From: Candidatus Zixiibacteriota bacterium
GTDB taxonomy: Bacteria > Zixibacteria > MSB-5A5 > GN15 > JACZUZ01
Assembly: GCA_024280775.1 (NCBI GenBank)
Contig: JAJRPM010000014.1
Location: 78,477 to 142,476, forward strand
Length of the DNA stretch: 64,000 bases
Reading direction: 5' to 3'
Shown: positions 1 to 64,000 of the stretch, piece by piece
How the letters are laid out: each line of letters starts with the position of its first letter
Numbering within the stretch: the first letter of the stretch is position 1
Program-made: the position numbers and the translations under genes
The notes under the pieces: model-generated
Database searches by the model: none
Seen by the model: only the letters and a program-made list of their open reading frames with translations
What the model was told of the DNA's origin: nothing

Positions 1-740
1 CTGGTTATAATTATTTCGCTGTCGCAATTTAGCGCTTCGCGCAATGCTGTTTCGGTATCAACTAATGGAGCGCTGTGGTCTGTACGCTCGCAAAACAGTT
101 TAATAAGCGCTGTGATGGTGTAGCGATTAGAATTGTAAATCTGCCCGAATTTAATTTTCTCACCCGGCTCCACTAACTCATCACCGGTGGTAAAGACCGC
201 TACAACTGGCTTGCGAATGACACTTGCTTGCGTGAGTCCCATGCTTGCGAGAATACCGACTTCCCAAGCGCGCATCTTATGGCCCGCCCTAAAGATCGTT
301 TCTCCTTCACGCATGTCTTCACCGCAGGGACGGATATTTGCGCCGAGTTTTGGTTGCACTGTGAAAGTGACGACGCTCTCCGTAAACGTTGTATCTTCAA
401 CTTTTATTACTGTGTCATAGCTTTCGGGAACCGGGGCCCCGGTCATTATTTTCAATGCGCCACTGGCGCAACCTTCTAACTCTTTTGGCGGATCACCGCC
501 AGCGTATGACACACCTGCGATAGACAACGTTACAGGTGCATCGACAGAGCAGTCTTGGAGTAACTTAGCGCTCACCGCAAATCCGTCCATGGCGGAATTG
601 CGAAAACTGGAGACATCAATCGGGGCAACGATATCTCTGGCCAATACACATCCGACCAAGTCATCAAGCGGAACATCGTGAGGCTCCAACACTGTCACGC
701 TGTTGATGATTGTCTCTAACGCTGTTTCTAGATCAATCAC
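1..740 (-). CDS. moeA: Molybdopterin molybdenumtransferase MoeA, N-terminal ~246 codons; the gene runs off the left edge of the window
   Basis: This is not a single ORF in the track because no stop lies inside the window. My own minus-strand translation from GTG 738-740 reads VIDLETALETIINSV..VSSFRNSAMDGFAV..ALKIMTGAPVPESYD..GANIRPCGEDMREGE..DSEIIITS with no stop down to base 1. These are classic MoeA motifs. It starts 3 nt after the moaB stop. Confidence 0.8.
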   Translation of the reverse strand, partial: MIDLETALETIINSVTVLEPHDVPLDDLVGCVLARDIVAPIDVSSFRNSAMDGFAVSAKLLQDCSVDAPVTLSIAGVSYAGGDPPKELEGCASGALKIMTGAPVPESYDTVIKVEDTTFTESVVTFTVQPKLGANIRPCGEDMREGETIFRAGHKMRAWEVGILASMGLTQASVIRKPVVAVFTTGDELVEPGEKIKFGQIYNSNRYTITALIKLFCERTDHSAPLVDTETALREALNCDSEIIIT

Positions 741-743
741 TGC

Positions 744-1262
744 TTATACCTCTTTTGCGCAGTCATTTATTTCGCTTGCTAGGAGTTTGAGTGGATGTTC
801 AATAGTTGGAAGCAGGAACTCTAGCGACTCTCGCACTGCCTTTGGTGAGCCGGGGAGGTTTATGATGAATGTTGAGCCTGCAATACCGGAAACTCCTCGT
901 GAATACATTGCGTACTTGGCTTTGGTGGCGCTGAACCTACGAAGCGCCTCATCGACTCCAGGCGTGGGACGCTCTAACAGCCGGGCAGTTACCTCCGGTG
1001 TATTGTCACGCGCGGCGCATCCGGTGCCTCCACTGGTTAGGACAAGTTGTATTCTGTTATCTATGCAAACTTGTAGCGCCTGTGTAATTTCTTCAGGAGT
1101 GTCACTAACTATGTCCGTACGTGTTACTTCAAACAGCGTGTTATCGAGAGCAGCACAAAACACAGGTATACAACCATCCTCGCGCTCGCCCGAGGACGCT
1201 CTATCGGAAATTATTATTATCGCTACGCTGTATGGCATACGCTCTTTACTTTTTCGTATCAC
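744..1262 (-). CDS. moaB: Molybdenum cofactor biosynthesis protein B / MogA-family (MoCF_biosynth domain)
   Basis: The 172-aa ORF contains ..IIIISDRASSGEREDG..LVLTSGGTGCAARDNTPE..INLPGSPKA. The GTG start overlaps the moaC stop (GTGA); an alternative ATG lies at 1238. Confidence 0.85.
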   Translation of the reverse strand: MIRKSKERMPYSVAIIIISDRASSGEREDGCIPVFCAALDNTLFEVTRTDIVSDTPEEITQALQVCIDNRIQLVLTSGGTGCAARDNTPEVTARLLERPTPGVDEALRRFSATKAKYAMYSRGVSGIAGSTFIINLPGSPKAVRESLEFLLPTIEHPLKLLASEINDCAKEV

Positions 1263-1753
1263 GAAGACTTATTGGTGAAGTCACCTGATTTCCCGCCGCG
1301 CTTTTCTAACAACATCAAATCTGTTATGACAATATCCTTTTGGAGAGCCTTTAGCATATCGTAGATTGTAAGAGCTGTAACACTGCAAGCAGTCAGAGCT
1401 TCCATTTCTACTCCGGTGTTCCACTCGCAGTTTACTTGCGCTTGCACTGTTACAGAGCGCCTGCTGTCATCCTGGGTAAACGCAATGCCTACACTATTCA
1501 ATGGAATTTGATGGCATAGCGGGATTAACTCTGCGGTTTTCTTGGCCGCTTGTATTCCGGCGATTTTGGCGACAGTTAGCACATCACCTTTGGCGCTTTT
1601 GTTTTCTCTTAGCGCTGTGTAGGTTTCATTATTCAGCAACACTGTCACTGATGCCGTTGCTGTGCGTATTGTTAGTGTTTTACCCGCGGTGTCTACCATC
1701 TTAGCGCGACCGTGTTCATCTACATGACTTAAGTTCTTACTCAAATGACCCAT
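1259..1753 (-). CDS. moaC: Cyclic pyranopterin monophosphate synthase MoaC
   Basis: The ORF contains LSHVDEHGRAKMVD..IAGIQAAKKTAELIPLCHQIPL..GVEMEALTACSVTALTIYDMLKA. I use the internal ATG at 1751-1753, 3 nt after the moaA stop; the track's 1816 start would overlap moaA by 60 nt. Confidence 0.9.
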   Translation of the reverse strand: MGHLSKNLSHVDEHGRAKMVDTAGKTLTIRTATASVTVLLNNETYTALRENKSAKGDVLTVAKIAGIQAAKKTAELIPLCHQIPLNSVGIAFTQDDSRRSVTVQAQVNCEWNTGVEMEALTACSVTALTIYDMLKALQKDIVITDLMLLEKRGGKSGDFTNKSS

Positions 1754-1755
1754 CA

Positions 1756-2700
1756 CTAGCCCCCGATTTCTGATAGTGATGGTAGGAATTGTCCTTTGAC
1801 TGCCTTGGTGTGACAACCGACAAAACGCTTTTGCGCCATGAAACCGTCTATCTTAGTCTCGGCCGTTTGGTAGCCGTCTTCGAGCATTTCGAAAAGATCC
1901 ATGCGGTGTCCTGAGAATAAGCAACTGTATAGCATTCCATCTGAGGCCAAACGGATGCGGTTGCAGTTTGTGCAAAATGGTTTGCTGACAGAGTTGATGA
2001 AACCAACCTGGATTTTCAGGTCGGGGGAACTGTAATATCTGGCTGGTGAGGCTTTTTCGGTTGGCGCCGGAGCGAAGGCGTAGCCGATGTGGCGCATAGT
2101 GTCAGCGCCGGAGACGAAACCGCGATTTGACGAGGCGCTGTAGCGGGTGGGCATGAATTCGATGAAACGCATGTCCACGCCCAAGTCATTGGCGAAATCC
2201 ACCATGTCTTTGGATTCAGTGTCGTTGACACCTTTTACCACTACGCAGTTTAGTTTCACATTCGGAATCACTCGCACTGCTTCGCGGATTCCTTCCACTA
2301 CTTTGTCAAAACAATCTACGGTTGTGATGGCTCGGAACTTGTCGGGGTCTACGGTGTCGATGCTGATGTTGACACTGTCTAGTCCTGCATCGGCTAGCGC
2401 TCGGGCTTTGCGTTTTAGGAGGCGGCCATTGGTGGTTATTGCAACGGGCATTGATGAGTCAAGCGACTTGGTGTAAGCAATCAATTCTTCTACTTGCGGG
2501 TAAAGCGTTGGCTCACCACCGGTGAAACGCACCCGTTGGATTCCCAGATGATGCATCAGTTTTATGGACTGTTTGAATTGCTCAGGGTCGGTGAAGTCTG
2601 ATGGACCGTAGGACTGGATTGACGGAGGTCGACAGTAGAAACAATTGAAATTGCAGGCCTTCAATAGTGACACTCTTAGGTATTTCATTCTATCATTCAT
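1756..2700 (-). CDS. moaA: GTP 3',8-cyclase MoaA (radical SAM)
   Basis: The 314-aa ORF has the N-terminal radical-SAM cluster motif LLKACNFNCFYCRP and the C-terminal second-cluster motif CTNCNRIRLASDG. It ends in TAG at 1756-1758. Confidence 0.95.
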   Translation of the reverse strand: MNDRMKYLRVSLLKACNFNCFYCRPPSIQSYGPSDFTDPEQFKQSIKLMHHLGIQRVRFTGGEPTLYPQVEELIAYTKSLDSSMPVAITTNGRLLKRKARALADAGLDSVNISIDTVDPDKFRAITTVDCFDKVVEGIREAVRVIPNVKLNCVVVKGVNDTESKDMVDFANDLGVDMRFIEFMPTRYSASSNRGFVSGADTMRHIGYAFAPAPTEKASPARYYSSPDLKIQVGFINSVSKPFCTNCNRIRLASDGMLYSCLFSGHRMDLFEMLEDGYQTAETKIDGFMAQKRFVGCHTKAVKGQFLPSLSEIGG

Positions 2701-2729
2701 AATACAGCCCCGTATTGCTTTCTACTCGG

Positions 2730-3245
2730 TTACAACTCTATTTCTTTTTGATTCCAACTTTTGTCACTGCTAAAGTTTCCAGCTAGTATAAAGTCTGCTA
2801 ACGCACCTAGTTCATCGTCATTGAAATGCTTGATTTCATAATCCAAGCGCTCTGCGCCATAGCTTGCTACTATGCCTTTTGGTAATTGTCCTTTTAGCGC
2901 TTCTTTGTTGCGGGTCAGGAATAGTTTCGGACGGTCGGAGGATTTGTCACCTTCGACTAGGCAGATGTCAAAATTTTCGGCGATGATTTTCCAGACGGCT
3001 TGTTGGAATTCCTCCTGCGGCAGAGCGAAGAGCGCCATTTCGGATTTGCCGATGGCCATTGTGAGTCCTGCGCCGGATTGACGGTGACGGTAGGAGTCTT
3101 TGCCTTCGGTGTCGAATGTATGCTGGTGGCCGGTATGTTTTACTGTGGCTACTTTCATTCGTTTTGCAACTAGCAGTGGGATTAGCTTTTCAACCAATGT
3201 TGTTTTGCCGGAGTTTTTTGCGCCGACTATTCCAAACTCAATCAT
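2730..3245 (-). CDS. mobB: Molybdopterin-guanine dinucleotide biosynthesis adapter MobB
   Basis: The 171-aa ORF has the P-loop GAKNSGKTTL followed by VATVKHTGHQH.F.DTEGKDSYRH. Its start overlaps the mobA stop by 4 nt. Confidence 0.9.
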   Translation of the reverse strand: MIEFGIVGAKNSGKTTLVEKLIPLLVAKRMKVATVKHTGHQHTFDTEGKDSYRHRQSGAGLTMAIGKSEMALFALPQEEFQQAVWKIIAENFDICLVEGDKSSDRPKLFLTRNKEALKGQLPKGIVASYGAERLDYEIKHFNDDELGALADFILAGNFSSDKSWNQKEIEL

Positions 3246-3859
3246 CTTGGCGCCTCTTCCCTGTTACAACTTTGGTGTATATCTTCAGGGGTGTTGATAT
3301 TGCGCCATGAAGTTTTTTGCATGGGAGTGAGCCGGTAGTTTAGCCCTTCGATAATTCTCCAAAGTTGATATGGCTCATTTCTCAGAGCGACTTTGCGAAA
3401 CTCACTTAGCGCCTTGGTTGCATAGATCCCGCAGAGCGGTTGGATGCGTCCTGACTCACTGATTCCAAGATAGTCTTCACCGTGATAGTTTTGCTGGAGT
3501 GTTTGTATTGTTGCTTCGTCAATGTCGGCCAAATCTGCGGCAATTATGAAACATGAATCCTCAGAGCGCTGGGTACAATCATTGAGCGCGGCTATTACTC
3601 CGCCTAGAGGCCCTGGCGCATCTGGAAAGTCTATCAACACTGGCGCTTTGAATTCGCTGAATTTTTCTGAGTCTTTGGCTACTATGCTCACTTGTTCGAA
3701 GGCGGCTCGACATATTCGTAGTGTATGCGCTAGCAGCGGTTCGCCGTCGACTGATACGAAGAGCTTGTCACGACCCATTCTACTGCTGGCTCCACCTGCC
3801 AGTACATAGGCGCTTCTGGGCGCTGACTTGATGTTCGGATGTGAGTCTGTGTTGTTCAT
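3242..3859 (-). CDS. mobA: Molybdenum cofactor guanylyltransferase MobA
   Basis: The ORF contains AYVLAGGASSRMGRDKLF.., the MobA signature. I prefer the ATG at 3857-3859 (MNNTDSHPN..), because the 20-codon upstream extension in the track runs through an intrinsic terminator hairpin. Confidence 0.85.
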   Translation of the reverse strand: MNNTDSHPNIKSAPRSAYVLAGGASSRMGRDKLFVSVDGEPLLAHTLRICRAAFEQVSIVAKDSEKFSEFKAPVLIDFPDAPGPLGGVIAALNDCTQRSEDSCFIIAADLADIDEATIQTLQQNYHGEDYLGISESGRIQPLCGIYATKALSEFRKVALRNEPYQLWRIIEGLNYRLTPMQKTSWRNINTPEDIHQSCNREEAPR

Positions 3860-3892
3860 TGTCAATTTCCACTTACGTAAGAAGCCACTTAC

Positions 3893-3923
3893 GAAAAAAT
3901 CCGTGACCGGTTTGGCCACGGAT
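3893..3923 (-). terminator. Intrinsic terminator between narI and mobA; possible expression platform of the leader described below
   Basis: The minus strand reads ATCCGTGGCC-AAACC-GGTCACGGAT (10-bp stem with one G.U, 5-nt loop) followed by a run of six T. Confidence 0.6.
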
Positions 3924-4109
3924 TATGAACGCCAGAGGCTATCTGGAATCGACAATTCGTGTTCTGCTTCTTTGCCAAACCGGGCAGGCCGGAAAATTAC
4001 TTCTCGGGCCGTAGAGTCCCAACCGACCGCTTGGGCCGTGGAGGGTTCGAAGCTGAAACTAATGTAATTAATCTTTGCTCTTACTTCAAATGCTAATTCT
4101 CTCCAACTA
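3924..4109 (-). promoter_or_regulatory. Structured leader upstream of the Moco operon (candidate attenuator or riboswitch)
   Basis: On the RNA, 5'-CCGGUUUGGC (3983-3974) is perfectly complementary to GCCAAACCGG (3916-3907), which forms the top of the terminator hairpin, so it can act as an antiterminator. Upstream there is a CCCAA/UUGGG helix and a duplicated ACGGCCC motif. Confidence 0.3.
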
Positions 4110-4826
4110 TTATACGCGGTCGCGTAATTTCGCTATTAAGGAACGGTTCTTATACCAACGCACCACCTGATGGCGACGCCACAAATATGGATTCGGAGCT
4201 ACTAGGACATGCACTAATCGTGTGAAGGGGAAAATCCCAATCAAGATGAAGGCGTTGATGATGTGTAATTTCACCGCCAACGGCAATGCTGTCACGTAGT
4301 TGACATCAGGACTGAATTTCGCGATTGACCACAAGTAAGGAGTCATCGCGCCGGAGAACCATGACGAACCCCAACGATGAAAGAGCGCCATGTATAGTCC
4401 CAAGACAATTTGAATGAGCAAAAACACCAGCAACAACCAATCAGTAGGACTGGTGACCATGCGCACCTTGGTGTTGTTCATACGTCTGCGAATCAAAGCT
4501 ATGATACCAATAAACGATAGCGCCGCGAATGCGAACATCACTGCCTCCAAAATATAGAGACGCACCGGAACACTGTTCCAATTGAGAACCAGTTTTGGTA
4601 AGAGGAACATCATTATGTGGCCGGTTAGAACCACAATCAAGCCATAATGGAAAGGCACCATGCCCCAGAAGTGAGTTTTGTTCTCCAGAAACTGTGAGGA
4701 TAGACTGGAGAAGGTAAACTTATGGATTCGGTAACGTTGGATAGTGACGAAGAAGAACGTAAATAACGCCACATACGGAAAAACTCCGAACAATATCTGA
4801 TCCAGTAGCAATCCTGAACTATCCAT
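4110..4826 (-). CDS. narI: Respiratory nitrate reductase gamma subunit NarI (dihaem b membrane subunit)
   Basis: A polytopic membrane ORF with His-containing helices (..FWGMVPFHYGLIVVLTGHIM.., ..LAVKLHIINAFILIGIFPFTRLVHVL..). Its position after narJ fits. The start may be 4826 (MDSSGLL) or 4844. Confidence 0.9.
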   Translation of the reverse strand: MDSSGLLLDQILFGVFPYVALFTFFFVTIQRYRIHKFTFSSLSSQFLENKTHFWGMVPFHYGLIVVLTGHIMMFLLPKLVLNWNSVPVRLYILEAVMFAFAALSFIGIIALIRRRMNNTKVRMVTSPTDWLLLVFLLIQIVLGLYMALFHRWGSSWFSGAMTPYLWSIAKFSPDVNYVTALPLAVKLHIINAFILIGIFPFTRLVHVLVAPNPYLWRRHQVVRWYKNRSLIAKLRDRV

Positions 4827-5379
4827 GCGCAACTTCCTTCCCATTCTTATCTGTATGACTCTCCGCGTGACGCGCTTTGACGTCTGCGTGAATCGTTTTT
4901 AACACTTTTACATACGGATTCTCAAGACCTTTAAGTCCAGAGAACATTTTATCCATAGCCGGAACAACATAGCCAGTAGCAAATGAGTTTGCTTCAACTT
5001 CATCCATGCGTCCGAGGGCGCGTAACACCTGTGAGAGGTGATCAGGTAACTCGGAGGTTTCGGCGATGTCCAACCGTCTTAGAGCTTGGCGCATGTGAAC
5101 AATGAATGCGCCACGCTCGTAGTTTTCGGCATAGAGTTGCCAGCCTACTTCCAGCGCGCATTTGGTATTTATATCGAAGGTCCGTGTGAAAAGCTCTTCG
5201 AGATCTTCGATTTCTTTACCTTCAACGGCTTCCACGAATTCCTGCAGGAAATCACAGCCAGCGGATTTTGCCAGATGCATTTCCTGCAAACAAATCTTCA
5301 GTGACTCATGGAAACCCGGCTGAGGATATTGAAGCAATCCTCCCAGAGAATCATATAGTTTGGCTTTGGAGTAACTCAT
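4819..5379 (-). CDS. narJ: Nitrate reductase assembly chaperone NarJ (delta subunit)
   Basis: A 186-aa acidic ORF between narH and narI, with the NarJ/TorD-like pattern ..FTRTFDIN..CALEVGWQLYAENYERGAF..LPDHLS. It ends in TAG at 4819-4821. Confidence 0.85.
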   Translation of the reverse strand: MSYSKAKLYDSLGGLLQYPQPGFHESLKICLQEMHLAKSAGCDFLQEFVEAVEGKEIEDLEELFTRTFDINTKCALEVGWQLYAENYERGAFIVHMRQALRRLDIAETSELPDHLSQVLRALGRMDEVEANSFATGYVVPAMDKMFSGLKGLENPYVKVLKTIHADVKARHAESHTDKNGKEVAHG

Positions 5380-5397
5380 AAGTTTCTACCGACCTCT

Positions 5398-6888
5398 CTA
5401 TAAACCTCTATGTGGTCCGGAGACAAATCCGAATCCGGCTTCCTGCTTGCGCACCATCGGATCCTGAAGCGCTTCTAGAGCTTCCTCGCGATGTGACGGC
5501 GGGATTACAAATCTGTCATCAACTGTGCAAAGCGATGTCAGCTTGTAAATCGCTTCGGCTTCTTCGACTGAGCAATCAGCGGCCGCAAGCATCTTTTTGG
5601 CGGTTTCCATGGTGATATCACCAACGGTTACCGCGCGTCGATACCAGCGCACTGCTTTTTGTTTTTTCAGAGCATAGAGAACTGGTTCGGTTTGTCCAGC
5701 TCCGAATAGGTTAGCGAGAAACTCCAGCGGCACCCGTGATTCTTCAATGTCATGGAAGAATTCATCAGTGACACTCTTGAGTTTGCCATCCTTCTGCGCG
5801 GCCATCACTGGTGACATTGGCGGTACATAGAACAACATCGGCAAAGTTCGGAATTCAATATGCGGCGGTAAGGCGAGTTTCCAAACTTTCACAAATTGAT
5901 AAACCGGTGATTCCTGCGCGGCTTTGATAACCGATTCCTGAATGCCATTGGCTCGCGCCCCGGCGATGACTTTATCGTCATTCGGATCGAGAATCATCGA
6001 ACGATGTCCCTCTATCAGACCTTCGTCGGAGAGACGCGCAATTTCTTCGATTCTATCTGCGTCATAGAGCAGAACTCCCAAGTAGCGGATTCTTCCAACA
6101 CATGAATGGAAACACGCCGGGGCCTGACCGGTTTCGATGCGCGGGTAGCAGAGAATACATTTCTCGGACTTACCTGTGCTCCAATTGTAGAACACCTTTT
6201 TGTAAGGACAGGCGGCGATACATGAGCGCCAGGCGCGGCAACGCTTTTGATCTACCAATACAATGCCGTCTTCGCCGCGTTTATATAGAGCGCCAGAGGG
6301 ACATGAGGCCACACAAGCGGGGTTCAAACAATGATTACAAATACGCGGGAAGTAGAAGAACACCATTTGTTCAATCGCTGAGAGTTGCTGACGTTGTTGC
6401 TCTGTCAGGGTGCTCAGATTTGGATCGTTCTTGGCGTAGGCCGGTGTGCCACTTAGATCATCGTCCCAGTTCGGACCGGATTCGATGTCAATGTATTCAC
6501 CGGTGACCATCGAAATCGGCTTGGCTGTCGGTTGATCATCACCTTCAGGCGCATTGAAAAGATTTTGATAGTCATAAGTCCACGGCTCGTAGTAATCATC
6601 CATACTCGGCTGGCTGGGATTGTGGAAAATGTTCGCCACAATGCGGGCCTTGCCGGTGGATTTCAAACGGAGCTTGCCTTTATTTTTCTCCCAACCGCCC
6701 TTGAACTTTTCCTGGTCTTCCCATAATGCAGGATAACCGGTTCCAGGTTTGGTTTCGACATTGTTCCACCACATGTACTCAGTGCCTTTGCGGTCGGTCC
6801 AAATGTTTTTGCAAGCAATACTGCAGGTATGACATCCAATACACTTATCGAGATGGAAAGTCATCGCAATTTGAGATCTTACATTCAT
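5398..6888 (-). CDS. narH: Respiratory nitrate reductase beta subunit NarH (Fe-S)
   Basis: The 496-aa ORF has the ferredoxin-type cysteine clusters CIGCHTCSIACK, CNHCLNPACVASCPSGA, CRAWRSCIAACPY and CILCYPR, plus the lone W-containing cluster typical of NarH. Confidence 0.95.
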   Translation of the reverse strand: MNVRSQIAMTFHLDKCIGCHTCSIACKNIWTDRKGTEYMWWNNVETKPGTGYPALWEDQEKFKGGWEKNKGKLRLKSTGKARIVANIFHNPSQPSMDDYYEPWTYDYQNLFNAPEGDDQPTAKPISMVTGEYIDIESGPNWDDDLSGTPAYAKNDPNLSTLTEQQRQQLSAIEQMVFFYFPRICNHCLNPACVASCPSGALYKRGEDGIVLVDQKRCRAWRSCIAACPYKKVFYNWSTGKSEKCILCYPRIETGQAPACFHSCVGRIRYLGVLLYDADRIEEIARLSDEGLIEGHRSMILDPNDDKVIAGARANGIQESVIKAAQESPVYQFVKVWKLALPPHIEFRTLPMLFYVPPMSPVMAAQKDGKLKSVTDEFFHDIEESRVPLEFLANLFGAGQTEPVLYALKKQKAVRWYRRAVTVGDITMETAKKMLAAADCSVEEAEAIYKLTSLCTVDDRFVIPPSHREEALEALQDPMVRKQEAGFGFVSGPHRGL

Positions 6889-6907
6889 TATACTCTTTCC
6901 TCTCGAG

Positions 6908-7363
6908 TTACCAGATTAGTTCAGGTAGTTTACGCACCAAAATGTGTGTGTCACGGTTACAACCTACCGGACCCCAATAGTTGAAATGGAAAGTAAACTG
7001 TCCATAGCCACCGGCCATCAGGCTCGGTTTCAACCTTGTGCGTGTTAGTGAATTATGTCCACCTGCGCGGCGATTTCCTCGCAGGGGTGATTTTGGCACA
7101 GAGTATGTGCGCTCTGGTGAGTGATATTGAATACACACACCAGGTGGAATTCGATAACTTACAACTGCGCGTGTCACTACCACACCGTGGTCATTGTGCA
7201 TCTCCACCCAGTCATTGTCATCAATTCCAATGGTCTTAGCGTCCTTTTCACTAATCCACAGTGGCTCTACACCGCGAGAGAGCGTGGTCATTCTTTGGTT
7301 GTCACCATAGGTGGAATGTATATGCCATTTACCATGCGGCGTGAGGTAATTCAGCGCTATTGA
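6908..7363 (-). CDS. narG: NarG C-terminal segment (151 codons), in the same frame as and contiguous with the upstream narG ORF after an in-frame TAG
   Basis: The codons immediately after TAG 7364-7366 read [82 protein letters not shown]. This is the NarG C-terminal beta-barrel domain. The track ORF (6908-7291) only begins at the first Met. Confidence 0.85.
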
Positions 7364-10300
7364 CTAGCCGTCCTCTTTGCTGAAACGCATATCCGAATAC
7401 TGTGTCGGTAGCGGTTTCGGCTTATAGGTCGGAAGATGTTCGCCAAATTGGATATACAACTCATGGTCGAGATAGAAATGCTGACGACCAGTCAAAGTGC
7501 GCCAGGGAACATCCATCTCCACGTTGTAAGTAAACGGTGAATAGGCGCGTCCGTTTTCTATCAAACCACTCCACATCGGGCTGTTGATAAATCGTTGCGG
7601 ACGAGTTTGCAAACCTTTGTAGGTGGCGCGAACCGAGCGTGATTTCTCAACCAACTGAGCTAGCGGCAGTCCTACTTTTTCTTCGATGTCCTTGTAGGAG
7701 CGGTGGGCAAGTTCTCCATTGGTCACTGAGGCGAATTTGAGAATTGTGTTACAAACATCCTCATCCTCTTTCAGTGAGGGATACTTACCTCCACCCCATT
7801 CTTCGGTATGCTCATTGGCGACCGCTTCATCATAGAAATCTTCAATTCCATAATGTGTTCCATGGGCCCCGAGACCGTTTTTGCGGGCTAACGGGCCGAA
7901 GGAAATGTACTGGTTGTAGAGATTCTTATAGTCACGTTTGACTATTTTCAAATGCGGCATTGTCTGACCGGGAATCGGCTCGACTTCACCGGCGCGCCAG
8001 TCTTTCATTGTCGGCTGAGTGATTTCCGCCGGCGTGTCATGCGCCAATGGCGCGGCGACCATATCGGCTACCGGCTCGGGGAAATGTTTCTCCGCGAACT
8101 TTGAGAATCTCTTTGAAATCGCCTGGAAAATTTTCCAGTCACTTTTGGATTCCCAACAGGGCGGGACAGCCGCTGACAGCGGATGAATGAAACTATGTAA
8201 GTCGGTTGAGTTTAGATCCGCTTTCTCATACCAAGTCGCCGCCGGAAGAACTATATCCGAATACAGCGCCGAGGTGTCCATGCGGAAGTTCAAATCAATC
8301 ACCAAATCCATCTTACCCTGCGGCGCTTTCTTGTGCCACTCGATGGTCTTGACTGAATCTTCGGCCATGTCAGTTGCGATTGCATTTGTGTGCGTTCCAA
8401 GGTAGTGCTTGAGAAAATACTCATGCCCTTTGGAGCTGGCCATCAATGCATTGCCACGCCAGATAAACCAAACCCGCGGCCAGTTTTCTGGCGCATCGGG
8501 ATCATCAACTGAGAATTTCAAATCACCAGACTTGAGACGTTTGACTACATCGGTGACAACCTGTTCGTCGCCAGTAGCGCCTGAGGCTTTTGCATCGTTG
8601 ATGACTTCCAGTGAGCTCTTGTTGAATTGCGGATAGAATGGCAACCAACCCGAGCGCACAGCGCGCGACTGGACATCCATTGTATGTCCCGAGGCGAGAG
8701 TTCCTTCCATTTGATGTTTCGGAACTGTGTGATAATCAGTGAATTCTTTTTCATAGCGCCATTGGTCTGTGTGCACATAGTGCCAGCTTGGCGCATTTTG
8801 CAATCGTGACGGTCCATACCAATCTTTGGCCATCGCGATTGCGCCCCATGATTCACCCGGAGCAAGTTTTTCCTGACCAACATAGTGCGCCAGCCCACCA
8901 CCATTGACACCCACACAACCACAGAGCATCAACGCGTTGATTCCCGCGCGATACATCAGGTTGCCATGATACCAGTGATTGATTCCAGCGCCGATGATTA
9001 TTGTGCATTTGCCATTGGTGTGTTCAGCGGTTGTCGCCCATTCGCGAGCAAAACGAATCACCATATCGCGGCTCATACCGGTATACTTCTCCGACCATGC
9101 CGGCGTGTATGGAGCGTCATCGTCATAGCTTAGGTTTTCATCACCAGCTAGGCCGCGCGGCACGCCATATTGGGCCATCAGCAGGTCATATACAGTTGTC
9201 ACTATGACAGTCTTACCGTCGGCGGTTTGGAGTTTGCGAACCGGAACCGGTCGCGCAATGTCCACTCCCTGACCAAAGTCATCGAAACGCGCGTTGACTA
9301 CTTCGTCATGCGAGTTCAACAATGTCAAAGCCGGATCGATTTCGCTACCGGTGACACCGTCTTTTAGCAGGAGATTCCATTTGCCTTTTTCTTTGCCCCA
9401 GCGATAGCCAACACTGCCCATCGGCATTTTGACTTTGCTTTCTTTGGCGTCCCACATCAAGTATTTCCACTCACCGTTTTCGATATCGGTGTAACCTTGC
9501 ATGCGGTTTGCGCGAAGCAGTTGGCCCGGAGTGTAAATACCGGCCTCATCAGTTTCACCCAGCTCTACTAGCATAGGCGAATCAGTAAACTTTTTGGTGT
9601 AATTGATAAAGTACGGTGTTTGTTTTTCGTGATGATACTCTTTGAGCAGGACGTGATTGACCGCCATCCACCATGCGCCATCTTGTCCGGCATTCAGCGA
9701 CACCCATTCGTCGGCGTACTTTGCAACCTGGTTAAAGTCCGGCGCAAAGACCCACATCTTGGTTCCGTTGTGACGTGACTCAGCGGCGAAGTGACAGTCA
9801 GGTGTGCGGGTCATATTGAGGTTTGAACCCATCACTGCCAGCAGTTTTGAATTGTACCAGTCAGCAGACTCGTGCACATCGGTTTGCTCGCCCCAGGCTT
9901 CCGGCGAGGCCGGAGGTAAATCGCAATACCAGTCATAGAATGATAGCCCCACTCCGCCCATCAGTTGGAGCATACGTGAACCGGAGGCATAACTTATCAT
10001 CGACATCGCGGGAATCGGCGAGAAACCAGCAATGCGGTCGGGCCCGTGTTCTTTGATAGTGTGGATATTTGAGGCGGCGATAATATCCAAGACAGTATCC
10101 CAACTGGCGCGACGGAATCCGCCTTTGCCGCGGGCTCTTTGCCAACGGGCGCGAGCTTCGGGGTCTGAGACCATCGCTTTCCAGGCATCCACCGGATCAT
10201 CATACTTGGCGCGCGCCTGTTTCCAAATATCGAGCAAGGCGCCGCGTAGGTAGGGATATTTTACACGAAGCGGCGAATAGAGATACCATGAATAGGAAAT

Positions 10301-10555
10301 CCCCCTCTGGCAACCGCGCGGCTCGTATGGCGGCAATCCGGCTTCTAATTCCGGATAGTCCAGTTGCTGCATTTCCCAGGTGACAATACCTTCTTTTACA
10401 TAAATCGCCCAGCTACATCCGCCGGTGCAGTTCACACCGTGAGTGCTTCGGATTACTTTGTCGTGCTGCCAGCGATTGCGGTAGAACTCTTCCCATTGAC
10501 GATTTTCGGGAGTGACTTCATCCTTAATCCACGGAGCGGTAGCTTCCTTTTTCAA
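7364..10555 (-). CDS. narG: Respiratory nitrate reductase alpha subunit NarG, N-terminal 1063 codons, ending at an internal in-frame TAG
   Basis: The N-terminal FS0 motif [18 protein letters not shown] is present, there is no twin-arginine signal, and Mo-bisPGD family motifs run throughout. Its length plus the C-terminal segment is about 1215 aa, a normal NarG size. Confidence 0.9.
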
Positions 10556-11463
10556 GATTTACCCCCGAGCTTTCCAGTTTTGTTTTTTGTAGATTTTAGT
10601 TTTGCGCTGTTGACCATCGGTCGGCGGACTGCGCGGAAACGCCCGCTCCAGAAACCGCCGAAGGCCATCAAGACAACCAGCGTTCCGCCAAGGCCGTAGA
10701 AAATTACACCCATCCAGAGGACAATTCCTCCGCTTTCGGGAGCGCTTTTCGCTGTTTTATCAAAGAGGGCAACTAATGCGTGTATTTCATCTGTTTCCAG
10801 CGGGTGAGGCTTAAAAACTGATTGCATTGTTGCAGTTGGCGGAGCCGAGAGCCAAGCTGTTAGCGCTTCGCGGCCCATCAAACGCTCTGAGACTTGAGTA
10901 AGATTCGGTCCCAAGTTACCACCCATCGCAGCGCCAGAGCCGTTGGTCGAGTGACATGACAAACAAGGCGGCGCTCCGCTTTTCAGCCGTGTGGCTCCGG
11001 TGAATAATTCCACGCCGTGAGCGACATCTGAATCTGTAAACGGAATCAGCGGCGCTGTTGTGCCTGCAAATTCGGAGGTCTCGAGCTTAGATTCGGCTTC
11101 TATCAAATCCAAGAGCTCTTCGGCGCGTTTGCGGTCGATTGGGACTGTAATCATTATGATCCCGTTGGCTTCCTTTTGGAGCTTTAGCGCGTACTCATCT
11201 CCGGCGTCGATTTTGGCTTTGGGGTTCATGATGAACTCGGTTAGCCAAGCGCGATCTTTGCGCTCCAGGACATTCTTTAAGTCAGGACCGATTAGTCGAC
11301 CGCCGCCGAGCTTGTGGCAACTAGTGCAATTGACCTTGAAAAACTCCTTGACCGTTTGCCCGAATCCGTTTGCGGGCAGACTTGCTATTAGCAATGTCAG
11401 GAGCATCGCCGTGGCGAATGACTTATGCCGTGTGATTGAGTAAGGCGTTTTCATTGGTGGCAT
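10552..11463 (-). CDS. narC: Membrane-anchored dihaem cytochrome c, NarC-like
   Basis: The 303-aa ORF has a signal peptide (..[17 protein letters not shown]), two CxxCH motifs (CTSCH, CLSCH) and a C-terminal hydrophobic helix ([26 protein letters not shown]). Its stop overlaps the narG start by 4 nt. Confidence 0.75.
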
Positions 11464-11860
11464 TCTTCCTTTTCTATCACTCTAGAGTTATTTTTTTTGC
11501 GCTTTGATGATCGATATGAGGCTATTGACCGGACGAGCCACGCTGTATTTCTACAGTGATTCTATCCTCTGGCATTTGCCGGACTTCGGACTCTTTTATC
11601 GTTTTTTTTCTTGCTTGTTATTTCCTGTTTGGATTCCGCTGGAGTTCGTAATCCGACAATTAACAGAGTTGCCGACCCCTTTATCTTGTTTATACAATGA
11701 ATCGGCTGTTTAGTCAAGAGCTAAATCGAAAAAAAGATTATTTTGTCCTGAATTATTGAGTTTTGTCGGTGGGGATTAGGATTAGGGTGCAGCCCAAACC
11801 TATTCATCGTCATAACCTATTGTAATAGAGCCCATTACGACAAAAGGGCTTTAGTGAGGG

Positions 11861-12646
11861 TCAACCACCTAAGATACGGAATCTGAATGGAAAAGTCGCC
11901 CATGATTTGATAGGCTTGCCACATCGAATCGCAGGACTAAATGTAGACTTTCCTGCGGCTACTAGTGAGGCCTCTTCCAGGCCCGCCTTGGTACCGGAAT
12001 TCTTTTCTATCTTGGCATCGATGACATCGCCTGATTCATCAATATGGACACTTACGTATACAACACCTTCAATACCTGCCTGCTGTGCCAAGCGCGGATA
12101 TACCGGGGGAATGCGATCTATGAAATTCGGTAAGACATAACTCGCTTTTTCCAAGCGCTGATTCCATGTATTCATTAAAACCCTAGCGATAGAGGCTGGC
12201 TTTTCTCTTTCGTGATTCTCCAGATATGATCTGATAGCCGAGATTGAATTCTCACACAAATCACAAGTATTTATTCTTTGTCTTATCGACTGTGTATCAT
12301 TCAACATTTTCTCATTTGAATCCAAGACCGACTTAAGAGATTGAAAATCTCGTTCAGCTTCCGAAGCTCTTTTGGCCTCCTCTGAGCGCTCGCGCCAAAT
12401 TTTCAACGCGACAAGAGCTACTTCTTTCCCTGCTCCTTCTGTATTCTCATCTAGATAAGACTGGATTGCGTTAACGGAGTTTTCACTAAGAATCACTTTT
12501 GCTTCGATATCTTCGGCGCTGACATACAACCGATCATTAGCCGAGATGGCATCTTGCATCATTGCGTAGTCATCTCTGTTAGATGTACAGCCGATAGTCT
12601 CTCCTAACAATAGGAGGATAAACAAAAAGTGGTACAAGTTCTTCAA
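11861..12646 (-). CDS. Lipoprotein with a C-terminal TonB-C (energy transducer) domain
   Basis: A signal peptide with lipobox (LLLLGETIGC) is followed by a helical middle region. The C-terminus reads PPVYPRLAQQAGIEGVVYVSVHIDESGDVIDAKI...FSPA...GKPIKSWATFPFRF, which is typical of TonB_C. The start codon is TTG. Confidence 0.7.
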   Translation of the reverse strand: MKNLYHFLFILLLLGETIGCTSNRDDYAMMQDAISANDRLYVSAEDIEAKVILSENSVNAIQSYLDENTEGAGKEVALVALKIWRERSEEAKRASEAERDFQSLKSVLDSNEKMLNDTQSIRQRINTCDLCENSISAIRSYLENHEREKPASIARVLMNTWNQRLEKASYVLPNFIDRIPPVYPRLAQQAGIEGVVYVSVHIDESGDVIDAKIEKNSGTKAGLEEASLVAAGKSTFSPAIRCGKPIKSWATFPFRFRILGG

Positions 12647-12789
12647 AGATACTCCACTGACCGGGTGGTCATAACGGAACTCTCACACTGTAGCTTCTGC
12701 TTCGAATCTGCGCAACCGCTGGTTTGCCAAATTAGTAAGCCGAGGGCTAGGGCGAAAAACATGCGGTATGTGTTTGGGCGTTTGTTCAT
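12643..12789 (-). CDS. Possible 48-aa micro-lipoprotein
   Basis: Hand translation gives MNKRPNTYRMFFALALGLLIWQTSGC|ADSKQKLQCESSVMTTRSVEYL*. It has a signal-peptide-like N-terminus with a Cys lipobox. Its TGA overlaps the TTG start of the TonB-C gene (TTGA). It is below the 60-aa track cutoff. Confidence 0.3.
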   Translation of the reverse strand: MNKRPNTYRMFFALALGLLIWQTSGCADSKQKLQCESSVMTTRSVEYL

Positions 12790-12889
12790 GTTCTCTTAAG
12801 GTAATGGGAGCCTGGGGTTCGTCAAGCTAATTTAGCCTTTATCTGGCATCCCATACGCGCAACGAGTGAACCATCAAGAAGGTGGCAAT

Positions 12890-15166
12890 CTACTTGAAAC
12901 CAACAGATTTCAAAAATGTCAGCCAACGAGAGTCGCGGTATAGATTCTTGAATGATGGATACCTCTTCACTAGCGGGATTCCCGCATCATGGTTCAAAGC
13001 TGACTTTTCTAGCCATTCAAAGGCCTTGTCGACTTCGTTTCGATAGCTATAAACCATCGCAATTTGGATTCCCCAATCATCTCCCAATTCAACAAGATCG
13101 GCAAGAGCTCTATCTGACTCATCGGATTTCCCTTGGGCATGATAAATCGCTGCTAAACAACGATAGCGGTAACCATCTGCTTTCTCCAGCAACGCCGCTG
13201 AGACGGCTTCTTCTAGTCTACCTTCTAGAAGATAAATGGCGCCTATCGTAGCATTGATTGCCGTCATTCCAGGACTCAGTTCAAGAGCCTGATTCATCAC
13301 GCGCCTTGAATCTTCAAGTTTTCCGCTAAGAACCAGCGCAAGCCCATAGTACATGTGCGCCTCTGGATCGAGTGGATCAAGTTCAACGGACTTTCTTGCT
13401 AGCTCCAGACCCTCATCGAGGTCTCCAGTTAAGGCGAGGGTCCTCCCAAGAGCGCTCAGCGCTTTGCTGTCATTGGGAGCTAATTCAATTGCTTTTTGAA
13501 ACAAGGCTTTCCCAGATTCATAATCGTAGTCAAATGACGTGGTAATCCATCCGAGCGCCACATTCGCTGCAGGGATTTGATCATCGATTGCCAGAGCACG
13601 AAGAGCTGCATCTTTTGCCTTCAAGAATGTTGACTTGGTTTCGGAGTATCCATATCCAGCTTGCACACTGTAGGCGCTTGCCAGCCCAGCTAGGGCGTGG
13701 GCATTGTTTTCGTCAAGCTCCAACGCTTGTTTATAGAGCCCGATTGCGATGTCTGATGATTCTTTCGTGAATCTTCGTGAGAAAAAATTACCCCGCAGAA
13801 CTAGCGCGTGACTTTCAGGATTTGCTGTATGCTTTTCAGTGGATTTGCCCAATAACGTAACATCCAAAGCTTTCGAAACCTCAGCGGCGATTTCGTCCTG
13901 AACCGCGAAGATGTCTTCAAGTGTGCGGTCATAGGTTTCTGACCAGAGATGAAACCCATCGGTGACATTAACTAATTGCGCAGTGATTCTCACTCGTGCG
14001 CCAGACTTGCGCACACTTCCTTCAAGCAAAGTACGCACGCCTAGTTTCCTGCCAATCTCCCGCAAGTCTTCCTGAACACCTTTGAAGGCAAATGATGATG
14101 TCCGACCGGTTACTTTCAATTCAGGATTCTTGGCTAACACATTCAACAGCTCTTCGGTTAGTCCATCGGAGAAATACTCATTTTCGGGGTCGGCGCTCAT
14201 GTTTGCAAAGGGCAGAACCGCGATTGATGGTTGAACTTCGGCTTGCTCGATATTCGATTGACTGTTCGGTGATGCAAGTGAGTCTTTGATTGTGCGCAGG
14301 GAAGTTGCTAATTCTTTTGCGGTTTGATAACGCGAATCAGGATTCTTCGTGAAACATTTTGTAATGAGAGCTTGCAGGGATGATTGTATTGAGTCGGGGA
14401 TTTCTGTCTTGTGGTTATTTAGCGGCTCAGGTTCGGCATTGAGAATCATATTCAAAGTCGCGGCGGTGTTGTCTTTGCGGAATGGGGCAACACCGGTTAG
14501 TAATTCATAGAGCACAACTCCCAACGAAAACAAATCAGAGCGATTATCAACTGTGTGACCCTGCGCTTGTTCGGGTGACATGTAGGCGATAGTTCCAAGA
14601 GTTGAGCCGGCTTGTGTCAAATCCTCGCCGCCACGCACTGCCGCCAGGCCGAAGTCCAGAATCTTCGGGCGCATTTCTGCGTTGACTATGATGTTTGCGG
14701 GTTTGATATCGCGATGAGTTATTCCTTTGTCATGCGCCTGAGAAAGTCCATTGGCTACAGATTCAATCAGATTGATTACTTCGTTGACCGGTAAGCTTTC
14801 CTGACAATAATGTTGGAGAGTTTTGCCTTTGATGTACTGCATCGAGAAAAACGGCCTGCCGGAGAACTCACTGACTTCGTAGACTGTCACTATATTCGGA
14901 TGGTCCAGCGCCGCGGCGGCTTGCGCCTCGCGGATGAAGCGACGGCGGGTGTCCGGGTCTTGTGACATGTTAGTCGGTAGAAATTTTAGGGCTACTCGAC
15001 GATTTAGCTTGGTGTCATCGGCGAGATACACTTCACCCATACCACCGGCGCCGATTCGTTCGAGTATGCGGTAGTGTGACACCTCCAGGCCCTTGGTTAG
15101 CAGGACATGGGTAACGGTTTTATCGTCAGCTTTGTTGTCGACTTTGTTGTCGTTTGTGTTTGGCAT
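12890..15166 (-). CDS. Ser/Thr protein kinase with a TolB-N-like linker and a C-terminal TPR array
   Basis: Hanks kinase motifs are present (GAGGMGEVYLA, VALK, HRDIKPANI, DFG, SPEQ). They are followed by IAVLPFANMSADPENEYFSDGLTEEL and several TPR-like repeats. Confidence 0.9.
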   Translation of the reverse strand: MPNTNDNKVDNKADDKTVTHVLLTKGLEVSHYRILERIGAGGMGEVYLADDTKLNRRVALKFLPTNMSQDPDTRRRFIREAQAAAALDHPNIVTVYEVSEFSGRPFFSMQYIKGKTLQHYCQESLPVNEVINLIESVANGLSQAHDKGITHRDIKPANIIVNAEMRPKILDFGLAAVRGGEDLTQAGSTLGTIAYMSPEQAQGHTVDNRSDLFSLGVVLYELLTGVAPFRKDNTAATLNMILNAEPEPLNNHKTEIPDSIQSSLQALITKCFTKNPDSRYQTAKELATSLRTIKDSLASPNSQSNIEQAEVQPSIAVLPFANMSADPENEYFSDGLTEELLNVLAKNPELKVTGRTSSFAFKGVQEDLREIGRKLGVRTLLEGSVRKSGARVRITAQLVNVTDGFHLWSETYDRTLEDIFAVQDEIAAEVSKALDVTLLGKSTEKHTANPESHALVLRGNFFSRRFTKESSDIAIGLYKQALELDENNAHALAGLASAYSVQAGYGYSETKSTFLKAKDAALRALAIDDQIPAANVALGWITTSFDYDYESGKALFQKAIELAPNDSKALSALGRTLALTGDLDEGLELARKSVELDPLDPEAHMYYGLALVLSGKLEDSRRVMNQALELSPGMTAINATIGAIYLLEGRLEEAVSAALLEKADGYRYRCLAAIYHAQGKSDESDRALADLVELGDDWGIQIAMVYSYRNEVDKAFEWLEKSALNHDAGIPLVKRYPSFKNLYRDSRWLTFLKSVGFK

Positions 15167-15194
15167 TGTGTATGTGTTTTTTGGTCAGAAACAT

Positions 15195-15221
15195 GTCAAG
15201 TCCCTTAGAAGGGGACATGAC
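15195..15221. repeat. 27-nt palindromic repeat (family R6: GTCAAGTCCC-TTAGAAG-GGGAC[A/T]TGAC)
   Basis: The same hairpin sequence recurs at 29040-29066 and 29209-29235. Here it sits downstream of the four-kinase block. Confidence 0.75.
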
Positions 15222-15347
15222 CTGGTTGCTATAGTATACATTCTTCAAATGGGTTGGGCAATTTGCTCGGGCATGTCGGGTTTCTGCGTCACCTGAAGGT
15301 GACTCCGGAACCCGACCTACGATTCTTTTTGGAGCGGTCACATCTTT

Positions 15348-18014
15348 CTACTTTGAGAATCCGACCTGCCAGTTGTTTATGAAACTGATTTGGGTTGTTG
15401 CATTGCCGTCGCCGGCTACCTGATTTACAAGAAAACGTAATGGTGAATCATGGACATCATAAACTGTACCGAGACGGAAGCCTCTGACTTGAAACAGCTT
15501 GCTAACTTTGCCAGCTTTGAACACCGAACCAATGGCGCTGACATGGGCGACATTGATGAAGTCGTCATCATCAAGATAGTAGATTCTTCTACCATCGCTG
15601 CTCCACCTAGGTTTGGCTCCGCCATCGATAGAAACCTGCCATTTGCCATTCAATTCAGGAAATGGTGAGACATAGACCTCAGACTGGCCAGTTTCATCAG
15701 ATGTATAAGCCATCCACTGACCATCGCGGGAAAGCACGGCCTCAGTTTCATCAAACTGGGCTTCCAACAATGGATACGGTTGGATACTCGTATCGAGAGG
15801 AATCACCCAGGTGTCTGTCTGAACATTGGAAGAGTTTTCCGCAAACAGCAATTTGCCATCGGCAGACCAACTCATAAGAAACAGACTATTCCCGTTGATT
15901 TCGGCCAGCAATTCCGGTTCGCCGACACCGCTTGTTGTCTTGACGAGAACATGAGTTATTGAATCGACTTGAGCAACGTAGGCAATTCTATCTCCAGTAG
16001 GTGACCATGTGGGTGTGAATTCATCGGCGCTGTCAAACGTAAAACGCGTGCGGATACCACGCTGAATATTGTGTATCCAGATATCAGTTCCGTCGGTATT
16101 TTCGTCTCGCACATCTGAGGCCACACTTTCGCCGTCCGGCGAGAATCTCGGCGTGTATTGTTGAGTCTGTTCACCGACAGTATCCAGAATAGTTCCCGTG
16201 GAGTCCATCACGAGTAGGTTGGAGCCATTAAATATCGCGCCTGAACGAAAGATGAGTTTCCCGTCGGGGGACGCATCAAAAATGCCGTGACTCCAGGCTC
16301 CAAGATAGGAAACCGCCTCTGCCACAGGCGCTCCATCACCAGTATGCTCCAATGCGTCCGTGTCAAACGGTTGAGCCATCAAGATATTGTTGCGCATATA
16401 TAAGATATGCCCCTGCGAAAAAACTCCCTGAGACTTTGCATAGGTCAAATGCTTCGTTGTGCCATCAAGCAAAGATGAAACACGGATAGCATCTTTTTCA
16501 CCTCCAGCTCCGCTTCTAGTGCGAGCAAAGTATAGGAAGTGGTCACCGTCCGGGAGAAACTGCGCCCAACGATGCGTAATGTCACGTGTGGTCGAATCCA
16601 ACGTGGTAACCTGCTTCGGCTCTCCACCTGCAGATGAAACACGAAATATAGCGCCGGTAAAGCTTGGCGTAAAGATAATGACGTTATCGTTATTCCAGCT
16701 TCCACCACGACCTTGCGCTGCATCACAAAGAGTCAGCGCTGGACCGCCTGTTGCCAGAATTTTCTTGAGTTTACCACCGGTAAAAAAGGCGACATATTTG
16801 CTATCTGGTGACCAGAAAGGGAAGTATGCGTCCTTTGTCCCGGGCAAAGCGACAGAAACCGATGAACTGAATGAACGCACGAAAAGCATTATATCTCCAC
16901 TAACCGTGTCCTTGGCTGGGTATGCGATTTTCAATCCGTCTGGTGAGATAGCCATTGAGCCACCACCAACGTCGGACAGCGTTGCGCCGTTTTCGGTCAG
17001 GATGGTTGAAGAAAGTTTCTCTGGTGGAGTTTGGAGCTTCATTAGGAGCGCTCCGGCAAGTCCGACACTGAGCAGAATGAAAACAGCCGCGACAATCCAA
17101 GCGGTTTTCGATGCGCCAACCACTTTGCTGGCTAATAGCGAGCTAGCGCTCGATCCGCCATCACGAATCAATTCCAAAGAGCGCTTCAAGTCACCTGCTG
17201 ACTGCCAACGCTGGTCAGGGTCTTTACTAAGACATTGCTTAATAACTTTCTCAAGCGCCACCGGTGTCTTGGAAGAGAATTCAGAAACATCACGCGGTTG
17301 TTCCTTAAGAACCGAAGCAATCAAACTAGCGCGACTCTTACCCTCGAACGCGTTTTGCCCAGTGGCCATTTGATATAGTGTGGCTCCGAAAGCGAAAATA
17401 TCACTACGAGCGTCGGCCTCTTCGCCTTCAAGTTGCTCGGGCGACATATACTGCAAGGTACCGATGATGGCCCCTTGAGTTGTCAGCGGTGTGGTACGAG
17501 TTTCGGCGCTGGAGAGCGCATCGAGAAACCCTGCTTGCGGGGTGAACTTTGCCAAACCGAAGTCGAGTAGTTTCGCGCCCTCCTTAGTGAGCATGACGTT
17601 GCCGGGTTTGAGGTCACGATGCACCAAGCCCTGCTTGTGCGCTTTGTCGAGCGCATCGGCAATTTGTATGGCAACTGTAAGAAGTTCTTCGGAAGGAAGA
17701 GGCCCTTTGGCAAGTCTATCGGAGAGTGTCTCACCCTCGATGTATTCCATAACTAGATAGTCGATGCCGTCTTCAGAGCCGATGTCAAACAGTGTACAGA
17801 TATTGGGGTGATTCAACCCCGCTATAACTTTAGCTTCGCGCTCAAAGCGCTCTTTGATATCAGCGCTGTTGGCAACTTTTGCGTGCAGGACTTTGATTGC
17901 CACTTCTCTATCGAGACGAGTGTCTGTGGCTTTGTATACTTCGCCCATACCACCAGCCCCGGCCGAGCCTAGAATTTTGTAATGACCGAGTTGTTTACCT
18001 GTTTCTATACCCAT
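15348..18014 (-). CDS. Receptor-type Ser/Thr kinase: kinase domain, one TM helix, TolB/PD40 beta-propeller ectodomain (STK1)
   Basis: The 888-aa ORF has kinase motifs (GAGGMGEVYKA, VAIK, HRDLKPGNV, DFGLAK, SPEQ), the TM helix AWIVAAVFILLSVGLAGALLM, and repeated PD40 motifs (FSPDG, WSPTGDRIAY, WSADGK, LSRDGQWMAY, RWSSDGR). Confidence 0.9.
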   Translation of the reverse strand: MGIETGKQLGHYKILGSAGAGGMGEVYKATDTRLDREVAIKVLHAKVANSADIKERFEREAKVIAGLNHPNICTLFDIGSEDGIDYLVMEYIEGETLSDRLAKGPLPSEELLTVAIQIADALDKAHKQGLVHRDLKPGNVMLTKEGAKLLDFGLAKFTPQAGFLDALSSAETRTTPLTTQGAIIGTLQYMSPEQLEGEEADARSDIFAFGATLYQMATGQNAFEGKSRASLIASVLKEQPRDVSEFSSKTPVALEKVIKQCLSKDPDQRWQSAGDLKRSLELIRDGGSSASSLLASKVVGASKTAWIVAAVFILLSVGLAGALLMKLQTPPEKLSSTILTENGATLSDVGGGSMAISPDGLKIAYPAKDTVSGDIMLFVRSFSSSVSVALPGTKDAYFPFWSPDSKYVAFFTGGKLKKILATGGPALTLCDAAQGRGGSWNNDNVIIFTPSFTGAIFRVSSAGGEPKQVTTLDSTTRDITHRWAQFLPDGDHFLYFARTRSGAGGEKDAIRVSSLLDGTTKHLTYAKSQGVFSQGHILYMRNNILMAQPFDTDALEHTGDGAPVAEAVSYLGAWSHGIFDASPDGKLIFRSGAIFNGSNLLVMDSTGTILDTVGEQTQQYTPRFSPDGESVASDVRDENTDGTDIWIHNIQRGIRTRFTFDSADEFTPTWSPTGDRIAYVAQVDSITHVLVKTTSGVGEPELLAEINGNSLFLMSWSADGKLLFAENSSNVQTDTWVIPLDTSIQPYPLLEAQFDETEAVLSRDGQWMAYTSDETGQSEVYVSPFPELNGKWQVSIDGGAKPRWSSDGRRIYYLDDDDFINVAHVSAIGSVFKAGKVSKLFQVRGFRLGTVYDVHDSPLRFLVNQVAGDGNATTQISFINNWQVGFSK

Positions 18015-18031
18015 AAGAATTCGTAATCCTG

Positions 18032-20704
18032 TTACTTATTGATCTCAGCATGCCAGTTTTGTATCAGCGTGATACTGGTTGCAGGTGTTTCGCCCTCTAA
18101 TCGAGAATTGACCAAAAAACGTGTTCCATCACCAGAGACTTTAAATATATCACTTGGACGTAACGGGTTAATTCCAAAAAGCTTCTTTATTCTGCCAACC
18201 CTAAAACCAGCGCCACTACCGTCAACCTCGGCGACATTTATGGAATCCTGCTTATCCACATAGAACAATTTAGTTCCATCAGCGCTCCAATGCGGAAATT
18301 GACCCTGATTGTTCGACACCTGCCACTTCCCCCCAGGACCTGGGAATGGAGAAACATAAACTTCTGACTTACCAGATTCGTCAGATACATAAGCCACCCA
18401 TTTACCGTCGGGAGAAAATTCGGCGTCACTTTCACCAAACTCTGAATTAAATAACGGGTAAGCGCTTGTGCTATCCTTTAGTTCCAACACCCAAATATCT
18501 CCACCATTCTCCTCAACGAATAAGAGAATGTATTTGCCATCACTCGACCAGTCCAAAGGTAATGTCAGAGCTTTGTGCGAATAAACTGTCTCACTTTCCG
18601 AGGCCCCGCTTACAGGTTTAGTGTGGATGTCATAGCCACCAGTACGCTGTGAAGTGAATGCGGCTTTTTCACCATCAGGTGACCAAATAGGGGTATAATC
18701 ATTGTCACTATCAAAAGTAAACCTAGTCATAATCCCTCTCTCGGTATTATGAATCCAAATACTCCAAGTCGAACTCGACTGGTCAAGAATATCTACCAAA
18801 ATTTGTTTTTCGTCAGGAGACCAAGCTTGCGAGTACTGGCGAGCATTATCTCCAATGCTGTCAATGATCTTGCCCGAAGTGTCGTAGATAACGAGCTGTG
18901 ATCCGATTGAAATCGGCCCCTCGCGAAAAGCCAATTTACCGTCAGGTGATGCGCTGAATATTCCTCGACTCCACTCTCCCAAATATGTGACTCCCTCAGC
19001 GACAGGAAATCCATCAGCTCTAAACTCCAATTCAGCAAGATCAAATGGACGAGCCATCAATGTGTTTGACCTCATATATAGAATGTGTCCTTGGGAATAA
19101 GCAACCGATGACTTTGTATGAAGCAATCTCTTGATTTTGTCAGGTTCAGAGAGAGAACTAACGGCGACAACATCCTTTTCGCTGCCACCTTCGCCACGAG
19201 TGCGAATAAAAAGGATAAAGTGATCACCATCGGGAAGGAATTTCACCCAACGGTGGGTGTAGTCTTCTAGTGTGGAATCCAAAGCTGTGACGGGTGATGA
19301 CTCACCTCCACTGGCAGAGACTCGATAAACAACATCCATCGCAGTAGGAGTAAAGATAATCACATCCTCGGCATTCCAATCCCCCGGACGGCCATCAGCC
19401 GCATCGCAAAGCGTTAACGCCGGACCACCACTGGCGAGAATCTTCTTTAGCTTTTTATCTGTCCTGGAAAAGAAAGCCACATAGCGGCTGTCATGTGACC
19501 AAAATGGAAAATACGCGTTCTTGGTGCCTGGCAACTGCAAAGCCACATCCGAGTTGAGCGCTCGAACCCAAAGCATTTCATCTCCAGAAATAGTATCGCG
19601 AGCCACAAATGCAATCTTCAGCCCGTCTGAAGACAGACTCAAAGACCCGCCGCCATAAGCGGTTAATTGATTGTCCTCTGGCAAATGTAAACGCGAAAAC
19701 ACTTTATTAACTGTAACAGCGCTCGGGAAAAGTGTCATATACCCAAGAACAGCGCTAACAGCGACAAATACTGCGGCAACCGCCCAACCAACCATCGAAG
19801 TCCGCTTGGCATTCTTGGCTTCAACTCCAAAAAATCCAGCAGCAGAACCGCCTTCGGCCATCCATTGCAAAGCTCGCTTGAGATCACCAGCAGACTGCCA
19901 GCGTTGATCGGGGTCTTTGGTCAAACACTGACTGACAACCTTATCAAGCATCACAGGAGCCAATGACTGCGATGCCGAAATCGCCTCTGGTTGTGTGGTC
20001 AATACTGATGCAATCAGTGAGGCTTGTGACTCACCAGAAAACGCCCGTTTACCAGTAGCCATTTCATAAAGCGTAGCGCCAAAAGCAAAGATGTCACTAC
20101 GCGCATCAGCCTCTTTGCCTTCCAATTGTTCTGGAGCCATATAATGCATGGTGCCGATAATCGTGCCACGACTAGTCAACGGAGTGGTCTGGGTAATGCC
20201 GCTAAAGTCTGGATTTGAAGTTGGTCCGCCCGCAAGTTTCGCCAAACCAAAATCAAGAAGCTTGGCGCCATCTTTGGTCAGCATCACATTTCCAGGTTTC
20301 AAATCACGATGCACCAACCCCTGCTTATGCGCTTTGTCGAGGGCATCGGCAATTTGAATTGCCACAGTCAATAGCTCGTCGCTTGGCAATGGCCCTTTAG
20401 CAAGCCTATCGGAAAGAGACTCACCTTCAATAAACTCCATCACCAAATAGTCAATGCCCTCCTCTGAGCCAATATCAAATAGCGTACAGATATTAGGATG
20501 ATTCAATCCAGCAATGACTTTGGCCTCGCGCTCAAAGCGCTCTTTGATATCAGCGCTGTTGGCAACTTTTGCGTGCAGGACTTTGATTGCCACTTCTCTA
20601 TCGAGACGAGTGTCTGTGGCTTTGTATACTTCGCCCATACCACCAGCCCCGGCCGAGCCGAGAATCTTGTAAGGTCCGAGTTGTTTTCCGGTTTCTAATG
20701 CCAT
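18032..20704 (-). CDS. Receptor-type Ser/Thr kinase with TM helix and PD40 propeller (STK2)
   Basis: An 890-aa paralog of STK1 with the same architecture. It lies 17 nt from STK1. Confidence 0.9.
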   Translation of the reverse strand: MALETGKQLGPYKILGSAGAGGMGEVYKATDTRLDREVAIKVLHAKVANSADIKERFEREAKVIAGLNHPNICTLFDIGSEEGIDYLVMEFIEGESLSDRLAKGPLPSDELLTVAIQIADALDKAHKQGLVHRDLKPGNVMLTKDGAKLLDFGLAKLAGGPTSNPDFSGITQTTPLTSRGTIIGTMHYMAPEQLEGKEADARSDIFAFGATLYEMATGKRAFSGESQASLIASVLTTQPEAISASQSLAPVMLDKVVSQCLTKDPDQRWQSAGDLKRALQWMAEGGSAAGFFGVEAKNAKRTSMVGWAVAAVFVAVSAVLGYMTLFPSAVTVNKVFSRLHLPEDNQLTAYGGGSLSLSSDGLKIAFVARDTISGDEMLWVRALNSDVALQLPGTKNAYFPFWSHDSRYVAFFSRTDKKLKKILASGGPALTLCDAADGRPGDWNAEDVIIFTPTAMDVVYRVSASGGESSPVTALDSTLEDYTHRWVKFLPDGDHFILFIRTRGEGGSEKDVVAVSSLSEPDKIKRLLHTKSSVAYSQGHILYMRSNTLMARPFDLAELEFRADGFPVAEGVTYLGEWSRGIFSASPDGKLAFREGPISIGSQLVIYDTSGKIIDSIGDNARQYSQAWSPDEKQILVDILDQSSSTWSIWIHNTERGIMTRFTFDSDNDYTPIWSPDGEKAAFTSQRTGGYDIHTKPVSGASESETVYSHKALTLPLDWSSDGKYILLFVEENGGDIWVLELKDSTSAYPLFNSEFGESDAEFSPDGKWVAYVSDESGKSEVYVSPFPGPGGKWQVSNNQGQFPHWSADGTKLFYVDKQDSINVAEVDGSGAGFRVGRIKKLFGINPLRPSDIFKVSGDGTRFLVNSRLEGETPATSITLIQNWHAEINK

Positions 20705-20723
20705 CCAAGTGTTTCCCTGTATC

Positions 20724-23390
20724 TTATTTCTTGTCAGTCAGAAGTGCATCCCAGTTTAGGATCATAGTCATTGGCTCAACTTTTTTGTTTGAGCCACTGG
20801 GTAGCTGGTTGACATAGAATTTTGTGCCATCTGAGTTGATTGCAAAAGTATTGCCGAGTTGTTCGCCAGAAATTTTGAAGAGCGCTCGCACAGCGCCTGG
20901 ATGGAAACTAGAACCTGAGCCACCAACTTCCGCGACATTTATCACGCCCTTATCATCAAGATAATATAAACGCTTTCCATCAGCGCTCCATTTAGGCTTG
21001 TCACCATTATTTATTGAAACCTGCCACTTGCCGCTGACGGCAGGGAAAGAGGTCACATAGACTTCAGGATTACCAGATTCGTCGGAAGTAAATGCTAACC
21101 ACCGGCCATCTGCAGAAAGAACTGGGGCCACATTGGCGCTTGCTAAATCAAAAATACGTCTCGACTTCTCTATTGAATCCAATGGAAGTATCCAAGCCGC
21201 ATCTGGGTTGGATCTCTTGGCTGCGAACAGGTATTTTCCGTCGGCCGACCAACTCGACAGGAACATATTTTCTTTGGATGCAAACAAGTGAGTTGCATCT
21301 CCCATCCCATCTGCTGACCTTCTGTAAATTATTGTAGAATCTCCAGTTTGAGTGATATAGGCAATTGATTCACCATCAGGGGACCATACGGGAGTGAAAC
21401 TATTGAGACTATCAAATGTCATTCGCCGTTTAATACCGCGACTGATATCATGTATCCAAATATTCGACCAACCAGATTGGGAATCAATTTCACCGGCAAC
21501 ATATCGCTCATCAGGAGAAAGACTAATAGTATACTGTGTTTCCCAATCTCCAATTGAATCCAAAGCCAAACCACTTGAATCAAAAACAGTTATCATCGAG
21601 CCTAGTTGAAGCTCACCAGTGCGGAAAATAATTTTCCCATCTGGTGAGAGTGTGAACAGGCTTCTGGAATAATTATCCACAAATGACACATTTTCAGCAA
21701 TTGGCTGTCCATCGCCAACTAACGCCAATTTGTCTAAGTCAAATGGCTGCGCCATCAAAGTGTTGTTTCTGGCATAGACAATGTGTCCTCGCGCAAAGGC
21801 AGCGTTTGATTTTGCGTGGATCAAGTGTTCTTGTTTACCAGTTGAAAGTGCCCCGATTCTAATTGCATCTTTTTCGCCACCAGTGGCAGAGCCTGTTCGC
21901 GCATAATACAAATAGTGATCGCCATCAGGTAGGAAAGACGGCCAGCGATGCGTAAGGTCGTTATTGGTTGAATCCAACGTGGTTAACTGTTTGGCCTGTC
22001 CTCCAGCGGCAGAAACTTGAAACAGAGGTCCGACCGAGTTAGGAGTGAAGATTATCACATCATTCTGATTCCACGAACCAGTTCTGCCATTGGGCGCGTC
22101 ACAAAGCGTAAGCGTTGGACCGCCTGTAGCTAGAATCTTCTTTAGCTTGCCTCTTATGAAAAATGCAATGTAACGACTATCGGACGACCAAAACGGCATC
22201 CAGGAGTCACTGGTGCCAGCAAGTTTGATTGAAGTGGGCGAATCGAATTTTCTAACCCACAAAAATTCCTTGCCGTTAATCGTGTCAGCAGCGTTAAATA
22301 CAACCATCTTCCCATCAGGAGAAAGAGCAAGCGAGCCACCAGCTAATCCAGCAAGTCTGGTTCCAGCTGGCGCCGTTATACTTGCATGGATTACTTCTCG
22401 TTGAATCTCTTCTTGATTAAACGCCAAATATCCAAAAAATGCAGTTGTAACCAACAAAACCGCTGTAACTACCCCGAGAACGATAGTCGAAGAGCTGGAA
22501 GGTTTTGCAGATCCCACAGTGACATTCGAAGCGCCATCACGAATCAATTCCAATGAGCGTTTCAAATCTCCTGCCGACTGCCAACGTTGCTCCGGGTCTT
22601 TGCTGAGACATTGCTTAATAACTTTCTCAAGCGCCAATGGTGTCTTAGTGGTAATCTCAGAAATATCACGTGGTTGCTCTTTAAGCACTGAAGCAATTAG
22701 ACTCGCGCGGCTTTTTCCTGCGAAAGCGTTTTGGCCGGTGGCCATCTGATAAAGTGTTGCTCCGAATGCAAAAATGTCACTACGCGCATCTGCCTCTTCG
22801 CCTTCTAGTTGCTCTGGCGCCATGAATTGTAATGTGCCGATGATAGCCCCCTGCGTAGTAAGCGGAGTAGTGCGAGTCTCAGCGCTAGAGAGCGCGTCAA
22901 GAAATCCCGCCTGAGGAGTAAACTTCGCCAAACCAAAATCAAGAAGCTTTGCACCCTCTTTGGTCAGCATCACATTGCCGGGTTTCAAATCACGATGCAC
23001 CAACCCCTGCTTATGCGCTTTGTCCAGCGCATCAGCAATTTGGATTGCAACTGTCAGCAACTCTTCGTTCGGCAACGGCCCCTTGGCGAGCCTATCAGAG
23101 AGCGTCTCACCCTCAATGAACTCCATCACCAAGTAGTCAATGCCTTCGGCTTCACCAATATCGAACAGCGTACAGATATTCGGATGATTAAGACCTGCGA
23201 TTACCTTGGCCTCGCGCTCAAAACGCTCCTTGATATCGGCGCTATTAGCTACTTTTGCGTGCAGAACCTTGATTGCCACTTCTCTATCGAGACGAGTGTC
23301 TGTGGCTTTGTATACTTCGCCCATTCCGCCGGCCCCGGCCGAGCCGAGAATTTTGTAAGGACCGAGCTGTTTACCTACTTCTAATGCCAT
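20724..23390 (-). CDS. Receptor-type Ser/Thr kinase with TM helix and PD40 propeller (STK3)
   Basis: An 888-aa paralog with the same architecture. It lies 19 nt from STK2. Confidence 0.9.
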   Translation of the reverse strand: MALEVGKQLGPYKILGSAGAGGMGEVYKATDTRLDREVAIKVLHAKVANSADIKERFEREAKVIAGLNHPNICTLFDIGEAEGIDYLVMEFIEGETLSDRLAKGPLPNEELLTVAIQIADALDKAHKQGLVHRDLKPGNVMLTKEGAKLLDFGLAKFTPQAGFLDALSSAETRTTPLTTQGAIIGTLQFMAPEQLEGEEADARSDIFAFGATLYQMATGQNAFAGKSRASLIASVLKEQPRDISEITTKTPLALEKVIKQCLSKDPEQRWQSAGDLKRSLELIRDGASNVTVGSAKPSSSSTIVLGVVTAVLLVTTAFFGYLAFNQEEIQREVIHASITAPAGTRLAGLAGGSLALSPDGKMVVFNAADTINGKEFLWVRKFDSPTSIKLAGTSDSWMPFWSSDSRYIAFFIRGKLKKILATGGPTLTLCDAPNGRTGSWNQNDVIIFTPNSVGPLFQVSAAGGQAKQLTTLDSTNNDLTHRWPSFLPDGDHYLYYARTGSATGGEKDAIRIGALSTGKQEHLIHAKSNAAFARGHIVYARNNTLMAQPFDLDKLALVGDGQPIAENVSFVDNYSRSLFTLSPDGKIIFRTGELQLGSMITVFDSSGLALDSIGDWETQYTISLSPDERYVAGEIDSQSGWSNIWIHDISRGIKRRMTFDSLNSFTPVWSPDGESIAYITQTGDSTIIYRRSADGMGDATHLFASKENMFLSSWSADGKYLFAAKRSNPDAAWILPLDSIEKSRRIFDLASANVAPVLSADGRWLAFTSDESGNPEVYVTSFPAVSGKWQVSINNGDKPKWSADGKRLYYLDDKGVINVAEVGGSGSSFHPGAVRALFKISGEQLGNTFAINSDGTKFYVNQLPSGSNKKVEPMTMILNWDALLTDKK

Positions 23391-23399
23391 GGAGTTCCC

Positions 23400-26066
23400 T
23401 TAGCGTCTGGAGTTTGACGCTTGCCAGTTTTGGATTAAGACCATCGAAGGAATGTAATTGTCATCTAATCTAGCGTTTACCAGAAATCGCTTACCGTCCT
23501 TGAAGACATCGTAAGAGCTCCCTGTCCTCTCAGCGCGCAATCGAAAGAGCTGTGTGGCCTTGCCAACCCTGAAAGACTTACCCGAGCCATCGACATCAAC
23601 TGAAATGACATTATCTCTACTATCAACATAGAACAACTTGTCGCCCGCAGCGTTCCAGCGTGGTTTCCCACCTCCATTCAGAGAGATTTGCCATTTCCCA
23701 TCGGGAGAAGGAAAGTTTGTAACATAAATCTCCGGAGAATTGGAATTGCCGCTGTAAGCCAGCCAGCGGCCATCCGGTGAAAGAGCAGGTTCACTCTCCC
23801 AATCCTCACTATTGAGCAAAGCAACAGGCTCTGAATCATCGTTAACATTTTTGATATACACATCACTCCCGGTGATTGGGCTGAGTCGTTCGTATATCAG
23901 GTATTTGCCATCTGCAGACCAATCAGCAGGAGCTATCAACGTTGAGTCACTCAGCAAGAGAGTTGCTTCCCCTGAACCTCCAATATCGCGCAGAAATATC
24001 CTGACGACGCCTTTCGCTGAGGTGTAGGCAATTCTATTTCCAGTTGGCGACCATACCGGGTTATACTCTGAGGTTTCCTCGAATGTCAAGCGCGTTCTTG
24101 TCCCGTTCTCTAGATGTTGTATCCAGATGTCAGCGTTCGGAGCTCCCGCTTCGGTAAGGTTGAAGACAACCTTTCTTCCATCGGGCGATATCCGCGGAGA
24201 TTGTGATTGACCCGCTTTTCCAATAGTATCGAGAATTTTCCCGCTCTCATCGAGGATTCTTAGTTGATTTCTACGAGTTAATAAGCCAGCGCGATAGAGT
24301 ATCTTCCCACCTTCAACGGCGCTAAAGACACCACGACTCCAATCCGCTACATTGGTGACATTTTCGGCTACTGGAAACACGTCACCACTCTTCTCAATTA
24401 TCGTTGCGTCGAACGGCTGAGCCATAAGAACATCATCGCGAAGGAATAATATGTGTCCATCACAGAATTCCGCATTTGAACGCGCATTGATGAGACGCTT
24501 CTTTTCTCCGCCTGAGAGTGAGGCTACACAAATCGCGTCTTGCTCACCGCCCGCCTCTCCTTCGGTGCGCGCAAAATAGAGGAAGTGATCTCCATCGGGT
24601 AGGAATCTTACCCAGCGATGGGTGTAGTCTTTGAATGCAGTATCAAGAGTCAGCGCCACTTGAGGTTCTCCACCTCCGGCTCCTATGCGATATATCGGTC
24701 CGCTTGACTTAGGGGTAAAGAGGATAACATCGTCACTATTCCAACTACCGCCTCTACCTGCCGAAGCGTCACACAAGCTCAGAGCCGGCCCACCTGTTGC
24801 CAGGATTTTTCTTAGTTTCCCCCCCGAAAAGAAACCTATGCTCTTGCTGTCAGGTGACCAAAACGGGAACATGGCCCCTTCAGTCCCTTTCAATGGCTGC
24901 GCCTCAAGCGAATTCAGCGCCCTTACCCATATCATACTTTGCTCTTCACTGGCGGCGGTAGCGCTGGCCAAAAACGCCAACGCCATTCCGTTTGGAGAGA
25001 GTACTGCGTCTCCACCGGCCCAAGAGACAAATTCCGCCCCTATCGGCTCAAGAATACGACTGCGAATTTCTCCTGCGGGCTCGCCGCCGTTCGAACGCCA
25101 AAGTGTTGCAAAGATGATTGCGGCCACTGCGAGAGTTGAGACCAAAACCCACGGAAGCTTACTAGGGCTGGCGCTCTTGACGACTCTTGACTCTGAGGAG
25201 ATTGAGCCACCTTCAGAAATGAGAGTCAAAGAGCGCTTAAGATCACCAGCGGACTGCCAGCGCTCATCAGGATCCTTGCTGAGACACTGCTTGATTACTT
25301 TCTCAAGCGCCAATGGTGTCTTAGTGGTAATTTCAGAAATATCACGCGGTTGTTCTTTAAGCACAGAAGCAATTAGACTCGCGCGGCTTTTGCCCTCAAA
25401 GGCGTTTTGGCCCGTGGCCATTTGGTAGAGCGTCGCCCCAAATGCAAAAATATCACTTCGAGCATCGGCTTCTTCACCTTCGAGTTGCTCAGGCGACATA
25501 TACTGCAAGGTACCGATGATTGCGCCTTGAGTTGTCAGTGGTGTGGTACGAGTCTCAGCGCTTGAGAGTGCATCGAGAAATCCCGCCTGTGGAGTAAACT
25601 TCGCCAAACCAAAATCAAGTAGTTTTGCTCCTTCTTTCGTTAGCATCACATTACCGGGCTTGAGGTCTCGATGTACCAACCCCTGCTTATGCGCTTTGTC
25701 GAGCGCATCGGCAATTTGTATGGCAACGGCAAGAAGTTCTTCATTGGGCAATGGACCTTTGGCGAGCCTATCAGAGAGCGTCTCACCCTCGATGTATTCC
25801 ATAACCAAATAGTCGATGCCATCCTCAGAGCCAATATCAAATAGCGTACAGATATTAGGGTGATTCAGCCCAGCAATAACTTTGGCCTCGCGCTCGAAGC
25901 GCTCTTTGATGTCTGCGCTGTTGGCAACTTTCGCGTGCAGGACTTTGATTGCCACTTCTCTGTCGAGACGAGTATCAATAGCCTTGTATACTTCGCCCAT
26001 ACCACCGGCTCCGGCGGAATCGATAATTTTGTAAGGTCCAAGCTGTTTGCCTGTTTCGAGCGTCAT
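23400..26066 (-). CDS. Receptor-type Ser/Thr kinase with TM helix and PD40 propeller (STK4)
   Basis: A paralog of STK1-3. I start it at ATG 26064-26066 ([10 protein letters not shown], matching the N-termini of the paralogs and preceded by AGAGGAA) rather than the track's 26096. Confidence 0.9.
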   Translation of the reverse strand: [888 protein letters not shown]

Positions 26067-26285
26067 AGATATTCCTCTGCAAGAACGTGTGTTCAAAACG
26101 TCCCTAAATTGTCGTTGAAAACTACCTGTGTCCCAATGTCGCTATTATTGGTCAAAAACACAAATCGGACAAACGTAGTCTGATTTACGCTTACGCATTC
26201 AAATAATCTACCTTATTCACAGATTTTATATATATTGTCTACTGGAGAAAAGAACTCTCTCAACCTCGATACTCGGTGATAATTT

Positions 26286-29012
26286 ATGAAAACAACATCA
26301 ATAACTCGCTCCATTTTCGTGGCTTTGTTGGCCTGCGCAATTTCATTCCCCTCTACTTCTACTGGCGCTGCTGAGAAATCGGAGATTTGGCAATTATCGT
26401 TAGAATATGACCTGGGCTCTATGCGAGCTATTGACGCCACAGTCTGTGAGAAGGCATCTAAGAAGATTGTTACACCGGCAATTGCAGGATCGCCGGTGAG
26501 GATTTCTTATCAGGTTGAATGGCTCAATGAGTCAGGAGCAGTTGTTTTCACCACCGAAACCCAAATGCCACTGGGAACAATTACTACTTTGACAGAGGGC
26601 GAACCCTGTTTGCGTAGAATTTCAACGTCCGGTTTCCTGAACTTGCGTCTTGATGGTCCTGGCGTCAGCGCTAATCCGAAATCTATTCGCTTCACACAGA
26701 CTTCATCACGTCGCTCCAGCGGCTTCAGCGCTGAATTGCCGGAGCTTTTCAGACGAAGCTCAATTGTAGCTTCTATTGAGAATATTGGCGGTGTGGTCTT
26801 TGCGCCGGAGGGACCGGTGTCGGCGCTGAAGATTCGTGACGTTGGCCCTGATCAAAACCGATTGGTTTTTGTTTTTCTAGGTGACGGATACACGGCGGCT
26901 AATTTGGCAAATGGCGACTTTGACGCAGATGTGCAAACTGTAGTCGCGGCGTTTATTGGACGTCCGCCCTGGAATGTGTTATTCGATGCGGTGAACATTT
27001 ATCAAATCAGCGTGGAAAGTAACCAAGAGGGCGCAGACAATGACCCGCAGGGGACATTTGTTGACACCTATTTTAATTCAACTTACTGGACTGGAGGCAC
27101 AGAGCGGGCGCTGACAATCGATGGAACCGGTTACAACCGCGCGGTGGCCGCCGCAAATACTTATGTGGGCGCCGGGATGTGGGATGAGTTAGTTATGATA
27201 GTAAACTCAACCAAGTACGGCGGCACCGGCGGGGCAATTTCGGTAATATCGATGGATGGCGCAGCGCCAGAGGTTCTGCTTCATGAAATCGGCCACACAT
27301 TTGCCGGGCTAGCGGACGAATACACTTACGGCGGCACATCGCCGACAACCTGGACTCCTGAACCAAACGCTGATGTCAACTCGAATCCCCCGAAATGGGT
27401 TGAGTGGATTCTACCGAGCACACCTCTTCCGACTCCGGCGCTGGGATTCGATACTCTTGTCGGGGCATTTGAAGGTGTTAAGTACTTCCCCACTGGCGCT
27501 TATCGTCCGTGGAGTAACTGTATGATGCGTTCATTGGGGCAGGATCTAGACGCAGTGTGTCAGGAAGCTCATGTAATCGAGTTGGCTAATCGGGTCAGCT
27601 TGCTGGATGATTTCACTCCTAACGGCTCGCCAATCTTGATTGACACTAGCGGGATGCTGTTTACCACTACGCCATTGACATTCGGTGGAATCACTTATCA
27701 ATGGAAAGTGAATGGCTTGACACCAAGTTGCGGTAATGCGCAAGACTATCAGGTCAGCGGCGTGGAGCTACCCGGATTCGTAAACAATGTGGAGTTGGTG
27801 GTGAACTTCCCGACCGCGATGGTGCGTCAGGATACAATTGTAGATTCATTCTTCTGGACGGCAATTATGGATTGCAATGGCAATGGAATCAATGACAGTA
27901 TTGATATTGCCGCCGGTGAACCGGATTTCAATAATAATGGAATACTTGACGCCTGCGAGGGCGGTGGGTGTTGTGACACACCGGGTGACGCTGATGGATC
28001 GGGGACGACGAATATTGGTGATGTGACATTTCTTATTGCTCGAATCTTTAATGCCGGTCCGGCGCCTTTTTGCGCCGATGAAGGTGACCCTGATGCTTCC
28101 GGTAGCTTGAATATTGCTGATGTGACATTTCTGATTGCCCGAATTTTCTCAGGCGGCCCGGCTCCATCGTGTTTGTTTGTTGGCGCTGGCGCCGATGAGT
28201 GGACCGGACTTCCCTGCCAGATGCCAAATGATATATATGCGATTTGGGGGCTGGCGGATGACAACATCTACGCAGTGGGCAACGGCGGACTGATCCTGCA
28301 CTACGACGGGTTTGGCTGGGGACAAGAAACCGGTGGCGCCGGAAACCAATTGGTTGCGATTTGGGGGACTGCCACAGATAACATTTACGCTATTGGGGTT
28401 TCTGATGGTGTAATCCTACACTATGACGGAGTCAGCTGGAATTCTGAGCCTAATGCATCAACTTCCAACTTGTTCGGTATTTGGGGCTCCGGTCCTGCGG
28501 ATATTTTTGTGGCAGGGTTCAACATGGTGCAACACTTTGACGGGGCTAGCTGGTCAGTGTCACATCCTGAGTCATTTGCATTCCTTACCGGTGTTTGGGG
28601 AGCAGGCGCCACTGATGTTTATGTGGTTGGCTTCAGCGGCAAGATGCTTCACTATGACGGAGCCTGGAGTACTTTACCGACTGTTACGGGAAACAATTTG
28701 AATGCTGTTTGGGGTTCGGGAGCGAATGATATTTTCGCAGTCGGTGATAACGGAACTGTGCTTCACTCGACAGGCGCTTCATGGAGCATGATGTCCAGCG
28801 GTACTGGCGCTAACCTCAATTGTATTTGGGGAACTTCAGGAAGTGATGTTTATGCCGCTGGCGATAATGGTGTGATTATCCACTATGACGGAACCAGCTG
28901 GGGGCCGATGGTCGGTGGCGGAAGCGCGAATTTACACGGTATATGGGGAATCGGTTCGCAGAAACATTCTGTTGGTGAGACGGGTGTTGTTTTGCAGCTT
29001 GGTGGGAACTAA
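26286..29012 (+). CDS. Secreted multidomain protein: M64 (IgA-peptidase-like) zinc metallopeptidase, double dockerin-like module, 7-repeat beta-propeller
   Basis: A signal peptide is present. M64-like motifs are VFVFLGDGYT..NSTKYGGTGG..LLHEIGHTFAGLADEY (HExxH). The dockerin-like module is at 27969-28172. Seven ~40-aa repeats of the form (I/V)WG..x.D(I/V)(Y/F)AVG..G.(I/V)LHYDG..W occupy about 28215-29009. Confidence 0.8.
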   Translation: MKTTSITRSIFVALLACAISFPSTSTGAAEKSEIWQLSLEYDLGSMRAIDATVCEKASKKIVTPAIAGSPVRISYQVEWLNESGAVVFTTETQMPLGTITTLTEGEPCLRRISTSGFLNLRLDGPGVSANPKSIRFTQTSSRRSSGFSAELPELFRRSSIVASIENIGGVVFAPEGPVSALKIRDVGPDQNRLVFVFLGDGYTAANLANGDFDADVQTVVAAFIGRPPWNVLFDAVNIYQISVESNQEGADNDPQGTFVDTYFNSTYWTGGTERALTIDGTGYNRAVAAANTYVGAGMWDELVMIVNSTKYGGTGGAISVISMDGAAPEVLLHEIGHTFAGLADEYTYGGTSPTTWTPEPNADVNSNPPKWVEWILPSTPLPTPALGFDTLVGAFEGVKYFPTGAYRPWSNCMMRSLGQDLDAVCQEAHVIELANRVSLLDDFTPNGSPILIDTSGMLFTTTPLTFGGITYQWKVNGLTPSCGNAQDYQVSGVELPGFVNNVELVVNFPTAMVRQDTIVDSFFWTAIMDCNGNGINDSIDIAAGEPDFNNNGILDACEGGGCCDTPGDADGSGTTNIGDVTFLIARIFNAGPAPFCADEGDPDASGSLNIADVTFLIARIFSGGPAPSCLFVGAGADEWTGLPCQMPNDIYAIWGLADDNIYAVGNGGLILHYDGFGWGQETGGAGNQLVAIWGTATDNIYAIGVSDGVILHYDGVSWNSEPNASTSNLFGIWGSGPADIFVAGFNMVQHFDGASWSVSHPESFAFLTGVWGAGATDVYVVGFSGKMLHYDGAWSTLPTVTGNNLNAVWGSGANDIFAVGDNGTVLHSTGASWSMMSSGTGANLNCIWGTSGSDVYAAGDNGVIIHYDGTSWGPMVGGGSANLHGIWGIGSQKHSVGETGVVLQLGGN

Positions 29013-29017
29013 GAGCT

Positions 29018-29066
29018 ATGTCATTCTGAGTTTCTGTAGGTCAAATCCCCTTCTAAGGGACTTGAC
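29018..29066. repeat. Partial R5 motif (TGTCATTCTGAG) plus an R6 palindrome copy
   Basis: GTCAAATCCCC-TTCTAA-GGGACTTGAC at 29040-29066 is the R6 hairpin in its complementary form. The preceding TGTCATTCTGAG matches the arms of the R5 hairpin. Confidence 0.7.
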
Positions 29067-29089
29067 AATATCATCTATACCTGCCCGCA

Positions 29090-29164
29090 ATGTCATGCTG
29101 AGCGTAGCGAAGTATCTTGTTAGGTTTGGCCGAGAATAGATTCTTCGCTACGCTCAGAATGACA
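29090..29164. repeat. R5 palindromic element (TGTCATGCTGAGCGTAGCGAAGTATC ... GATTCTTCGCTACGCTCAGAATGACA)
   Basis: The ~26-nt arms are inverted repeats with 2-3 mismatches around a ~23-nt loop. A related copy lies at 50689-50743. Confidence 0.75.
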
Positions 29165-29208
29165 CTATTCTTACAACTTGTGACGGCATTGTTTCTTACA
29201 GAACAACT

Positions 29209-29235
29209 GTCAAGTCCCTTAGAAGGGGACTTGAC
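29209..29235. repeat. R6 palindrome copy (perfect 10-bp stem)
   Basis: GTCAAGTCCC-TTAGAAG-GGGACTTGAC. The flanks (CAGAACAACT.. / ..CTGCTGG) also resemble the flanks of the copy at 15195. Confidence 0.75.
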
Positions 29236-29272
29236 CTGCTGGAATTTCTGATTGAATCATGGGTTGTTATTT

Positions 29273-31105
29273 TCAATTCTTGTTGGCGCTTGTGTGGTCT
29301 CTTATTAGGGGGAGGAATTCGTCGGCGTATTTTTGGGCCTTGGATTCTCCTACTCCGTACATCTCCAGGAAGGCGGCTCTATCGAGAGGTTTCTTGCGGG
29401 CCATATCTCGCAAAGAAGTGTCGTGAAAGACTACATAGGGTGGCGCTCCGGTTCTTCCGGCTATGGTTTTGCGAAGAGCGCGTAGCTCATCGAAGAGATC
29501 TTTGTCTACACCTTCCCAATTTTCTGAAACCTGTTTGCTGGTTCTTGTTTTGGCCTTTTTCTCGACGGCCTTTAGTAAGCGCGGGGTGTCTTCTCCGCGC
29601 AGGATATCACGACCGGGTTCAGTTATCGCCAGCACATTGAACTCACCGGTTTTCTGCAAGTATCCTTGAGAAACCAATTGCTCAACCCAATCACGAACTG
29701 CGCGCGCCGGGTATTCGCTTAGTATGCCATAAGTGCTTAGAGTGTCATGACGAAACTCTAGTATGCGTTTTTCCTGTGAGCCGACTAAGACCTGGGTTGT
29801 GTAAGCGGCGCCGAAACGCTGGTCGAGACGCATGACACAGGAGATGATTTTCTGCGAAATCAATAGCGCATCGTCTGCAAGGTCCAATTGTCCGAGACAG
29901 ATATCACATGCATCACAGGATATGGCTTTCAAGTCCTGGCCGAAGTAATTCACCAATCCTCTATGGCGGCAAGTTACCCCGGTGCAGAAATCGTAGATGT
30001 CGTTTAGTTTTCTTAGCGAAATCTCCAGGCCGTCCTGCTCGGAGTTTTCCAGGATGCGCTTCCAGGTTCCGTAGTCACCTCCGCTGTAAAGCAGGAGACA
30101 TTCGGCCTCGAGACGATCACGACCGGCGCGACCACTTTCTTGCTGATAATGTTCAATTGACTTGGGCATACCGGCGTGTATTACAAAACGCACATTGGAT
30201 TTGTCGATGCCCATGCCGAAGGCCACAGTTGCGACAATTACATCGATGTCCTCATTTATGAACGCCTCTTGATTGGCTTTGCGCTGTTCGGGTTCAATTC
30301 CGGCGTGGTATGGCGCGGTTTTGAAACCAGCCTGATTGAGATTGTCACACAACTTCTCTACATCCAGCCGTCGGATACAATACACTATTCCAGACTCCCC
30401 GGGATGTCTCTTTATGGCCTCGGTTACCTGTTCTAGCGTCTTATTTTTGCGTTCGACTTTATACAGCAGGTTCGGTCTGTCAAATAAGCCAACTAATATC
30501 TCGGGGTCATCAAGGCTGAGTTGCTCTACGATGTCGTCTCTGACTTTCTCGGTGGCGGTGGCGGTGAAGGCGTGGATGGGTGTTCCGGGAAAAACAGATT
30601 TCAATTCACTGAGTCTACGGTATTCGGGGCGGAAATCATGTCCCCACATGCTGACACAATGCGCTTCATCGAGAATAATCGCTTCAATATTCGCATCTTT
30701 AAGTAACTCAAGACCGCCTGCGCCAAGCAGACGCTCCGGAGCCAGATAGAGCAACTTGAGTGAGCCATCATTTAGCAGGCGCAAAGTTTCGCTTCGCTCA
30801 TCAGGAGACTGACTGCTATCGAGTCTTCCGGCGGAGACTCCAGAGTAGATAAGCGCATCGACCTGATCTTTCATTAGAGAAATCAGCGGCGAAACAACCA
30901 CTGTCAGGCCCGCGCAGAGGAGGGCGGGGGCTTGGAAACAGAGGGACTTGCCGCCACCGGTGGGCAGGACTACCAATGAATCGCGTTTCGCCAAAGCCGC
31001 AGACATGGCCTCGGCTTGTTGAGGCAGAAGGCTATCGTAGCCCCAGTGTTTCTTGACTATGCGTTTTACCGCATCAAGTTTTGGCTCATCAAGTAGGTTT
31101 TGCAT
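29273..31105 (-). CDS. recQ: ATP-dependent DNA helicase RecQ
   Basis: The 610-aa ORF has ..GYDSLLPQQAEAM..LPTGGGKSLCFQ..DEAHCVSMWGHDFRPEY..FTATAT.., a Zn-binding region CDACDIC, and a C-terminal HRDC-like region. Confidence 0.95.
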   Translation of the reverse strand: MQNLLDEPKLDAVKRIVKKHWGYDSLLPQQAEAMSAALAKRDSLVVLPTGGGKSLCFQAPALLCAGLTVVVSPLISLMKDQVDALIYSGVSAGRLDSSQSPDERSETLRLLNDGSLKLLYLAPERLLGAGGLELLKDANIEAIILDEAHCVSMWGHDFRPEYRRLSELKSVFPGTPIHAFTATATEKVRDDIVEQLSLDDPEILVGLFDRPNLLYKVERKNKTLEQVTEAIKRHPGESGIVYCIRRLDVEKLCDNLNQAGFKTAPYHAGIEPEQRKANQEAFINEDIDVIVATVAFGMGIDKSNVRFVIHAGMPKSIEHYQQESGRAGRDRLEAECLLLYSGGDYGTWKRILENSEQDGLEISLRKLNDIYDFCTGVTCRHRGLVNYFGQDLKAISCDACDICLGQLDLADDALLISQKIISCVMRLDQRFGAAYTTQVLVGSQEKRILEFRHDTLSTYGILSEYPARAVRDWVEQLVSQGYLQKTGEFNVLAITEPGRDILRGEDTPRLLKAVEKKAKTRTSKQVSENWEGVDKDLFDELRALRKTIAGRTGAPPYVVFHDTSLRDMARKKPLDRAAFLEMYGVGESKAQKYADEFLPLIRDHTSANKN

Positions 31106-31268
31106 TTGCGCCTTTCTAAACTGAATTGGCGGCGACTTTTGGCGTGTGGCGAGTGAATGGCAGGTCTAAACGAGGTGTCGTTTGTAACCGCGCTGGTGGG
31201 AATATATGCGATTGCGTCTTAGGAATGCAAATTACCTGTTGGAGGCAGGCGAAGAATGTGATGTGAGG

Positions 31269-33113
31269 CTACTTCAAGAACACCATTTTCTTGGAGGCGG
31301 TTAAGTCACCGGCGGTGACTTTGTAGAAATACATACCGCTGGCTACTGGATTGCCTTTGGTGTCAGTTGCATCCCAGGTGACTCTATGGAGACCGGCGGA
31401 TTGTTTTCCCTGCTCGAAGGCTTTTACTTTTTGCCCGAGGACATTGAAAATCGCAATAGTGACTTCGGCTTTGGCGGGCAAACTGTATGAGATTTCCGTT
31501 GTCGGGTTGAAGGGATTCGGGAAATTCTGATGGAGCTCAAATGACTCAGGAAGTGGTGTTCCGGATTCGGTTCCGTCATCTATATCAGTTATGATATCAG
31601 TTACATAGCGCCAGTATAGAGTTAGACGTGGAGCGTCATTGGCTGTGGGTAAGACAGCCGGGCCTATGTGGTTCATCTCGATGTTGGATGTGCTGTAAAG
31701 AGTATCAGTCTGCATAGCGAATCCATAGTTTACTGAAGGAGAATCCACCCATGCCTGGAACCAAGCGGGATTCACAGGAAACCTGGTCCAGCTATTCGGA
31801 GGTGTGGCGGTTTTGTTTTCACGCAGAGTGTCCTGCGGTCTCCAGGGGAAAATATCTACCGTTGTGTCTTTGGCTCCTACTGTTTTCCATGCGGAATCAG
31901 TCACCAGATCGCCGTAATTGGCCGGCCAGAGGTGGCGTGAGGTTGACGGGTACGCCGGAGTGAATCTATTAGCCCAGTGATTGGTCGTGGCGGCGGTATC
32001 ACCGACTCCACAGGACACTCCGGTGTAGGTGGAGTTTCCTTGATTGAACTTTACCTGTCTACGTATTCTTGCGCCATAGACCCGGAAGTCAAAGCTGGAA
32101 TCTGTGCCTTGTATGTTATAGGCGGAAAACGGCCTAAGGAACATGGAGAAATTGACGGAATCAATCACGATTTTTAGGCCTGTTGGAGCCGCTCCAATAT
32201 ATTTAGCCAGCGAATCAAATCTTATCATGTACGATGGCTCTTCGCCGCTATCGAAACCAGTGCGAATATCATCGCCATCGGAAATAGTGGCCATGTTGCA
32301 GGAACCGATTTCAAACCAGGTGTTAGCCATGAGATGGTCTGTGACTTTGACGCGATTGTGAACGATTGGATTCGCGGTATCACCCAGCAACCAGTAGAAC
32401 GACCTAGTGAAGAGCAAATCCCATCCGTGGCTCCAACTCCAAACACTGGCATTGGTGAACCCGCTATAGATTCGTCTATTTGGCGCCGGAGTTACACCAT
32501 CCTGTAATAAAGCTCCTGAATCAACTGCTACCATGCAGGCCACATTCGAACCGGGAGATTCTTTGGAAAGAACCAAAGCTTGCAAATCTCCACCGTTTGC
32601 TCCTGATGCCTGACCAACTGTTAGGTTGGCATTGACAATTGGGAACAGTGTGTCGCCTGGGGCCGGACGGGTTATCCAGTGATTGTGTTGATTGAGCCAG
32701 GTATTGGTCGAGGTGGCGTTTAGCTTAGCGCCTAGATTGAAGTTAGTCAGGGCATTGGCATTGAAGAGCAATATCGGAACATTTATGCCGGATATGTGGT
32801 AGGCGCTGAAGTTTGACGAGGCCCAGATTACTACCGAGGCTCCAACAGAATCCCACCATAGCTGATTGTTTCTCTGATTGTGCGCCTGCAGGTCATCGAG
32901 GTATTCCGGTAGAAATGAACCTCCCGAAGAAGTAGTTAGTGAATCTCGGATGTAAGAGAAAATCAGCGCGTCATCGGGACTCACAGCAGAAGTATTCGGA
33001 ACCACAAATACGACCTTAGCGTCGGCGCCAAAGCCGCTTGAAGGCGCTAAGACCAAGGTGGACAACACTATCAATAAAGCGGCGATTGGATTGAAAGATG
33101 TTTGTCTAGGCAT
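31269..33113 (-). CDS. Secreted protein of unknown function with a T9SS-type C-terminal sorting domain
   Basis: A signal peptide is present. The C-terminal ~85 aa (about 31269-31530) read ..FELHQNFPNPFNPTTEISYSLP..VTIAIFNVLGQKV....GLHRVTWDATD..GNPVASGMYFYKVTAG......KMVFLK, which matches the Por/T9SS CTD (type A) pattern. Confidence 0.7.
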   Translation of the reverse strand: MPRQTSFNPIAALLIVLSTLVLAPSSGFGADAKVVFVVPNTSAVSPDDALIFSYIRDSLTTSSGGSFLPEYLDDLQAHNQRNNQLWWDSVGASVVIWASSNFSAYHISGINVPILLFNANALTNFNLGAKLNATSTNTWLNQHNHWITRPAPGDTLFPIVNANLTVGQASGANGGDLQALVLSKESPGSNVACMVAVDSGALLQDGVTPAPNRRIYSGFTNASVWSWSHGWDLLFTRSFYWLLGDTANPIVHNRVKVTDHLMANTWFEIGSCNMATISDGDDIRTGFDSGEEPSYMIRFDSLAKYIGAAPTGLKIVIDSVNFSMFLRPFSAYNIQGTDSSFDFRVYGARIRRQVKFNQGNSTYTGVSCGVGDTAATTNHWANRFTPAYPSTSRHLWPANYGDLVTDSAWKTVGAKDTTVDIFPWRPQDTLRENKTATPPNSWTRFPVNPAWFQAWVDSPSVNYGFAMQTDTLYSTSNIEMNHIGPAVLPTANDAPRLTLYWRYVTDIITDIDDGTESGTPLPESFELHQNFPNPFNPTTEISYSLPAKAEVTIAIFNVLGQKVKAFEQGKQSAGLHRVTWDATDTKGNPVASGMYFYKVTAGDLTASKKMVFLK

Positions 33114-33669
33114 ATCCCTGTGTATCGGCAGTGAATACTAACTGCATGATATCCTTATTGAAATTGTTTCTTCCTGAAAACATTGATAAGCCGGACACTA
33201 CAACAGAAGTATAGGCATTTGTCTCCATCGTAGCTAGGGGAATCGGCGCCGAAAGCAGTCCGAATTACGAGACTTAGGCAAGGAGAGCTAAAAGACAACT
33301 ATAACGGAGGCCAAAGACAATGTTTCATTTGGCTAGTTTTCGGGCTATATCCGAAGCAGGGACAAATATAGTCTCTCTAAAGAAAGTGATTGCCTTACAG
33401 GCGATTGTTATGTACTATCCTTCAGTGCGCGGTAACAGATTGCTAACCCGGTAATCTTCCCGCGCCTATTTTATCTTAATATCCCCCCGACAGATTATTA
33501 ATGCTATTTGTGTTTATGCTGATAACTTGTGGGTGGAGTGACTAACCAGCGGTAATAGTTCTGAGAACGACTACTGCGTAAACTTTTGGGCCGCCAACAG
33601 TGGGGCCATGTTTTTTGAAGGGGCGCTCTTTTTGGAGAGCAAGCTACTTCTAGAAGGAATGATGTAATC

Positions 33670-35577
33670 ATGACACCGGTTGAGAAAATTAGAAATCTGG
33701 CGATTGTCGCCCATATTGATCATGGCAAAACTACCCTGATTGATTCAATCTTCCAGGCTACTCAGACTTTTCGAGATAATCAGGAAGTCAAAGAGCGTTT
33801 GATGGACAACAATGTCCTTGAACGTGAGCGTGGAATTACAATTCGCTCAAAGCATTGCACTGTTCAATGGAAAGATTATCTGATTAACATCATTGACACT
33901 CCGGGCCATGCGGATTTTTCCGGTGAGGTTGAGCGTGTGCTTTCTATGGTGGATTCGGTGTTGCTACTGGTTGACGCCAATGAAGGGCCGATGCCGCAGA
34001 CTCGCTATGTCTTGATGCGGGCTTTGAAACTTGGTTTACGGCCGATTGTGATTATCAACAAAGCGGATCGTCCTAACGCTCAACCCGAGCAGGCTCTCAA
34101 TAAGACTTTTGATTTGTTTATCGATCTAGGCGCCACTGATGAGCAGGCGCATTTCCCGGTTCTTTATGGTTCCGGTCTGAATGGCTGGTTTGTGAAAGAT
34201 TTTGAGAATGATAAGCATGAAGACGGCATGGACGCTCTTTTCCAGTCAATTGTCGATGATGTGCCCAGCCCTACTGTTCAGGAGGGTGATTCGTTTGTCA
34301 TGCAGGTTAGTTCGCTGGACTGGAGTGACTACATTGGTCAAATCGGTTGCGGTAGGGTAATCAGCGGTTCGCTGAAAAAAGGCGACGAGTTTTTCAGTCA
34401 CGTTCAACACTGGAAGGACCTATCCAATCAAAGCGCAGGTTGGGAGTATATTAGCTCATCAAAAGCTAAGTGTGTTAACCTCTGGGTTTCCCGGGGCTTG
34501 GAGCGCGTTGCGACTGATGAGGTAAGTGTCGGTGATATTGTCTGGCTGGCCGGACCGGATGAGATTGGTATCGGTGATACATTCTCGACTGTTGAAGATA
34601 AGTCGGTGGCGCTGAAGCCGTTGGAGATTGAAGAGCCGACAGTTTCGATGTTCTTCTTGGTCAACTCAGGGCCGTTCTCCGGTGATGACGGCACAGCGAT
34701 TATGTTGCGGCAGCTCAAGGAGCGTTTGCAGAGAGAATTGCGTGTAAATGTTGCTTTGCGGATGGAAGATATCGGCCGTTCCGACGGTGTGAAAGTTTCC
34801 GGACGTGGTGAATTGCACTTGGCGATTTTGATTGAAGAAATGCGCCGCGAGGGGCTGGAGTTTTGCGTGTCACGTCCTGAAGTTATTACTCATAAGGACG
34901 CCGCCGGTAATACTCTCGAACCAATTGAGCAGTTAATTATTGATGTACCCGAGGAACATCAGGGAGTTGTAATCGAGAAGCTGGCCCGCAGGCAAGGCGG
35001 ACTCAGGCAAATTGATAATGCCGGGACAAACATTGTTCGTCTTGAATTTGGCATCCCTACTCGCGGTTTGATTGGCTACCGTTCGGAGTTTTTGACTGAC
35101 ACACGTGGCTTGGGAATCATGGCCTCAAGGTTTATTGGATTTGGCCCCTGGCGCGGTGAGATTAATCCGCGCAGTCGCGGATCGGTTATTAGTATGGAAA
35201 CCGGTTCGGTGACCGCCTATGCGCTTGAGGGACTTCAGGAGCGCACGGTTATGTTTGTTGAGCCGGCTGATAAGATTTACGCCGGGCAAATTGTCGGTGA
35301 GAACACACGCCCTGATGATTTACCCTGCAACCCCACCAAGAAGAAACATCTGACCAACCATCGCGCTTCCACCAAGGACATAGGTGTCAAACTGGATGTT
35401 CCGCGTATATTGTCACTGGAGCAGGCGATGGAATGGATTAGCGATGACGAGCTAGTCGAAGTCACGCCAAAGTCTATTCGAGTTCGCAAGGCAATTCTTG
35501 ACCCTGACAAACGCAAGCGCGCACACAAGGTACAAGCAAGTTTGGCTGAGAGCGCCGCGGCTACAGCGGCTAAGTAG
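33670..35577 (+). CDS. typA: Translational GTPase TypA/BipA
   Basis: The 635-aa ORF contains [30 protein letters not shown] and is EF-G-like throughout. Confidence 0.95.
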
Positions 35578-35640
35578 CTGAAGTGAACGAACCCGCAGCA
35601 AGCTGTGGGCGACCGTGCTCGGACGTTCGTCCGGATTTCA

Positions 35641-35678
35641 AGTAGTCGTAGCTCAAAACCCTTACGGTTTTGAGGATG
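35641..35678. repeat. 38-nt repeat R2, left copy (AGTAGTCGTAGCTCAAAACCCTTACGGTTTTGAGGATG)
   Basis: It is repeated directly at 35911-35948 with 1 mismatch and contains the hairpin CTCAAAACC/GGTTTTGAG. Confidence 0.8.
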
Positions 35679-35692
35679 TCTGCTGCCAAGCC

Positions 35693-35908
35693 GTCTCGCC
35701 CGCGAAGGCGGGCGGCTAGGCAAGCCAAGATTTAGCAACCCGCTGAGAATAGAAACAAGTAAACACTACTACTTGTATATCTCACGATTGGTTCTGCCAA
35801 TAGGCTGTGAAACGCAAGGCAAGAAATAAATCCAAGCTAGTAGCGCCTCAGGTGAGGAGATTGCCTAATTCTCCCGCTTGACTGGATGCCCGCCTCCGCG
35901 GGCGAGAC
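35693..35908 (+). repeat. 216-bp MITE-like element R1, copy 1, with 21-nt terminal inverted repeats
   Basis: The ends are GTCTCGCCCGCGAAGGCGGGC ... GCCCGCCTCCGCGGGCGAGAC. The whole element aligns with the reverse complement of 50218-50434, at roughly 85% identity by eye. Confidence 0.8.
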
Positions 35909-35910
35909 GC

Positions 35911-35948
35911 AGTAGTCGTAGCTCAAAACCCTTGCGGTTTTGAGGATG
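35911..35948. repeat. 38-nt repeat R2, right copy
   Basis: A direct repeat of 35641-35678, located 2 nt after the end of R1. Confidence 0.8.
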
Positions 35949-35960
35949 GGTCGCGCACAG

Positions 35961-36082
35961 CTTGCTGTGGGAGTGTACCGGTTCTGGTTTCCTGTTCACA
36001 TTTCAACTGCCTCATCATCAAAATGTCGCAATATAGGCATAGAGAATAATACAAAGCGAACGAGCTCACAGCAAGCTGTGGG
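35961..36082 (+). repeat. ~120-bp MITE-like element R4, copy 1, with CCCACAGCAAG-type palindromic termini
   Basis: It aligns over about 120 bp, at roughly 80% identity by eye, with the reverse complement of 40331-40450. The core ..GTTCACA.TTCAAC..CCATCATC.AAATGTCGCAAT.TAGG.A.AGAGAATAATACAAAGCGAACGA.. is shared. Confidence 0.75.
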
Positions 36083-36275
36083 AATGTACCGGGGTACAAA
36101 CCATTCACATTGGTAACATATCAGACCGAGGACATAGGTAACAGTTTTGATTATGGTATATGTCATGGAGGTGATGTATGCCGTGGAAAGAGACTTGCCC
36201 TTGTGTTGACCCGGTCACACAGATATACTCTACAACAAACGAACTCCGAATTGCACAACAATTCCACGCAGAACA

Positions 36276-38294
36276 ATGCCGAATCACAATCCCAAAACGC
36301 TACCACTTGCTACAGCAGTAATCTCCACACTAGCCCTGCTCTGGATTGCAGCGCTTACTCACTCAGATTCAATGTGGGGCGCCAATCACCTCAGATTCCT
36401 ACCAACCGGCTATTGGTATCTATTCGGCCTGGGTTCTCTTCTAGTTGCTCTGTCACTATTTCGACCAACAGTCTTTAGTCTCTTTTCGCTAGATATCGAA
36501 TCTTGGAAATCGAGAGCCGTCATCGCAATTAGCGCAGGTCTTCTGTTTTACCTGATACGCATCGACACATTCCTGCTAGGTGATGGCTACGCATGGCTAA
36601 GTATCATGGGCAGAGGCGCTAACTTCATCCACAAATGGACCGAACCCGGCTCAATTCTCATCATAAGAGCCATACAGTCGGCGCTCGGCGGCTATACACA
36701 AGCAAACGCCCTGTTGGCATTCCAAACAGTCTCTGTAATATCCGGCATCATCGTATGGTACAACCTCCTCAGTATAGCAATTATCAGCGCCTCCAAAGGC
36801 CCTCTTCGCACCTTGCTTGCGGTAACCCTTCTTGCATCAGGAACGACACTACTGTTCACAGGCTATGTAGAGTTCTATCCTATCCTGTGGGCGGCGGCAA
36901 CCACCTTCATCTATCAAGCGCTGCGCTATCTAAAAGACCGAAAGAGACTATGGCTAGTCCTGTTGGCGTTTCTGTTGAGCGCCTTGATGCACCTGCAGGC
37001 TCTCTACTTCATTCTCGCGGTCACATACCTGATACTAGAGAAAGTCTCATTTCGTTTTCCGGCCCTCCGCTCCCGAAATCTCGTCATTTGCGTATCCGGC
37101 GTGATTCTTCTGCTGGGTGTCGCAGTGTTCTACTGGCTCTACGACAATCTGCTCGAGTTCGAAGTGATTTTTCTGCCGTTTTTTCAGGGGCGCTCCGCAT
37201 CGCCTGACTATGCTGTGTTCTCAGTTTCACATCTAAGAGACATTGTCAATCTCATCTTTCTGATTTTCCCCGGAGCGCTGATTCTGATAGCATTGCGAAT
37301 TTGGCACACAACATCCAACGCCAAGCCTGCAACACCTCTGTCACCAACAGCGTTGTTTCTAGTCCTCTGTTCGCTGGGTTCAGTTTCGTTTCTGATAATG
37401 ATAGACCCAGTAATCGGCATGGCCCGTGACTGGGACCTTTTCTCACTGACAGTTCTACCGCCTTTACTATTATTCTTCCTGTGGCTCAGGCAAATCGACG
37501 AAAAGCGCCTTGGCCAGATTCTGATTCCTTACACACTAATCTGCATCATCGCTACAGGCGCCTTCCTGGCCGCCAACATCACCACAGAATCCGCGCAGAA
37601 TCGATTCCATTCGATTCTGCGCTACTATGGCGCAAAAGAAAGATCCGGTTGGGTGCTCTTCGCAAACTATTTGAAAGAGCGCGGAGACAGTCAAGGACAA
37701 CTGGATCTACTAGCAGAAATGGCGAAAAAGTTTCCAGAGGACAAATCACTAGAACAATTCTATGCGTTGCTATCACGACATAAATATCAACCGGCCCTAA
37801 AGCTCGCTAGAGAAATGTATCGTAAAGATTCCTACCGGGGAGACTTCCTGCAAGCGCTGGGAAATGTATTTCGGCGTTTGAAAGTCTTTGACAGCTCCGA
37901 TTACTATTTCAATAGGGCAATTACACTAAGGCCACACAACTCAATGCTCCTTAACGAATACGGTCAATCATTGATTACGCAAGGACGCCTCAATGAAGCC
38001 CTGCAAGTATTGATCACCGCGCACTATTACAGCCCGACAAATTCAGCAATCATGGAAGGCATAGGCTTAGCTCACTACAAAATGAACCAATACGATTCAA
38101 CTTCACTAATTGCTGATTCGCTTTTTATCATGGATCAAAATTCTCCCGGCGGTCACTTGCTCAGACTGATAGTAGCCTTACAAAACAATTCCAAAGAAGA
38201 AGCAAATCGCCACTTCAAGGAATACAAAAAGCACGGAAGAAAACGCTCCGACTATAGAAACATACTGGAATATTACGGGTACTTAGAAGAATAG
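36276..38294 (+). CDS. Polytopic membrane protein (about 11-13 TM helices) with a C-terminal TPR domain; function unknown, possibly a GT-C-like glycosyltransferase
   Basis: The 672-aa ORF has many hydrophobic helices over the first ~430 aa, then TPR-like repeats (..YRGDFLQALGNVFRRLKVFDSSDYYFNRAITLRPHN..). I recognise no catalytic motif with confidence. Confidence 0.5.
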   Translation: MPNHNPKTLPLATAVISTLALLWIAALTHSDSMWGANHLRFLPTGYWYLFGLGSLLVALSLFRPTVFSLFSLDIESWKSRAVIAISAGLLFYLIRIDTFLLGDGYAWLSIMGRGANFIHKWTEPGSILIIRAIQSALGGYTQANALLAFQTVSVISGIIVWYNLLSIAIISASKGPLRTLLAVTLLASGTTLLFTGYVEFYPILWAAATTFIYQALRYLKDRKRLWLVLLAFLLSALMHLQALYFILAVTYLILEKVSFRFPALRSRNLVICVSGVILLLGVAVFYWLYDNLLEFEVIFLPFFQGRSASPDYAVFSVSHLRDIVNLIFLIFPGALILIALRIWHTTSNAKPATPLSPTALFLVLCSLGSVSFLIMIDPVIGMARDWDLFSLTVLPPLLLFFLWLRQIDEKRLGQILIPYTLICIIATGAFLAANITTESAQNRFHSILRYYGAKERSGWVLFANYLKERGDSQGQLDLLAEMAKKFPEDKSLEQFYALLSRHKYQPALKLAREMYRKDSYRGDFLQALGNVFRRLKVFDSSDYYFNRAITLRPHNSMLLNEYGQSLITQGRLNEALQVLITAHYYSPTNSAIMEGIGLAHYKMNQYDSTSLIADSLFIMDQNSPGGHLLRLIVALQNNSKEEANRHFKEYKKHGRKRSDYRNILEYYGYLEE

Positions 38295-38352
38295 CCCGAA
38301 TGTCACATCACCTCTGAATGATGTGATGTGACACCCGAGCCAATAATGAATA

Positions 38353-39873
38353 TTACTGAGCAGTAGAGCCACAAATCGGCATCGGCCCGCCGCCAAAAAT
38401 CCTGTCAATTCCATAAGTGACATCAGCTATGTTGAACATATTATCACCATTAGCGTCAGCCTCATCCTGACACAACGGAGCAGGTCCTCCTGAAAATATC
38501 CTCGCAATGCTGAATGAAACATCGGCAATGTTAAATTTGTTGTCGGAGTTTGCATCGCCGGGGATATTGCAACATCCCGCCTGACATGACGCCGGCCGAC
38601 CACAACTGTTCTGGAACATCAAAAGAGATTCAGAAATAGCCAGGTCACCGATACAATCACCGTTAACATCACCAACTATACCCAAAGCGCGTCCAACACC
38701 GCTACTACCTGTTTGACCTGCTATCACTGCAATTGTCGATTGGTCTGCGCCGGAGAAAACATAAGCGCGTCCTGCGATACTAAATGCACGATTGGCTCCG
38801 ACAACTATATCAGGAACTCCATCGCTATTGAGATCTTCGCCGCCTGTGACAAACACACCGAAACCTTCACGACTACCGACACTAGTGGGGTCGAATAAAG
38901 TTGTATCAGGCCAAAGAGTAAACAGTAAATTCCCGTCTATACCAGAAAACACATCGGCGCGTCCCGTTCCATATACGCCTATCTGACCATCGTTGTGGGC
39001 TCCGACTATGAAATCCGGTGAACCGTCTTGATTAATGTCTCCAATCGATGAAACAGAGATTCCAAAATAGTCGCTCTGACCCGGCATACTTGATGTCACC
39101 GTATAAATTAGTCCTCCTGTGGCGCCGGAGAAAACACTAACGGTATTATGATCAGTTGCATTGAGCATAAAAGTCGTAGCCCCAAAATCCGGAACACCAT
39201 CGCTATCAACATCGCCTAAGCCCGAAACATTTAGTCCGAAAGCTCCACTTTCTACTGTACCTACTATTGAGTGAATTATCTCTCCATCCACGCCAGAATA
39301 CACAATTACTCTACCATAAGTGGGAAAGGGGGCGCCATCTATAAATCCAGATTGACCAACTCCAAAATCTTCATATCCGTCCCCGTTAACATCCCCAATT
39401 ATATCTAACCCAATACCAAAAGAAGCCCCGTTGACCCCCGTCAATCGATATAGGAGCGAGCCGGAAATTCCGTCAAATACATCCACGCGACTTTTCCAGG
39501 AAGTAACCGCGCTACCGACAATATCTCGAACACCATCACCGTTGATGTCGGCAATACTATGCGCCGCACGGCCTTGAGGTCCCAGAATCGTATTTCCACT
39601 TATGATTGTCGTACTTATAGATAGAAGAACACTACCGTCTCTTCCTGAAACTATTTGTGTTGGATCTCCACCAATTAGAATATCCGGCACACCGTCTACA
39701 TCATAGTCTCCTGCGTCATCAAATGTTGTGATATTTCTCGGCAAAGGAGTCGATGCGATAATAGTGCATGAATTCTCAGCGTGGCTAATCTCTGTGTGGA
39801 CCGCAAAGGCAACCAGCGCTACACCAAGTAACGCAACTAACTTTGAACGGTAAATCTTGGAATTGCTGAACAT
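38353..39873 (-). CDS. Secreted FG-GAP/integrin-alpha-like beta-propeller protein with a C-terminal double dockerin-like module
   Basis: A signal peptide is present. FG-GAP calcium loops repeat (DINGDGVRDIV, GDVNGDGYEDFGVG, GDVDSDGVPDFG, GDINQDGSPDFIVG, EDLNSDGVPDIVVG, GDVNGDCIGDLAI). The dockerin-like module is at 38371-38574. Confidence 0.8.
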   Translation of the reverse strand: MFSNSKIYRSKLVALLGVALVAFAVHTEISHAENSCTIIASTPLPRNITTFDDAGDYDVDGVPDILIGGDPTQIVSGRDGSVLLSISTTIISGNTILGPQGRAAHSIADINGDGVRDIVGSAVTSWKSRVDVFDGISGSLLYRLTGVNGASFGIGLDIIGDVNGDGYEDFGVGQSGFIDGAPFPTYGRVIVYSGVDGEIIHSIVGTVESGAFGLNVSGLGDVDSDGVPDFGATTFMLNATDHNTVSVFSGATGGLIYTVTSSMPGQSDYFGISVSSIGDINQDGSPDFIVGAHNDGQIGVYGTGRADVFSGIDGNLLFTLWPDTTLFDPTSVGSREGFGVFVTGGEDLNSDGVPDIVVGANRAFSIAGRAYVFSGADQSTIAVIAGQTGSSGVGRALGIVGDVNGDCIGDLAISESLLMFQNSCGRPASCQAGCCNIPGDANSDNKFNIADVSFSIARIFSGGPAPLCQDEADANGDNMFNIADVTYGIDRIFGGGPMPICGSTAQ

Positions 39874-40330
39874 CTCGGGCCTCTCTGTTCTTTTCCCCTC
39901 TTTCGTTTTCTGTACAAAAGAAACACGAGAACAGAAGAATTGTCAAGCATTTTCTCGCCCTAAAAGTGTGTTAAGTCATTTTCGCCGGACGGATTACGAG
40001 CCTTTCCTGAGGCCGCAAAATCTTACAAAACTTTTTTTGAAAACATAGTTTTGTTGTAGTGACACTATCATCAGCAATGTTGAGTAAGACGTGACTCACG
40101 CAACTCAGTTTGCCGCATAGAGATTTATTTAGTCTCAAATGGAAAATAGTCTAGCGGTGAATAGGCGCCGACAAAGTGGCGGCGCCCCTTTGGGTTCGCT
40201 TAATATATCTCGTCTCATCGGTAACAGTTTAGACCGGGCACATGGGTAACGGACTTGTAGGTTGAAACTCTTGCGTTTTCGACATGACTGCTAGTACCAG
40301 AAAAATCGTAACCACAAGGGTTTCGATCTA

Positions 40331-40450
40331 CGGAAATTGCTGTGGATTCGTTCGCTTTGTATTATTCTCTGTACCTAGATTGCGACATTTAGATGATGGG
40401 ACCGTTGAAGTGTGAACGAGAAATTAGAATCGATAGATTCCCACAGCAAG
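40331..40450 (-). repeat. R4 element, copy 2, inverted relative to copy 1
   Basis: See 35961-36082. It directly abuts the 3' truncation point of the integrase fragment. Confidence 0.75.
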
Positions 40451-40478
40451 TAGCAAACTGCGGGCGCCCTAGCCACAC

Positions 40479-40832
40479 TCACCCCCGTCTTGACCGCGAA
40501 GCGGATTGTTGAAGAAGTTCTGTTTGCTGGGCTATTTGGTAGCGCAGACTAGTCGAAGGACGAGTATTGATTCGAACGTGCTCGATGTAGGCCTCAAATA
40601 GCTTTTCTAGGTTGCCTTCAGGCACATTGAAAGAAAACTTCTTCCTAGCTGTCTTGACTTCCATATCCTTAAGGACAAGCAAAGCCAGTTTCTTACTGGT
40701 CGAAACGGCTTTCCGGACGCGTTGCCCATCGGCTGAAAAGTCAACACACCACATCTTTCCACGTTTAAATACTCTAGACACGAGAATACCTCCTTCAATA
40801 CGATGGCACAAATCCTGCACATCGTCATCCAA
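40479..40832 (-). pseudogene. Tyrosine-recombinase (phage integrase) N-terminal fragment; catalytic domain missing
   Basis: ..VFKRGKMWCVDFSADGQRVRKAVSTSKKLALLVLKDMEVKTARKKF....LEKLFEAYIEHVRINTRPSTSLRY is typical of the integrase arm-binding and N-terminal SAM-like region. The ORF stops after about 117 aa, whereas full-length integrases are about 350-400 aa. It lies next to the 3' end of a tRNA. Confidence 0.6.
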
Positions 40833-40886
40833 GATGGATTTATGCGACCGCTAAGCTATTGTCAAGGAGTTATTTACTGGAATATA

Positions 40887-40965
<79 letters not shown>

Positions 40966-41185
40966 TGCCAGATTGCACACACTGCAGACGCAGTGTGTCA
41001 GCGAAGAATCACATATTGAATGATTATGGTGTTGATGTCAAGTGACGATAGTCTACGATTGAGGTGTTGGTTGGGATTATATAGTGATTGTGAAATTTGG
41101 GGGTAGTTCGGGGCAAGGAGGGGCGAGCCCCTCCACTACGGGTTGTGGCTTGGAAGCAAAATCTAGGTTTGGGAAAAGCGGAGGC

Positions 41186-41223
41186 AAAAAAAGAGGAGCG
41201 CCTCCCTCACAAAAGCGCTCCTC
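41186..41223 (-). terminator. Strong intrinsic terminator with no annotated gene directly upstream
   Basis: The minus strand reads GAGGAGCGC-(13-nt loop)-GCGCTCCTC followed by TTTTTTT. Confidence 0.6.
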
Positions 41224-41473
41224 CTGTCCCCACCTCTTAAATACCCTTCACCGCCGTACTTAAGAGCAACTAACTAATTATCTATAGTAACAAGTCCTGT
41301 GCCAAGAATGCACAGCGGCCTGAATATTCCCTATTAGGGTATGACCAGTAATGGTTTAAGGGTTGATGAGCAGGGAGCAAGACCGGTAGTAACATAACAG
41401 AATAAGGCAGAATCTGCGCTACATCAGCCCTAGCGAATCACAGCAAGAACCTAAAGGTATGTATAACAACACA

Positions 41474-41504
41474 ATACGATAGCGCAGTAACTGCGCTATC
41501 GTAT
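41474..41504 (-). terminator. Perfect 14-bp hairpin downstream of lpd (probable terminator)
   Basis: ATACGATAGCGCAG-TAA-CTGCGCTATCGTAT, followed on the minus strand by TGTGTTGTTAT. A smaller related hairpin, GCGCAG-TAT-CTGCGC, lies at 41537-41551. Confidence 0.5.
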
Positions 41505-41552
41505 CTCTTGCTATAAGGGCTGTTAGCCTATTTTAGCGCAGTATCTGCGCTT

Positions 41553-43007
41553 TTACTTGCCGGCCAAAGCTGGTTTCTTCCTGGTAGCGGGCTTTGGCTC
41601 AGGTTTGCGCTTGGCCGCCAGATGGATTGACATGCCATGCACATCATGGCAGGCCTCCATAATAGCCTCGGAGATTACCGGATGTGCGAAGATCATCTCG
41701 CCCAGCTCAGTGACTGTCATCCCTTGATGAACAGCCAGGACGGCCGTATGGATGACATCTGCGGCATGCGGCCCAACTACATGGACACCGAGTATCTTGT
41801 CGGTTTTGGCGTCGCCTATGACCTTGCATTCACCGGCGATTTCATTCTCGGCGTGGGCTTTCCCTAGCGCTCGCATGGGATAGCGACCAATAGTCACTTC
41901 GCGCTTGTCCTCTTTGGCTTGCTCTTCAGTAAGGCCAACTGAGCCGATCTCAGGATGAGTGAAAATAACCGAGGGCACTGCTTTGTAGTCAATGGTTCGT
42001 TTATCACCTAGAATGTTATCGGTGGCGACTATGCCCTCGGCGGTTGCGGTGTAAGCCAGCAGAACCACACCGGCGACATCACCTACTGCATAGATGTTTT
42101 TGACATTGGTGCGCATGTGCTTGTCGACTTTGATTGAGCCATTGGGGTTCTGCTTTATCTTGAGCTTTTCGAGACCTAGGTCTTCGACATTGAAAGCGCG
42201 ACCAACCGATAGCAACGCCTGAGTGGCCTCGATGTTTGAGCCATCGGAGAGTTTTGCATTGATTCCCGAGGCGCCGGATTTGATTGATTCGACTTTTACA
42301 CCGGTGCGAATGTCGATTTTCATTTTCTTGAATTCACGGCGGATTTGTTCGGAGGTTCCGGCATCCTCCAGCGGTAGCAGTCGGTCCATCAATTCGACCA
42401 TAGTGACTTTGACATCCAGCATCGCCAGCATTGAGGCCCATTCGCAACCGATTACTCCGCCTCCAATGATTAGCATTGATTGCGGCAGTTGTTGCATCTC
42501 CAGCAAATGGTCAGAGGAGAGGATTGCTTTGCCGTCGAGAGGAAACGCCGATAGGTTCATTGGCCTGGAGCCAGTGGCGATTATTATGTTCTCAGCCTGC
42601 AAGGTTGTGACTTTGTCGTTGTCATCTGTTACTGTCACTTCGTTTTTGCCGGTTATTTCACCATAACCGTTGTAGACATCAACCCCATGGGATTTCATCA
42701 GTGAATTCACACCACCGACTACAGTTGAGACGACCTTGTCTTTGCGTTTGAGCATCGCCGGCCAGTTCACTTTGGCTGATACGGCCAAATCGATACCAAT
42801 CTCGCTGGCGGTTTTCATTTTGTCGTAGATGGTGGCGCAATTGATTAGCGCCTTGCTGGGGATACAGCCTCGATTGAGACAGACTCCGCCTAGCTTATCC
42901 ATTTCTACCAGAGCAACTTTTGCTCCGCGGATTGCCGCATGAATCGCCGCGGGATAGCCACCGGGACCTCCGCCGATTACTACTATTTTGTATTTTTCTG
43001 ATGACAT
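41553..43007 (-). CDS. lpd: Dihydrolipoyl dehydrogenase (E3) with an unusual Lys/Pro-rich C-terminal tail
   Basis: The FAD motif is VIGGGPGGYPAAIHAA, the redox disulfide is GGVCLNRGCIPSKAL, the NAD motif is IIGGGVIGCEWA, and the C-terminal interface motif HAHP-like (FAHPVISEA) is present. The last ~20 aa are AAKRKPEPKPATRKKPALAGK. Confidence 0.9.
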   Translation of the reverse strand: MSSEKYKIVVIGGGPGGYPAAIHAAIRGAKVALVEMDKLGGVCLNRGCIPSKALINCATIYDKMKTASEIGIDLAVSAKVNWPAMLKRKDKVVSTVVGGVNSLMKSHGVDVYNGYGEITGKNEVTVTDDNDKVTTLQAENIIIATGSRPMNLSAFPLDGKAILSSDHLLEMQQLPQSMLIIGGGVIGCEWASMLAMLDVKVTMVELMDRLLPLEDAGTSEQIRREFKKMKIDIRTGVKVESIKSGASGINAKLSDGSNIEATQALLSVGRAFNVEDLGLEKLKIKQNPNGSIKVDKHMRTNVKNIYAVGDVAGVVLLAYTATAEGIVATDNILGDKRTIDYKAVPSVIFTHPEIGSVGLTEEQAKEDKREVTIGRYPMRALGKAHAENEIAGECKVIGDAKTDKILGVHVVGPHAADVIHTAVLAVHQGMTVTELGEMIFAHPVISEAIMEACHDVHGMSIHLAAKRKPEPKPATRKKPALAGK

Positions 43008-43175
43008 TTTCTATACCCCAATTTGAAAAACGCTTATCGAAATATCGGCAGGACGATGCGCAACTCTGCGCTTCGAGAATACGCCTCGCCTCAGAAGACA
43101 ATACGTCGAATACGTCCAAGCCGCAAGGGCATGATATGGGATAGAAAATTATGAGATTACTGGCGCAATGACAAG

Positions 43176-44336
43176 CTACTGACAGGTTATCAGGATGATT
43201 TTGTCGGTTTGAATTCCACTACCAAATGGGCTTGAGGTTGCACGGATTACTACGAACTCATCTTGTCCTGAGTTTACCATACCGGAGATGACTAGTGTAT
43301 CCGAAAATGGCGCCAGAAGTGAAGCAATTATTCCTGAGCTTTCATCTACTATTGAGAACTCGGCTGGTAGATCAAAAATCGTGCTTCCAGCCCCCCTGCT
43401 TACAAAGAAAGGTAACGTGTCATTGAAACTTCCACATGGAGAAACTACTAGTGTATCAGGGATTCCGAAAAAAGTGTAGTTAACAGCCTCATTTGGATCG
43501 GACTGCCACCAGCAATGTGGCGCCGGGCCGCCGCCAAAAATACGCGACACTAAGAACGCCGCATCGGCGATGTTTAGACTCTTATCTCCGTTGGCGTCGC
43601 CTTCGTTCTCGCAAACAGGCGCAGGACCTCCTGAGAAGATTCTGGCTATAATGTAAGTTAGATCTGATATGTTCACTGATGCATCACCGTTTGCATCACC
43701 TGGAGTTGCGCAACAGCCCGGTTGGGTAACTGTGATGCAGAATCCACCGTCGGGGTAGCCGCTTGGCGTTCCTCCCCAAGTTGGTGGACCGGTGGCAGTC
43801 ATGAGCCAATCTCCAGAGGGTGGAAAGAAAGCTGAATCAATACATACCACGCCAGTATCGACGAAAACCAGTTCCGTCATGAAGACATCAAGCAACGAAT
43901 CCGATTGAAAGCCGCCGTTGAGCATTGATGCTCCGCCTATCAGGAATTGCTCAGGCAAAACACCATCAATATCGGTGGCAACTATTGTACCGGCTAGCGA
44001 CCAAACCGATGGTGACGCCCAACTGTTCAAGGCTACGATGCTACTACCATAGGTTCCACCGGACGAAAGCCATCCTACATACATACCTGGATTACTGGGA
44101 GAGTATATCTCAAAAACCAGTGTGCCAGCCGGTTGTTTGACTGCTGACTGAACACTCCAAGTCAACTTTACATTTGAGCTCACCGTAACCATCGCTTGCA
44201 AGCCATTGATAGTATCTGGAATCGACACGCCGAGACCTTCGACTCGAACCTGGACATCAGCGGGTTGGGCAAAGATTTGGGGGGATGTGGAGAATAATAA
44301 GGCTACGGAAATTAGCGCTAGTTTCAGGGGTTTCAT
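43176..44336 (-). CDS. Secreted protein of unknown function with an internal double dockerin-like module (paralog A)
   Basis: A signal peptide is present. The module is at 43512-43715 (CCATPGDANGDASVNISDLTYIIARIFSGGPAPVCENEGDANGDKSLNIADAAFLVSRIFGGGPAPHC). The C-terminus reads ..IQTDKIILITCQ. Confidence 0.7.
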   Translation of the reverse strand: MKPLKLALISVALLFSTSPQIFAQPADVQVRVEGLGVSIPDTINGLQAMVTVSSNVKLTWSVQSAVKQPAGTLVFEIYSPSNPGMYVGWLSSGGTYGSSIVALNSWASPSVWSLAGTIVATDIDGVLPEQFLIGGASMLNGGFQSDSLLDVFMTELVFVDTGVVCIDSAFFPPSGDWLMTATGPPTWGGTPSGYPDGGFCITVTQPGCCATPGDANGDASVNISDLTYIIARIFSGGPAPVCENEGDANGDKSLNIADAAFLVSRIFGGGPAPHCWWQSDPNEAVNYTFFGIPDTLVVSPCGSFNDTLPFFVSRGAGSTIFDLPAEFSIVDESSGIIASLLAPFSDTLVISGMVNSGQDEFVVIRATSSPFGSGIQTDKIILITCQ

Positions 44337-44355
44337 AGTTATGCTCTTTCCTTGC

Positions 44356-45507
44356 CTACTGACAGGTTATCAGGATGATTTTGTCAGTTTGGATAAGACC
44401 GGGGAATGCGGTGGATGCCGCCCTGATAATAACGAATTCGTCGCTAGTAGAGTTTACGGATCCCGACACATGAAGAGAATCAGAATTGGGGCCCGAGAAA
44501 AATGCCGTTACCCCGGCGCTTGTATTCACGATAGAATACTCCGGTAAGCTTCCGGTGGTTTGAGGCGGTTCAACAACTTGTACGAGAAATGAGTCGGCGA
44601 AACTACCACAAGGTGAAATAGTCAGAGAATCAGGAAGTCCAAAGAAGGTGTAATCGAGGGAATCACTTGGATCGGTTTGCCACCAGCAATGTGGAGCAGG
44701 GCCGCCACGGAATATGCGAGCGATTAGGAATGCGGCGTCAGCGATGTTGACGTCTTGGTCTCCATTTATATCGGCTTCATTGTCGCAAGAAGGGGCGGGA
44801 CCACTAAAGAATATCCTGGAAATAATGAAATCCAGGTCTGCAATGTTCACTGTTGCATCACTATTGGCGTCGCCGGGAGTAGTGCAACACCCCGGGTCGT
44901 AGACTGTGATACAAAATCCACCATCAGGATAACCGACTGGAGCGCCCCCCCAGGTTGGCGGTCCGGTGGGGAGCATGAGCCAGTCTACACCACCAGAGAA
45001 CGGGTAAAATGCAGAGTCTAAACACACCACGCCGGTATCGTCGAAAACCAACTCGCCCATGAATACATCAAGCAATGTGTCAGATTGAAAACCACCAAAA
45101 AGAGCAACGCCAGCAAACAGAAATTGTTCGGGAAAGACGTCATCGATATCGGTTAAGACAAGTGGCCCCCCTAGTGTCCAAATCGATGTCCCTGCCCAAC
45201 TGTTCAAGGCTTCAAAAATGCTATCATTAACTCCACTGGGTTTCGACCATTCAACAGACATGCCCGGGTTATCAGGTGAATAAAGTACAAATCCCAAAGT
45301 AGCGGAGCGTTGCTGGACTTCCGCCTGAGAGCTCCAAACCATCTTCACTCTCGAACCGAATGGAACCATCGCTTGCAGGCCATTGATTGTATCAGGAGAT
45401 ACCCCAACACCTTCGACTCGAACCTGGACATCACCGAGTTGGGCATTAACTTGCGAGACAGATAGAGCGCAAATAATAACTAGAAACAACAATCTGTAGC
45501 GACGCAT
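44356..45507 (-). CDS. Secreted protein of unknown function with an internal double dockerin-like module (paralog B)
   Basis: It has the same architecture as 43176-44336 and lies 19 nt upstream of it. The module is at 44686-44889. The last 12 residues, IQTDKIILITCQ, are identical. Confidence 0.7.
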   Translation of the reverse strand: MRRYRLLFLVIICALSVSQVNAQLGDVQVRVEGVGVSPDTINGLQAMVPFGSRVKMVWSSQAEVQQRSATLGFVLYSPDNPGMSVEWSKPSGVNDSIFEALNSWAGTSIWTLGGPLVLTDIDDVFPEQFLFAGVALFGGFQSDTLLDVFMGELVFDDTGVVCLDSAFYPFSGGVDWLMLPTGPPTWGGAPVGYPDGGFCITVYDPGCCTTPGDANSDATVNIADLDFIISRIFFSGPAPSCDNEADINGDQDVNIADAAFLIARIFRGGPAPHCWWQTDPSDSLDYTFFGLPDSLTISPCGSFADSFLVQVVEPPQTTGSLPEYSIVNTSAGVTAFFSGPNSDSLHVSGSVNSTSDEFVIIRAASTAFPGLIQTDKIILITCQ

Positions 45508-45700
45508 AGAGACTATCCCTTTGTGGAAGTGTTTTGGTAACCGAAACCCACAGGAGCTCTTGAAACTAGACTGCTAAAACCTACTTTCTAAGAGTAGCTT
45601 AAGCGCTCTTATATGTCAAGGTATTTCTCAGCCTTGCTTTGTGTGCAAGTCTTTGAGATTTGCACACAAATTAGTCTTCAATAAAAATGCCTTTGGGGTC

Positions 45701-45728
45701 TTGACATCGGGAGTTTTGGACATAATAT
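45701..45728 (+). promoter_or_regulatory. Near-consensus sigma-70-type promoter (TTGACA, 16 nt spacer, TAATAT)
   Basis: TTGACA lies at 45701-45706 and TAATAT at 45723-45728, about 70 nt upstream of the regulator ATG (45799). Confidence 0.5.
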
Positions 45729-45736
45729 CGGGAATC

Positions 45737-45769
45737 GTTTACTAAACTTTCAGTAACCCTTTAGTAAAC
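45737..45769. promoter_or_regulatory. Perfect 10-bp inverted repeat; candidate operator
   Basis: GTTTACTAAA (45737-45746), a 13-nt spacer, then TTTAGTAAAC (45760-45769). It lies immediately downstream of the -10 element. Related half-sites CAGTAAC and GGTAAAC are nearby. Confidence 0.45.
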
Positions 45770-45798
45770 AGGTGGTAAACAAGCGAATTGATAGAAAA

Positions 45799-46341
45799 AT
45801 GAAGATTAAGGTCGGACATAAATTAAAGAGTCTGCGGCTCAGCGCGGAACTGACTCAGGCGGAGCTTGCCGACAGGGCGCAATTGACTAAGGGGTTTATC
45901 TCGCAGTTGGAGAATGACTTGGTGTCGATTTCGCTTGAGTCACTCCATGATATTCTTGAGGCCTTGGGCGTTTCTCTGCAGGATTTCTTCTCTGACAATG
46001 GTGACGAGAAGGTGGTCTTCGGGCCTGCTGATAGAGTGCCGGTTACCGGAAAGGGCGCTTCGGTCTTCGATTTGCTTGCGCCCGGCTCTACTAATTATGA
46101 GATGAATCCGATGTTTGTCACGCTTGAACCGGGTGAGGCATTTGAGGAAGAAGAGGCGCATGTTGGCGAGGAATTTGGCTACATTCTGGAAGGCTCGTTG
46201 ACAGTGCAATTCGGCAAAAAGAGCAAACGCGCTAAGAAGAGGCATTGCTTTTATTTTGAATCAAACCAGACGCATCGTCTGCTTAACGAAGGTGATAAGC
46301 GAGTCTCGTTTATTTGGGTGACGGCGCCGCCGTTGATATAG
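45799..46341 (+). CDS. XRE-family HTH plus cupin-domain transcriptional regulator (PuuR-like architecture)
   Basis: The HTH is KLKSLRLSAELTQAELADRAQLTKGFISQLEN and the C-terminal cupin is ..EEEAHVGEEFGYILEGSLTVQFG...HCFYFESNQTHRLLNEG. I prefer the ATG at 45799 (MKIKVGHKL); the track starts at GTG 45772. Confidence 0.8.
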   Translation: MKIKVGHKLKSLRLSAELTQAELADRAQLTKGFISQLENDLVSISLESLHDILEALGVSLQDFFSDNGDEKVVFGPADRVPVTGKGASVFDLLAPGSTNYEMNPMFVTLEPGEAFEEEEAHVGEEFGYILEGSLTVQFGKKSKRAKKRHCFYFESNQTHRLLNEGDKRVSFIWVTAPPLI

Positions 46342-46369
46342 ATTGATTTTGTGGTAAGGGGTAATACTG

Positions 46370-46792
46370 ATGAAAAAACTTGGTAGACATGTGCTGGCGG
46401 AATTCACGAATTGTGATTGCGACTCGCTGAATGATTCAGCGAAAATAGAATTTTGGCTAAATGAAGCCGCGAGGGTATCCGGGGCTACTATAGTAAAATC
46501 TGTGTTCCATCACTATAACCCGCATGGTGTCTCAGGTGTGGTAGTGATTGCCGAGTCTCATATCTCGATTCACACCTGGCCGGAGTATGGCTACGCGGCG
46601 GTGGATTTTTTCACCTGTGGTGACAATGTCGATCCTTTCAAGGCCTGTGACTATCTCACCGAAGCGCTTGGCGCAACTGATGTGCTGACTCGTGAATTCG
46701 CGCGAGGGATTCCGTCGGTCTCTGATAGCGTTCTGCCGCATAAACCAACTGTCGCGTGCGCCACCGAAGAACTTGCCGTAGAAGTCGGCTGA
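46370..46792 (+). CDS. speH: S-adenosylmethionine decarboxylase proenzyme (small, pyruvoyl-dependent class)
   Basis: The 140-aa ORF contains the self-processing motif ..GVVVIAES|[21 protein letters not shown]. Confidence 0.85.
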
Positions 46793-46811
46793 CTGGGCTG
46801 GAGAAAGAACT

Positions 46812-47999
46812 ATGAAAGCTATCAATGTCTATCAGGACACTCCGGTTGGCTCCAAAGGCAAAATGCAATTTCGCATGGCGCTATCAGAACGTGACGCTCG
46901 CGGTATTGACGGTCCGGCGTTGTTTCTGTCACGCGCGCGGGCGAAAGAGAATCTGCGCGAGCTATCCGCGGCTCTTCCGGGTGTGGCGTTGCACTATGCG
47001 GTCAAGTCCAATGATCATCCGGCGCTATTGCAGATGATCAACGACGAAGGCCATGCATTTGATGTGTGTTCGGCGCTAGAAATTGAACATTGCAAGACAG
47101 CCGGCGCGACGACTTCTGATTTGCTACACACACATCCTATCAAATCCCACAGTGAAATTCAACAAGCGCTGGCGGCGGGTATCAGGACTTTCGTAATCGA
47201 CAATAGTGACGAAATCGGGAAATTTCTCTCCTTCAGAGATGAAACATCTGAGCCAATAAAGTTAATCGTTCGCTATCGCGCGCTTGGCTCGGCGGAGCTG
47301 GCTAAGATTGTGCAATGCAACCTCTCGTTCAAGTTTGGTTGTGCGCCGCATCAAATCAGAGGGCTGGTTGCTGAAATCATTGAAGCCGGTTTTGAATTCG
47401 GCGGGCTGGCTTTTCATGTCGGTTCGCAATGTTTGTCACCTGAGCCATATTTGACAGGTATCAATATCGCCTCTGATATCATTACTGAACTTGACGCCGA
47501 AGGAATAGCAACGCCGCTATTGGATATAGGCGGGGGATTTCCGGTAGAATATCTCGATCCAATTCCACCAATTGCTGAGTTTTGTAAACCTATCCGATCG
47601 GCGCTGGAGTCGTTGATTCCGGATTATGTTCGGCTGGTATGTGAACCGGGACGGTATATTTCCGCCAGCGCTGTGACAGCTTTGGTGAATATCATTGGTC
47701 GTTCGGTGCGTGACGGTGTCACTTGGTATTATGTAGATGACGGGGTCTATGGCTCGTTTTCGGGCCGTATTTATGACCATTGCTCCTATCGGGCGCTAAC
47801 CGACAAGAATTCAACCTGGATTCCATCGGCGCTGGCGGGGCCAACTTGTGACTCGGTGGATGTGATTTATGACAACATTCTATTGCCACCGCTGGATATT
47901 GGTGACACATTGGTGTTTCCAGCTATGGGGGCCTATTGCGCGGTGTCAGCCTCCGGGTTTAATTCGCTGAAGCAGGCTGAGATTGTAGTGATTGATTAG
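46812..47999 (+). CDS. PLP-dependent group IV decarboxylase, ornithine-decarboxylase-like
   Basis: The PLP-lysine motif is HYAVKSN, the glycine-rich loop is DIGGGFPV, and the substrate-site motif GPTCDSVD resembles ODC-type GPTCDxxD. The flanking speH and speE genes fit this call. Substrate (Orn, Lys or Arg) was not verified. Confidence 0.75.
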   Translation: MKAINVYQDTPVGSKGKMQFRMALSERDARGIDGPALFLSRARAKENLRELSAALPGVALHYAVKSNDHPALLQMINDEGHAFDVCSALEIEHCKTAGATTSDLLHTHPIKSHSEIQQALAAGIRTFVIDNSDEIGKFLSFRDETSEPIKLIVRYRALGSAELAKIVQCNLSFKFGCAPHQIRGLVAEIIEAGFEFGGLAFHVGSQCLSPEPYLTGINIASDIITELDAEGIATPLLDIGGGFPVEYLDPIPPIAEFCKPIRSALESLIPDYVRLVCEPGRYISASAVTALVNIIGRSVRDGVTWYYVDDGVYGSFSGRIYDHCSYRALTDKNSTWIPSALAGPTCDSVDVIYDNILLPPLDIGDTLVFPAMGAYCAVSASGFNSLKQAEIVVID

Positions 48000-48011
48000 C
48001 GTGGGTATATC

Positions 48012-48956
48012 ATGGCAAACAAATCCAAATCTAGTTCCAAAACAAATTCTAAGAGCAAAGCGCAAATAGTCGGCGGTGAAAAAGACCAGACCGGTCTGCA
48101 GGATTCGCTTCAGATGTGGTATACCGAGCTACAGGACAATCACTCGGGCAATATCTTCCGGGTTGACCGGGTTCTTGAGTCTTATGACTCAAAATATCAG
48201 CGGATTGATGTGCTTCAGACAGCCGGGCTGGGCAAGGCTTTGGCTTTGTATGGTTCGTTGATGGTTACCGAGGGTGATTACAATGCGTACAATGAAGCGC
48301 TGGCGCATACCGCGCTGTTTGCACATCCGAAACCGCAGGAAGTTTTGATTATCGGCGGCGGTGATTGCGGCTGTTTGACGAATGTTTTGAAACATCCTGA
48401 GGTTAAGACAGCGACAATGTGCGAGTTGGATAAGGAAGTTGTTGAAGTTTGCAAGCGACACTTCCCGAAACTCACTAAGGGTTTGAAAGACTCGCGCGCG
48501 AAAGTGAAATTCGCTGACGGTAAGAAATTTCTTGAGACGACTAAGAAACAGTACGATGTAATCCTGCTGGACTTATCTGATCCGGTAGGTCCCGCCGCCG
48601 AACTTTTTCAGAAGAAGTTTCATCAAACGGTTTTCGACCGACTCAAGGATGACGGCATCTTAGTGGCTCAGTCTGAATCTCCGTTTTACAATCAGGAGAT
48701 TGTAAAAACTATGTACGCCAATCTGGATTCCATCTTTCCTATTGTGCGCATGTACTTGTGTCACATGATAACTTACCCCTCGGCGCTTTGGTCATTTGCC
48801 TTTTGTTCTAAGAAGTATGACCCGCTAAAGGATTTCGATCAGACGCGCTATGACAAGCTTGAGCGCAAGATGAAAAACGAATACTACAATGACGACACAC
48901 ACCGTGGCTCATTTGCATTACCCCAGTACGTTAAGCGCCTACTACCCAAACCCTAA
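48012..48956 (+). CDS. speE: Spermidine synthase (polyamine aminopropyltransferase)
   Basis: ..VLIIGGGDCGCLTNVLKH..VTMCELD..DVILLDLSDPVGPAAELF.. are the SpeE signature regions. There is a Lys/Ser-rich N-terminal extension. Confidence 0.9.
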   Translation: MANKSKSSSKTNSKSKAQIVGGEKDQTGLQDSLQMWYTELQDNHSGNIFRVDRVLESYDSKYQRIDVLQTAGLGKALALYGSLMVTEGDYNAYNEALAHTALFAHPKPQEVLIIGGGDCGCLTNVLKHPEVKTATMCELDKEVVEVCKRHFPKLTKGLKDSRAKVKFADGKKFLETTKKQYDVILLDLSDPVGPAAELFQKKFHQTVFDRLKDDGILVAQSESPFYNQEIVKTMYANLDSIFPIVRMYLCHMITYPSALWSFAFCSKKYDPLKDFDQTRYDKLERKMKNEYYNDDTHRGSFALPQYVKRLLPKP

Positions 48957-48974
48957 AGATTCAGGAATCACACT

Positions 48975-49679
48975 ATGTCAGCAAAGCCGGTCCTCATCAT
49001 TCAGAATCATCCGATAGAGACACCCGGGCGGATTGCTGATTTTTTGGAGTCACGTGAGATTCCCTTCGATGTGATTCATCCCTATCGCGGTGATGCATTC
49101 CCGGCGCCAGATACACTTTCCACTGTGATAACTCTTGGCTGTCCTGAGTCAGTCGCGGAGTTTCAGCAAAACCAATGGAGCGTTCGACTCTTTGATTATC
49201 TCGATGATATTGTTGACGCCGAGATTCCGTATTTGGGGATTTGCTATGGCTCGCAATTGATGGCCGCAAATCGCGGGGCGGCGGTTCTACCGAATCATCA
49301 AAAAGAAATTGGCGTGTATGACGTGACGCTAAACGACGCAGGTAAGGCCGATCCGATTTTCGCAGGGTTCCCGGAAACTTTCCCGGTGTTTCATTGGCAT
49401 GGTGATACGTTCGATATTCCGGAAGGTGCAACGAAGCTAGCAAGCGCCGAGATCTGCGCCAATCAGGTGTTCCGAATTGGCAAATGCTATGGAGCACAAT
49501 TTCATCTGGAAGCGGATTCAAAAAAACTCCCAATCTGGCTGGAAGAATACGCCGCTGAACTACCCGATGTAGACAAAACCGCAGAGCAAGTCCTCACAGA
49601 GTTCAAGAAAGTAGAAGCGGAGACCTCGCGGCTGTCGGATTTGTTGGTGGGGAATTTTCTTGGGGTGTCGGACAAATAA
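48975..49679 (+). CDS. Class I glutamine amidotransferase-like protein
   Basis: The nucleophile elbow is YLGICYGSQLMA and the His-Glu pair is in ..AQFHLEAD. No synthetase domain is attached. Confidence 0.7.
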   Translation: MSAKPVLIIQNHPIETPGRIADFLESREIPFDVIHPYRGDAFPAPDTLSTVITLGCPESVAEFQQNQWSVRLFDYLDDIVDAEIPYLGICYGSQLMAANRGAAVLPNHQKEIGVYDVTLNDAGKADPIFAGFPETFPVFHWHGDTFDIPEGATKLASAEICANQVFRIGKCYGAQFHLEADSKKLPIWLEEYAAELPDVDKTAEQVLTEFKKVEAETSRLSDLLVGNFLGVSDK

Positions 49680-49699
49680 CATGTCGAGATGGGACAAAG

Positions 49700-50191
49700 A
49701 TGTCACATAGTAAACTTGATCCGAAGATAGATGTCCTTTTGCAGACTTATGACCAGGCATACGACAAGACTGCGTGGCATGGGACTAATTTACGCGGTTC
49801 TCTGCGCGGGCTCAAGTTAGACGAATTGATTTGGAGGCCGGGCAAAGGGCGGCATAACATTTGGGAAATCGCTTTACATTGCGCGTACTGGAAGTATGTC
49901 GTTTGGAGAAAAATCACCGGCGGCAAAAAGGGCGCTTTCCCGCGCAAGCCTAGCGATTGGCCGAACCTGCCTTCCGAACCAAGCATGAAGACCTGGAAGG
50001 AAGATTTGGAATTACTGGAAGACTGGCATCAAACTTTGCGAGAAGAAATAACGAAGTTCGCGCCATCAAAGCTGAACTCAAGACCCGCGAATTCCAAAGT
50101 CAGCTACCTACAGACCATCTACGGTGTATCATCGCATGACCTGTACCACGCCGGACAGATTCAGCTCCTCAAGCGAATGATCAGGAAGTAA
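49700..50191 (+). CDS. DinB-family (DinB_2-like) metal-binding four-helix-bundle protein
   Basis: The 163-aa ORF has conserved His positions in ..WHGTNL.., ..IALHCAYWKY.. and ..SSHDLYHAGQIQLL. Confidence 0.6.
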   Translation: MSHSKLDPKIDVLLQTYDQAYDKTAWHGTNLRGSLRGLKLDELIWRPGKGRHNIWEIALHCAYWKYVVWRKITGGKKGAFPRKPSDWPNLPSEPSMKTWKEDLELLEDWHQTLREEITKFAPSKLNSRPANSKVSYLQTIYGVSSHDLYHAGQIQLLKRMIRK

Positions 50192-50217
50192 CCCGAAGTA
50201 GCAACATACTCACCAAC

Positions 50218-50434
50218 GTCTTGCCCGCGGAGGCGGGCATCCAGTCAAGCCGGAAAACTAGGCAATCTCCTCACCTACTGCACCTCTAGCTTGGATTTCT
50301 GTCTTGCCTTGCGCTACACATTCTAATGGCAGAACCAATCGTGAGAAATACGAGCAGTTGTGTTTGCTTGTTTCTATTTTCAGCGGGCTGCTTATATCGT
50401 GACTTGCCTGAGCGCCCGCCTTCGCGGGCGAGAC
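50218..50434 (-). repeat. R1 MITE-like element, copy 2 (reverse orientation)
   Basis: Its reverse complement aligns end to end with 35693-35908. The termini are GTCTTGCCCGCGGAGGCGGGC ... GCCCGCCTTCGCGGGCGAGAC. Confidence 0.8.
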
Positions 50435-50540
50435 AGCTTGGTAGGGCGATTTGTATTGATTGACACTACTGTGGTTTCTGCGTATTCCTATGATTCTTAA
50501 GCATGCACAACGAACATATCCCAAAGATACTCACAACTGC

Positions 50541-50593
50541 GTCTTGCCCGCGGAGGCGGGCATCCAGTCAAGCTGGGAGTTTAGACAATCTAC
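50541..50593 (-). repeat. R1 element, partial third copy (one terminus plus about 30 nt)
   Basis: GTCTTGCCCGCGGAGGCGGGCATCCAGTCAAGC..GACAATCT is identical or near-identical to the first ~50 nt of copy 2 and then diverges. The 5' flanks are also similar (ATACTCAC..AAC). Confidence 0.65.
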
Positions 50594-50688
50594 TCAACAA
50601 ACACTCCATCGGTCGGAAAGTCCTTCTTAACCTATGCTACGATTCTAATTATTGAATCGCCTATCAGGCATACGTAAAGCGCCAGTGA

Positions 50689-50743
50689 CGCGGCAATCTG
50701 ACGCTCTTAATCGACGAGATTGCCGCGCTGCGCTCGCAATGAC
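50689..50743. repeat. R5-related palindromic element
   Basis: The hairpin is CGCGGCAATCT...AGATTGCCGCG. It is followed by CTGCGCTCGCAATGAC, whose reverse complement GTCATTGCGAGCGCAG is related to the TGTCATGCTGAGCGTAG arms at 29090-29164. Confidence 0.55.
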
Positions 50744-50765
50744 TGCTTTCGTCGACGACTTGTAG

Positions 50766-51020
50766 TTACGGCATCTCCATCACTTGAGATAGCCGTATTG
50801 TGCCACCGTTGTCCAGAAACGGGTCGGTCTTGGTGATTTCGACGGCGGCGTCCATGTCTTCGGCTTTGACTACGGCGTAGCCTTTCATCGAATTCGGGTC
50901 GGTGTCATCTTGAACATCACCGGATGTCACTATTTTGGTTCCCATAAATGGGGTTCCGGGATTGACAACGGCGTCGCCAAGTCCTTCCACCCAGGATTTC
51001 CATTTGTTCATCTGGGCCAT
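50766..51020 (-). CDS. YCII/DGPF-like small protein; start uncertain and N-terminus possibly degraded
   Basis: The C-terminal ~85 aa read MAQMNKWKSWVEGLGDAVVNPGTPF..KIVTSG.V..D....MKGYAVVKAEDMDAAVEITKTDPFLDNGGTIRLSQVME, which fits the YCII-related fold pattern. The ORF is open up to 51230, but the upstream part does not look like the family N-terminus and would collide with the divergent gene. Confidence 0.5.
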   Translation of the reverse strand: MAQMNKWKSWVEGLGDAVVNPGTPFMGTKIVTSGDVQDDTDPNSMKGYAVVKAEDMDAAVEITKTDPFLDNGGTIRLSQVMEMP

Positions 51021-51219
51021 TCCTTCTTCTCGGTCGCAACGAAGGAGGGGCCGCCAAGGAGATTCTTCTTGCGAAATGCGGCCCGATTCAGTATATTTTC
51101 CTTCGAAATTACAGTTCGCAGTAGCTTTGCAACGTCCATAGCAGTCTTTCAAGATACTCAACCATCTCAATATTACGGTGTTCACTCGATTACGTTGTGG
51201 GCACAAGAAAGGTAGTAAA

Positions 51220-53019
51220 ATGCGGCCCATTCGTATTGTTACAGTTTTTCTCGCTTTGCTAATAGCTCCTGTTGGATTAGCGCAGGCTACACCGTTGACG
51301 CTTAATCACCAGGGTTTGCTCACAGACAACGGGGGAGTTCCTCTTAGTGGCTCTTTTAGCTTGTCGTTCAGCTTGTATTCTGCTCCTACAGGAGGAGTGG
51401 CGCTTTGGACCGAAGCTCAAACGGTTACTGTCACCAATGGCTTATATCAGGCGACGCTGGGAAATACTACACCTCTTAGCTCAGCGCTGTTTTCAGGCGC
51501 GCAACCTGCTACGCATCTTGGCGTGACAGTTGGTACCGATCCCGAGATTTCTCCGCGTTCGGCGCTATCTTCGGCTCCTTACTCGCTTAACTCAGCTTCG
51601 GTTGAAGGCTTCTCAAGCGGGCCGGGGAATGTGAATACAGGGGAATTCTCAATTGTCGGTGGCGATAATAATACAAACCACTCTGACCATAGCGCTGTCC
51701 TCAGCGGTACAGATAACCTAGTTGACGTTACACAATTCACAGACACTTTGTTCGACACCACAGGACTATCTCCTTCAGGAGGCGCATCTACAGCCAGGCT
51801 CGCCCTGGACCTCCCCGGTACCGGTACAATCCTGGGCGGGCACTCTAATACCATATCCGGCAACCACTCAATAATCTCACAAGGATGGTTTAACAACATT
51901 TTCGCCCCCTATAGTATCATAGGAACTGGCTTTGGCAATAACATAACAGCGCTAGCTAGATTCTCAGTAATCGCCGGAGGAGGCATCAACACGGCAAACG
52001 CTTGGACTTCAGTTATCTCTGGGGGAGCTTACAACACCACTTCAAACAATTTCCGTGGACAAACAATAAGTGGCGGCTGGTGGAATACTACTGACAGCAT
52101 CTACTCCACCATAGGAGGTGGCGAAAGCAACACTGCTTTGGGGCCGTTCTCAACGATCGGCGGTGGACAGGGCAACCGCACTCGCGGCGAGTTTTCCGCT
52201 ATTGGCGGCGGTCAGAACAATGAAACAGGTGTAGTTGCCGCTGTTGGTGGCGGTAGATTCAATAAGGCTTTTGGTGAATTCACCTTCATCGGTGGCGGTA
52301 TCGATAATGTCGCCAATGGGTTTTCATCCGCAATTGCCGGCGGTGTAGGTAATTTTGCATCAGGAGCAAACGGCGCAATTGGTGGCGGCGACGGCAACTT
52401 CGCAGGTCCGGGAGAGAATGCGACAGTTCCGGGTGGTTTCCGCAATGTGGCCAGCGCTCCGGGTTCTTTTGCCGCCGGTAGTAACGCCAAGGCCAAAGAC
52501 AGTTGCTCGTTTGTCTGGGCGGATTGTTGCCCTCACAGCGGAGGTATTGCCGGAGGAATGCCTTATTATTCTTCAGGCCCCAACACATACAACGCGCGCG
52601 CAACCAATGGCTTCTATTTCCTGACAACTTGCGATTCAATCTTCGATCCGGCGGCTGGTGTCGGTGGAGGAGTTTATGTCCCTGCCGGTGGTTCAATGTG
52701 GATGACTGGTTCTTCGCGGACACTCAAGAAGAACATCACACTGGTAGACGAAGATGACATTCTCAAACGCGTCGAAGCCATGCCTGTTTATCGCTGGAGT
52801 TACAAGACTCAGGGTGATGAAGTGCAACACATCGGTCCTATGGCTGAAGACTTCTATGAGACCTTTAGCCTTGGTGATAATGAGCGGGCAATCGGCACAT
52901 TAGACCCGGCGGGTGTATCACTTGCGGCCACTAAGGCGCTTATCAAAGAGAATAACGAACTAAAAGAACGCCTTGAGCGTTTGGAAAAACTAGTAAGTAA
53001 CTTGATTGAGCAAGACTAA
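51220..53019 (+). CDS. Secreted fibre-like protein: Gly-rich YadA-head-like repeats plus a C-terminal peptidase-S74 (intramolecular chaperone, tail-fibre/endosialidase type) domain
   Basis: The signal peptide is MRPIRIVTVFLALLIAPVGLAQA. The central repeats have the form S.I.GG..N.A.G.FS.IGGG. The C-terminus from about 52711 reads SSRTLKKNITLVDEDDILKRVEAMPVYRWSYK....VQHIGPMAEDFYETF......IGTLDPAGVSLAATKALIKENNELKERLERLE, matching the S74 Ser-x4-Lys autoproteolysis motif and its downstream helices. Confidence 0.7.
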   Translation: MRPIRIVTVFLALLIAPVGLAQATPLTLNHQGLLTDNGGVPLSGSFSLSFSLYSAPTGGVALWTEAQTVTVTNGLYQATLGNTTPLSSALFSGAQPATHLGVTVGTDPEISPRSALSSAPYSLNSASVEGFSSGPGNVNTGEFSIVGGDNNTNHSDHSAVLSGTDNLVDVTQFTDTLFDTTGLSPSGGASTARLALDLPGTGTILGGHSNTISGNHSIISQGWFNNIFAPYSIIGTGFGNNITALARFSVIAGGGINTANAWTSVISGGAYNTTSNNFRGQTISGGWWNTTDSIYSTIGGGESNTALGPFSTIGGGQGNRTRGEFSAIGGGQNNETGVVAAVGGGRFNKAFGEFTFIGGGIDNVANGFSSAIAGGVGNFASGANGAIGGGDGNFAGPGENATVPGGFRNVASAPGSFAAGSNAKAKDSCSFVWADCCPHSGGIAGGMPYYSSGPNTYNARATNGFYFLTTCDSIFDPAAGVGGGVYVPAGGSMWMTGSSRTLKKNITLVDEDDILKRVEAMPVYRWSYKTQGDEVQHIGPMAEDFYETFSLGDNERAIGTLDPAGVSLAATKALIKENNELKERLERLEKLVSNLIEQD

Positions 53020-53042
53020 TTGTCAGAACAGTAGAATTGTTA

Positions 53043-53081
53043 AGCCGGGAGTGACAATGTGTCGCTCCCGGCTTTGTTTTT
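53043..53081 (+). terminator. Intrinsic terminator of the fibre gene
   Basis: AGCCGGGAG-(13-nt loop)-CTCCCGGCT followed by TTGTTTTT. Confidence 0.7.
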
Positions 53082-53118
53082 GAATGACATTGAGCTTTCC
53101 ACTGGATTCAGGCGCCAC

Positions 53119-53156
53119 AAAAAAGCGCCGGGTCAGACGGTTACGCTTTTGGCGCT
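53119..53156 (-). terminator. Probable intrinsic terminator of the convergent lipoprotein gene
   Basis: The minus strand reads AGCGCC-(22-nt loop)-GGCGCT followed by TTTTTT. Confidence 0.45.
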
Positions 53157-53216
53157 TCCGCTTGACCCGACGCAGTTGGGATGCGTGGTAATTACATCCT
53201 GCTACTCTTTGGTCGG

Positions 53217-54434
53217 CTAGAACTCGTCATCACCCAGGACACGTCTTTCCCTGCCACCGTCATCGTCAATCATTCTGCGGCCACAGTTGAGTTTCCACTT
53301 GCCAGCGAATCGTCCGGCGATATTCGCATGTCTGGCCTCGCTACTGCGATAACGTCCGCGCATGAATCCGATAGGCGCTCTGTCGGCGCTGAAGATTCGG
53401 CCTTTGAAGTAACCGCCGGAATGTGTTCTGCCTGAATCGTTGGCATGGTCATTAGCTCTCGGAGCCCAGCCACCGCGCAGGAAGCCTTCGAAACGTCCGT
53501 TACCGGCAATCCATTTGCCCCAGAACATGCGACGTCCCTCATCGTTGACACCCCAGTGACCTAGAAGGTGTCCTTCGACGTTGCCGCGATTGGTCATCCA
53601 AACGCCACGAAACACTTGCTTGCCATCTTCATTGACTCCCCATTTGCCTTCAATATGACCCTTAGGACAGCTCTTACGATCAACGCGAGTTGACTGGATT
53701 AGGACTGCGCAGGAATCTTTGACATAGATAATAGTGTCGAGCGCCATAAGTTCGGAACCAGTGAAGCTGATAGTCAGCGGCTCAGTTGCGAATGTCAAAG
53801 TCAGTGGACTGTCAAATCTGGTAGTATCTACTATTTCCTCTTTGCGGTCAGTGATTACCGTGTCACCATCAACTATAGAGGTGTCAGTCACAACAACAAC
53901 AGTAGTGTCAAAGCGAACTGAATCAGGACGACGCGGGTTGAATACTTCAACCAATAAACCGTCATTATGAACAGTTGTTTGTGATTTCCATTCGATTAGA
54001 CGACGATCAGTGCGGGGAAGCAATTCATCCTGTCCGCGTTCAAAGCGGATAACCCGACGCACTACCTCAGCTCCACGACTGGTTGTCAATGAACCCGACC
54101 AATCGGTTGCAACTCCAACTGTGGAGTCAAAGTCTAGTTTGCCCCAAAGAATGCGCACCACAAAAGAGCGCGCCTCAGGGTCACGCTCCATATCGCGCAC
54201 TTCAGGTGTGGCGAGAATCGGGTCTGCTACTTCTTCGCCTACGGCTTCGGTTTCGATTTGGGCGAATTCCGGACTGCCAAAAGCCGGCTGTTCATTGCTG
54301 GCGGTGTAGCCACCAAATTCGGCGCTGTTGTTGGCCGTGTCGGTGTTTTGCGGCTCGTTAGGCGAATCGCTACAGCCAACTGACCAAAGCAGTAGGACTC
54401 CAACTAGGGCCGAAAGCGTGTAATAGCTTCTCAT
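53217..54434 (-). CDS. Lipoprotein of unknown function with C-terminal G-x-W/MORN-like repeats
   Basis: The preferred start MRSYYTLSALVGVLLLWSVGC gives a signal peptide with a lipobox. The C-terminal third repeats the pattern (F/L).G.W....G...G: HIEGKWGVNEDGKQVFRGVWMTNRGNVEGHLLGHWGVNDEGRRMFWGKWIAGNGRFEGFLRGGW. Confidence 0.55.
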   Translation of the reverse strand: MRSYYTLSALVGVLLLWSVGCSDSPNEPQNTDTANNSAEFGGYTASNEQPAFGSPEFAQIETEAVGEEVADPILATPEVRDMERDPEARSFVVRILWGKLDFDSTVGVATDWSGSLTTSRGAEVVRRVIRFERGQDELLPRTDRRLIEWKSQTTVHNDGLLVEVFNPRRPDSVRFDTTVVVVTDTSIVDGDTVITDRKEEIVDTTRFDSPLTLTFATEPLTISFTGSELMALDTIIYVKDSCAVLIQSTRVDRKSCPKGHIEGKWGVNEDGKQVFRGVWMTNRGNVEGHLLGHWGVNDEGRRMFWGKWIAGNGRFEGFLRGGWAPRANDHANDSGRTHSGGYFKGRIFSADRAPIGFMRGRYRSSEARHANIAGRFAGKWKLNCGRRMIDDDGGRERRVLGDDEF

Positions 54435-54764
54435 GCCCAGCTTTTCGACGGCGAGGGCCTTGTTAGCCTGTGAACGGTTTCTGTTGAGGTGAAAGTTTGT
54501 CATGGTACCTCCCTTGTAGTGAATCATACCGAACTTCATTTCGACTCTTCTTAGATTTCAGTTTTAGCAGGCCGGGCCTGCATCTGGTCTTCATATAGTC
54601 AAATAGGGCGCCGAAAATTCACCCCGCCGCATAACACTGCTCTACGTATAAACTTACGCGAACGGCGAGGGCTTAGATTGCTGGTAATTATCGGTTGATT
54701 GTACCGCTGGGTACGCGGTAGAGAGAGAATGTGTACAGTATGGTTCGGAGGGCGAATAGATGAA

Positions 54765-56228
54765 CTATTGCGACGGGGGGGGCAACTTGGAGGCGCTTGC
54801 TCTTGAAGCAGGGGAGCCGGTTACTCGCTGAATATCCTCAGCTGAAACCTTGCAGATGGAATACATGAATTTGCCGGACTTCGTTTTTTCGATTTTGTCT
54901 ACAAACTCGGGGTTGAGCTTTACTGGTTTGAGGAAGACATCCTCAACTTCTTTCTGCAAATAGGGCAGAACATCATCGTTGAATTTTTCGCCTCTGACTA
55001 TGCGCACTGTTAGTTCATTGATTCCGGTTTGAATATATTGAATCTGATTCACCCAGCCGGTTTCCGCCATTCTCATACCAGGAACATCTAGACCAGTGAA
55101 CCAGCTTCCGTCACTCCTAAGAAACATGTCGGTAACACGTCCGGCGACCGAAGTCATCAGCGGCATACCCGAAAAACAGCAACCACAGTCTTCCCGGGGG
55201 AAAGGTAAAGGACTTGCCACATCATCGGTGTCGTAGCGAATTAGCGGCATGGCCCGATTGTGCAAATCGGTGGTTACGATACGTTTGATGGAATCCGAAT
55301 CAACCTGGCCTTGCGCATGGTCAATGAACTCTACTTGGACATTGTCGCTCATGATATGCAAACCGCAATGCGCAGTGCATTCCTGCGAGACCATGCCCAA
55401 CTCTCGTGAGGCATAGCGGTCTAGCGCCCTGACACCGAAACACTTCTCTATTGCGGCATGGTCTTCCGGAGTAGTAGGCTCGGCAGTTACCAACACACCT
55501 CTTACAGGTGGCAATTCTATAGACTCACGCACGGCGAATCGTGAGAATGCCGCTATTGCTCTGGGGTAGCCGAACATCCAGGTGGGACGAGAGTTACAGA
55601 TTCGTTTTGCCAGAGCGGCGAGGTTTTCATCGTCGACGAAAGTGGCGTTGTAGGGCATCATGCGCCGCGAGAGGCCATTGGCGATTGTGTACTTTAGCTT
55701 GCGCATCACTTCGTCACTTGGAATATCATCAAGATGTCCCCAAAAATTCACCCAGGGTTCACCAATTTGCCAGCCGGCTTCTTCGTTGAGGAGCAATTCA
55801 AACGCCATGCGATAGTCCAGTACGTTTCCATCACGATAAAACATGAGTGGCTCCATAGTAGAGCCACCGGTTTTTGAGGACAGCATTTTGTGGCGCGGGA
55901 TTTCATCGGATAGGATATCCTCCATGTTCTCCCGCAAATCCTCGCGAGTGACAATCGGCAGGGATTTCAGAATGCTCTCTTGAGCTAGATCTTCACGTTT
56001 GACACCCGCATCGAGGAATCTCTTGTGATACCAAGAGCTGTGGTCGAAGGCATATTGTAGAATATCGGTTAGCGCCCGCTGTTGCCTGGCCTGGATTTCA
56101 TTGGCCGCCGATTTTTTGAAGTTAAGTTTACGGAGGCGCCTGAGATGGCGAAATGTCCCGTGTCGGCCATGGCGAAACAAGAAGAGTGGATAAGTGATTT
56201 TGCTTACGATTGTTTTCTGGCAGAACAT
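54765..56228 (-). CDS. Adenylate-forming enzyme of the phenylacetate-CoA ligase / CapK / F390-synthetase family
   Basis: The 487-aa ORF has a P-loop-like AMP motif LSSKTGGSTMEPLMFY, ..YASRELG.., and a family-typical C-terminal region ..KSGKFMY. Substrate is unknown. Confidence 0.6.
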   Translation of the reverse strand: MFCQKTIVSKITYPLFLFRHGRHGTFRHLRRLRKLNFKKSAANEIQARQQRALTDILQYAFDHSSWYHKRFLDAGVKREDLAQESILKSLPIVTREDLRENMEDILSDEIPRHKMLSSKTGGSTMEPLMFYRDGNVLDYRMAFELLLNEEAGWQIGEPWVNFWGHLDDIPSDEVMRKLKYTIANGLSRRMMPYNATFVDDENLAALAKRICNSRPTWMFGYPRAIAAFSRFAVRESIELPPVRGVLVTAEPTTPEDHAAIEKCFGVRALDRYASRELGMVSQECTAHCGLHIMSDNVQVEFIDHAQGQVDSDSIKRIVTTDLHNRAMPLIRYDTDDVASPLPFPREDCGCCFSGMPLMTSVAGRVTDMFLRSDGSWFTGLDVPGMRMAETGWVNQIQYIQTGINELTVRIVRGEKFNDDVLPYLQKEVEDVFLKPVKLNPEFVDKIEKTKSGKFMYSICKVSAEDIQRVTGSPASRASASKLPPPSQ

Positions 56229-56585
56229 AGTTATTCTTGTATTAGTAGTTGACGAAAATGCGGACCGAGGCCTATAGTCATTTCTGTCAGGGTTCGGCTA
56301 ATTATCAGCGCTTATTTACCGCCAGTCAAGAAGTAAAGTTCCCTCTGGGAGATCATTATCTCTCTCTTAATAATTGAATCGGCTATTTGGCTGGTTTGAT
56401 TGACCGGACGCGATTGGCGCCCTATGTTGGCCGCTCTATCGGCGCTGTTCGGGAGAGCGTTCTTGCAATATTTCCAGAGCAAAATCTGCCGATAAACTAC
56501 CAAAGAACCCCAAGCAGCTTCATTCGATTGGTTTTCGGGTTTGTTTGCTAAGGCTCAGAAAACAAGGTCTATAAAAGTAGAACAT

Positions 56586-58388
56586 ATGATTGATCAGTCT
56601 CGAATTCGCAACTTCTCGATAATCGCACATATCGACCATGGCAAATCCACTTTGGCCGATCGTTTATTGGAGGAAACCAATACCGTCGCTCAGCGAAATA
56701 TGCGCGCGCAGGCTCTTGATGATATGGATCTGGAGCGTGAGCGCGGGATAACAATTAAGGCTCATGCGATTCGTATGGACTATAAGTCCCCGAGTGGCAA
56801 ACTATATCAGCTGAATCTGATTGACACCCCGGGGCATGTGGATTTCACCTATGAGGTGAGCCGTTCTTTGGCGGCCTGCGAAGGAGCTTTGCTGGTTGTT
56901 GACGCCTCGCAGGGTATTGAGGCCCAGACGGTATCAAATCTCTACCTGGCGCTTGAGAGTGATTTGGAAATACTACCGGTTCTCAACAAGGTGGACTTAC
57001 CCTCGGCCAGACCCGATGAAATCACCGAGCAGATTATCGACCTGCTGGGATGTGAGATTGAGGATGTTATCCATTGTAGCGCCAAATCCGGGGTGGGAAT
57101 TCCTGAATTACTAGAAGCAATTGTGAAAAAAGTACCGGAGCCAAAAGGGGATCGCGATGCGCCTTTGAGAGCGTTGATATTTGATTCGGTGTTTGATTCA
57201 TACAAAGGCGCGGCGGCCTATATTCGGGTTGTCGACGGGGTTATGAAACTTCATGATCAGCTACAATTCTTTGCGCATGATAAGAAATTTGACGCCGATG
57301 AAATAGGATTTCGTAAGCTCAAAAATCATAAAGTCAAAGAAATCGGCGCCGGCGAAGTTGGATATCTGTATGCAGGAATCAAGGAAGTCTCCGAAACTAA
57401 GGTTGGAGACACTATCACAGCCGCAGAGAATCCAGCCAGCGAGCCATTGCCGGGATTCATTCCTATCAAGCCTATGGTGTTTTCGGGAATCTATCCCGCC
57501 ACTTCCGAAGAATACACAGCCCTCCGTGATGCGCTGGAGAAGTTGAAGCTTAATGACAGCGCTTTAACTTTCACTCCTGAAAGCTCAGTGGCGCTGGGTT
57601 TTGGATTTCGTTGCGGTTTTCTGGGGTTGTTGCATATGGAAATTGTCACCGAACGACTTAGCCGTGAGTTTGACCAGACTATTATCAACACGGTTCCGAA
57701 CGTCGAGTATATTGTGCACACCAATAAGGGTGACACTGTCACGGTGGATTCACCCGCTGAGTTACCCGCCGCATCGGATATTGACTACCTTGAGGAACCG
57801 ATGGTGGACGCCTCGATTATCACTCCGGCGGAGTATATTGGCGGCATTATGAAACTGGCCACCGAGCGCCGGGGGCAATTCAAGAATACAGAGTACCTTA
57901 CTACTGATAGAGTCAATCTGACTTTCATCTTTCCGCTGGCTGAAGTTATATTTGATTTCTATGACAAGTTGAAATCAATATCGCGCGGCTATGCTTCGTT
58001 TGATTATGGATTACCAGTATACCAAAGGGGCAAAGTTATCAAACTGGATGTGATGCTCAATGGCGATCCTGTTGATGCGCTCTCGGTAATTATTCATCGC
58101 GACAAGGCCTATCACTATGGCGTAGCGCTGACAGATAAACTTCGTTCTTTGATTCCCCGACAGCTATACGAAGTCGCTATTCAGGCGGCAATTGGTAGCA
58201 AAATAATCGCTCGCTGTTCGGTAAAAGCTATGCGCAAAAATGTCACCGCCAAATGCTACGGCGGAGATATAAGCCGCAAGCGCAAATTGCTGGAAAAACA
58301 AAAAGCCGGTAAGAAGCGCATGAAGATGGTCGGCTCAGTAGAAGTCCCGCAAGAAGCGTTTTTGGCGGCTTTGCAAATTGAGCGTTAA
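56586..58388 (+). CDS. lepA: Elongation factor 4 (LepA)
   Basis: [41 protein letters not shown].., and the LepA-specific C-terminus ..[33 protein letters not shown] use the ATG at 56586; the track starts 45 nt upstream. Confidence 0.95.
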
Positions 58389-58425
58389 GTCGCTTTTCCC
58401 AATCGCATCCTCCAAAAGACAGTAG

Positions 58426-58456
58426 GGCAGAACCCGAAGCGGTTCTGCCTTTTTTT
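58426..58456 (+). terminator. Intrinsic terminator of lepA
   Basis: GGCAGAACC-CGAAGC-GGTTCTGCC followed by TTTTTTT. Confidence 0.8.
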
Positions 58457-58534
58457 GCTCAAGAAAACATGTTGTCAACGACAATCATTCGGATGTTCTG
58501 AGGAAGTAGCAAGCAGGCGTCATAATTCGAGAAA

Positions 58535-58560
58535 TGGCAGAACCGCTTCTGGTTCTGCCA
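58535..58560 (-). terminator. Mirror copy of the lepA terminator hairpin, downstream of tRNA-Lys
   Basis: TGGCAGAACC-GCTTCT-GGTTCTGCCA. This is essentially the reverse complement of the hairpin at 58426-58449. Confidence 0.45.
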
Positions 58561-58616
58561 TACTTGTTTGCTGCGATGAAAGTGTTAGTGAATGTAAATC
58601 TGTTACGGGGAAAAAG

Positions 58617-58688
58617 TGAGGGCGGATGGGATCGAACCATCGACTTCCTGCTTAAAAGGCAGATGCTCTACCGCTGAGCTACGCCCCC
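58617..58688 (-). tRNA. tRNA-Lys (anticodon TTT)
   Basis: Folded by hand: acceptor GGGGGCG/CGCCCTC, D-arm GCTC-AGCGGTA-GAGC, anticodon arm TCTGC-CTTTTAA-GCAGG, variable loop AAGTC, T-arm GATGG-TTCGATC-CCATC, discriminator A. CCA is not encoded. Confidence 0.9.
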
Positions 58689-58796
58689 AAATGGGAAAAT
58701 GAGGTAACACTGGAAAACGACCGGATACCTAAACAACATATCCGGCCGCTATAAAAGTCAATCATGCCTCGTAAGTCAAGCCCGAAGATGTTTTGT

Positions 58797-59372
58797 CTAT
58801 TTTATAGCTACCAACTCGACATCAAATATCAAGGTTGCATCTGCGGGAATCAATCCGCTACCGGCTCCTCGTTTGCCATATCCCAATTCCGACGGAATAA
58901 TCAAAGTCCGTTGCTCGCCGACTTGCATCCCGGCGATACCTTCGTCCCAGCCTTTGATTACACGTCCGGTTCCGAGTTTGAATTCAATCGGACTTTGGCG
59001 CTTAAATGAATTGTCGAACTCTTTGCCATTTGAGGCCAGTCGACCGGCATAATGTACTGCGACATTCTGGCCGCTTTTGACTGCGTCGCCTTTGCCTTTG
59101 CGGGTGATGACATATTTCAAACCGCTTTCGGTGGTAATAGTGTCGGCCACGGCTGATTCTTCAGCCTTGGCGGAAGTTTTGTCCTGTTCCGCTTTTCCCT
59201 CTTCTTTCTTGACTGGCATTTTTTTCTTCGCTTTTGAGGCGGTAGAATCCGCGGACGCCTTTTCGGTAACTACGTCGTTTGCTACACTGGATCCTGTTGC
59301 CAAAGTGTAAACAGAACCGGTTAATGCCAGGCCAACTATTAGTAGAGCCACAGCTTTCAGATTTTTCTTCAT
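58797..59372 (-). CDS. Secreted FKBP-type peptidyl-prolyl cis-trans isomerase
   Basis: A signal peptide is followed by a low-complexity Lys/Ala/Glu linker. The FKBP_C core is GQNVAVHYAGRL.NGKEFDNS......F.LG.G.VIKGWDEG..GM.VGE...L.IP..LGYG......IP..A.L.F.VEL. Confidence 0.9.
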   Translation of the reverse strand: MKKNLKAVALLIVGLALTGSVYTLATGSSVANDVVTEKASADSTASKAKKKMPVKKEEGKAEQDKTSAKAEESAVADTITTESGLKYVITRKGKGDAVKSGQNVAVHYAGRLASNGKEFDNSFKRQSPIEFKLGTGRVIKGWDEGIAGMQVGEQRTLIIPSELGYGKRGAGSGLIPADATLIFDVELVAIK

Positions 59373-59526
59373 AAAATGATCTCCCGGGCCGTTGTTTCGT
59401 GTTTCAGATTATTCCCTGAACGCTATACGCGAAATGTCTTAAACAGTCCCATCTGACGCAAGGCCTGCTATTTGTCGTCGCCTCTAAGATACCACTGGAG
59501 CGCCCTGATAGTCAAACAGGTTCTGC

Positions 59527-60804
59527 TTAGACAAGTATGGTTTCGGCCCGCGCGGCTCCTGTCGAGACCAGCTTGATTTCCGTTCCGGTTTCATCGGCGA
59601 TAAAACGCAGATAGTTTTGAGCCTCGTTTGGCAAGTGGCCGAAGCGAGTTATTGAGCTGGTGTCGGTTTTCCATCCAGGGAATTCCCGGTATATGGGTTC
59701 GACCTTATCGAGAGTGGCCGGATCAACCGGGAAAATATCTACTAGTTTTCCGTCGATCTTGTAAGACATACAGATTTTGATGGTCTCAAACGTATCTAGG
59801 ACATCGAGTTTGGTGATTGCGAACTGTTCCACGCCGTTGATACGGCAGGCGTGTTGAAGGGCTACCAGATCGAGCCAGCCGGTGCGACGCGGTCGACCAG
59901 TGGTAGCGCCATATTCGCCGCCTTTTTCGCGGAGAATCTCGCCGGTCTTATCTGTCAGTTCGGTTGGAAATGGCCCGGCGCCTACTCGGGTGCAATAGGC
60001 TTTGACCACACCAATGACAGTTCCGACCATGCGTGGGCCGATGCCCAAGCCGGTGAGAATCCCGCCGACAGTGGTATTTGATGATGTAGCATAGGGATAC
60101 GTGCCATTATCTACATCCAGCAGAGCTCCCTGAGCGCCTTCAAAGAGAATCTTTTTGCCTTCGCCATTCAGACGATACATTTCGCTGGAGACATTGGTCA
60201 GCATCGGCGCAAAGGCTTCGCGAATCGAACAAACTCTCTCGAAAACACTGTCATAGTCACAACGCGCATCGCCCTGATGGGATGCGAAAATATCAGCGCG
60301 CAGGGTTTTGATATGCTCAAGTTTTTCGCGGAGGATTTTGTCATCGTAAATATCAACCAGGCGAATTCCACAGCGAGCGACTTTGTCCCGATATGCCGGA
60401 CCTATGCCCCGCAGGGTTGTGCCGAGCGGCGAACCGCCGCGTCTCTCTTCGTAGATTTCATCGAGGAGCTTGTGATAGGGAAGGACTAGATTTGCCGAGG
60501 AGGAGACGAAGATCCGACCCTCAAAATGAACCGACTCTTTTTTGAGCCACTCCAGCTCTTCCAGCAAGCCGAAAGGGTCGAGCACAACACCATTGCCGAT
60601 ATAGCATATTTTGTCGGGATGGACCACGCCGGAGGGGATTAGGTGCAGGATATATTTTTTGTCGCCAACGATGACTGTATGGCCGGCATTGGCTCCGCCC
60701 TGACAACGAGCGATTACGTCCATATCCGCGGCCAGCAAGTCGACCACTTTGCCCTTGCCCTCATCGCCCCACTGCAACCCTACAACTGCGATATTACTTT
60801 TCAT
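59527..60804 (-). CDS. purA: Adenylosuccinate synthetase
   Basis: VVGLQWGDEGKGKVVD..GGANAGHTV..TTLRGIGPAY..GATTGRPRRTGWLD.. are canonical PurA motifs. The ORF is 425 aa. Confidence 0.97.
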   Translation of the reverse strand: MKSNIAVVGLQWGDEGKGKVVDLLAADMDVIARCQGGANAGHTVIVGDKKYILHLIPSGVVHPDKICYIGNGVVLDPFGLLEELEWLKKESVHFEGRIFVSSSANLVLPYHKLLDEIYEERRGGSPLGTTLRGIGPAYRDKVARCGIRLVDIYDDKILREKLEHIKTLRADIFASHQGDARCDYDSVFERVCSIREAFAPMLTNVSSEMYRLNGEGKKILFEGAQGALLDVDNGTYPYATSSNTTVGGILTGLGIGPRMVGTVIGVVKAYCTRVGAGPFPTELTDKTGEILREKGGEYGATTGRPRRTGWLDLVALQHACRINGVEQFAITKLDVLDTFETIKICMSYKIDGKLVDIFPVDPATLDKVEPIYREFPGWKTDTSSITRFGHLPNEAQNYLRFIADETGTEIKLVSTGAARAETILV

Positions 60805-61093
60805 TGTATTTTCTTTCTTGAAAGAGTGTCTTTGTTAAGACAAATACTCATTTGAACGCCTTTGGTGGCGTCTATCGAACATCCCGATGATTGCCGGTTA
60901 ATCTCGCGCGCAGTTCACCACCTTCCAGAATTCCACCGGAATAGCGAAAAGCGCTCTATTTTGCCGTACGTCAGTATAGTGAAAAACAGGGTGGAGTCAA
61001 ATCATAAAGAAGTAATTGTTTAGGGAAATCCCCGATGCGGGCAATTCGAGGAACAAGCTGTGGAAGTCAGGCAGTGGAAGTCAGGCAGTGGGT

Positions 61094-62086
61094 TTACTTG
61101 AGAAACAGAAACACCATGCTACTGCTGAATACGATTTGAATCACAAATACAGCGCTTCCGATTAGCAAGGCGGTTCTGCCATCGCGTAAGATACTCGCAA
61201 AAGTGATTCGCAGGCCAATTCCGGCCATGGCTATTATCAGGGCATAGTGACTCAGGTTGCTTATCACTTCGATATAGTCTGCGGGAAGCAAGCCGAATGT
61301 GGGGACCAAAGACAATAAGACAAAGCCAATGATGAATAGCGGTACACCTGGCTTCTTTTTGGCCTTGCCAGAGTCATGATTAGTGGCGCCTCTTGAGTAC
61401 ACGAAAAGTAGTACCAAAATTAGCGGCGTTAACATCAGGATTCTGACCATTTTCACGATAGTTGCGGTTTGTCCGGTTGCTTCGCCAACGGAGAAGCCGG
61501 CGGCTACTACTTGTCCAACTGCTTGCAAGGTATTTCCGATGAGCAGTCCTGAGTTGATGTCAGTGAAGTGGAACAACACTGTTGCGATGAAGGGAAGCAA
61601 GAAAATGCCGATTGTCCCAAGGAAATTGACTATGGCAATCGAGAGCCCGACTTCTTCCTCTTTGGCGCCGATTATCTGCTCAGTTGCGGCAATTGCCGAA
61701 CTTCCGCAAACGCCATTTCCAATTCCTAACAGCAAAGCAAACTTGCTATCAAACTTCAGCGCCTTAGCAAGCAGGAGTGACACTGACAGTGTCACTATCA
61801 ACGCCAGGACGATAATAACAATCGAGTTCAGCCCTAGTTGTTGAATCACGGTGAAGTTCAAATTGACACCCATTAGGGCAATTGCAAATGAGAGCACTTT
61901 TTTCTCGCTGAATGTGATTCCCGAATTGTAGCGCGCTCCCGGCTTGGCGATGTTACCAACTATTATGCCGATGATTATTGCTAGTGACACTGTGCCAATG
62001 GAGATGTATCCTGAAAGAAAAAAAGAGACGAGTCCAATCACTGCGCAAAGCGCTACCCCGTATGTAACTTTTGCCAGATTGTTCAT
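61094..62086 (-). CDS. YeiH/UPF0324-family integral membrane protein (putative sulfate-exporter-family transporter)
   Basis: The 330-aa ORF has about 10 TM helices. The pattern ..LLLGIGNGVCGSSAIAATE.. is typical of the family. Confidence 0.6.
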   Translation of the reverse strand: MNNLAKVTYGVALCAVIGLVSFFLSGYISIGTVSLAIIIGIIVGNIAKPGARYNSGITFSEKKVLSFAIALMGVNLNFTVIQQLGLNSIVIIVLALIVTLSVSLLLAKALKFDSKFALLLGIGNGVCGSSAIAATEQIIGAKEEEVGLSIAIVNFLGTIGIFLLPFIATVLFHFTDINSGLLIGNTLQAVGQVVAAGFSVGEATGQTATIVKMVRILMLTPLILVLLFVYSRGATNHDSGKAKKKPGVPLFIIGFVLLSLVPTFGLLPADYIEVISNLSHYALIIAMAGIGLRITFASILRDGRTALLIGSAVFVIQIVFSSSMVFLFLK

Positions 62087-62153
62087 GATGTCAGATTGGT
62101 ATAGAATACAGAGTAGATATGAATAGTGAAAAGAGGCTTTATGGCGGACATTG

Positions 62154-62738
62154 TCACTGCTTCGTCTGTACAGCCTCGCGAATCCACTTCCACAGCTCAG
62201 GGGAGCCTTTGCCGGTTTGGGCGGAGAAGGGTATTACATCGCTGTTTACTACGGCATTGATTTTCCTGATAGCTTGAGTGAGCTTGTTGCCACTTAGTTT
62301 GTCACACTTGGTTAGTACAATAGTGTGGAGAACTTCATTGTCAGCTAGCCACTCGAACATGTGTTTATCATACTCGGTTAGGTCACGTCTTGAATCAATC
62401 AGGCAGACCATGCCGCTTAGTGTGCCGCCGTTCGCGAGGTAGTCATCAGTCAGTTTGCCCCATTGTTCGCGCACAGATTTTGGCGCTCGGGCGTAGCCAT
62501 AGCCGGGTAAGTCTACAAAGTAGTATTTATCATCAACTTCGAAGAAGTTTAGTGATTGTGTTCTGCCGGGGGTGGATGAAGTTTTGCAAAGACGCTTTTG
62601 TCCGAGGATTTTGTTGATTAGCGAAGATTTCCCGACATTAGAACGTCCACCAAACGCCACTTGTGGCTTTTGGTCATTCGGAATTTGGGACAACGAAAAG
62701 ACCGAGAGTTTGAATATAGCTTTGGGATGTTTCTTCAT
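62154..62738 (-). CDS. engB: Ribosome-biogenesis GTPase EngB/YihA
   Basis: The G1 motif is GRSNVGKSSLIN, G3 is DLPGYGYA and G4 is TKCDK. I use the first in-frame ATG (MKKHPK..); the track's TTG at 62768 would overlap the lon stop. Confidence 0.9.
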   Translation of the reverse strand: MKKHPKAIFKLSVFSLSQIPNDQKPQVAFGGRSNVGKSSLINKILGQKRLCKTSSTPGRTQSLNFFEVDDKYYFVDLPGYGYARAPKSVREQWGKLTDDYLANGGTLSGMVCLIDSRRDLTEYDKHMFEWLADNEVLHTIVLTKCDKLSGNKLTQAIRKINAVVNSDVIPFSAQTGKGSPELWKWIREAVQTKQ

Positions 62739-62764
62739 TAGTTGTGCCGGGAGATTTTTGGCAT

Positions 62765-64000
62765 TCAATTGACACGTGGTGTGTGTGTGGCGCCGCTGGT
62801 GTTTTTCGTTTGCCGACGACGACGGAATTGTAGTTTGTCATCGAATGCGTGACGAATAGCCTGCTCCAGAGTGCGCACAAAACGCAGTTTCAAACCGCCT
62901 GTGACTTCACTACTGAACTCGGAAAGGTCTTTGCGATTCTTTTCCGGCAGGAGCACTGTTCTTATGCCGTCACGTTTCGCCGCCAGTAGCTTCTCCTTTA
63001 GCCCGCCGATTGCCAGCACATCGCCGGTAAGCGTGACCTCACCGGTCATCGCCACTAAGGCTTTTGCGGGAGTCTTGGTTAGCGCTGAGAGTATCGCCAC
63101 CACAATAGTGATTCCAGCCGAAGGGCCGTCTTTGGGGACTGCGCCTTGCGGGACGTGCACATGGATATCGGTTTCGGAAAATGATTTGGGGTTGATTCCG
63201 AATTCTTCGGCATGGGAGCGAATATATGACAGTCCGGCGATTGCAGATTCTTTCATGACATCACCTAGCTTACCGGTCAAGGTCAACTTCCCGGCGCCTA
63301 CCATAGTAGTGACTTCAACCGGAAGAGTTTGTCCGCCAAGTTCTGTCCAAGCCAACCCTACGGCATAACCCGGCTCCGGGGCTTCCTTGACTTCTGAGCC
63401 TACGAAGCGCTCGGGGCCTAGAATTTTCTTTACATCATTCACGGAGAATTTGAATATCCGTGAAGACTTGCTTGCTTTGCCGCTCTTGCGTCGCGCGAGT
63501 TTAGTGGCTACCTGACGGAACAACATATTCAACTTGCGCTCGGCCTCACGCACACCTGCCTCGCGCGTATAGTGACGAAGCAAATATCCCAGTGTCTTGT
63601 CACTAATGTCTATCTTGACGTCACTTAGTCCCATCTCCTCGGTGAGTTTAGGAATCAGGAAGGTCTTGGCGATTTCAAGTTTTTCATATTCAGAATAACC
63701 GGATAGTCGTATTACTTCCATTCTATCGAGCAAAGGATGCGGGATACCGGCTATCGAGTTTGCAGTTGTAATAAACAGAGTCTGCGACAAATCAAAATCC
63801 AGTTCGAGATAATTATCTGAAAAGGTTTTGTTTTGCTCGGGGTCTAGCGCTTCCAACAATGCTGAAGCGGGATCACCACGGAAATCTGCGCCGATTTTGT
63901 CTATTTCATCAAGGAGGAAGACCGGATTTCTGGAGCCGGCTTTTTTGAGGCCCTGCAGAATGCGCCCGGGCAGTGAGCCGATGTAGGTGCGGCGATGTCC
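62765..64000 (-). CDS. lon: ATP-dependent Lon protease, C-terminal ~411 codons; the gene runs off the right edge of the window
   Basis: My translation from base 64000 downwards reads GHRRTYIGSLPGRILQGLKKAGSRNPVFLLDEIDKIGADFRGDPASALLEALDPEQN.., in frame with the track ORF. The proteolytic domain follows, with ..PKDGPSAGITIV.. (catalytic Ser) and ..GGLKEKLLAAKRDGI.. (catalytic Lys). Confidence 0.95.
   Translation of the reverse strand, partial: GHRRTYIGSLPGRILQGLKKAGSRNPVFLLDEIDKIGADFRGDPASALLEALDPEQNKTFSDNYLELDFDLSQTLFITTANSIAGIPHPLLDRMEVIRLSGYSEYEKLEIAKTFLIPKLTEEMGLSDVKIDISDKTLGYLLRHYTREAGVREAERKLNMLFRQVATKLARRKSGKASKSSRIFKFSVNDVKKILGPERFVGSEVKEAPEPGYAVGLAWTELGGQTLPVEVTTMVGAGKLTLTGKLGDVMKESAIAGLSYIRSHAEEFGINPKSFSETDIHVHVPQGAVPKDGPSAGITIVVAILSALTKTPAKALVAMTGEVTLTGDVLAIGGLKEKLLAAKRDGIRTVLLPEKNRKDLSEFSSEVTGGLKLRFVRTLEQAIRHAFDDKLQFRRRRQTKNTSGATHTPRVN

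What the first reader, a model, noticed from the sequence alone, without database searches (positions are those of the whole stretch)
7292..7366. A single in-frame TAG interrupts an otherwise intact narG
Seen directly: the 1063-codon narG ORF stops at TAG (plus-strand cta, 7364-7366). The next codon (7361-7363) and the 24 codons down to the Met of ORF 6908-7291 are in the same frame, since 7363-7291 = 72 nt, so there is no frameshift. Reading through gives ..[38 protein letters not shown].. Homology therefore continues straight across the stop into the conserved LN(F/Y)LTPH.KW.IHSTY block that I remember from E. coli NarG. The downstream 151 codons encode the whole C-terminal domain, so a protein truncated at the TAG should be non-functional. 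The stop falls in what looks like a poorly conserved linker. The rest of the operon (narC, narH, narJ, narI) and the Moco operon show no lesions. TAG is not globally reassigned, because moaA (1756-1758) and narJ (4819-4821) end in TAG at normal lengths. The options are a very recent nonsense mutation, a sequencing, assembly or population-variant artefact, or context-dependent readthrough or suppression in a Mo-bisPGD enzyme. That enzyme superfamily is already known for UGA/Sec recoding.
Basis: partly seen in the sequence, partly recalled or inferred. Interest (0 to 1): 0.6.

Follow-up and report, generated by a model that had tools for sequence, protein, structure and literature searches.

The report
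Single nonsense mutation in narG
One base change (GAG to TAG), found only in this genome, cuts an otherwise perfect nitrate-reductase gene in two; it is an ordinary, very young knockout mutation or an assembly error, not a special way of reading the genetic code.

Summary
The minus-strand narG (6908-10555) is 1215 sense codons long and has one in-frame TAG at 7364-7366, with no frameshift. The stop lies in a variable linker, 4 residues before the C-terminal Molydop_binding domain.

The recoding idea is not supported.
- The closest relative, a syntenic metagenome contig (L084, 95% aa identity, ungapped, also 1215 codons), has GAG (Glu) at this codon. The next closest (L081) has GAC.
- None of 82 related narG loci has a stop in this linker, apart from one frameshift-ridden contig.
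- TAG ends 16 of 42 long ORFs in the window, including narH and narJ in the same operon, moaA (ends ...EIGG) and BipA. TAG is therefore a normal stop here.
- There is no RNA structure downstream of the TAG, and no tRNA-CUA or pyl gene in the window. The base after the stop is U.

dN/dS is 0.03 on both sides of the stop. The window lineage has no excess of amino-acid changes (17 against 12). The lesion is therefore very recent or not real.

Best reading: a private G-to-T nonsense substitution in what is probably a Zixibacteria-like metagenome-assembled genome. It is either a young null allele or a consensus error, and reads are needed to tell which. Interest is low.

The parts
7364..7366 (-). 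In-frame TAG (codon 1064 of narG). It differs by a single G-to-T change from the GAG (Glu) of the closest relative.
7367..10555 (-). narG 5' part, 1063 codons with a TTG start that overlaps the stop of the upstream cytochrome c gene by 4 nt. It holds the FS0 ligands, the Mo ligand Asp and the Molybdopterin domain (PF00384).
6908..7363 (-). narG 3' part, 151 codons plus TAA, in the same frame as the 5' part. It holds the [16 protein letters not shown] block and the Molydop_binding domain (PF01568, residues 4-114).
10552..11463 (-). Dihaem cytochrome c gene (narC-like) upstream of narG.
5398..6888 (-). narH, intact at 496 aa. It ends in TAG.
4819..5379 (-). narJ, intact at 186 aa. It ends in TAG.
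4110..4844 (-). narI, intact at 244 aa.
744..3919 (-). Moco genes mobA, mobB, moaA (ends ...EIGG then TAG), moaC and moaB/mog. All are intact.

Best explanation
The TAG is a plain nonsense codon produced by one G-to-T substitution (GAG Glu to TAG) in the coding strand of narG. The change is private to this genome, which is probably a Zixibacteria-like metagenome-assembled genome.

Translation stops at codon 1064. The product has the FS0 cluster site, the Mo ligand and the Molybdopterin domain, but lacks the last 151 residues. Those residues form the Molydop_binding domain, which helps hold the Mo-bisPGD cofactor. Respiratory nitrate reductase is therefore expected to be inactive in cells carrying this allele. 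The lesion is very young, either a newly fixed or still segregating null allele, because nothing else in narG, narH, narJ, narI or the Moco genes has begun to decay.

Shown: the substitution, that it is private, that the gene is otherwise intact and under purifying selection, and that TAG is used normally as a stop.

Inferred: that the base is real in the population and not a consensus error, and that the truncated protein is inactive.
For: - The closest relative L084 is syntenic (TonB, cyt c, narGHJI). Its narG has 1215 codons, aligns without gaps at 87.8% nt and 95.2% aa identity, and has GAG at this codon. L081 has GAC.
- None of the 7 sequences sharing the MRFSKExG....[13 protein letters not shown] motif has a stop at this codon. 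Among 82 related loci, only one has a stop in the 40 residues before the block, and that one is a frameshifted contig.
- Against L084, dN/dS is 0.034 upstream and 0.028 downstream of the TAG, 0.020 for narH and 0.045 for narJ.
- Polarised with 10 outgroups, 17 amino-acid changes are derived in the window and 12 in L084. Only one of the window's changes lies downstream of the stop. With a total dS of about 0.73, this limits any neutral drift of the window's narG to at most a few percent of the branch.
- TAG ends 16 of 42 long ORFs, including narH and narJ (same lengths as in L084), moaA (canonical C-terminal GG) and BipA (635 aa, against 636-637 aa in relatives).
- narG is the only gene in the 64 kb that is split by an in-frame stop, so the assembly does not look error-prone.
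- The missing part is the whole PF01568 domain plus the invariant [16 protein letters not shown] block.
Against: - No reads are available, so a real mutation cannot be told from a consensus or base-call error, or from a minority variant captured by the assembler.
- The complete lack of any secondary decay is equally what an artefact would give.
- The stop sits exactly at a domain boundary in a variable linker. That is also the place where a tolerated lesion would be expected.
- Loss of activity is inferred, not measured.
Confidence: 0.55

Rival explanations
1. The TAG is not present in the real organism, or only in a minority of cells. It would then be a base-call or consensus error, or a rare strain variant picked up during metagenome assembly, and the true codon would be GAG.
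For: - The source looks like a metagenome-assembled genome. It is an NCBI contig of 195.6 kb with no cultured close relative, and the best named BipA hits are Zixibacteria MAGs at 75-77%.
- The change is a single base away from the relative's codon.
- The gene and operon are otherwise flawless, with dN/dS of 0.03 on both sides of the stop.
- G-to-T changes are a known oxidative-damage library artefact (own knowledge).
Against: - No other gene in the 64-kb window is broken by a stop or frameshift, so the assembly appears accurate.
- Substitution errors that survive into a consensus are rare at normal coverage.
- Young, strain-specific nonsense pseudogenes are common in bacteria (established knowledge).
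Confidence: 0.3
2. The lesion is real but tolerated, because some functional NarG is still made. One route is low-level near-cognate readthrough of UAG. The other is a two-piece enzyme: ribosomes that terminate at the TAG reinitiate a few codons downstream (ATA at +6 nt or CTG at +12 nt, behind an AGAGGA hexamer). The separate Molydop_binding domain would then assemble with the large fragment, as in formylmethanofuran dehydrogenase FwdB/FwdD.
For: - The stop lies in a variable-length surface linker, 4 residues before PF01568.
- An AGAGGA hexamer identical to the apparent Shine-Dalgarno sequence of narH lies 10 nt upstream of ATA.
- A natural split at the same domain boundary exists elsewhere in the superfamily (FwdB/FwdD, own knowledge).
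Against: - There is no canonical start codon (ATG, GTG or TTG) between the TAG and the conserved block. The first ATG is 24 codons downstream and would delete [21 protein letters not shown].
- The AGAGGA is simply the K-E-D codons, and it is present in the intact relative too.
- The +4 base is U, which from established knowledge in E. coli is the most efficient termination context.
- No relative carries such a split, so there is no evidence that it is maintained by selection.
Confidence: 0.08
3. The TAG is programmed recoding: it is decoded as pyrrolysine, or as another amino acid by a dedicated suppressor tRNA(CUA).
For: Only that the reading frame and the homology continue across the stop, and that the rest of the genome could not be searched for pylTSBCD or a tRNA-CUA.
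Against: - All relatives have ordinary sense codons at this position, and these codons vary among them.
- TAG is the stop of 38% of long ORFs, including two in the same operon.
- There is no downstream stem-loop (z = -0.41).
- The window has no tRNA-CUA, no pyl gene and no Rfam element.
- Full-text searches found no report of pyrrolysine in NarG or of Pyl use by Zixibacteria.
Confidence: 0.02

Closest known systems
Young nonsense pseudogenes, or segregating null alleles, in bacterial genomes
   Same: A single premature stop in an otherwise intact gene under purifying selection. It is private to one genome. The neighbouring operon genes are untouched.
   Different: Nothing distinguishes it. The only open point is whether the base is real, because the source is probably a MAG.
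E. coli respiratory nitrate reductase NarG (PDB 1Q16 / 1R27)
   Same: The window's narG aligns collinearly with it. The FS0 motif HGVNCTGxCSW, the Mo ligand Asp222 ([14 protein letters not shown]) and the C-terminal LN(F/Y)LTPHxKWxIHSTY block are conserved. The operon has narH, narJ and narI.
   Different: The window gene is interrupted at the position that aligns with the QKSNGNQEK linker of E. coli NarG. The operon is also preceded by a dihaem cytochrome c gene (narC-like, as in Thermus narCGHJI, from my own knowledge).
Selenocysteine (UGA) recoding in Mo/W-bisPGD enzymes such as formate dehydrogenase FdhF/FdnG
   Same: The same enzyme superfamily, and an in-frame stop codon inside the catalytic subunit.
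   Different: Sec recoding uses UGA plus a SECIS hairpin, occurs at the metal-ligating position, and is conserved among orthologues or alternates with Cys. Here the codon is UAG in a variable linker, no hairpin follows it, the Mo ligand is Asp, and no orthologue shares the stop.
Pyrrolysine (UAG) decoding in methylamine methyltransferases
   Same: An in-frame UAG in an enzyme gene.
   Different: Pyl sites are conserved active-site positions in MtmB, MtbB and MttB, and they need pylTSBCD. Here the site is not conserved, TAG is an abundant normal stop, and no pyl gene is seen in the window.
FwdB/FwdD of formylmethanofuran dehydrogenase (naturally split Mo/W-bisPGD subunit)
   Same: Domain IV (Molydop_binding) is a separate polypeptide, and the break falls at the same domain boundary as the TAG here.
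   Different: FwdD has its own start codon and is conserved as a separate gene. Here there is no canonical start codon and no conservation of the split.

Membership tests
Respiratory nitrate reductase alpha subunit NarG (TIGR01580) | The full-length profile match exceeds the curated cutoff. | tested here: met
   The N-terminal piece alone scores 1302 bits against a cutoff of 1084 (profile 22-1065). The C-terminal piece adds 185 bits (profile 1085-1233).
Respiratory nitrate reductase alpha subunit NarG (TIGR01580) | FS0 [4Fe-4S] ligands (HxxxCxxxC...C) and an Asp ligand to Mo. | tested here: met
   [18 protein letters not shown] and [14 protein letters not shown] align with E. coli NarG, including Asp222.
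Respiratory nitrate reductase alpha subunit NarG (TIGR01580) | narGHJI operon context. | tested here: met
   narH (665 bits), narJ and narI lie immediately downstream. The order is the same in L084.
Respiratory nitrate reductase alpha subunit NarG (TIGR01580) | An uninterrupted reading frame that encodes one polypeptide of about 1200 aa. | tested here: not met
   There is one in-frame TAG at codon 1064. As written, the gene is a pseudogene or null allele of narG.
Pyrrolysine-decoded genes | The in-frame TAG is conserved among orthologues. | tested here: not met
   None of 82 related loci has it. The closest relatives have GAG and GAC.
Pyrrolysine-decoded genes | pylT (tRNA-CUA) and pylSBCD are present in the genome. 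| tested here: inconclusive
   None is present in the 64-kb window. The rest of the genome was not available.
Pyrrolysine-decoded genes | TAG is depleted as an ordinary stop codon, which is typical of constitutive Pyl users. | tested here: not met
   TAG ends 16 of 42 long ORFs.
Sec-type recoding in Mo-bisPGD enzymes | A UGA at the metal-ligand position with a downstream SECIS hairpin. | tested here: not met
   The codon is UAG, it lies in a linker far from the Mo ligand, and no significant structure follows it.
Genome-wide stop-codon reassignment (TAG as a sense codon) | Genes run through TAG, and TAG is not used as a terminator. | tested here: not met
   narH, narJ, moaA and BipA end at TAG at orthologue length.

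The most novel reading that the evidence does not exclude
The nonsense allele is real and tolerated. The break falls exactly at the linker before the Molydop_binding domain. Termination-reinitiation at a non-canonical start behind the AGAGGA hexamer, or leaky UAG readthrough, would still supply enough two-piece or full-length NarG for nitrate respiration. That would be a newly arisen FwdB/FwdD-like split of a respiratory nitrate reductase.
Probability: 0.05. Interest if true: 0.55.

Novelty: already known. Interest (0 to 1): 0.1.

Why it matters
It matters little. If the base is real, this population or strain has just lost respiratory nitrate reduction, so metabolic inference from this MAG should not score narG as functional. 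If it is an error, the annotation should be repaired to a 1215-aa NarG. In neither case does it add a new recoding event to the Mo-bisPGD superfamily. The case does show that continued homology across a stop is not evidence for recoding, and that the codon in the nearest relatives together with genome-wide stop usage settles the question quickly.

Tried and rejected
- The first metagenome pattern scan returned nothing because my pattern had one N too many. I checked this on the window and loci and repeated the scan correctly. It found 3 more relatives, all with sense codons.
- The 149-aa 'C-terminal' proteins P0125 and P0128, from the same 90% cluster as the 127-aa ORF, looked as if they might be independent splits at the same site. 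One lies at a contig edge. The other is on a contig where narG is shattered by frameshifts. Both start at a natural Met in ...xMLNYL.... I rejected them.
- I could not recover the source contig by exact protein look-up. The accession, the rest of the genome and the reads therefore stayed out of reach.
- The genome-contig scan did not contain the source species. The best hit was 83% aa, Ca. Hinthialibacteria.
- The related genome GCA_024280835.1 (L089) shares the kinase array but has no nar operon beside it, so it gave no extra codon for this site.
- I looked for a PYLIS- or SECIS-like structure and found none. The Rfam gathering scan found only two tRNAs.
- Literature searches for Pyl in NarG or in Zixibacteria found nothing relevant.
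- I did not attempt structure prediction, because it would not bear on the question.

Full report
**Observation.** On the minus strand the window reads ...TTC AGC AAA GAG GAC GGC TAG TCA ATA GCG CTG AAT TAC CTC ACG CCG CAT.... Translating 6908-10555 (-) in a single frame gives 1063 codons, one stop, then 151 more codons and a TAA. Across the stop the protein reads ...[39 protein letters not shown].... There is no frameshift. The 24 codons between the TAG and the Met of ORF 6908-7291 are open and in frame. The NCBIfam narG model (TIGR01580) matches the upstream piece over profile positions 22-1065 (1302 bits, above the cutoff on its own). It matches the downstream piece over positions 1085-1233. 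Pfam places Molybdopterin (PF00384) upstream, and Molydop_binding (PF01568) starts four residues after the stop. Against E. coli NarG, the FS0 ligands ([15 protein letters not shown]) and the Mo ligand Asp222 ([14 protein letters not shown]) are conserved. The stop aligns with the non-conserved linker QKSNGNQEK that precedes ALNFLTPHQKWGIHSTY.

**Context.** The operon reads cytochrome c (10552-11463), narG, narH (5398-6888), narJ (4819-5379) and narI (4110-4844). It is followed by mobA, mobB, moaA, moaC and moaB/mog (744-3919), all on the minus strand and all intact. Exact-sequence look-ups show that the window comes from a 195,600-bp NCBI contig. In that deposit the 1063-aa truncated NarG and the 127-aa downstream ORF are both recorded as separate products, so the TAG is in the deposited assembly. 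The species is not among the GTDB representatives; the best narG match there is 83% aa. The window's BipA/TypA has its best named relatives, at 75-77%, in candidate division Zixibacteria MAGs. A T9SS sorting domain in a neighbouring gene fits the FCB group. The source is therefore most likely a Zixibacteria-like MAG.

**What relatives have at this codon.** The 90% cluster of the window's narJ led to a JGI metagenome contig, L084. It is syntenic (TonB, cytochrome c, narG, narH, narJ, narI), and its narG is an uninterrupted 1215 codons, exactly the length of the window's read-through product. The two narG genes align without a single gap, at 87.8% nucleotide and 95.2% amino-acid identity. At the TAG position L084 has GAG...AAA GAG GAC GGC GAG ACG GTA GCT TTG... 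against ...AAA GAG GAC GGC TAG TCA ATA GCG CTG.... One G-to-T change is enough to explain the stop. The next closest sequence, L081 (96% aa over the C-terminus), has GAC.

A degenerate DNA pattern for MRFSKExG....[13 protein letters not shown] was checked on the window and on known loci. It then found three further metagenome contigs, with CCA, CCA and AAC at this codon. Across the loci fetched, 82 contain the N(Y/F)LTPHGKW block. Only one of these has a stop in the 40 preceding residues, and that contig has narG broken into several frames. The linker varies in both sequence and length. So the stop is private to this sequence, and the site is not a conserved special position.

**Is TAG decoded specially here?** No. 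Among 42 non-overlapping ORFs of at least 100 aa, 16 end in TAG, 18 in TAA and 8 in TGA. The genes that end in TAG include:
- narH and narJ of the same operon, each exactly as long as its L084 orthologue;
- moaA, which ends with the canonical C-terminal ...EIGG, followed by TAG and then TGA;
- BipA, at 635 aa against 636-637 aa in relatives.

Apart from adjacent, unrelated genes that happen to share a frame, narG is the only case in the window where a long open frame continues past a stop. The 120 nt after the TAG fold no better than shuffled controls (z = -0.41). Rfam finds only tRNA-Met and tRNA-Lys, and ARAGORN agrees. No pyl gene appears among the window's ORFs. The base after the stop is U, which in E. 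coli is the context of most efficient termination (established knowledge). Literature searches gave no report of pyrrolysine in NarG or of Pyl use in Zixibacteria.

**Age of the lesion.** Nei-Gojobori estimates against L084 are:

| Region | dN/dS | dS |
|---|---|---|
| narG, 1063 codons upstream of the TAG | 0.034 | 0.79 |
| narG, 151 codons downstream of the TAG | 0.028 | 0.46 |
| narH | 0.020 | |
| narJ | 0.045 | |

. I polarised the amino-acid differences with ten outgroup NarGs. This gives 17 changes derived in the window lineage and 12 derived in L084. At outgroup-invariant columns the counts are 2 and 4. Only one window-derived change lies downstream of the stop. If narG had drifted neutrally for even a few percent of this branch, tens of extra replacements and some indels would be expected. 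None is seen. The stop is therefore either extremely recent or not real.

**Interpretation.** The best-supported reading is an ordinary nonsense substitution, GAG to TAG. The product would lack the whole Molydop_binding domain and the invariant [16 protein letters not shown] block. It should therefore be inactive, although this is inferred and not tested. Without reads I cannot separate a real young null allele from a consensus error or a captured minor variant. I weight the real allele higher (0.55 against 0.30), for two reasons. The rest of the 64 kb shows no broken genes, and young strain-specific nonsense pseudogenes are common.

Two 'functional' readings cannot be formally excluded, but they have no positive evidence.
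- The first is a tolerated lesion, through leaky readthrough or through a two-piece enzyme made by reinitiation. The break is at the same domain boundary that is naturally split in FwdB/FwdD. An AGAGGA hexamer identical to the apparent Shine-Dalgarno sequence of narH sits 10 nt before an ATA codon. However, there is no canonical start codon before the conserved block. The hexamer is just the K-E-D codons, which the intact L084 gene also has. I give this about 0.08.
- The second is programmed recoding by Pyl or a suppressor tRNA, at about 0.02.

**Comparison with the known.** The gene is a NarG by every sequence criterion except an intact frame. The lesion is the commonest kind of gene inactivation. 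It differs from Sec recoding in this superfamily in the codon used, in its position, in lacking a hairpin and in lacking conservation. It differs from Pyl decoding in lacking conservation and in the abundant use of TAG as a stop.

**Verdict.** This is an ordinary feature of low interest.

Noticed in passing
window 12890-26096 (-); L089 10001-22667: There are five tandem Ser/Thr protein-kinase genes. Four are paralogues of about 890 aa with PD40/Tricorn beta-propeller C-terminal parts (15348-26096), and one is a kinase-TPR protein (12890-15166). A related genome (GCA_024280835.1) has at least five such genes in tandem. Their blastn identities to the different window copies are mosaic (74-92%), which suggests recombination or gene conversion within the array. 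In that relative the nar operon is not next to the array.
   Followed up: partly
window 7367-7380 (-) and 6889-6905 (-): The hexamer AGAGGA (codons K-E-D) lies just upstream of the TAG, 10 nt before an ATA codon and 16 nt before a CTG codon. It is identical to the apparent Shine-Dalgarno sequence in front of narH. The intact relative L084 has it too, so it is probably a coincidence.
   Followed up: partly
window 10552-11463 (-): A cytochrome c gene of 303 aa with two haem-binding domains overlaps the narG start by 4 nt (narC-like, as in Thermus narCGHJI). A TonB-family gene lies upstream (11861-12646). The same arrangement is found in L084.
   Followed up: partly
window 51178-53019 (+): A 613-aa ORF has a C-terminal Peptidase_S74 domain (the intramolecular chaperone of endosialidase and tail fibres). 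It is a phage tail-fibre-like protein in what otherwise looks like chromosomal context.
   Followed up: no
window 46370-49679 (+): A compact polyamine operon: AdoMet decarboxylase, an Orn/DAP-type decarboxylase, spermidine synthase and a class-I glutamine amidotransferase. Three consecutive genes happen to share one reading frame.
   Followed up: no
window 36276-38294 (+), 43176-44336 (-), 53217-54539 (-), 54765-56228 (-): These long ORFs (386-672 aa) have no Pfam match at E <= 1e-5 or 1e-6. Several have no member other than the window's own sequence in their 90% cluster.
   Followed up: no
L082 (ENA ERZ25039600 contig_12331): A related nar operon on a 14.4-kb contig has narG and narH broken into many short genes. 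This pattern is typical of uncorrected long-read indel errors, and such contigs can mimic split narG genes in protein databases.
   Followed up: partly
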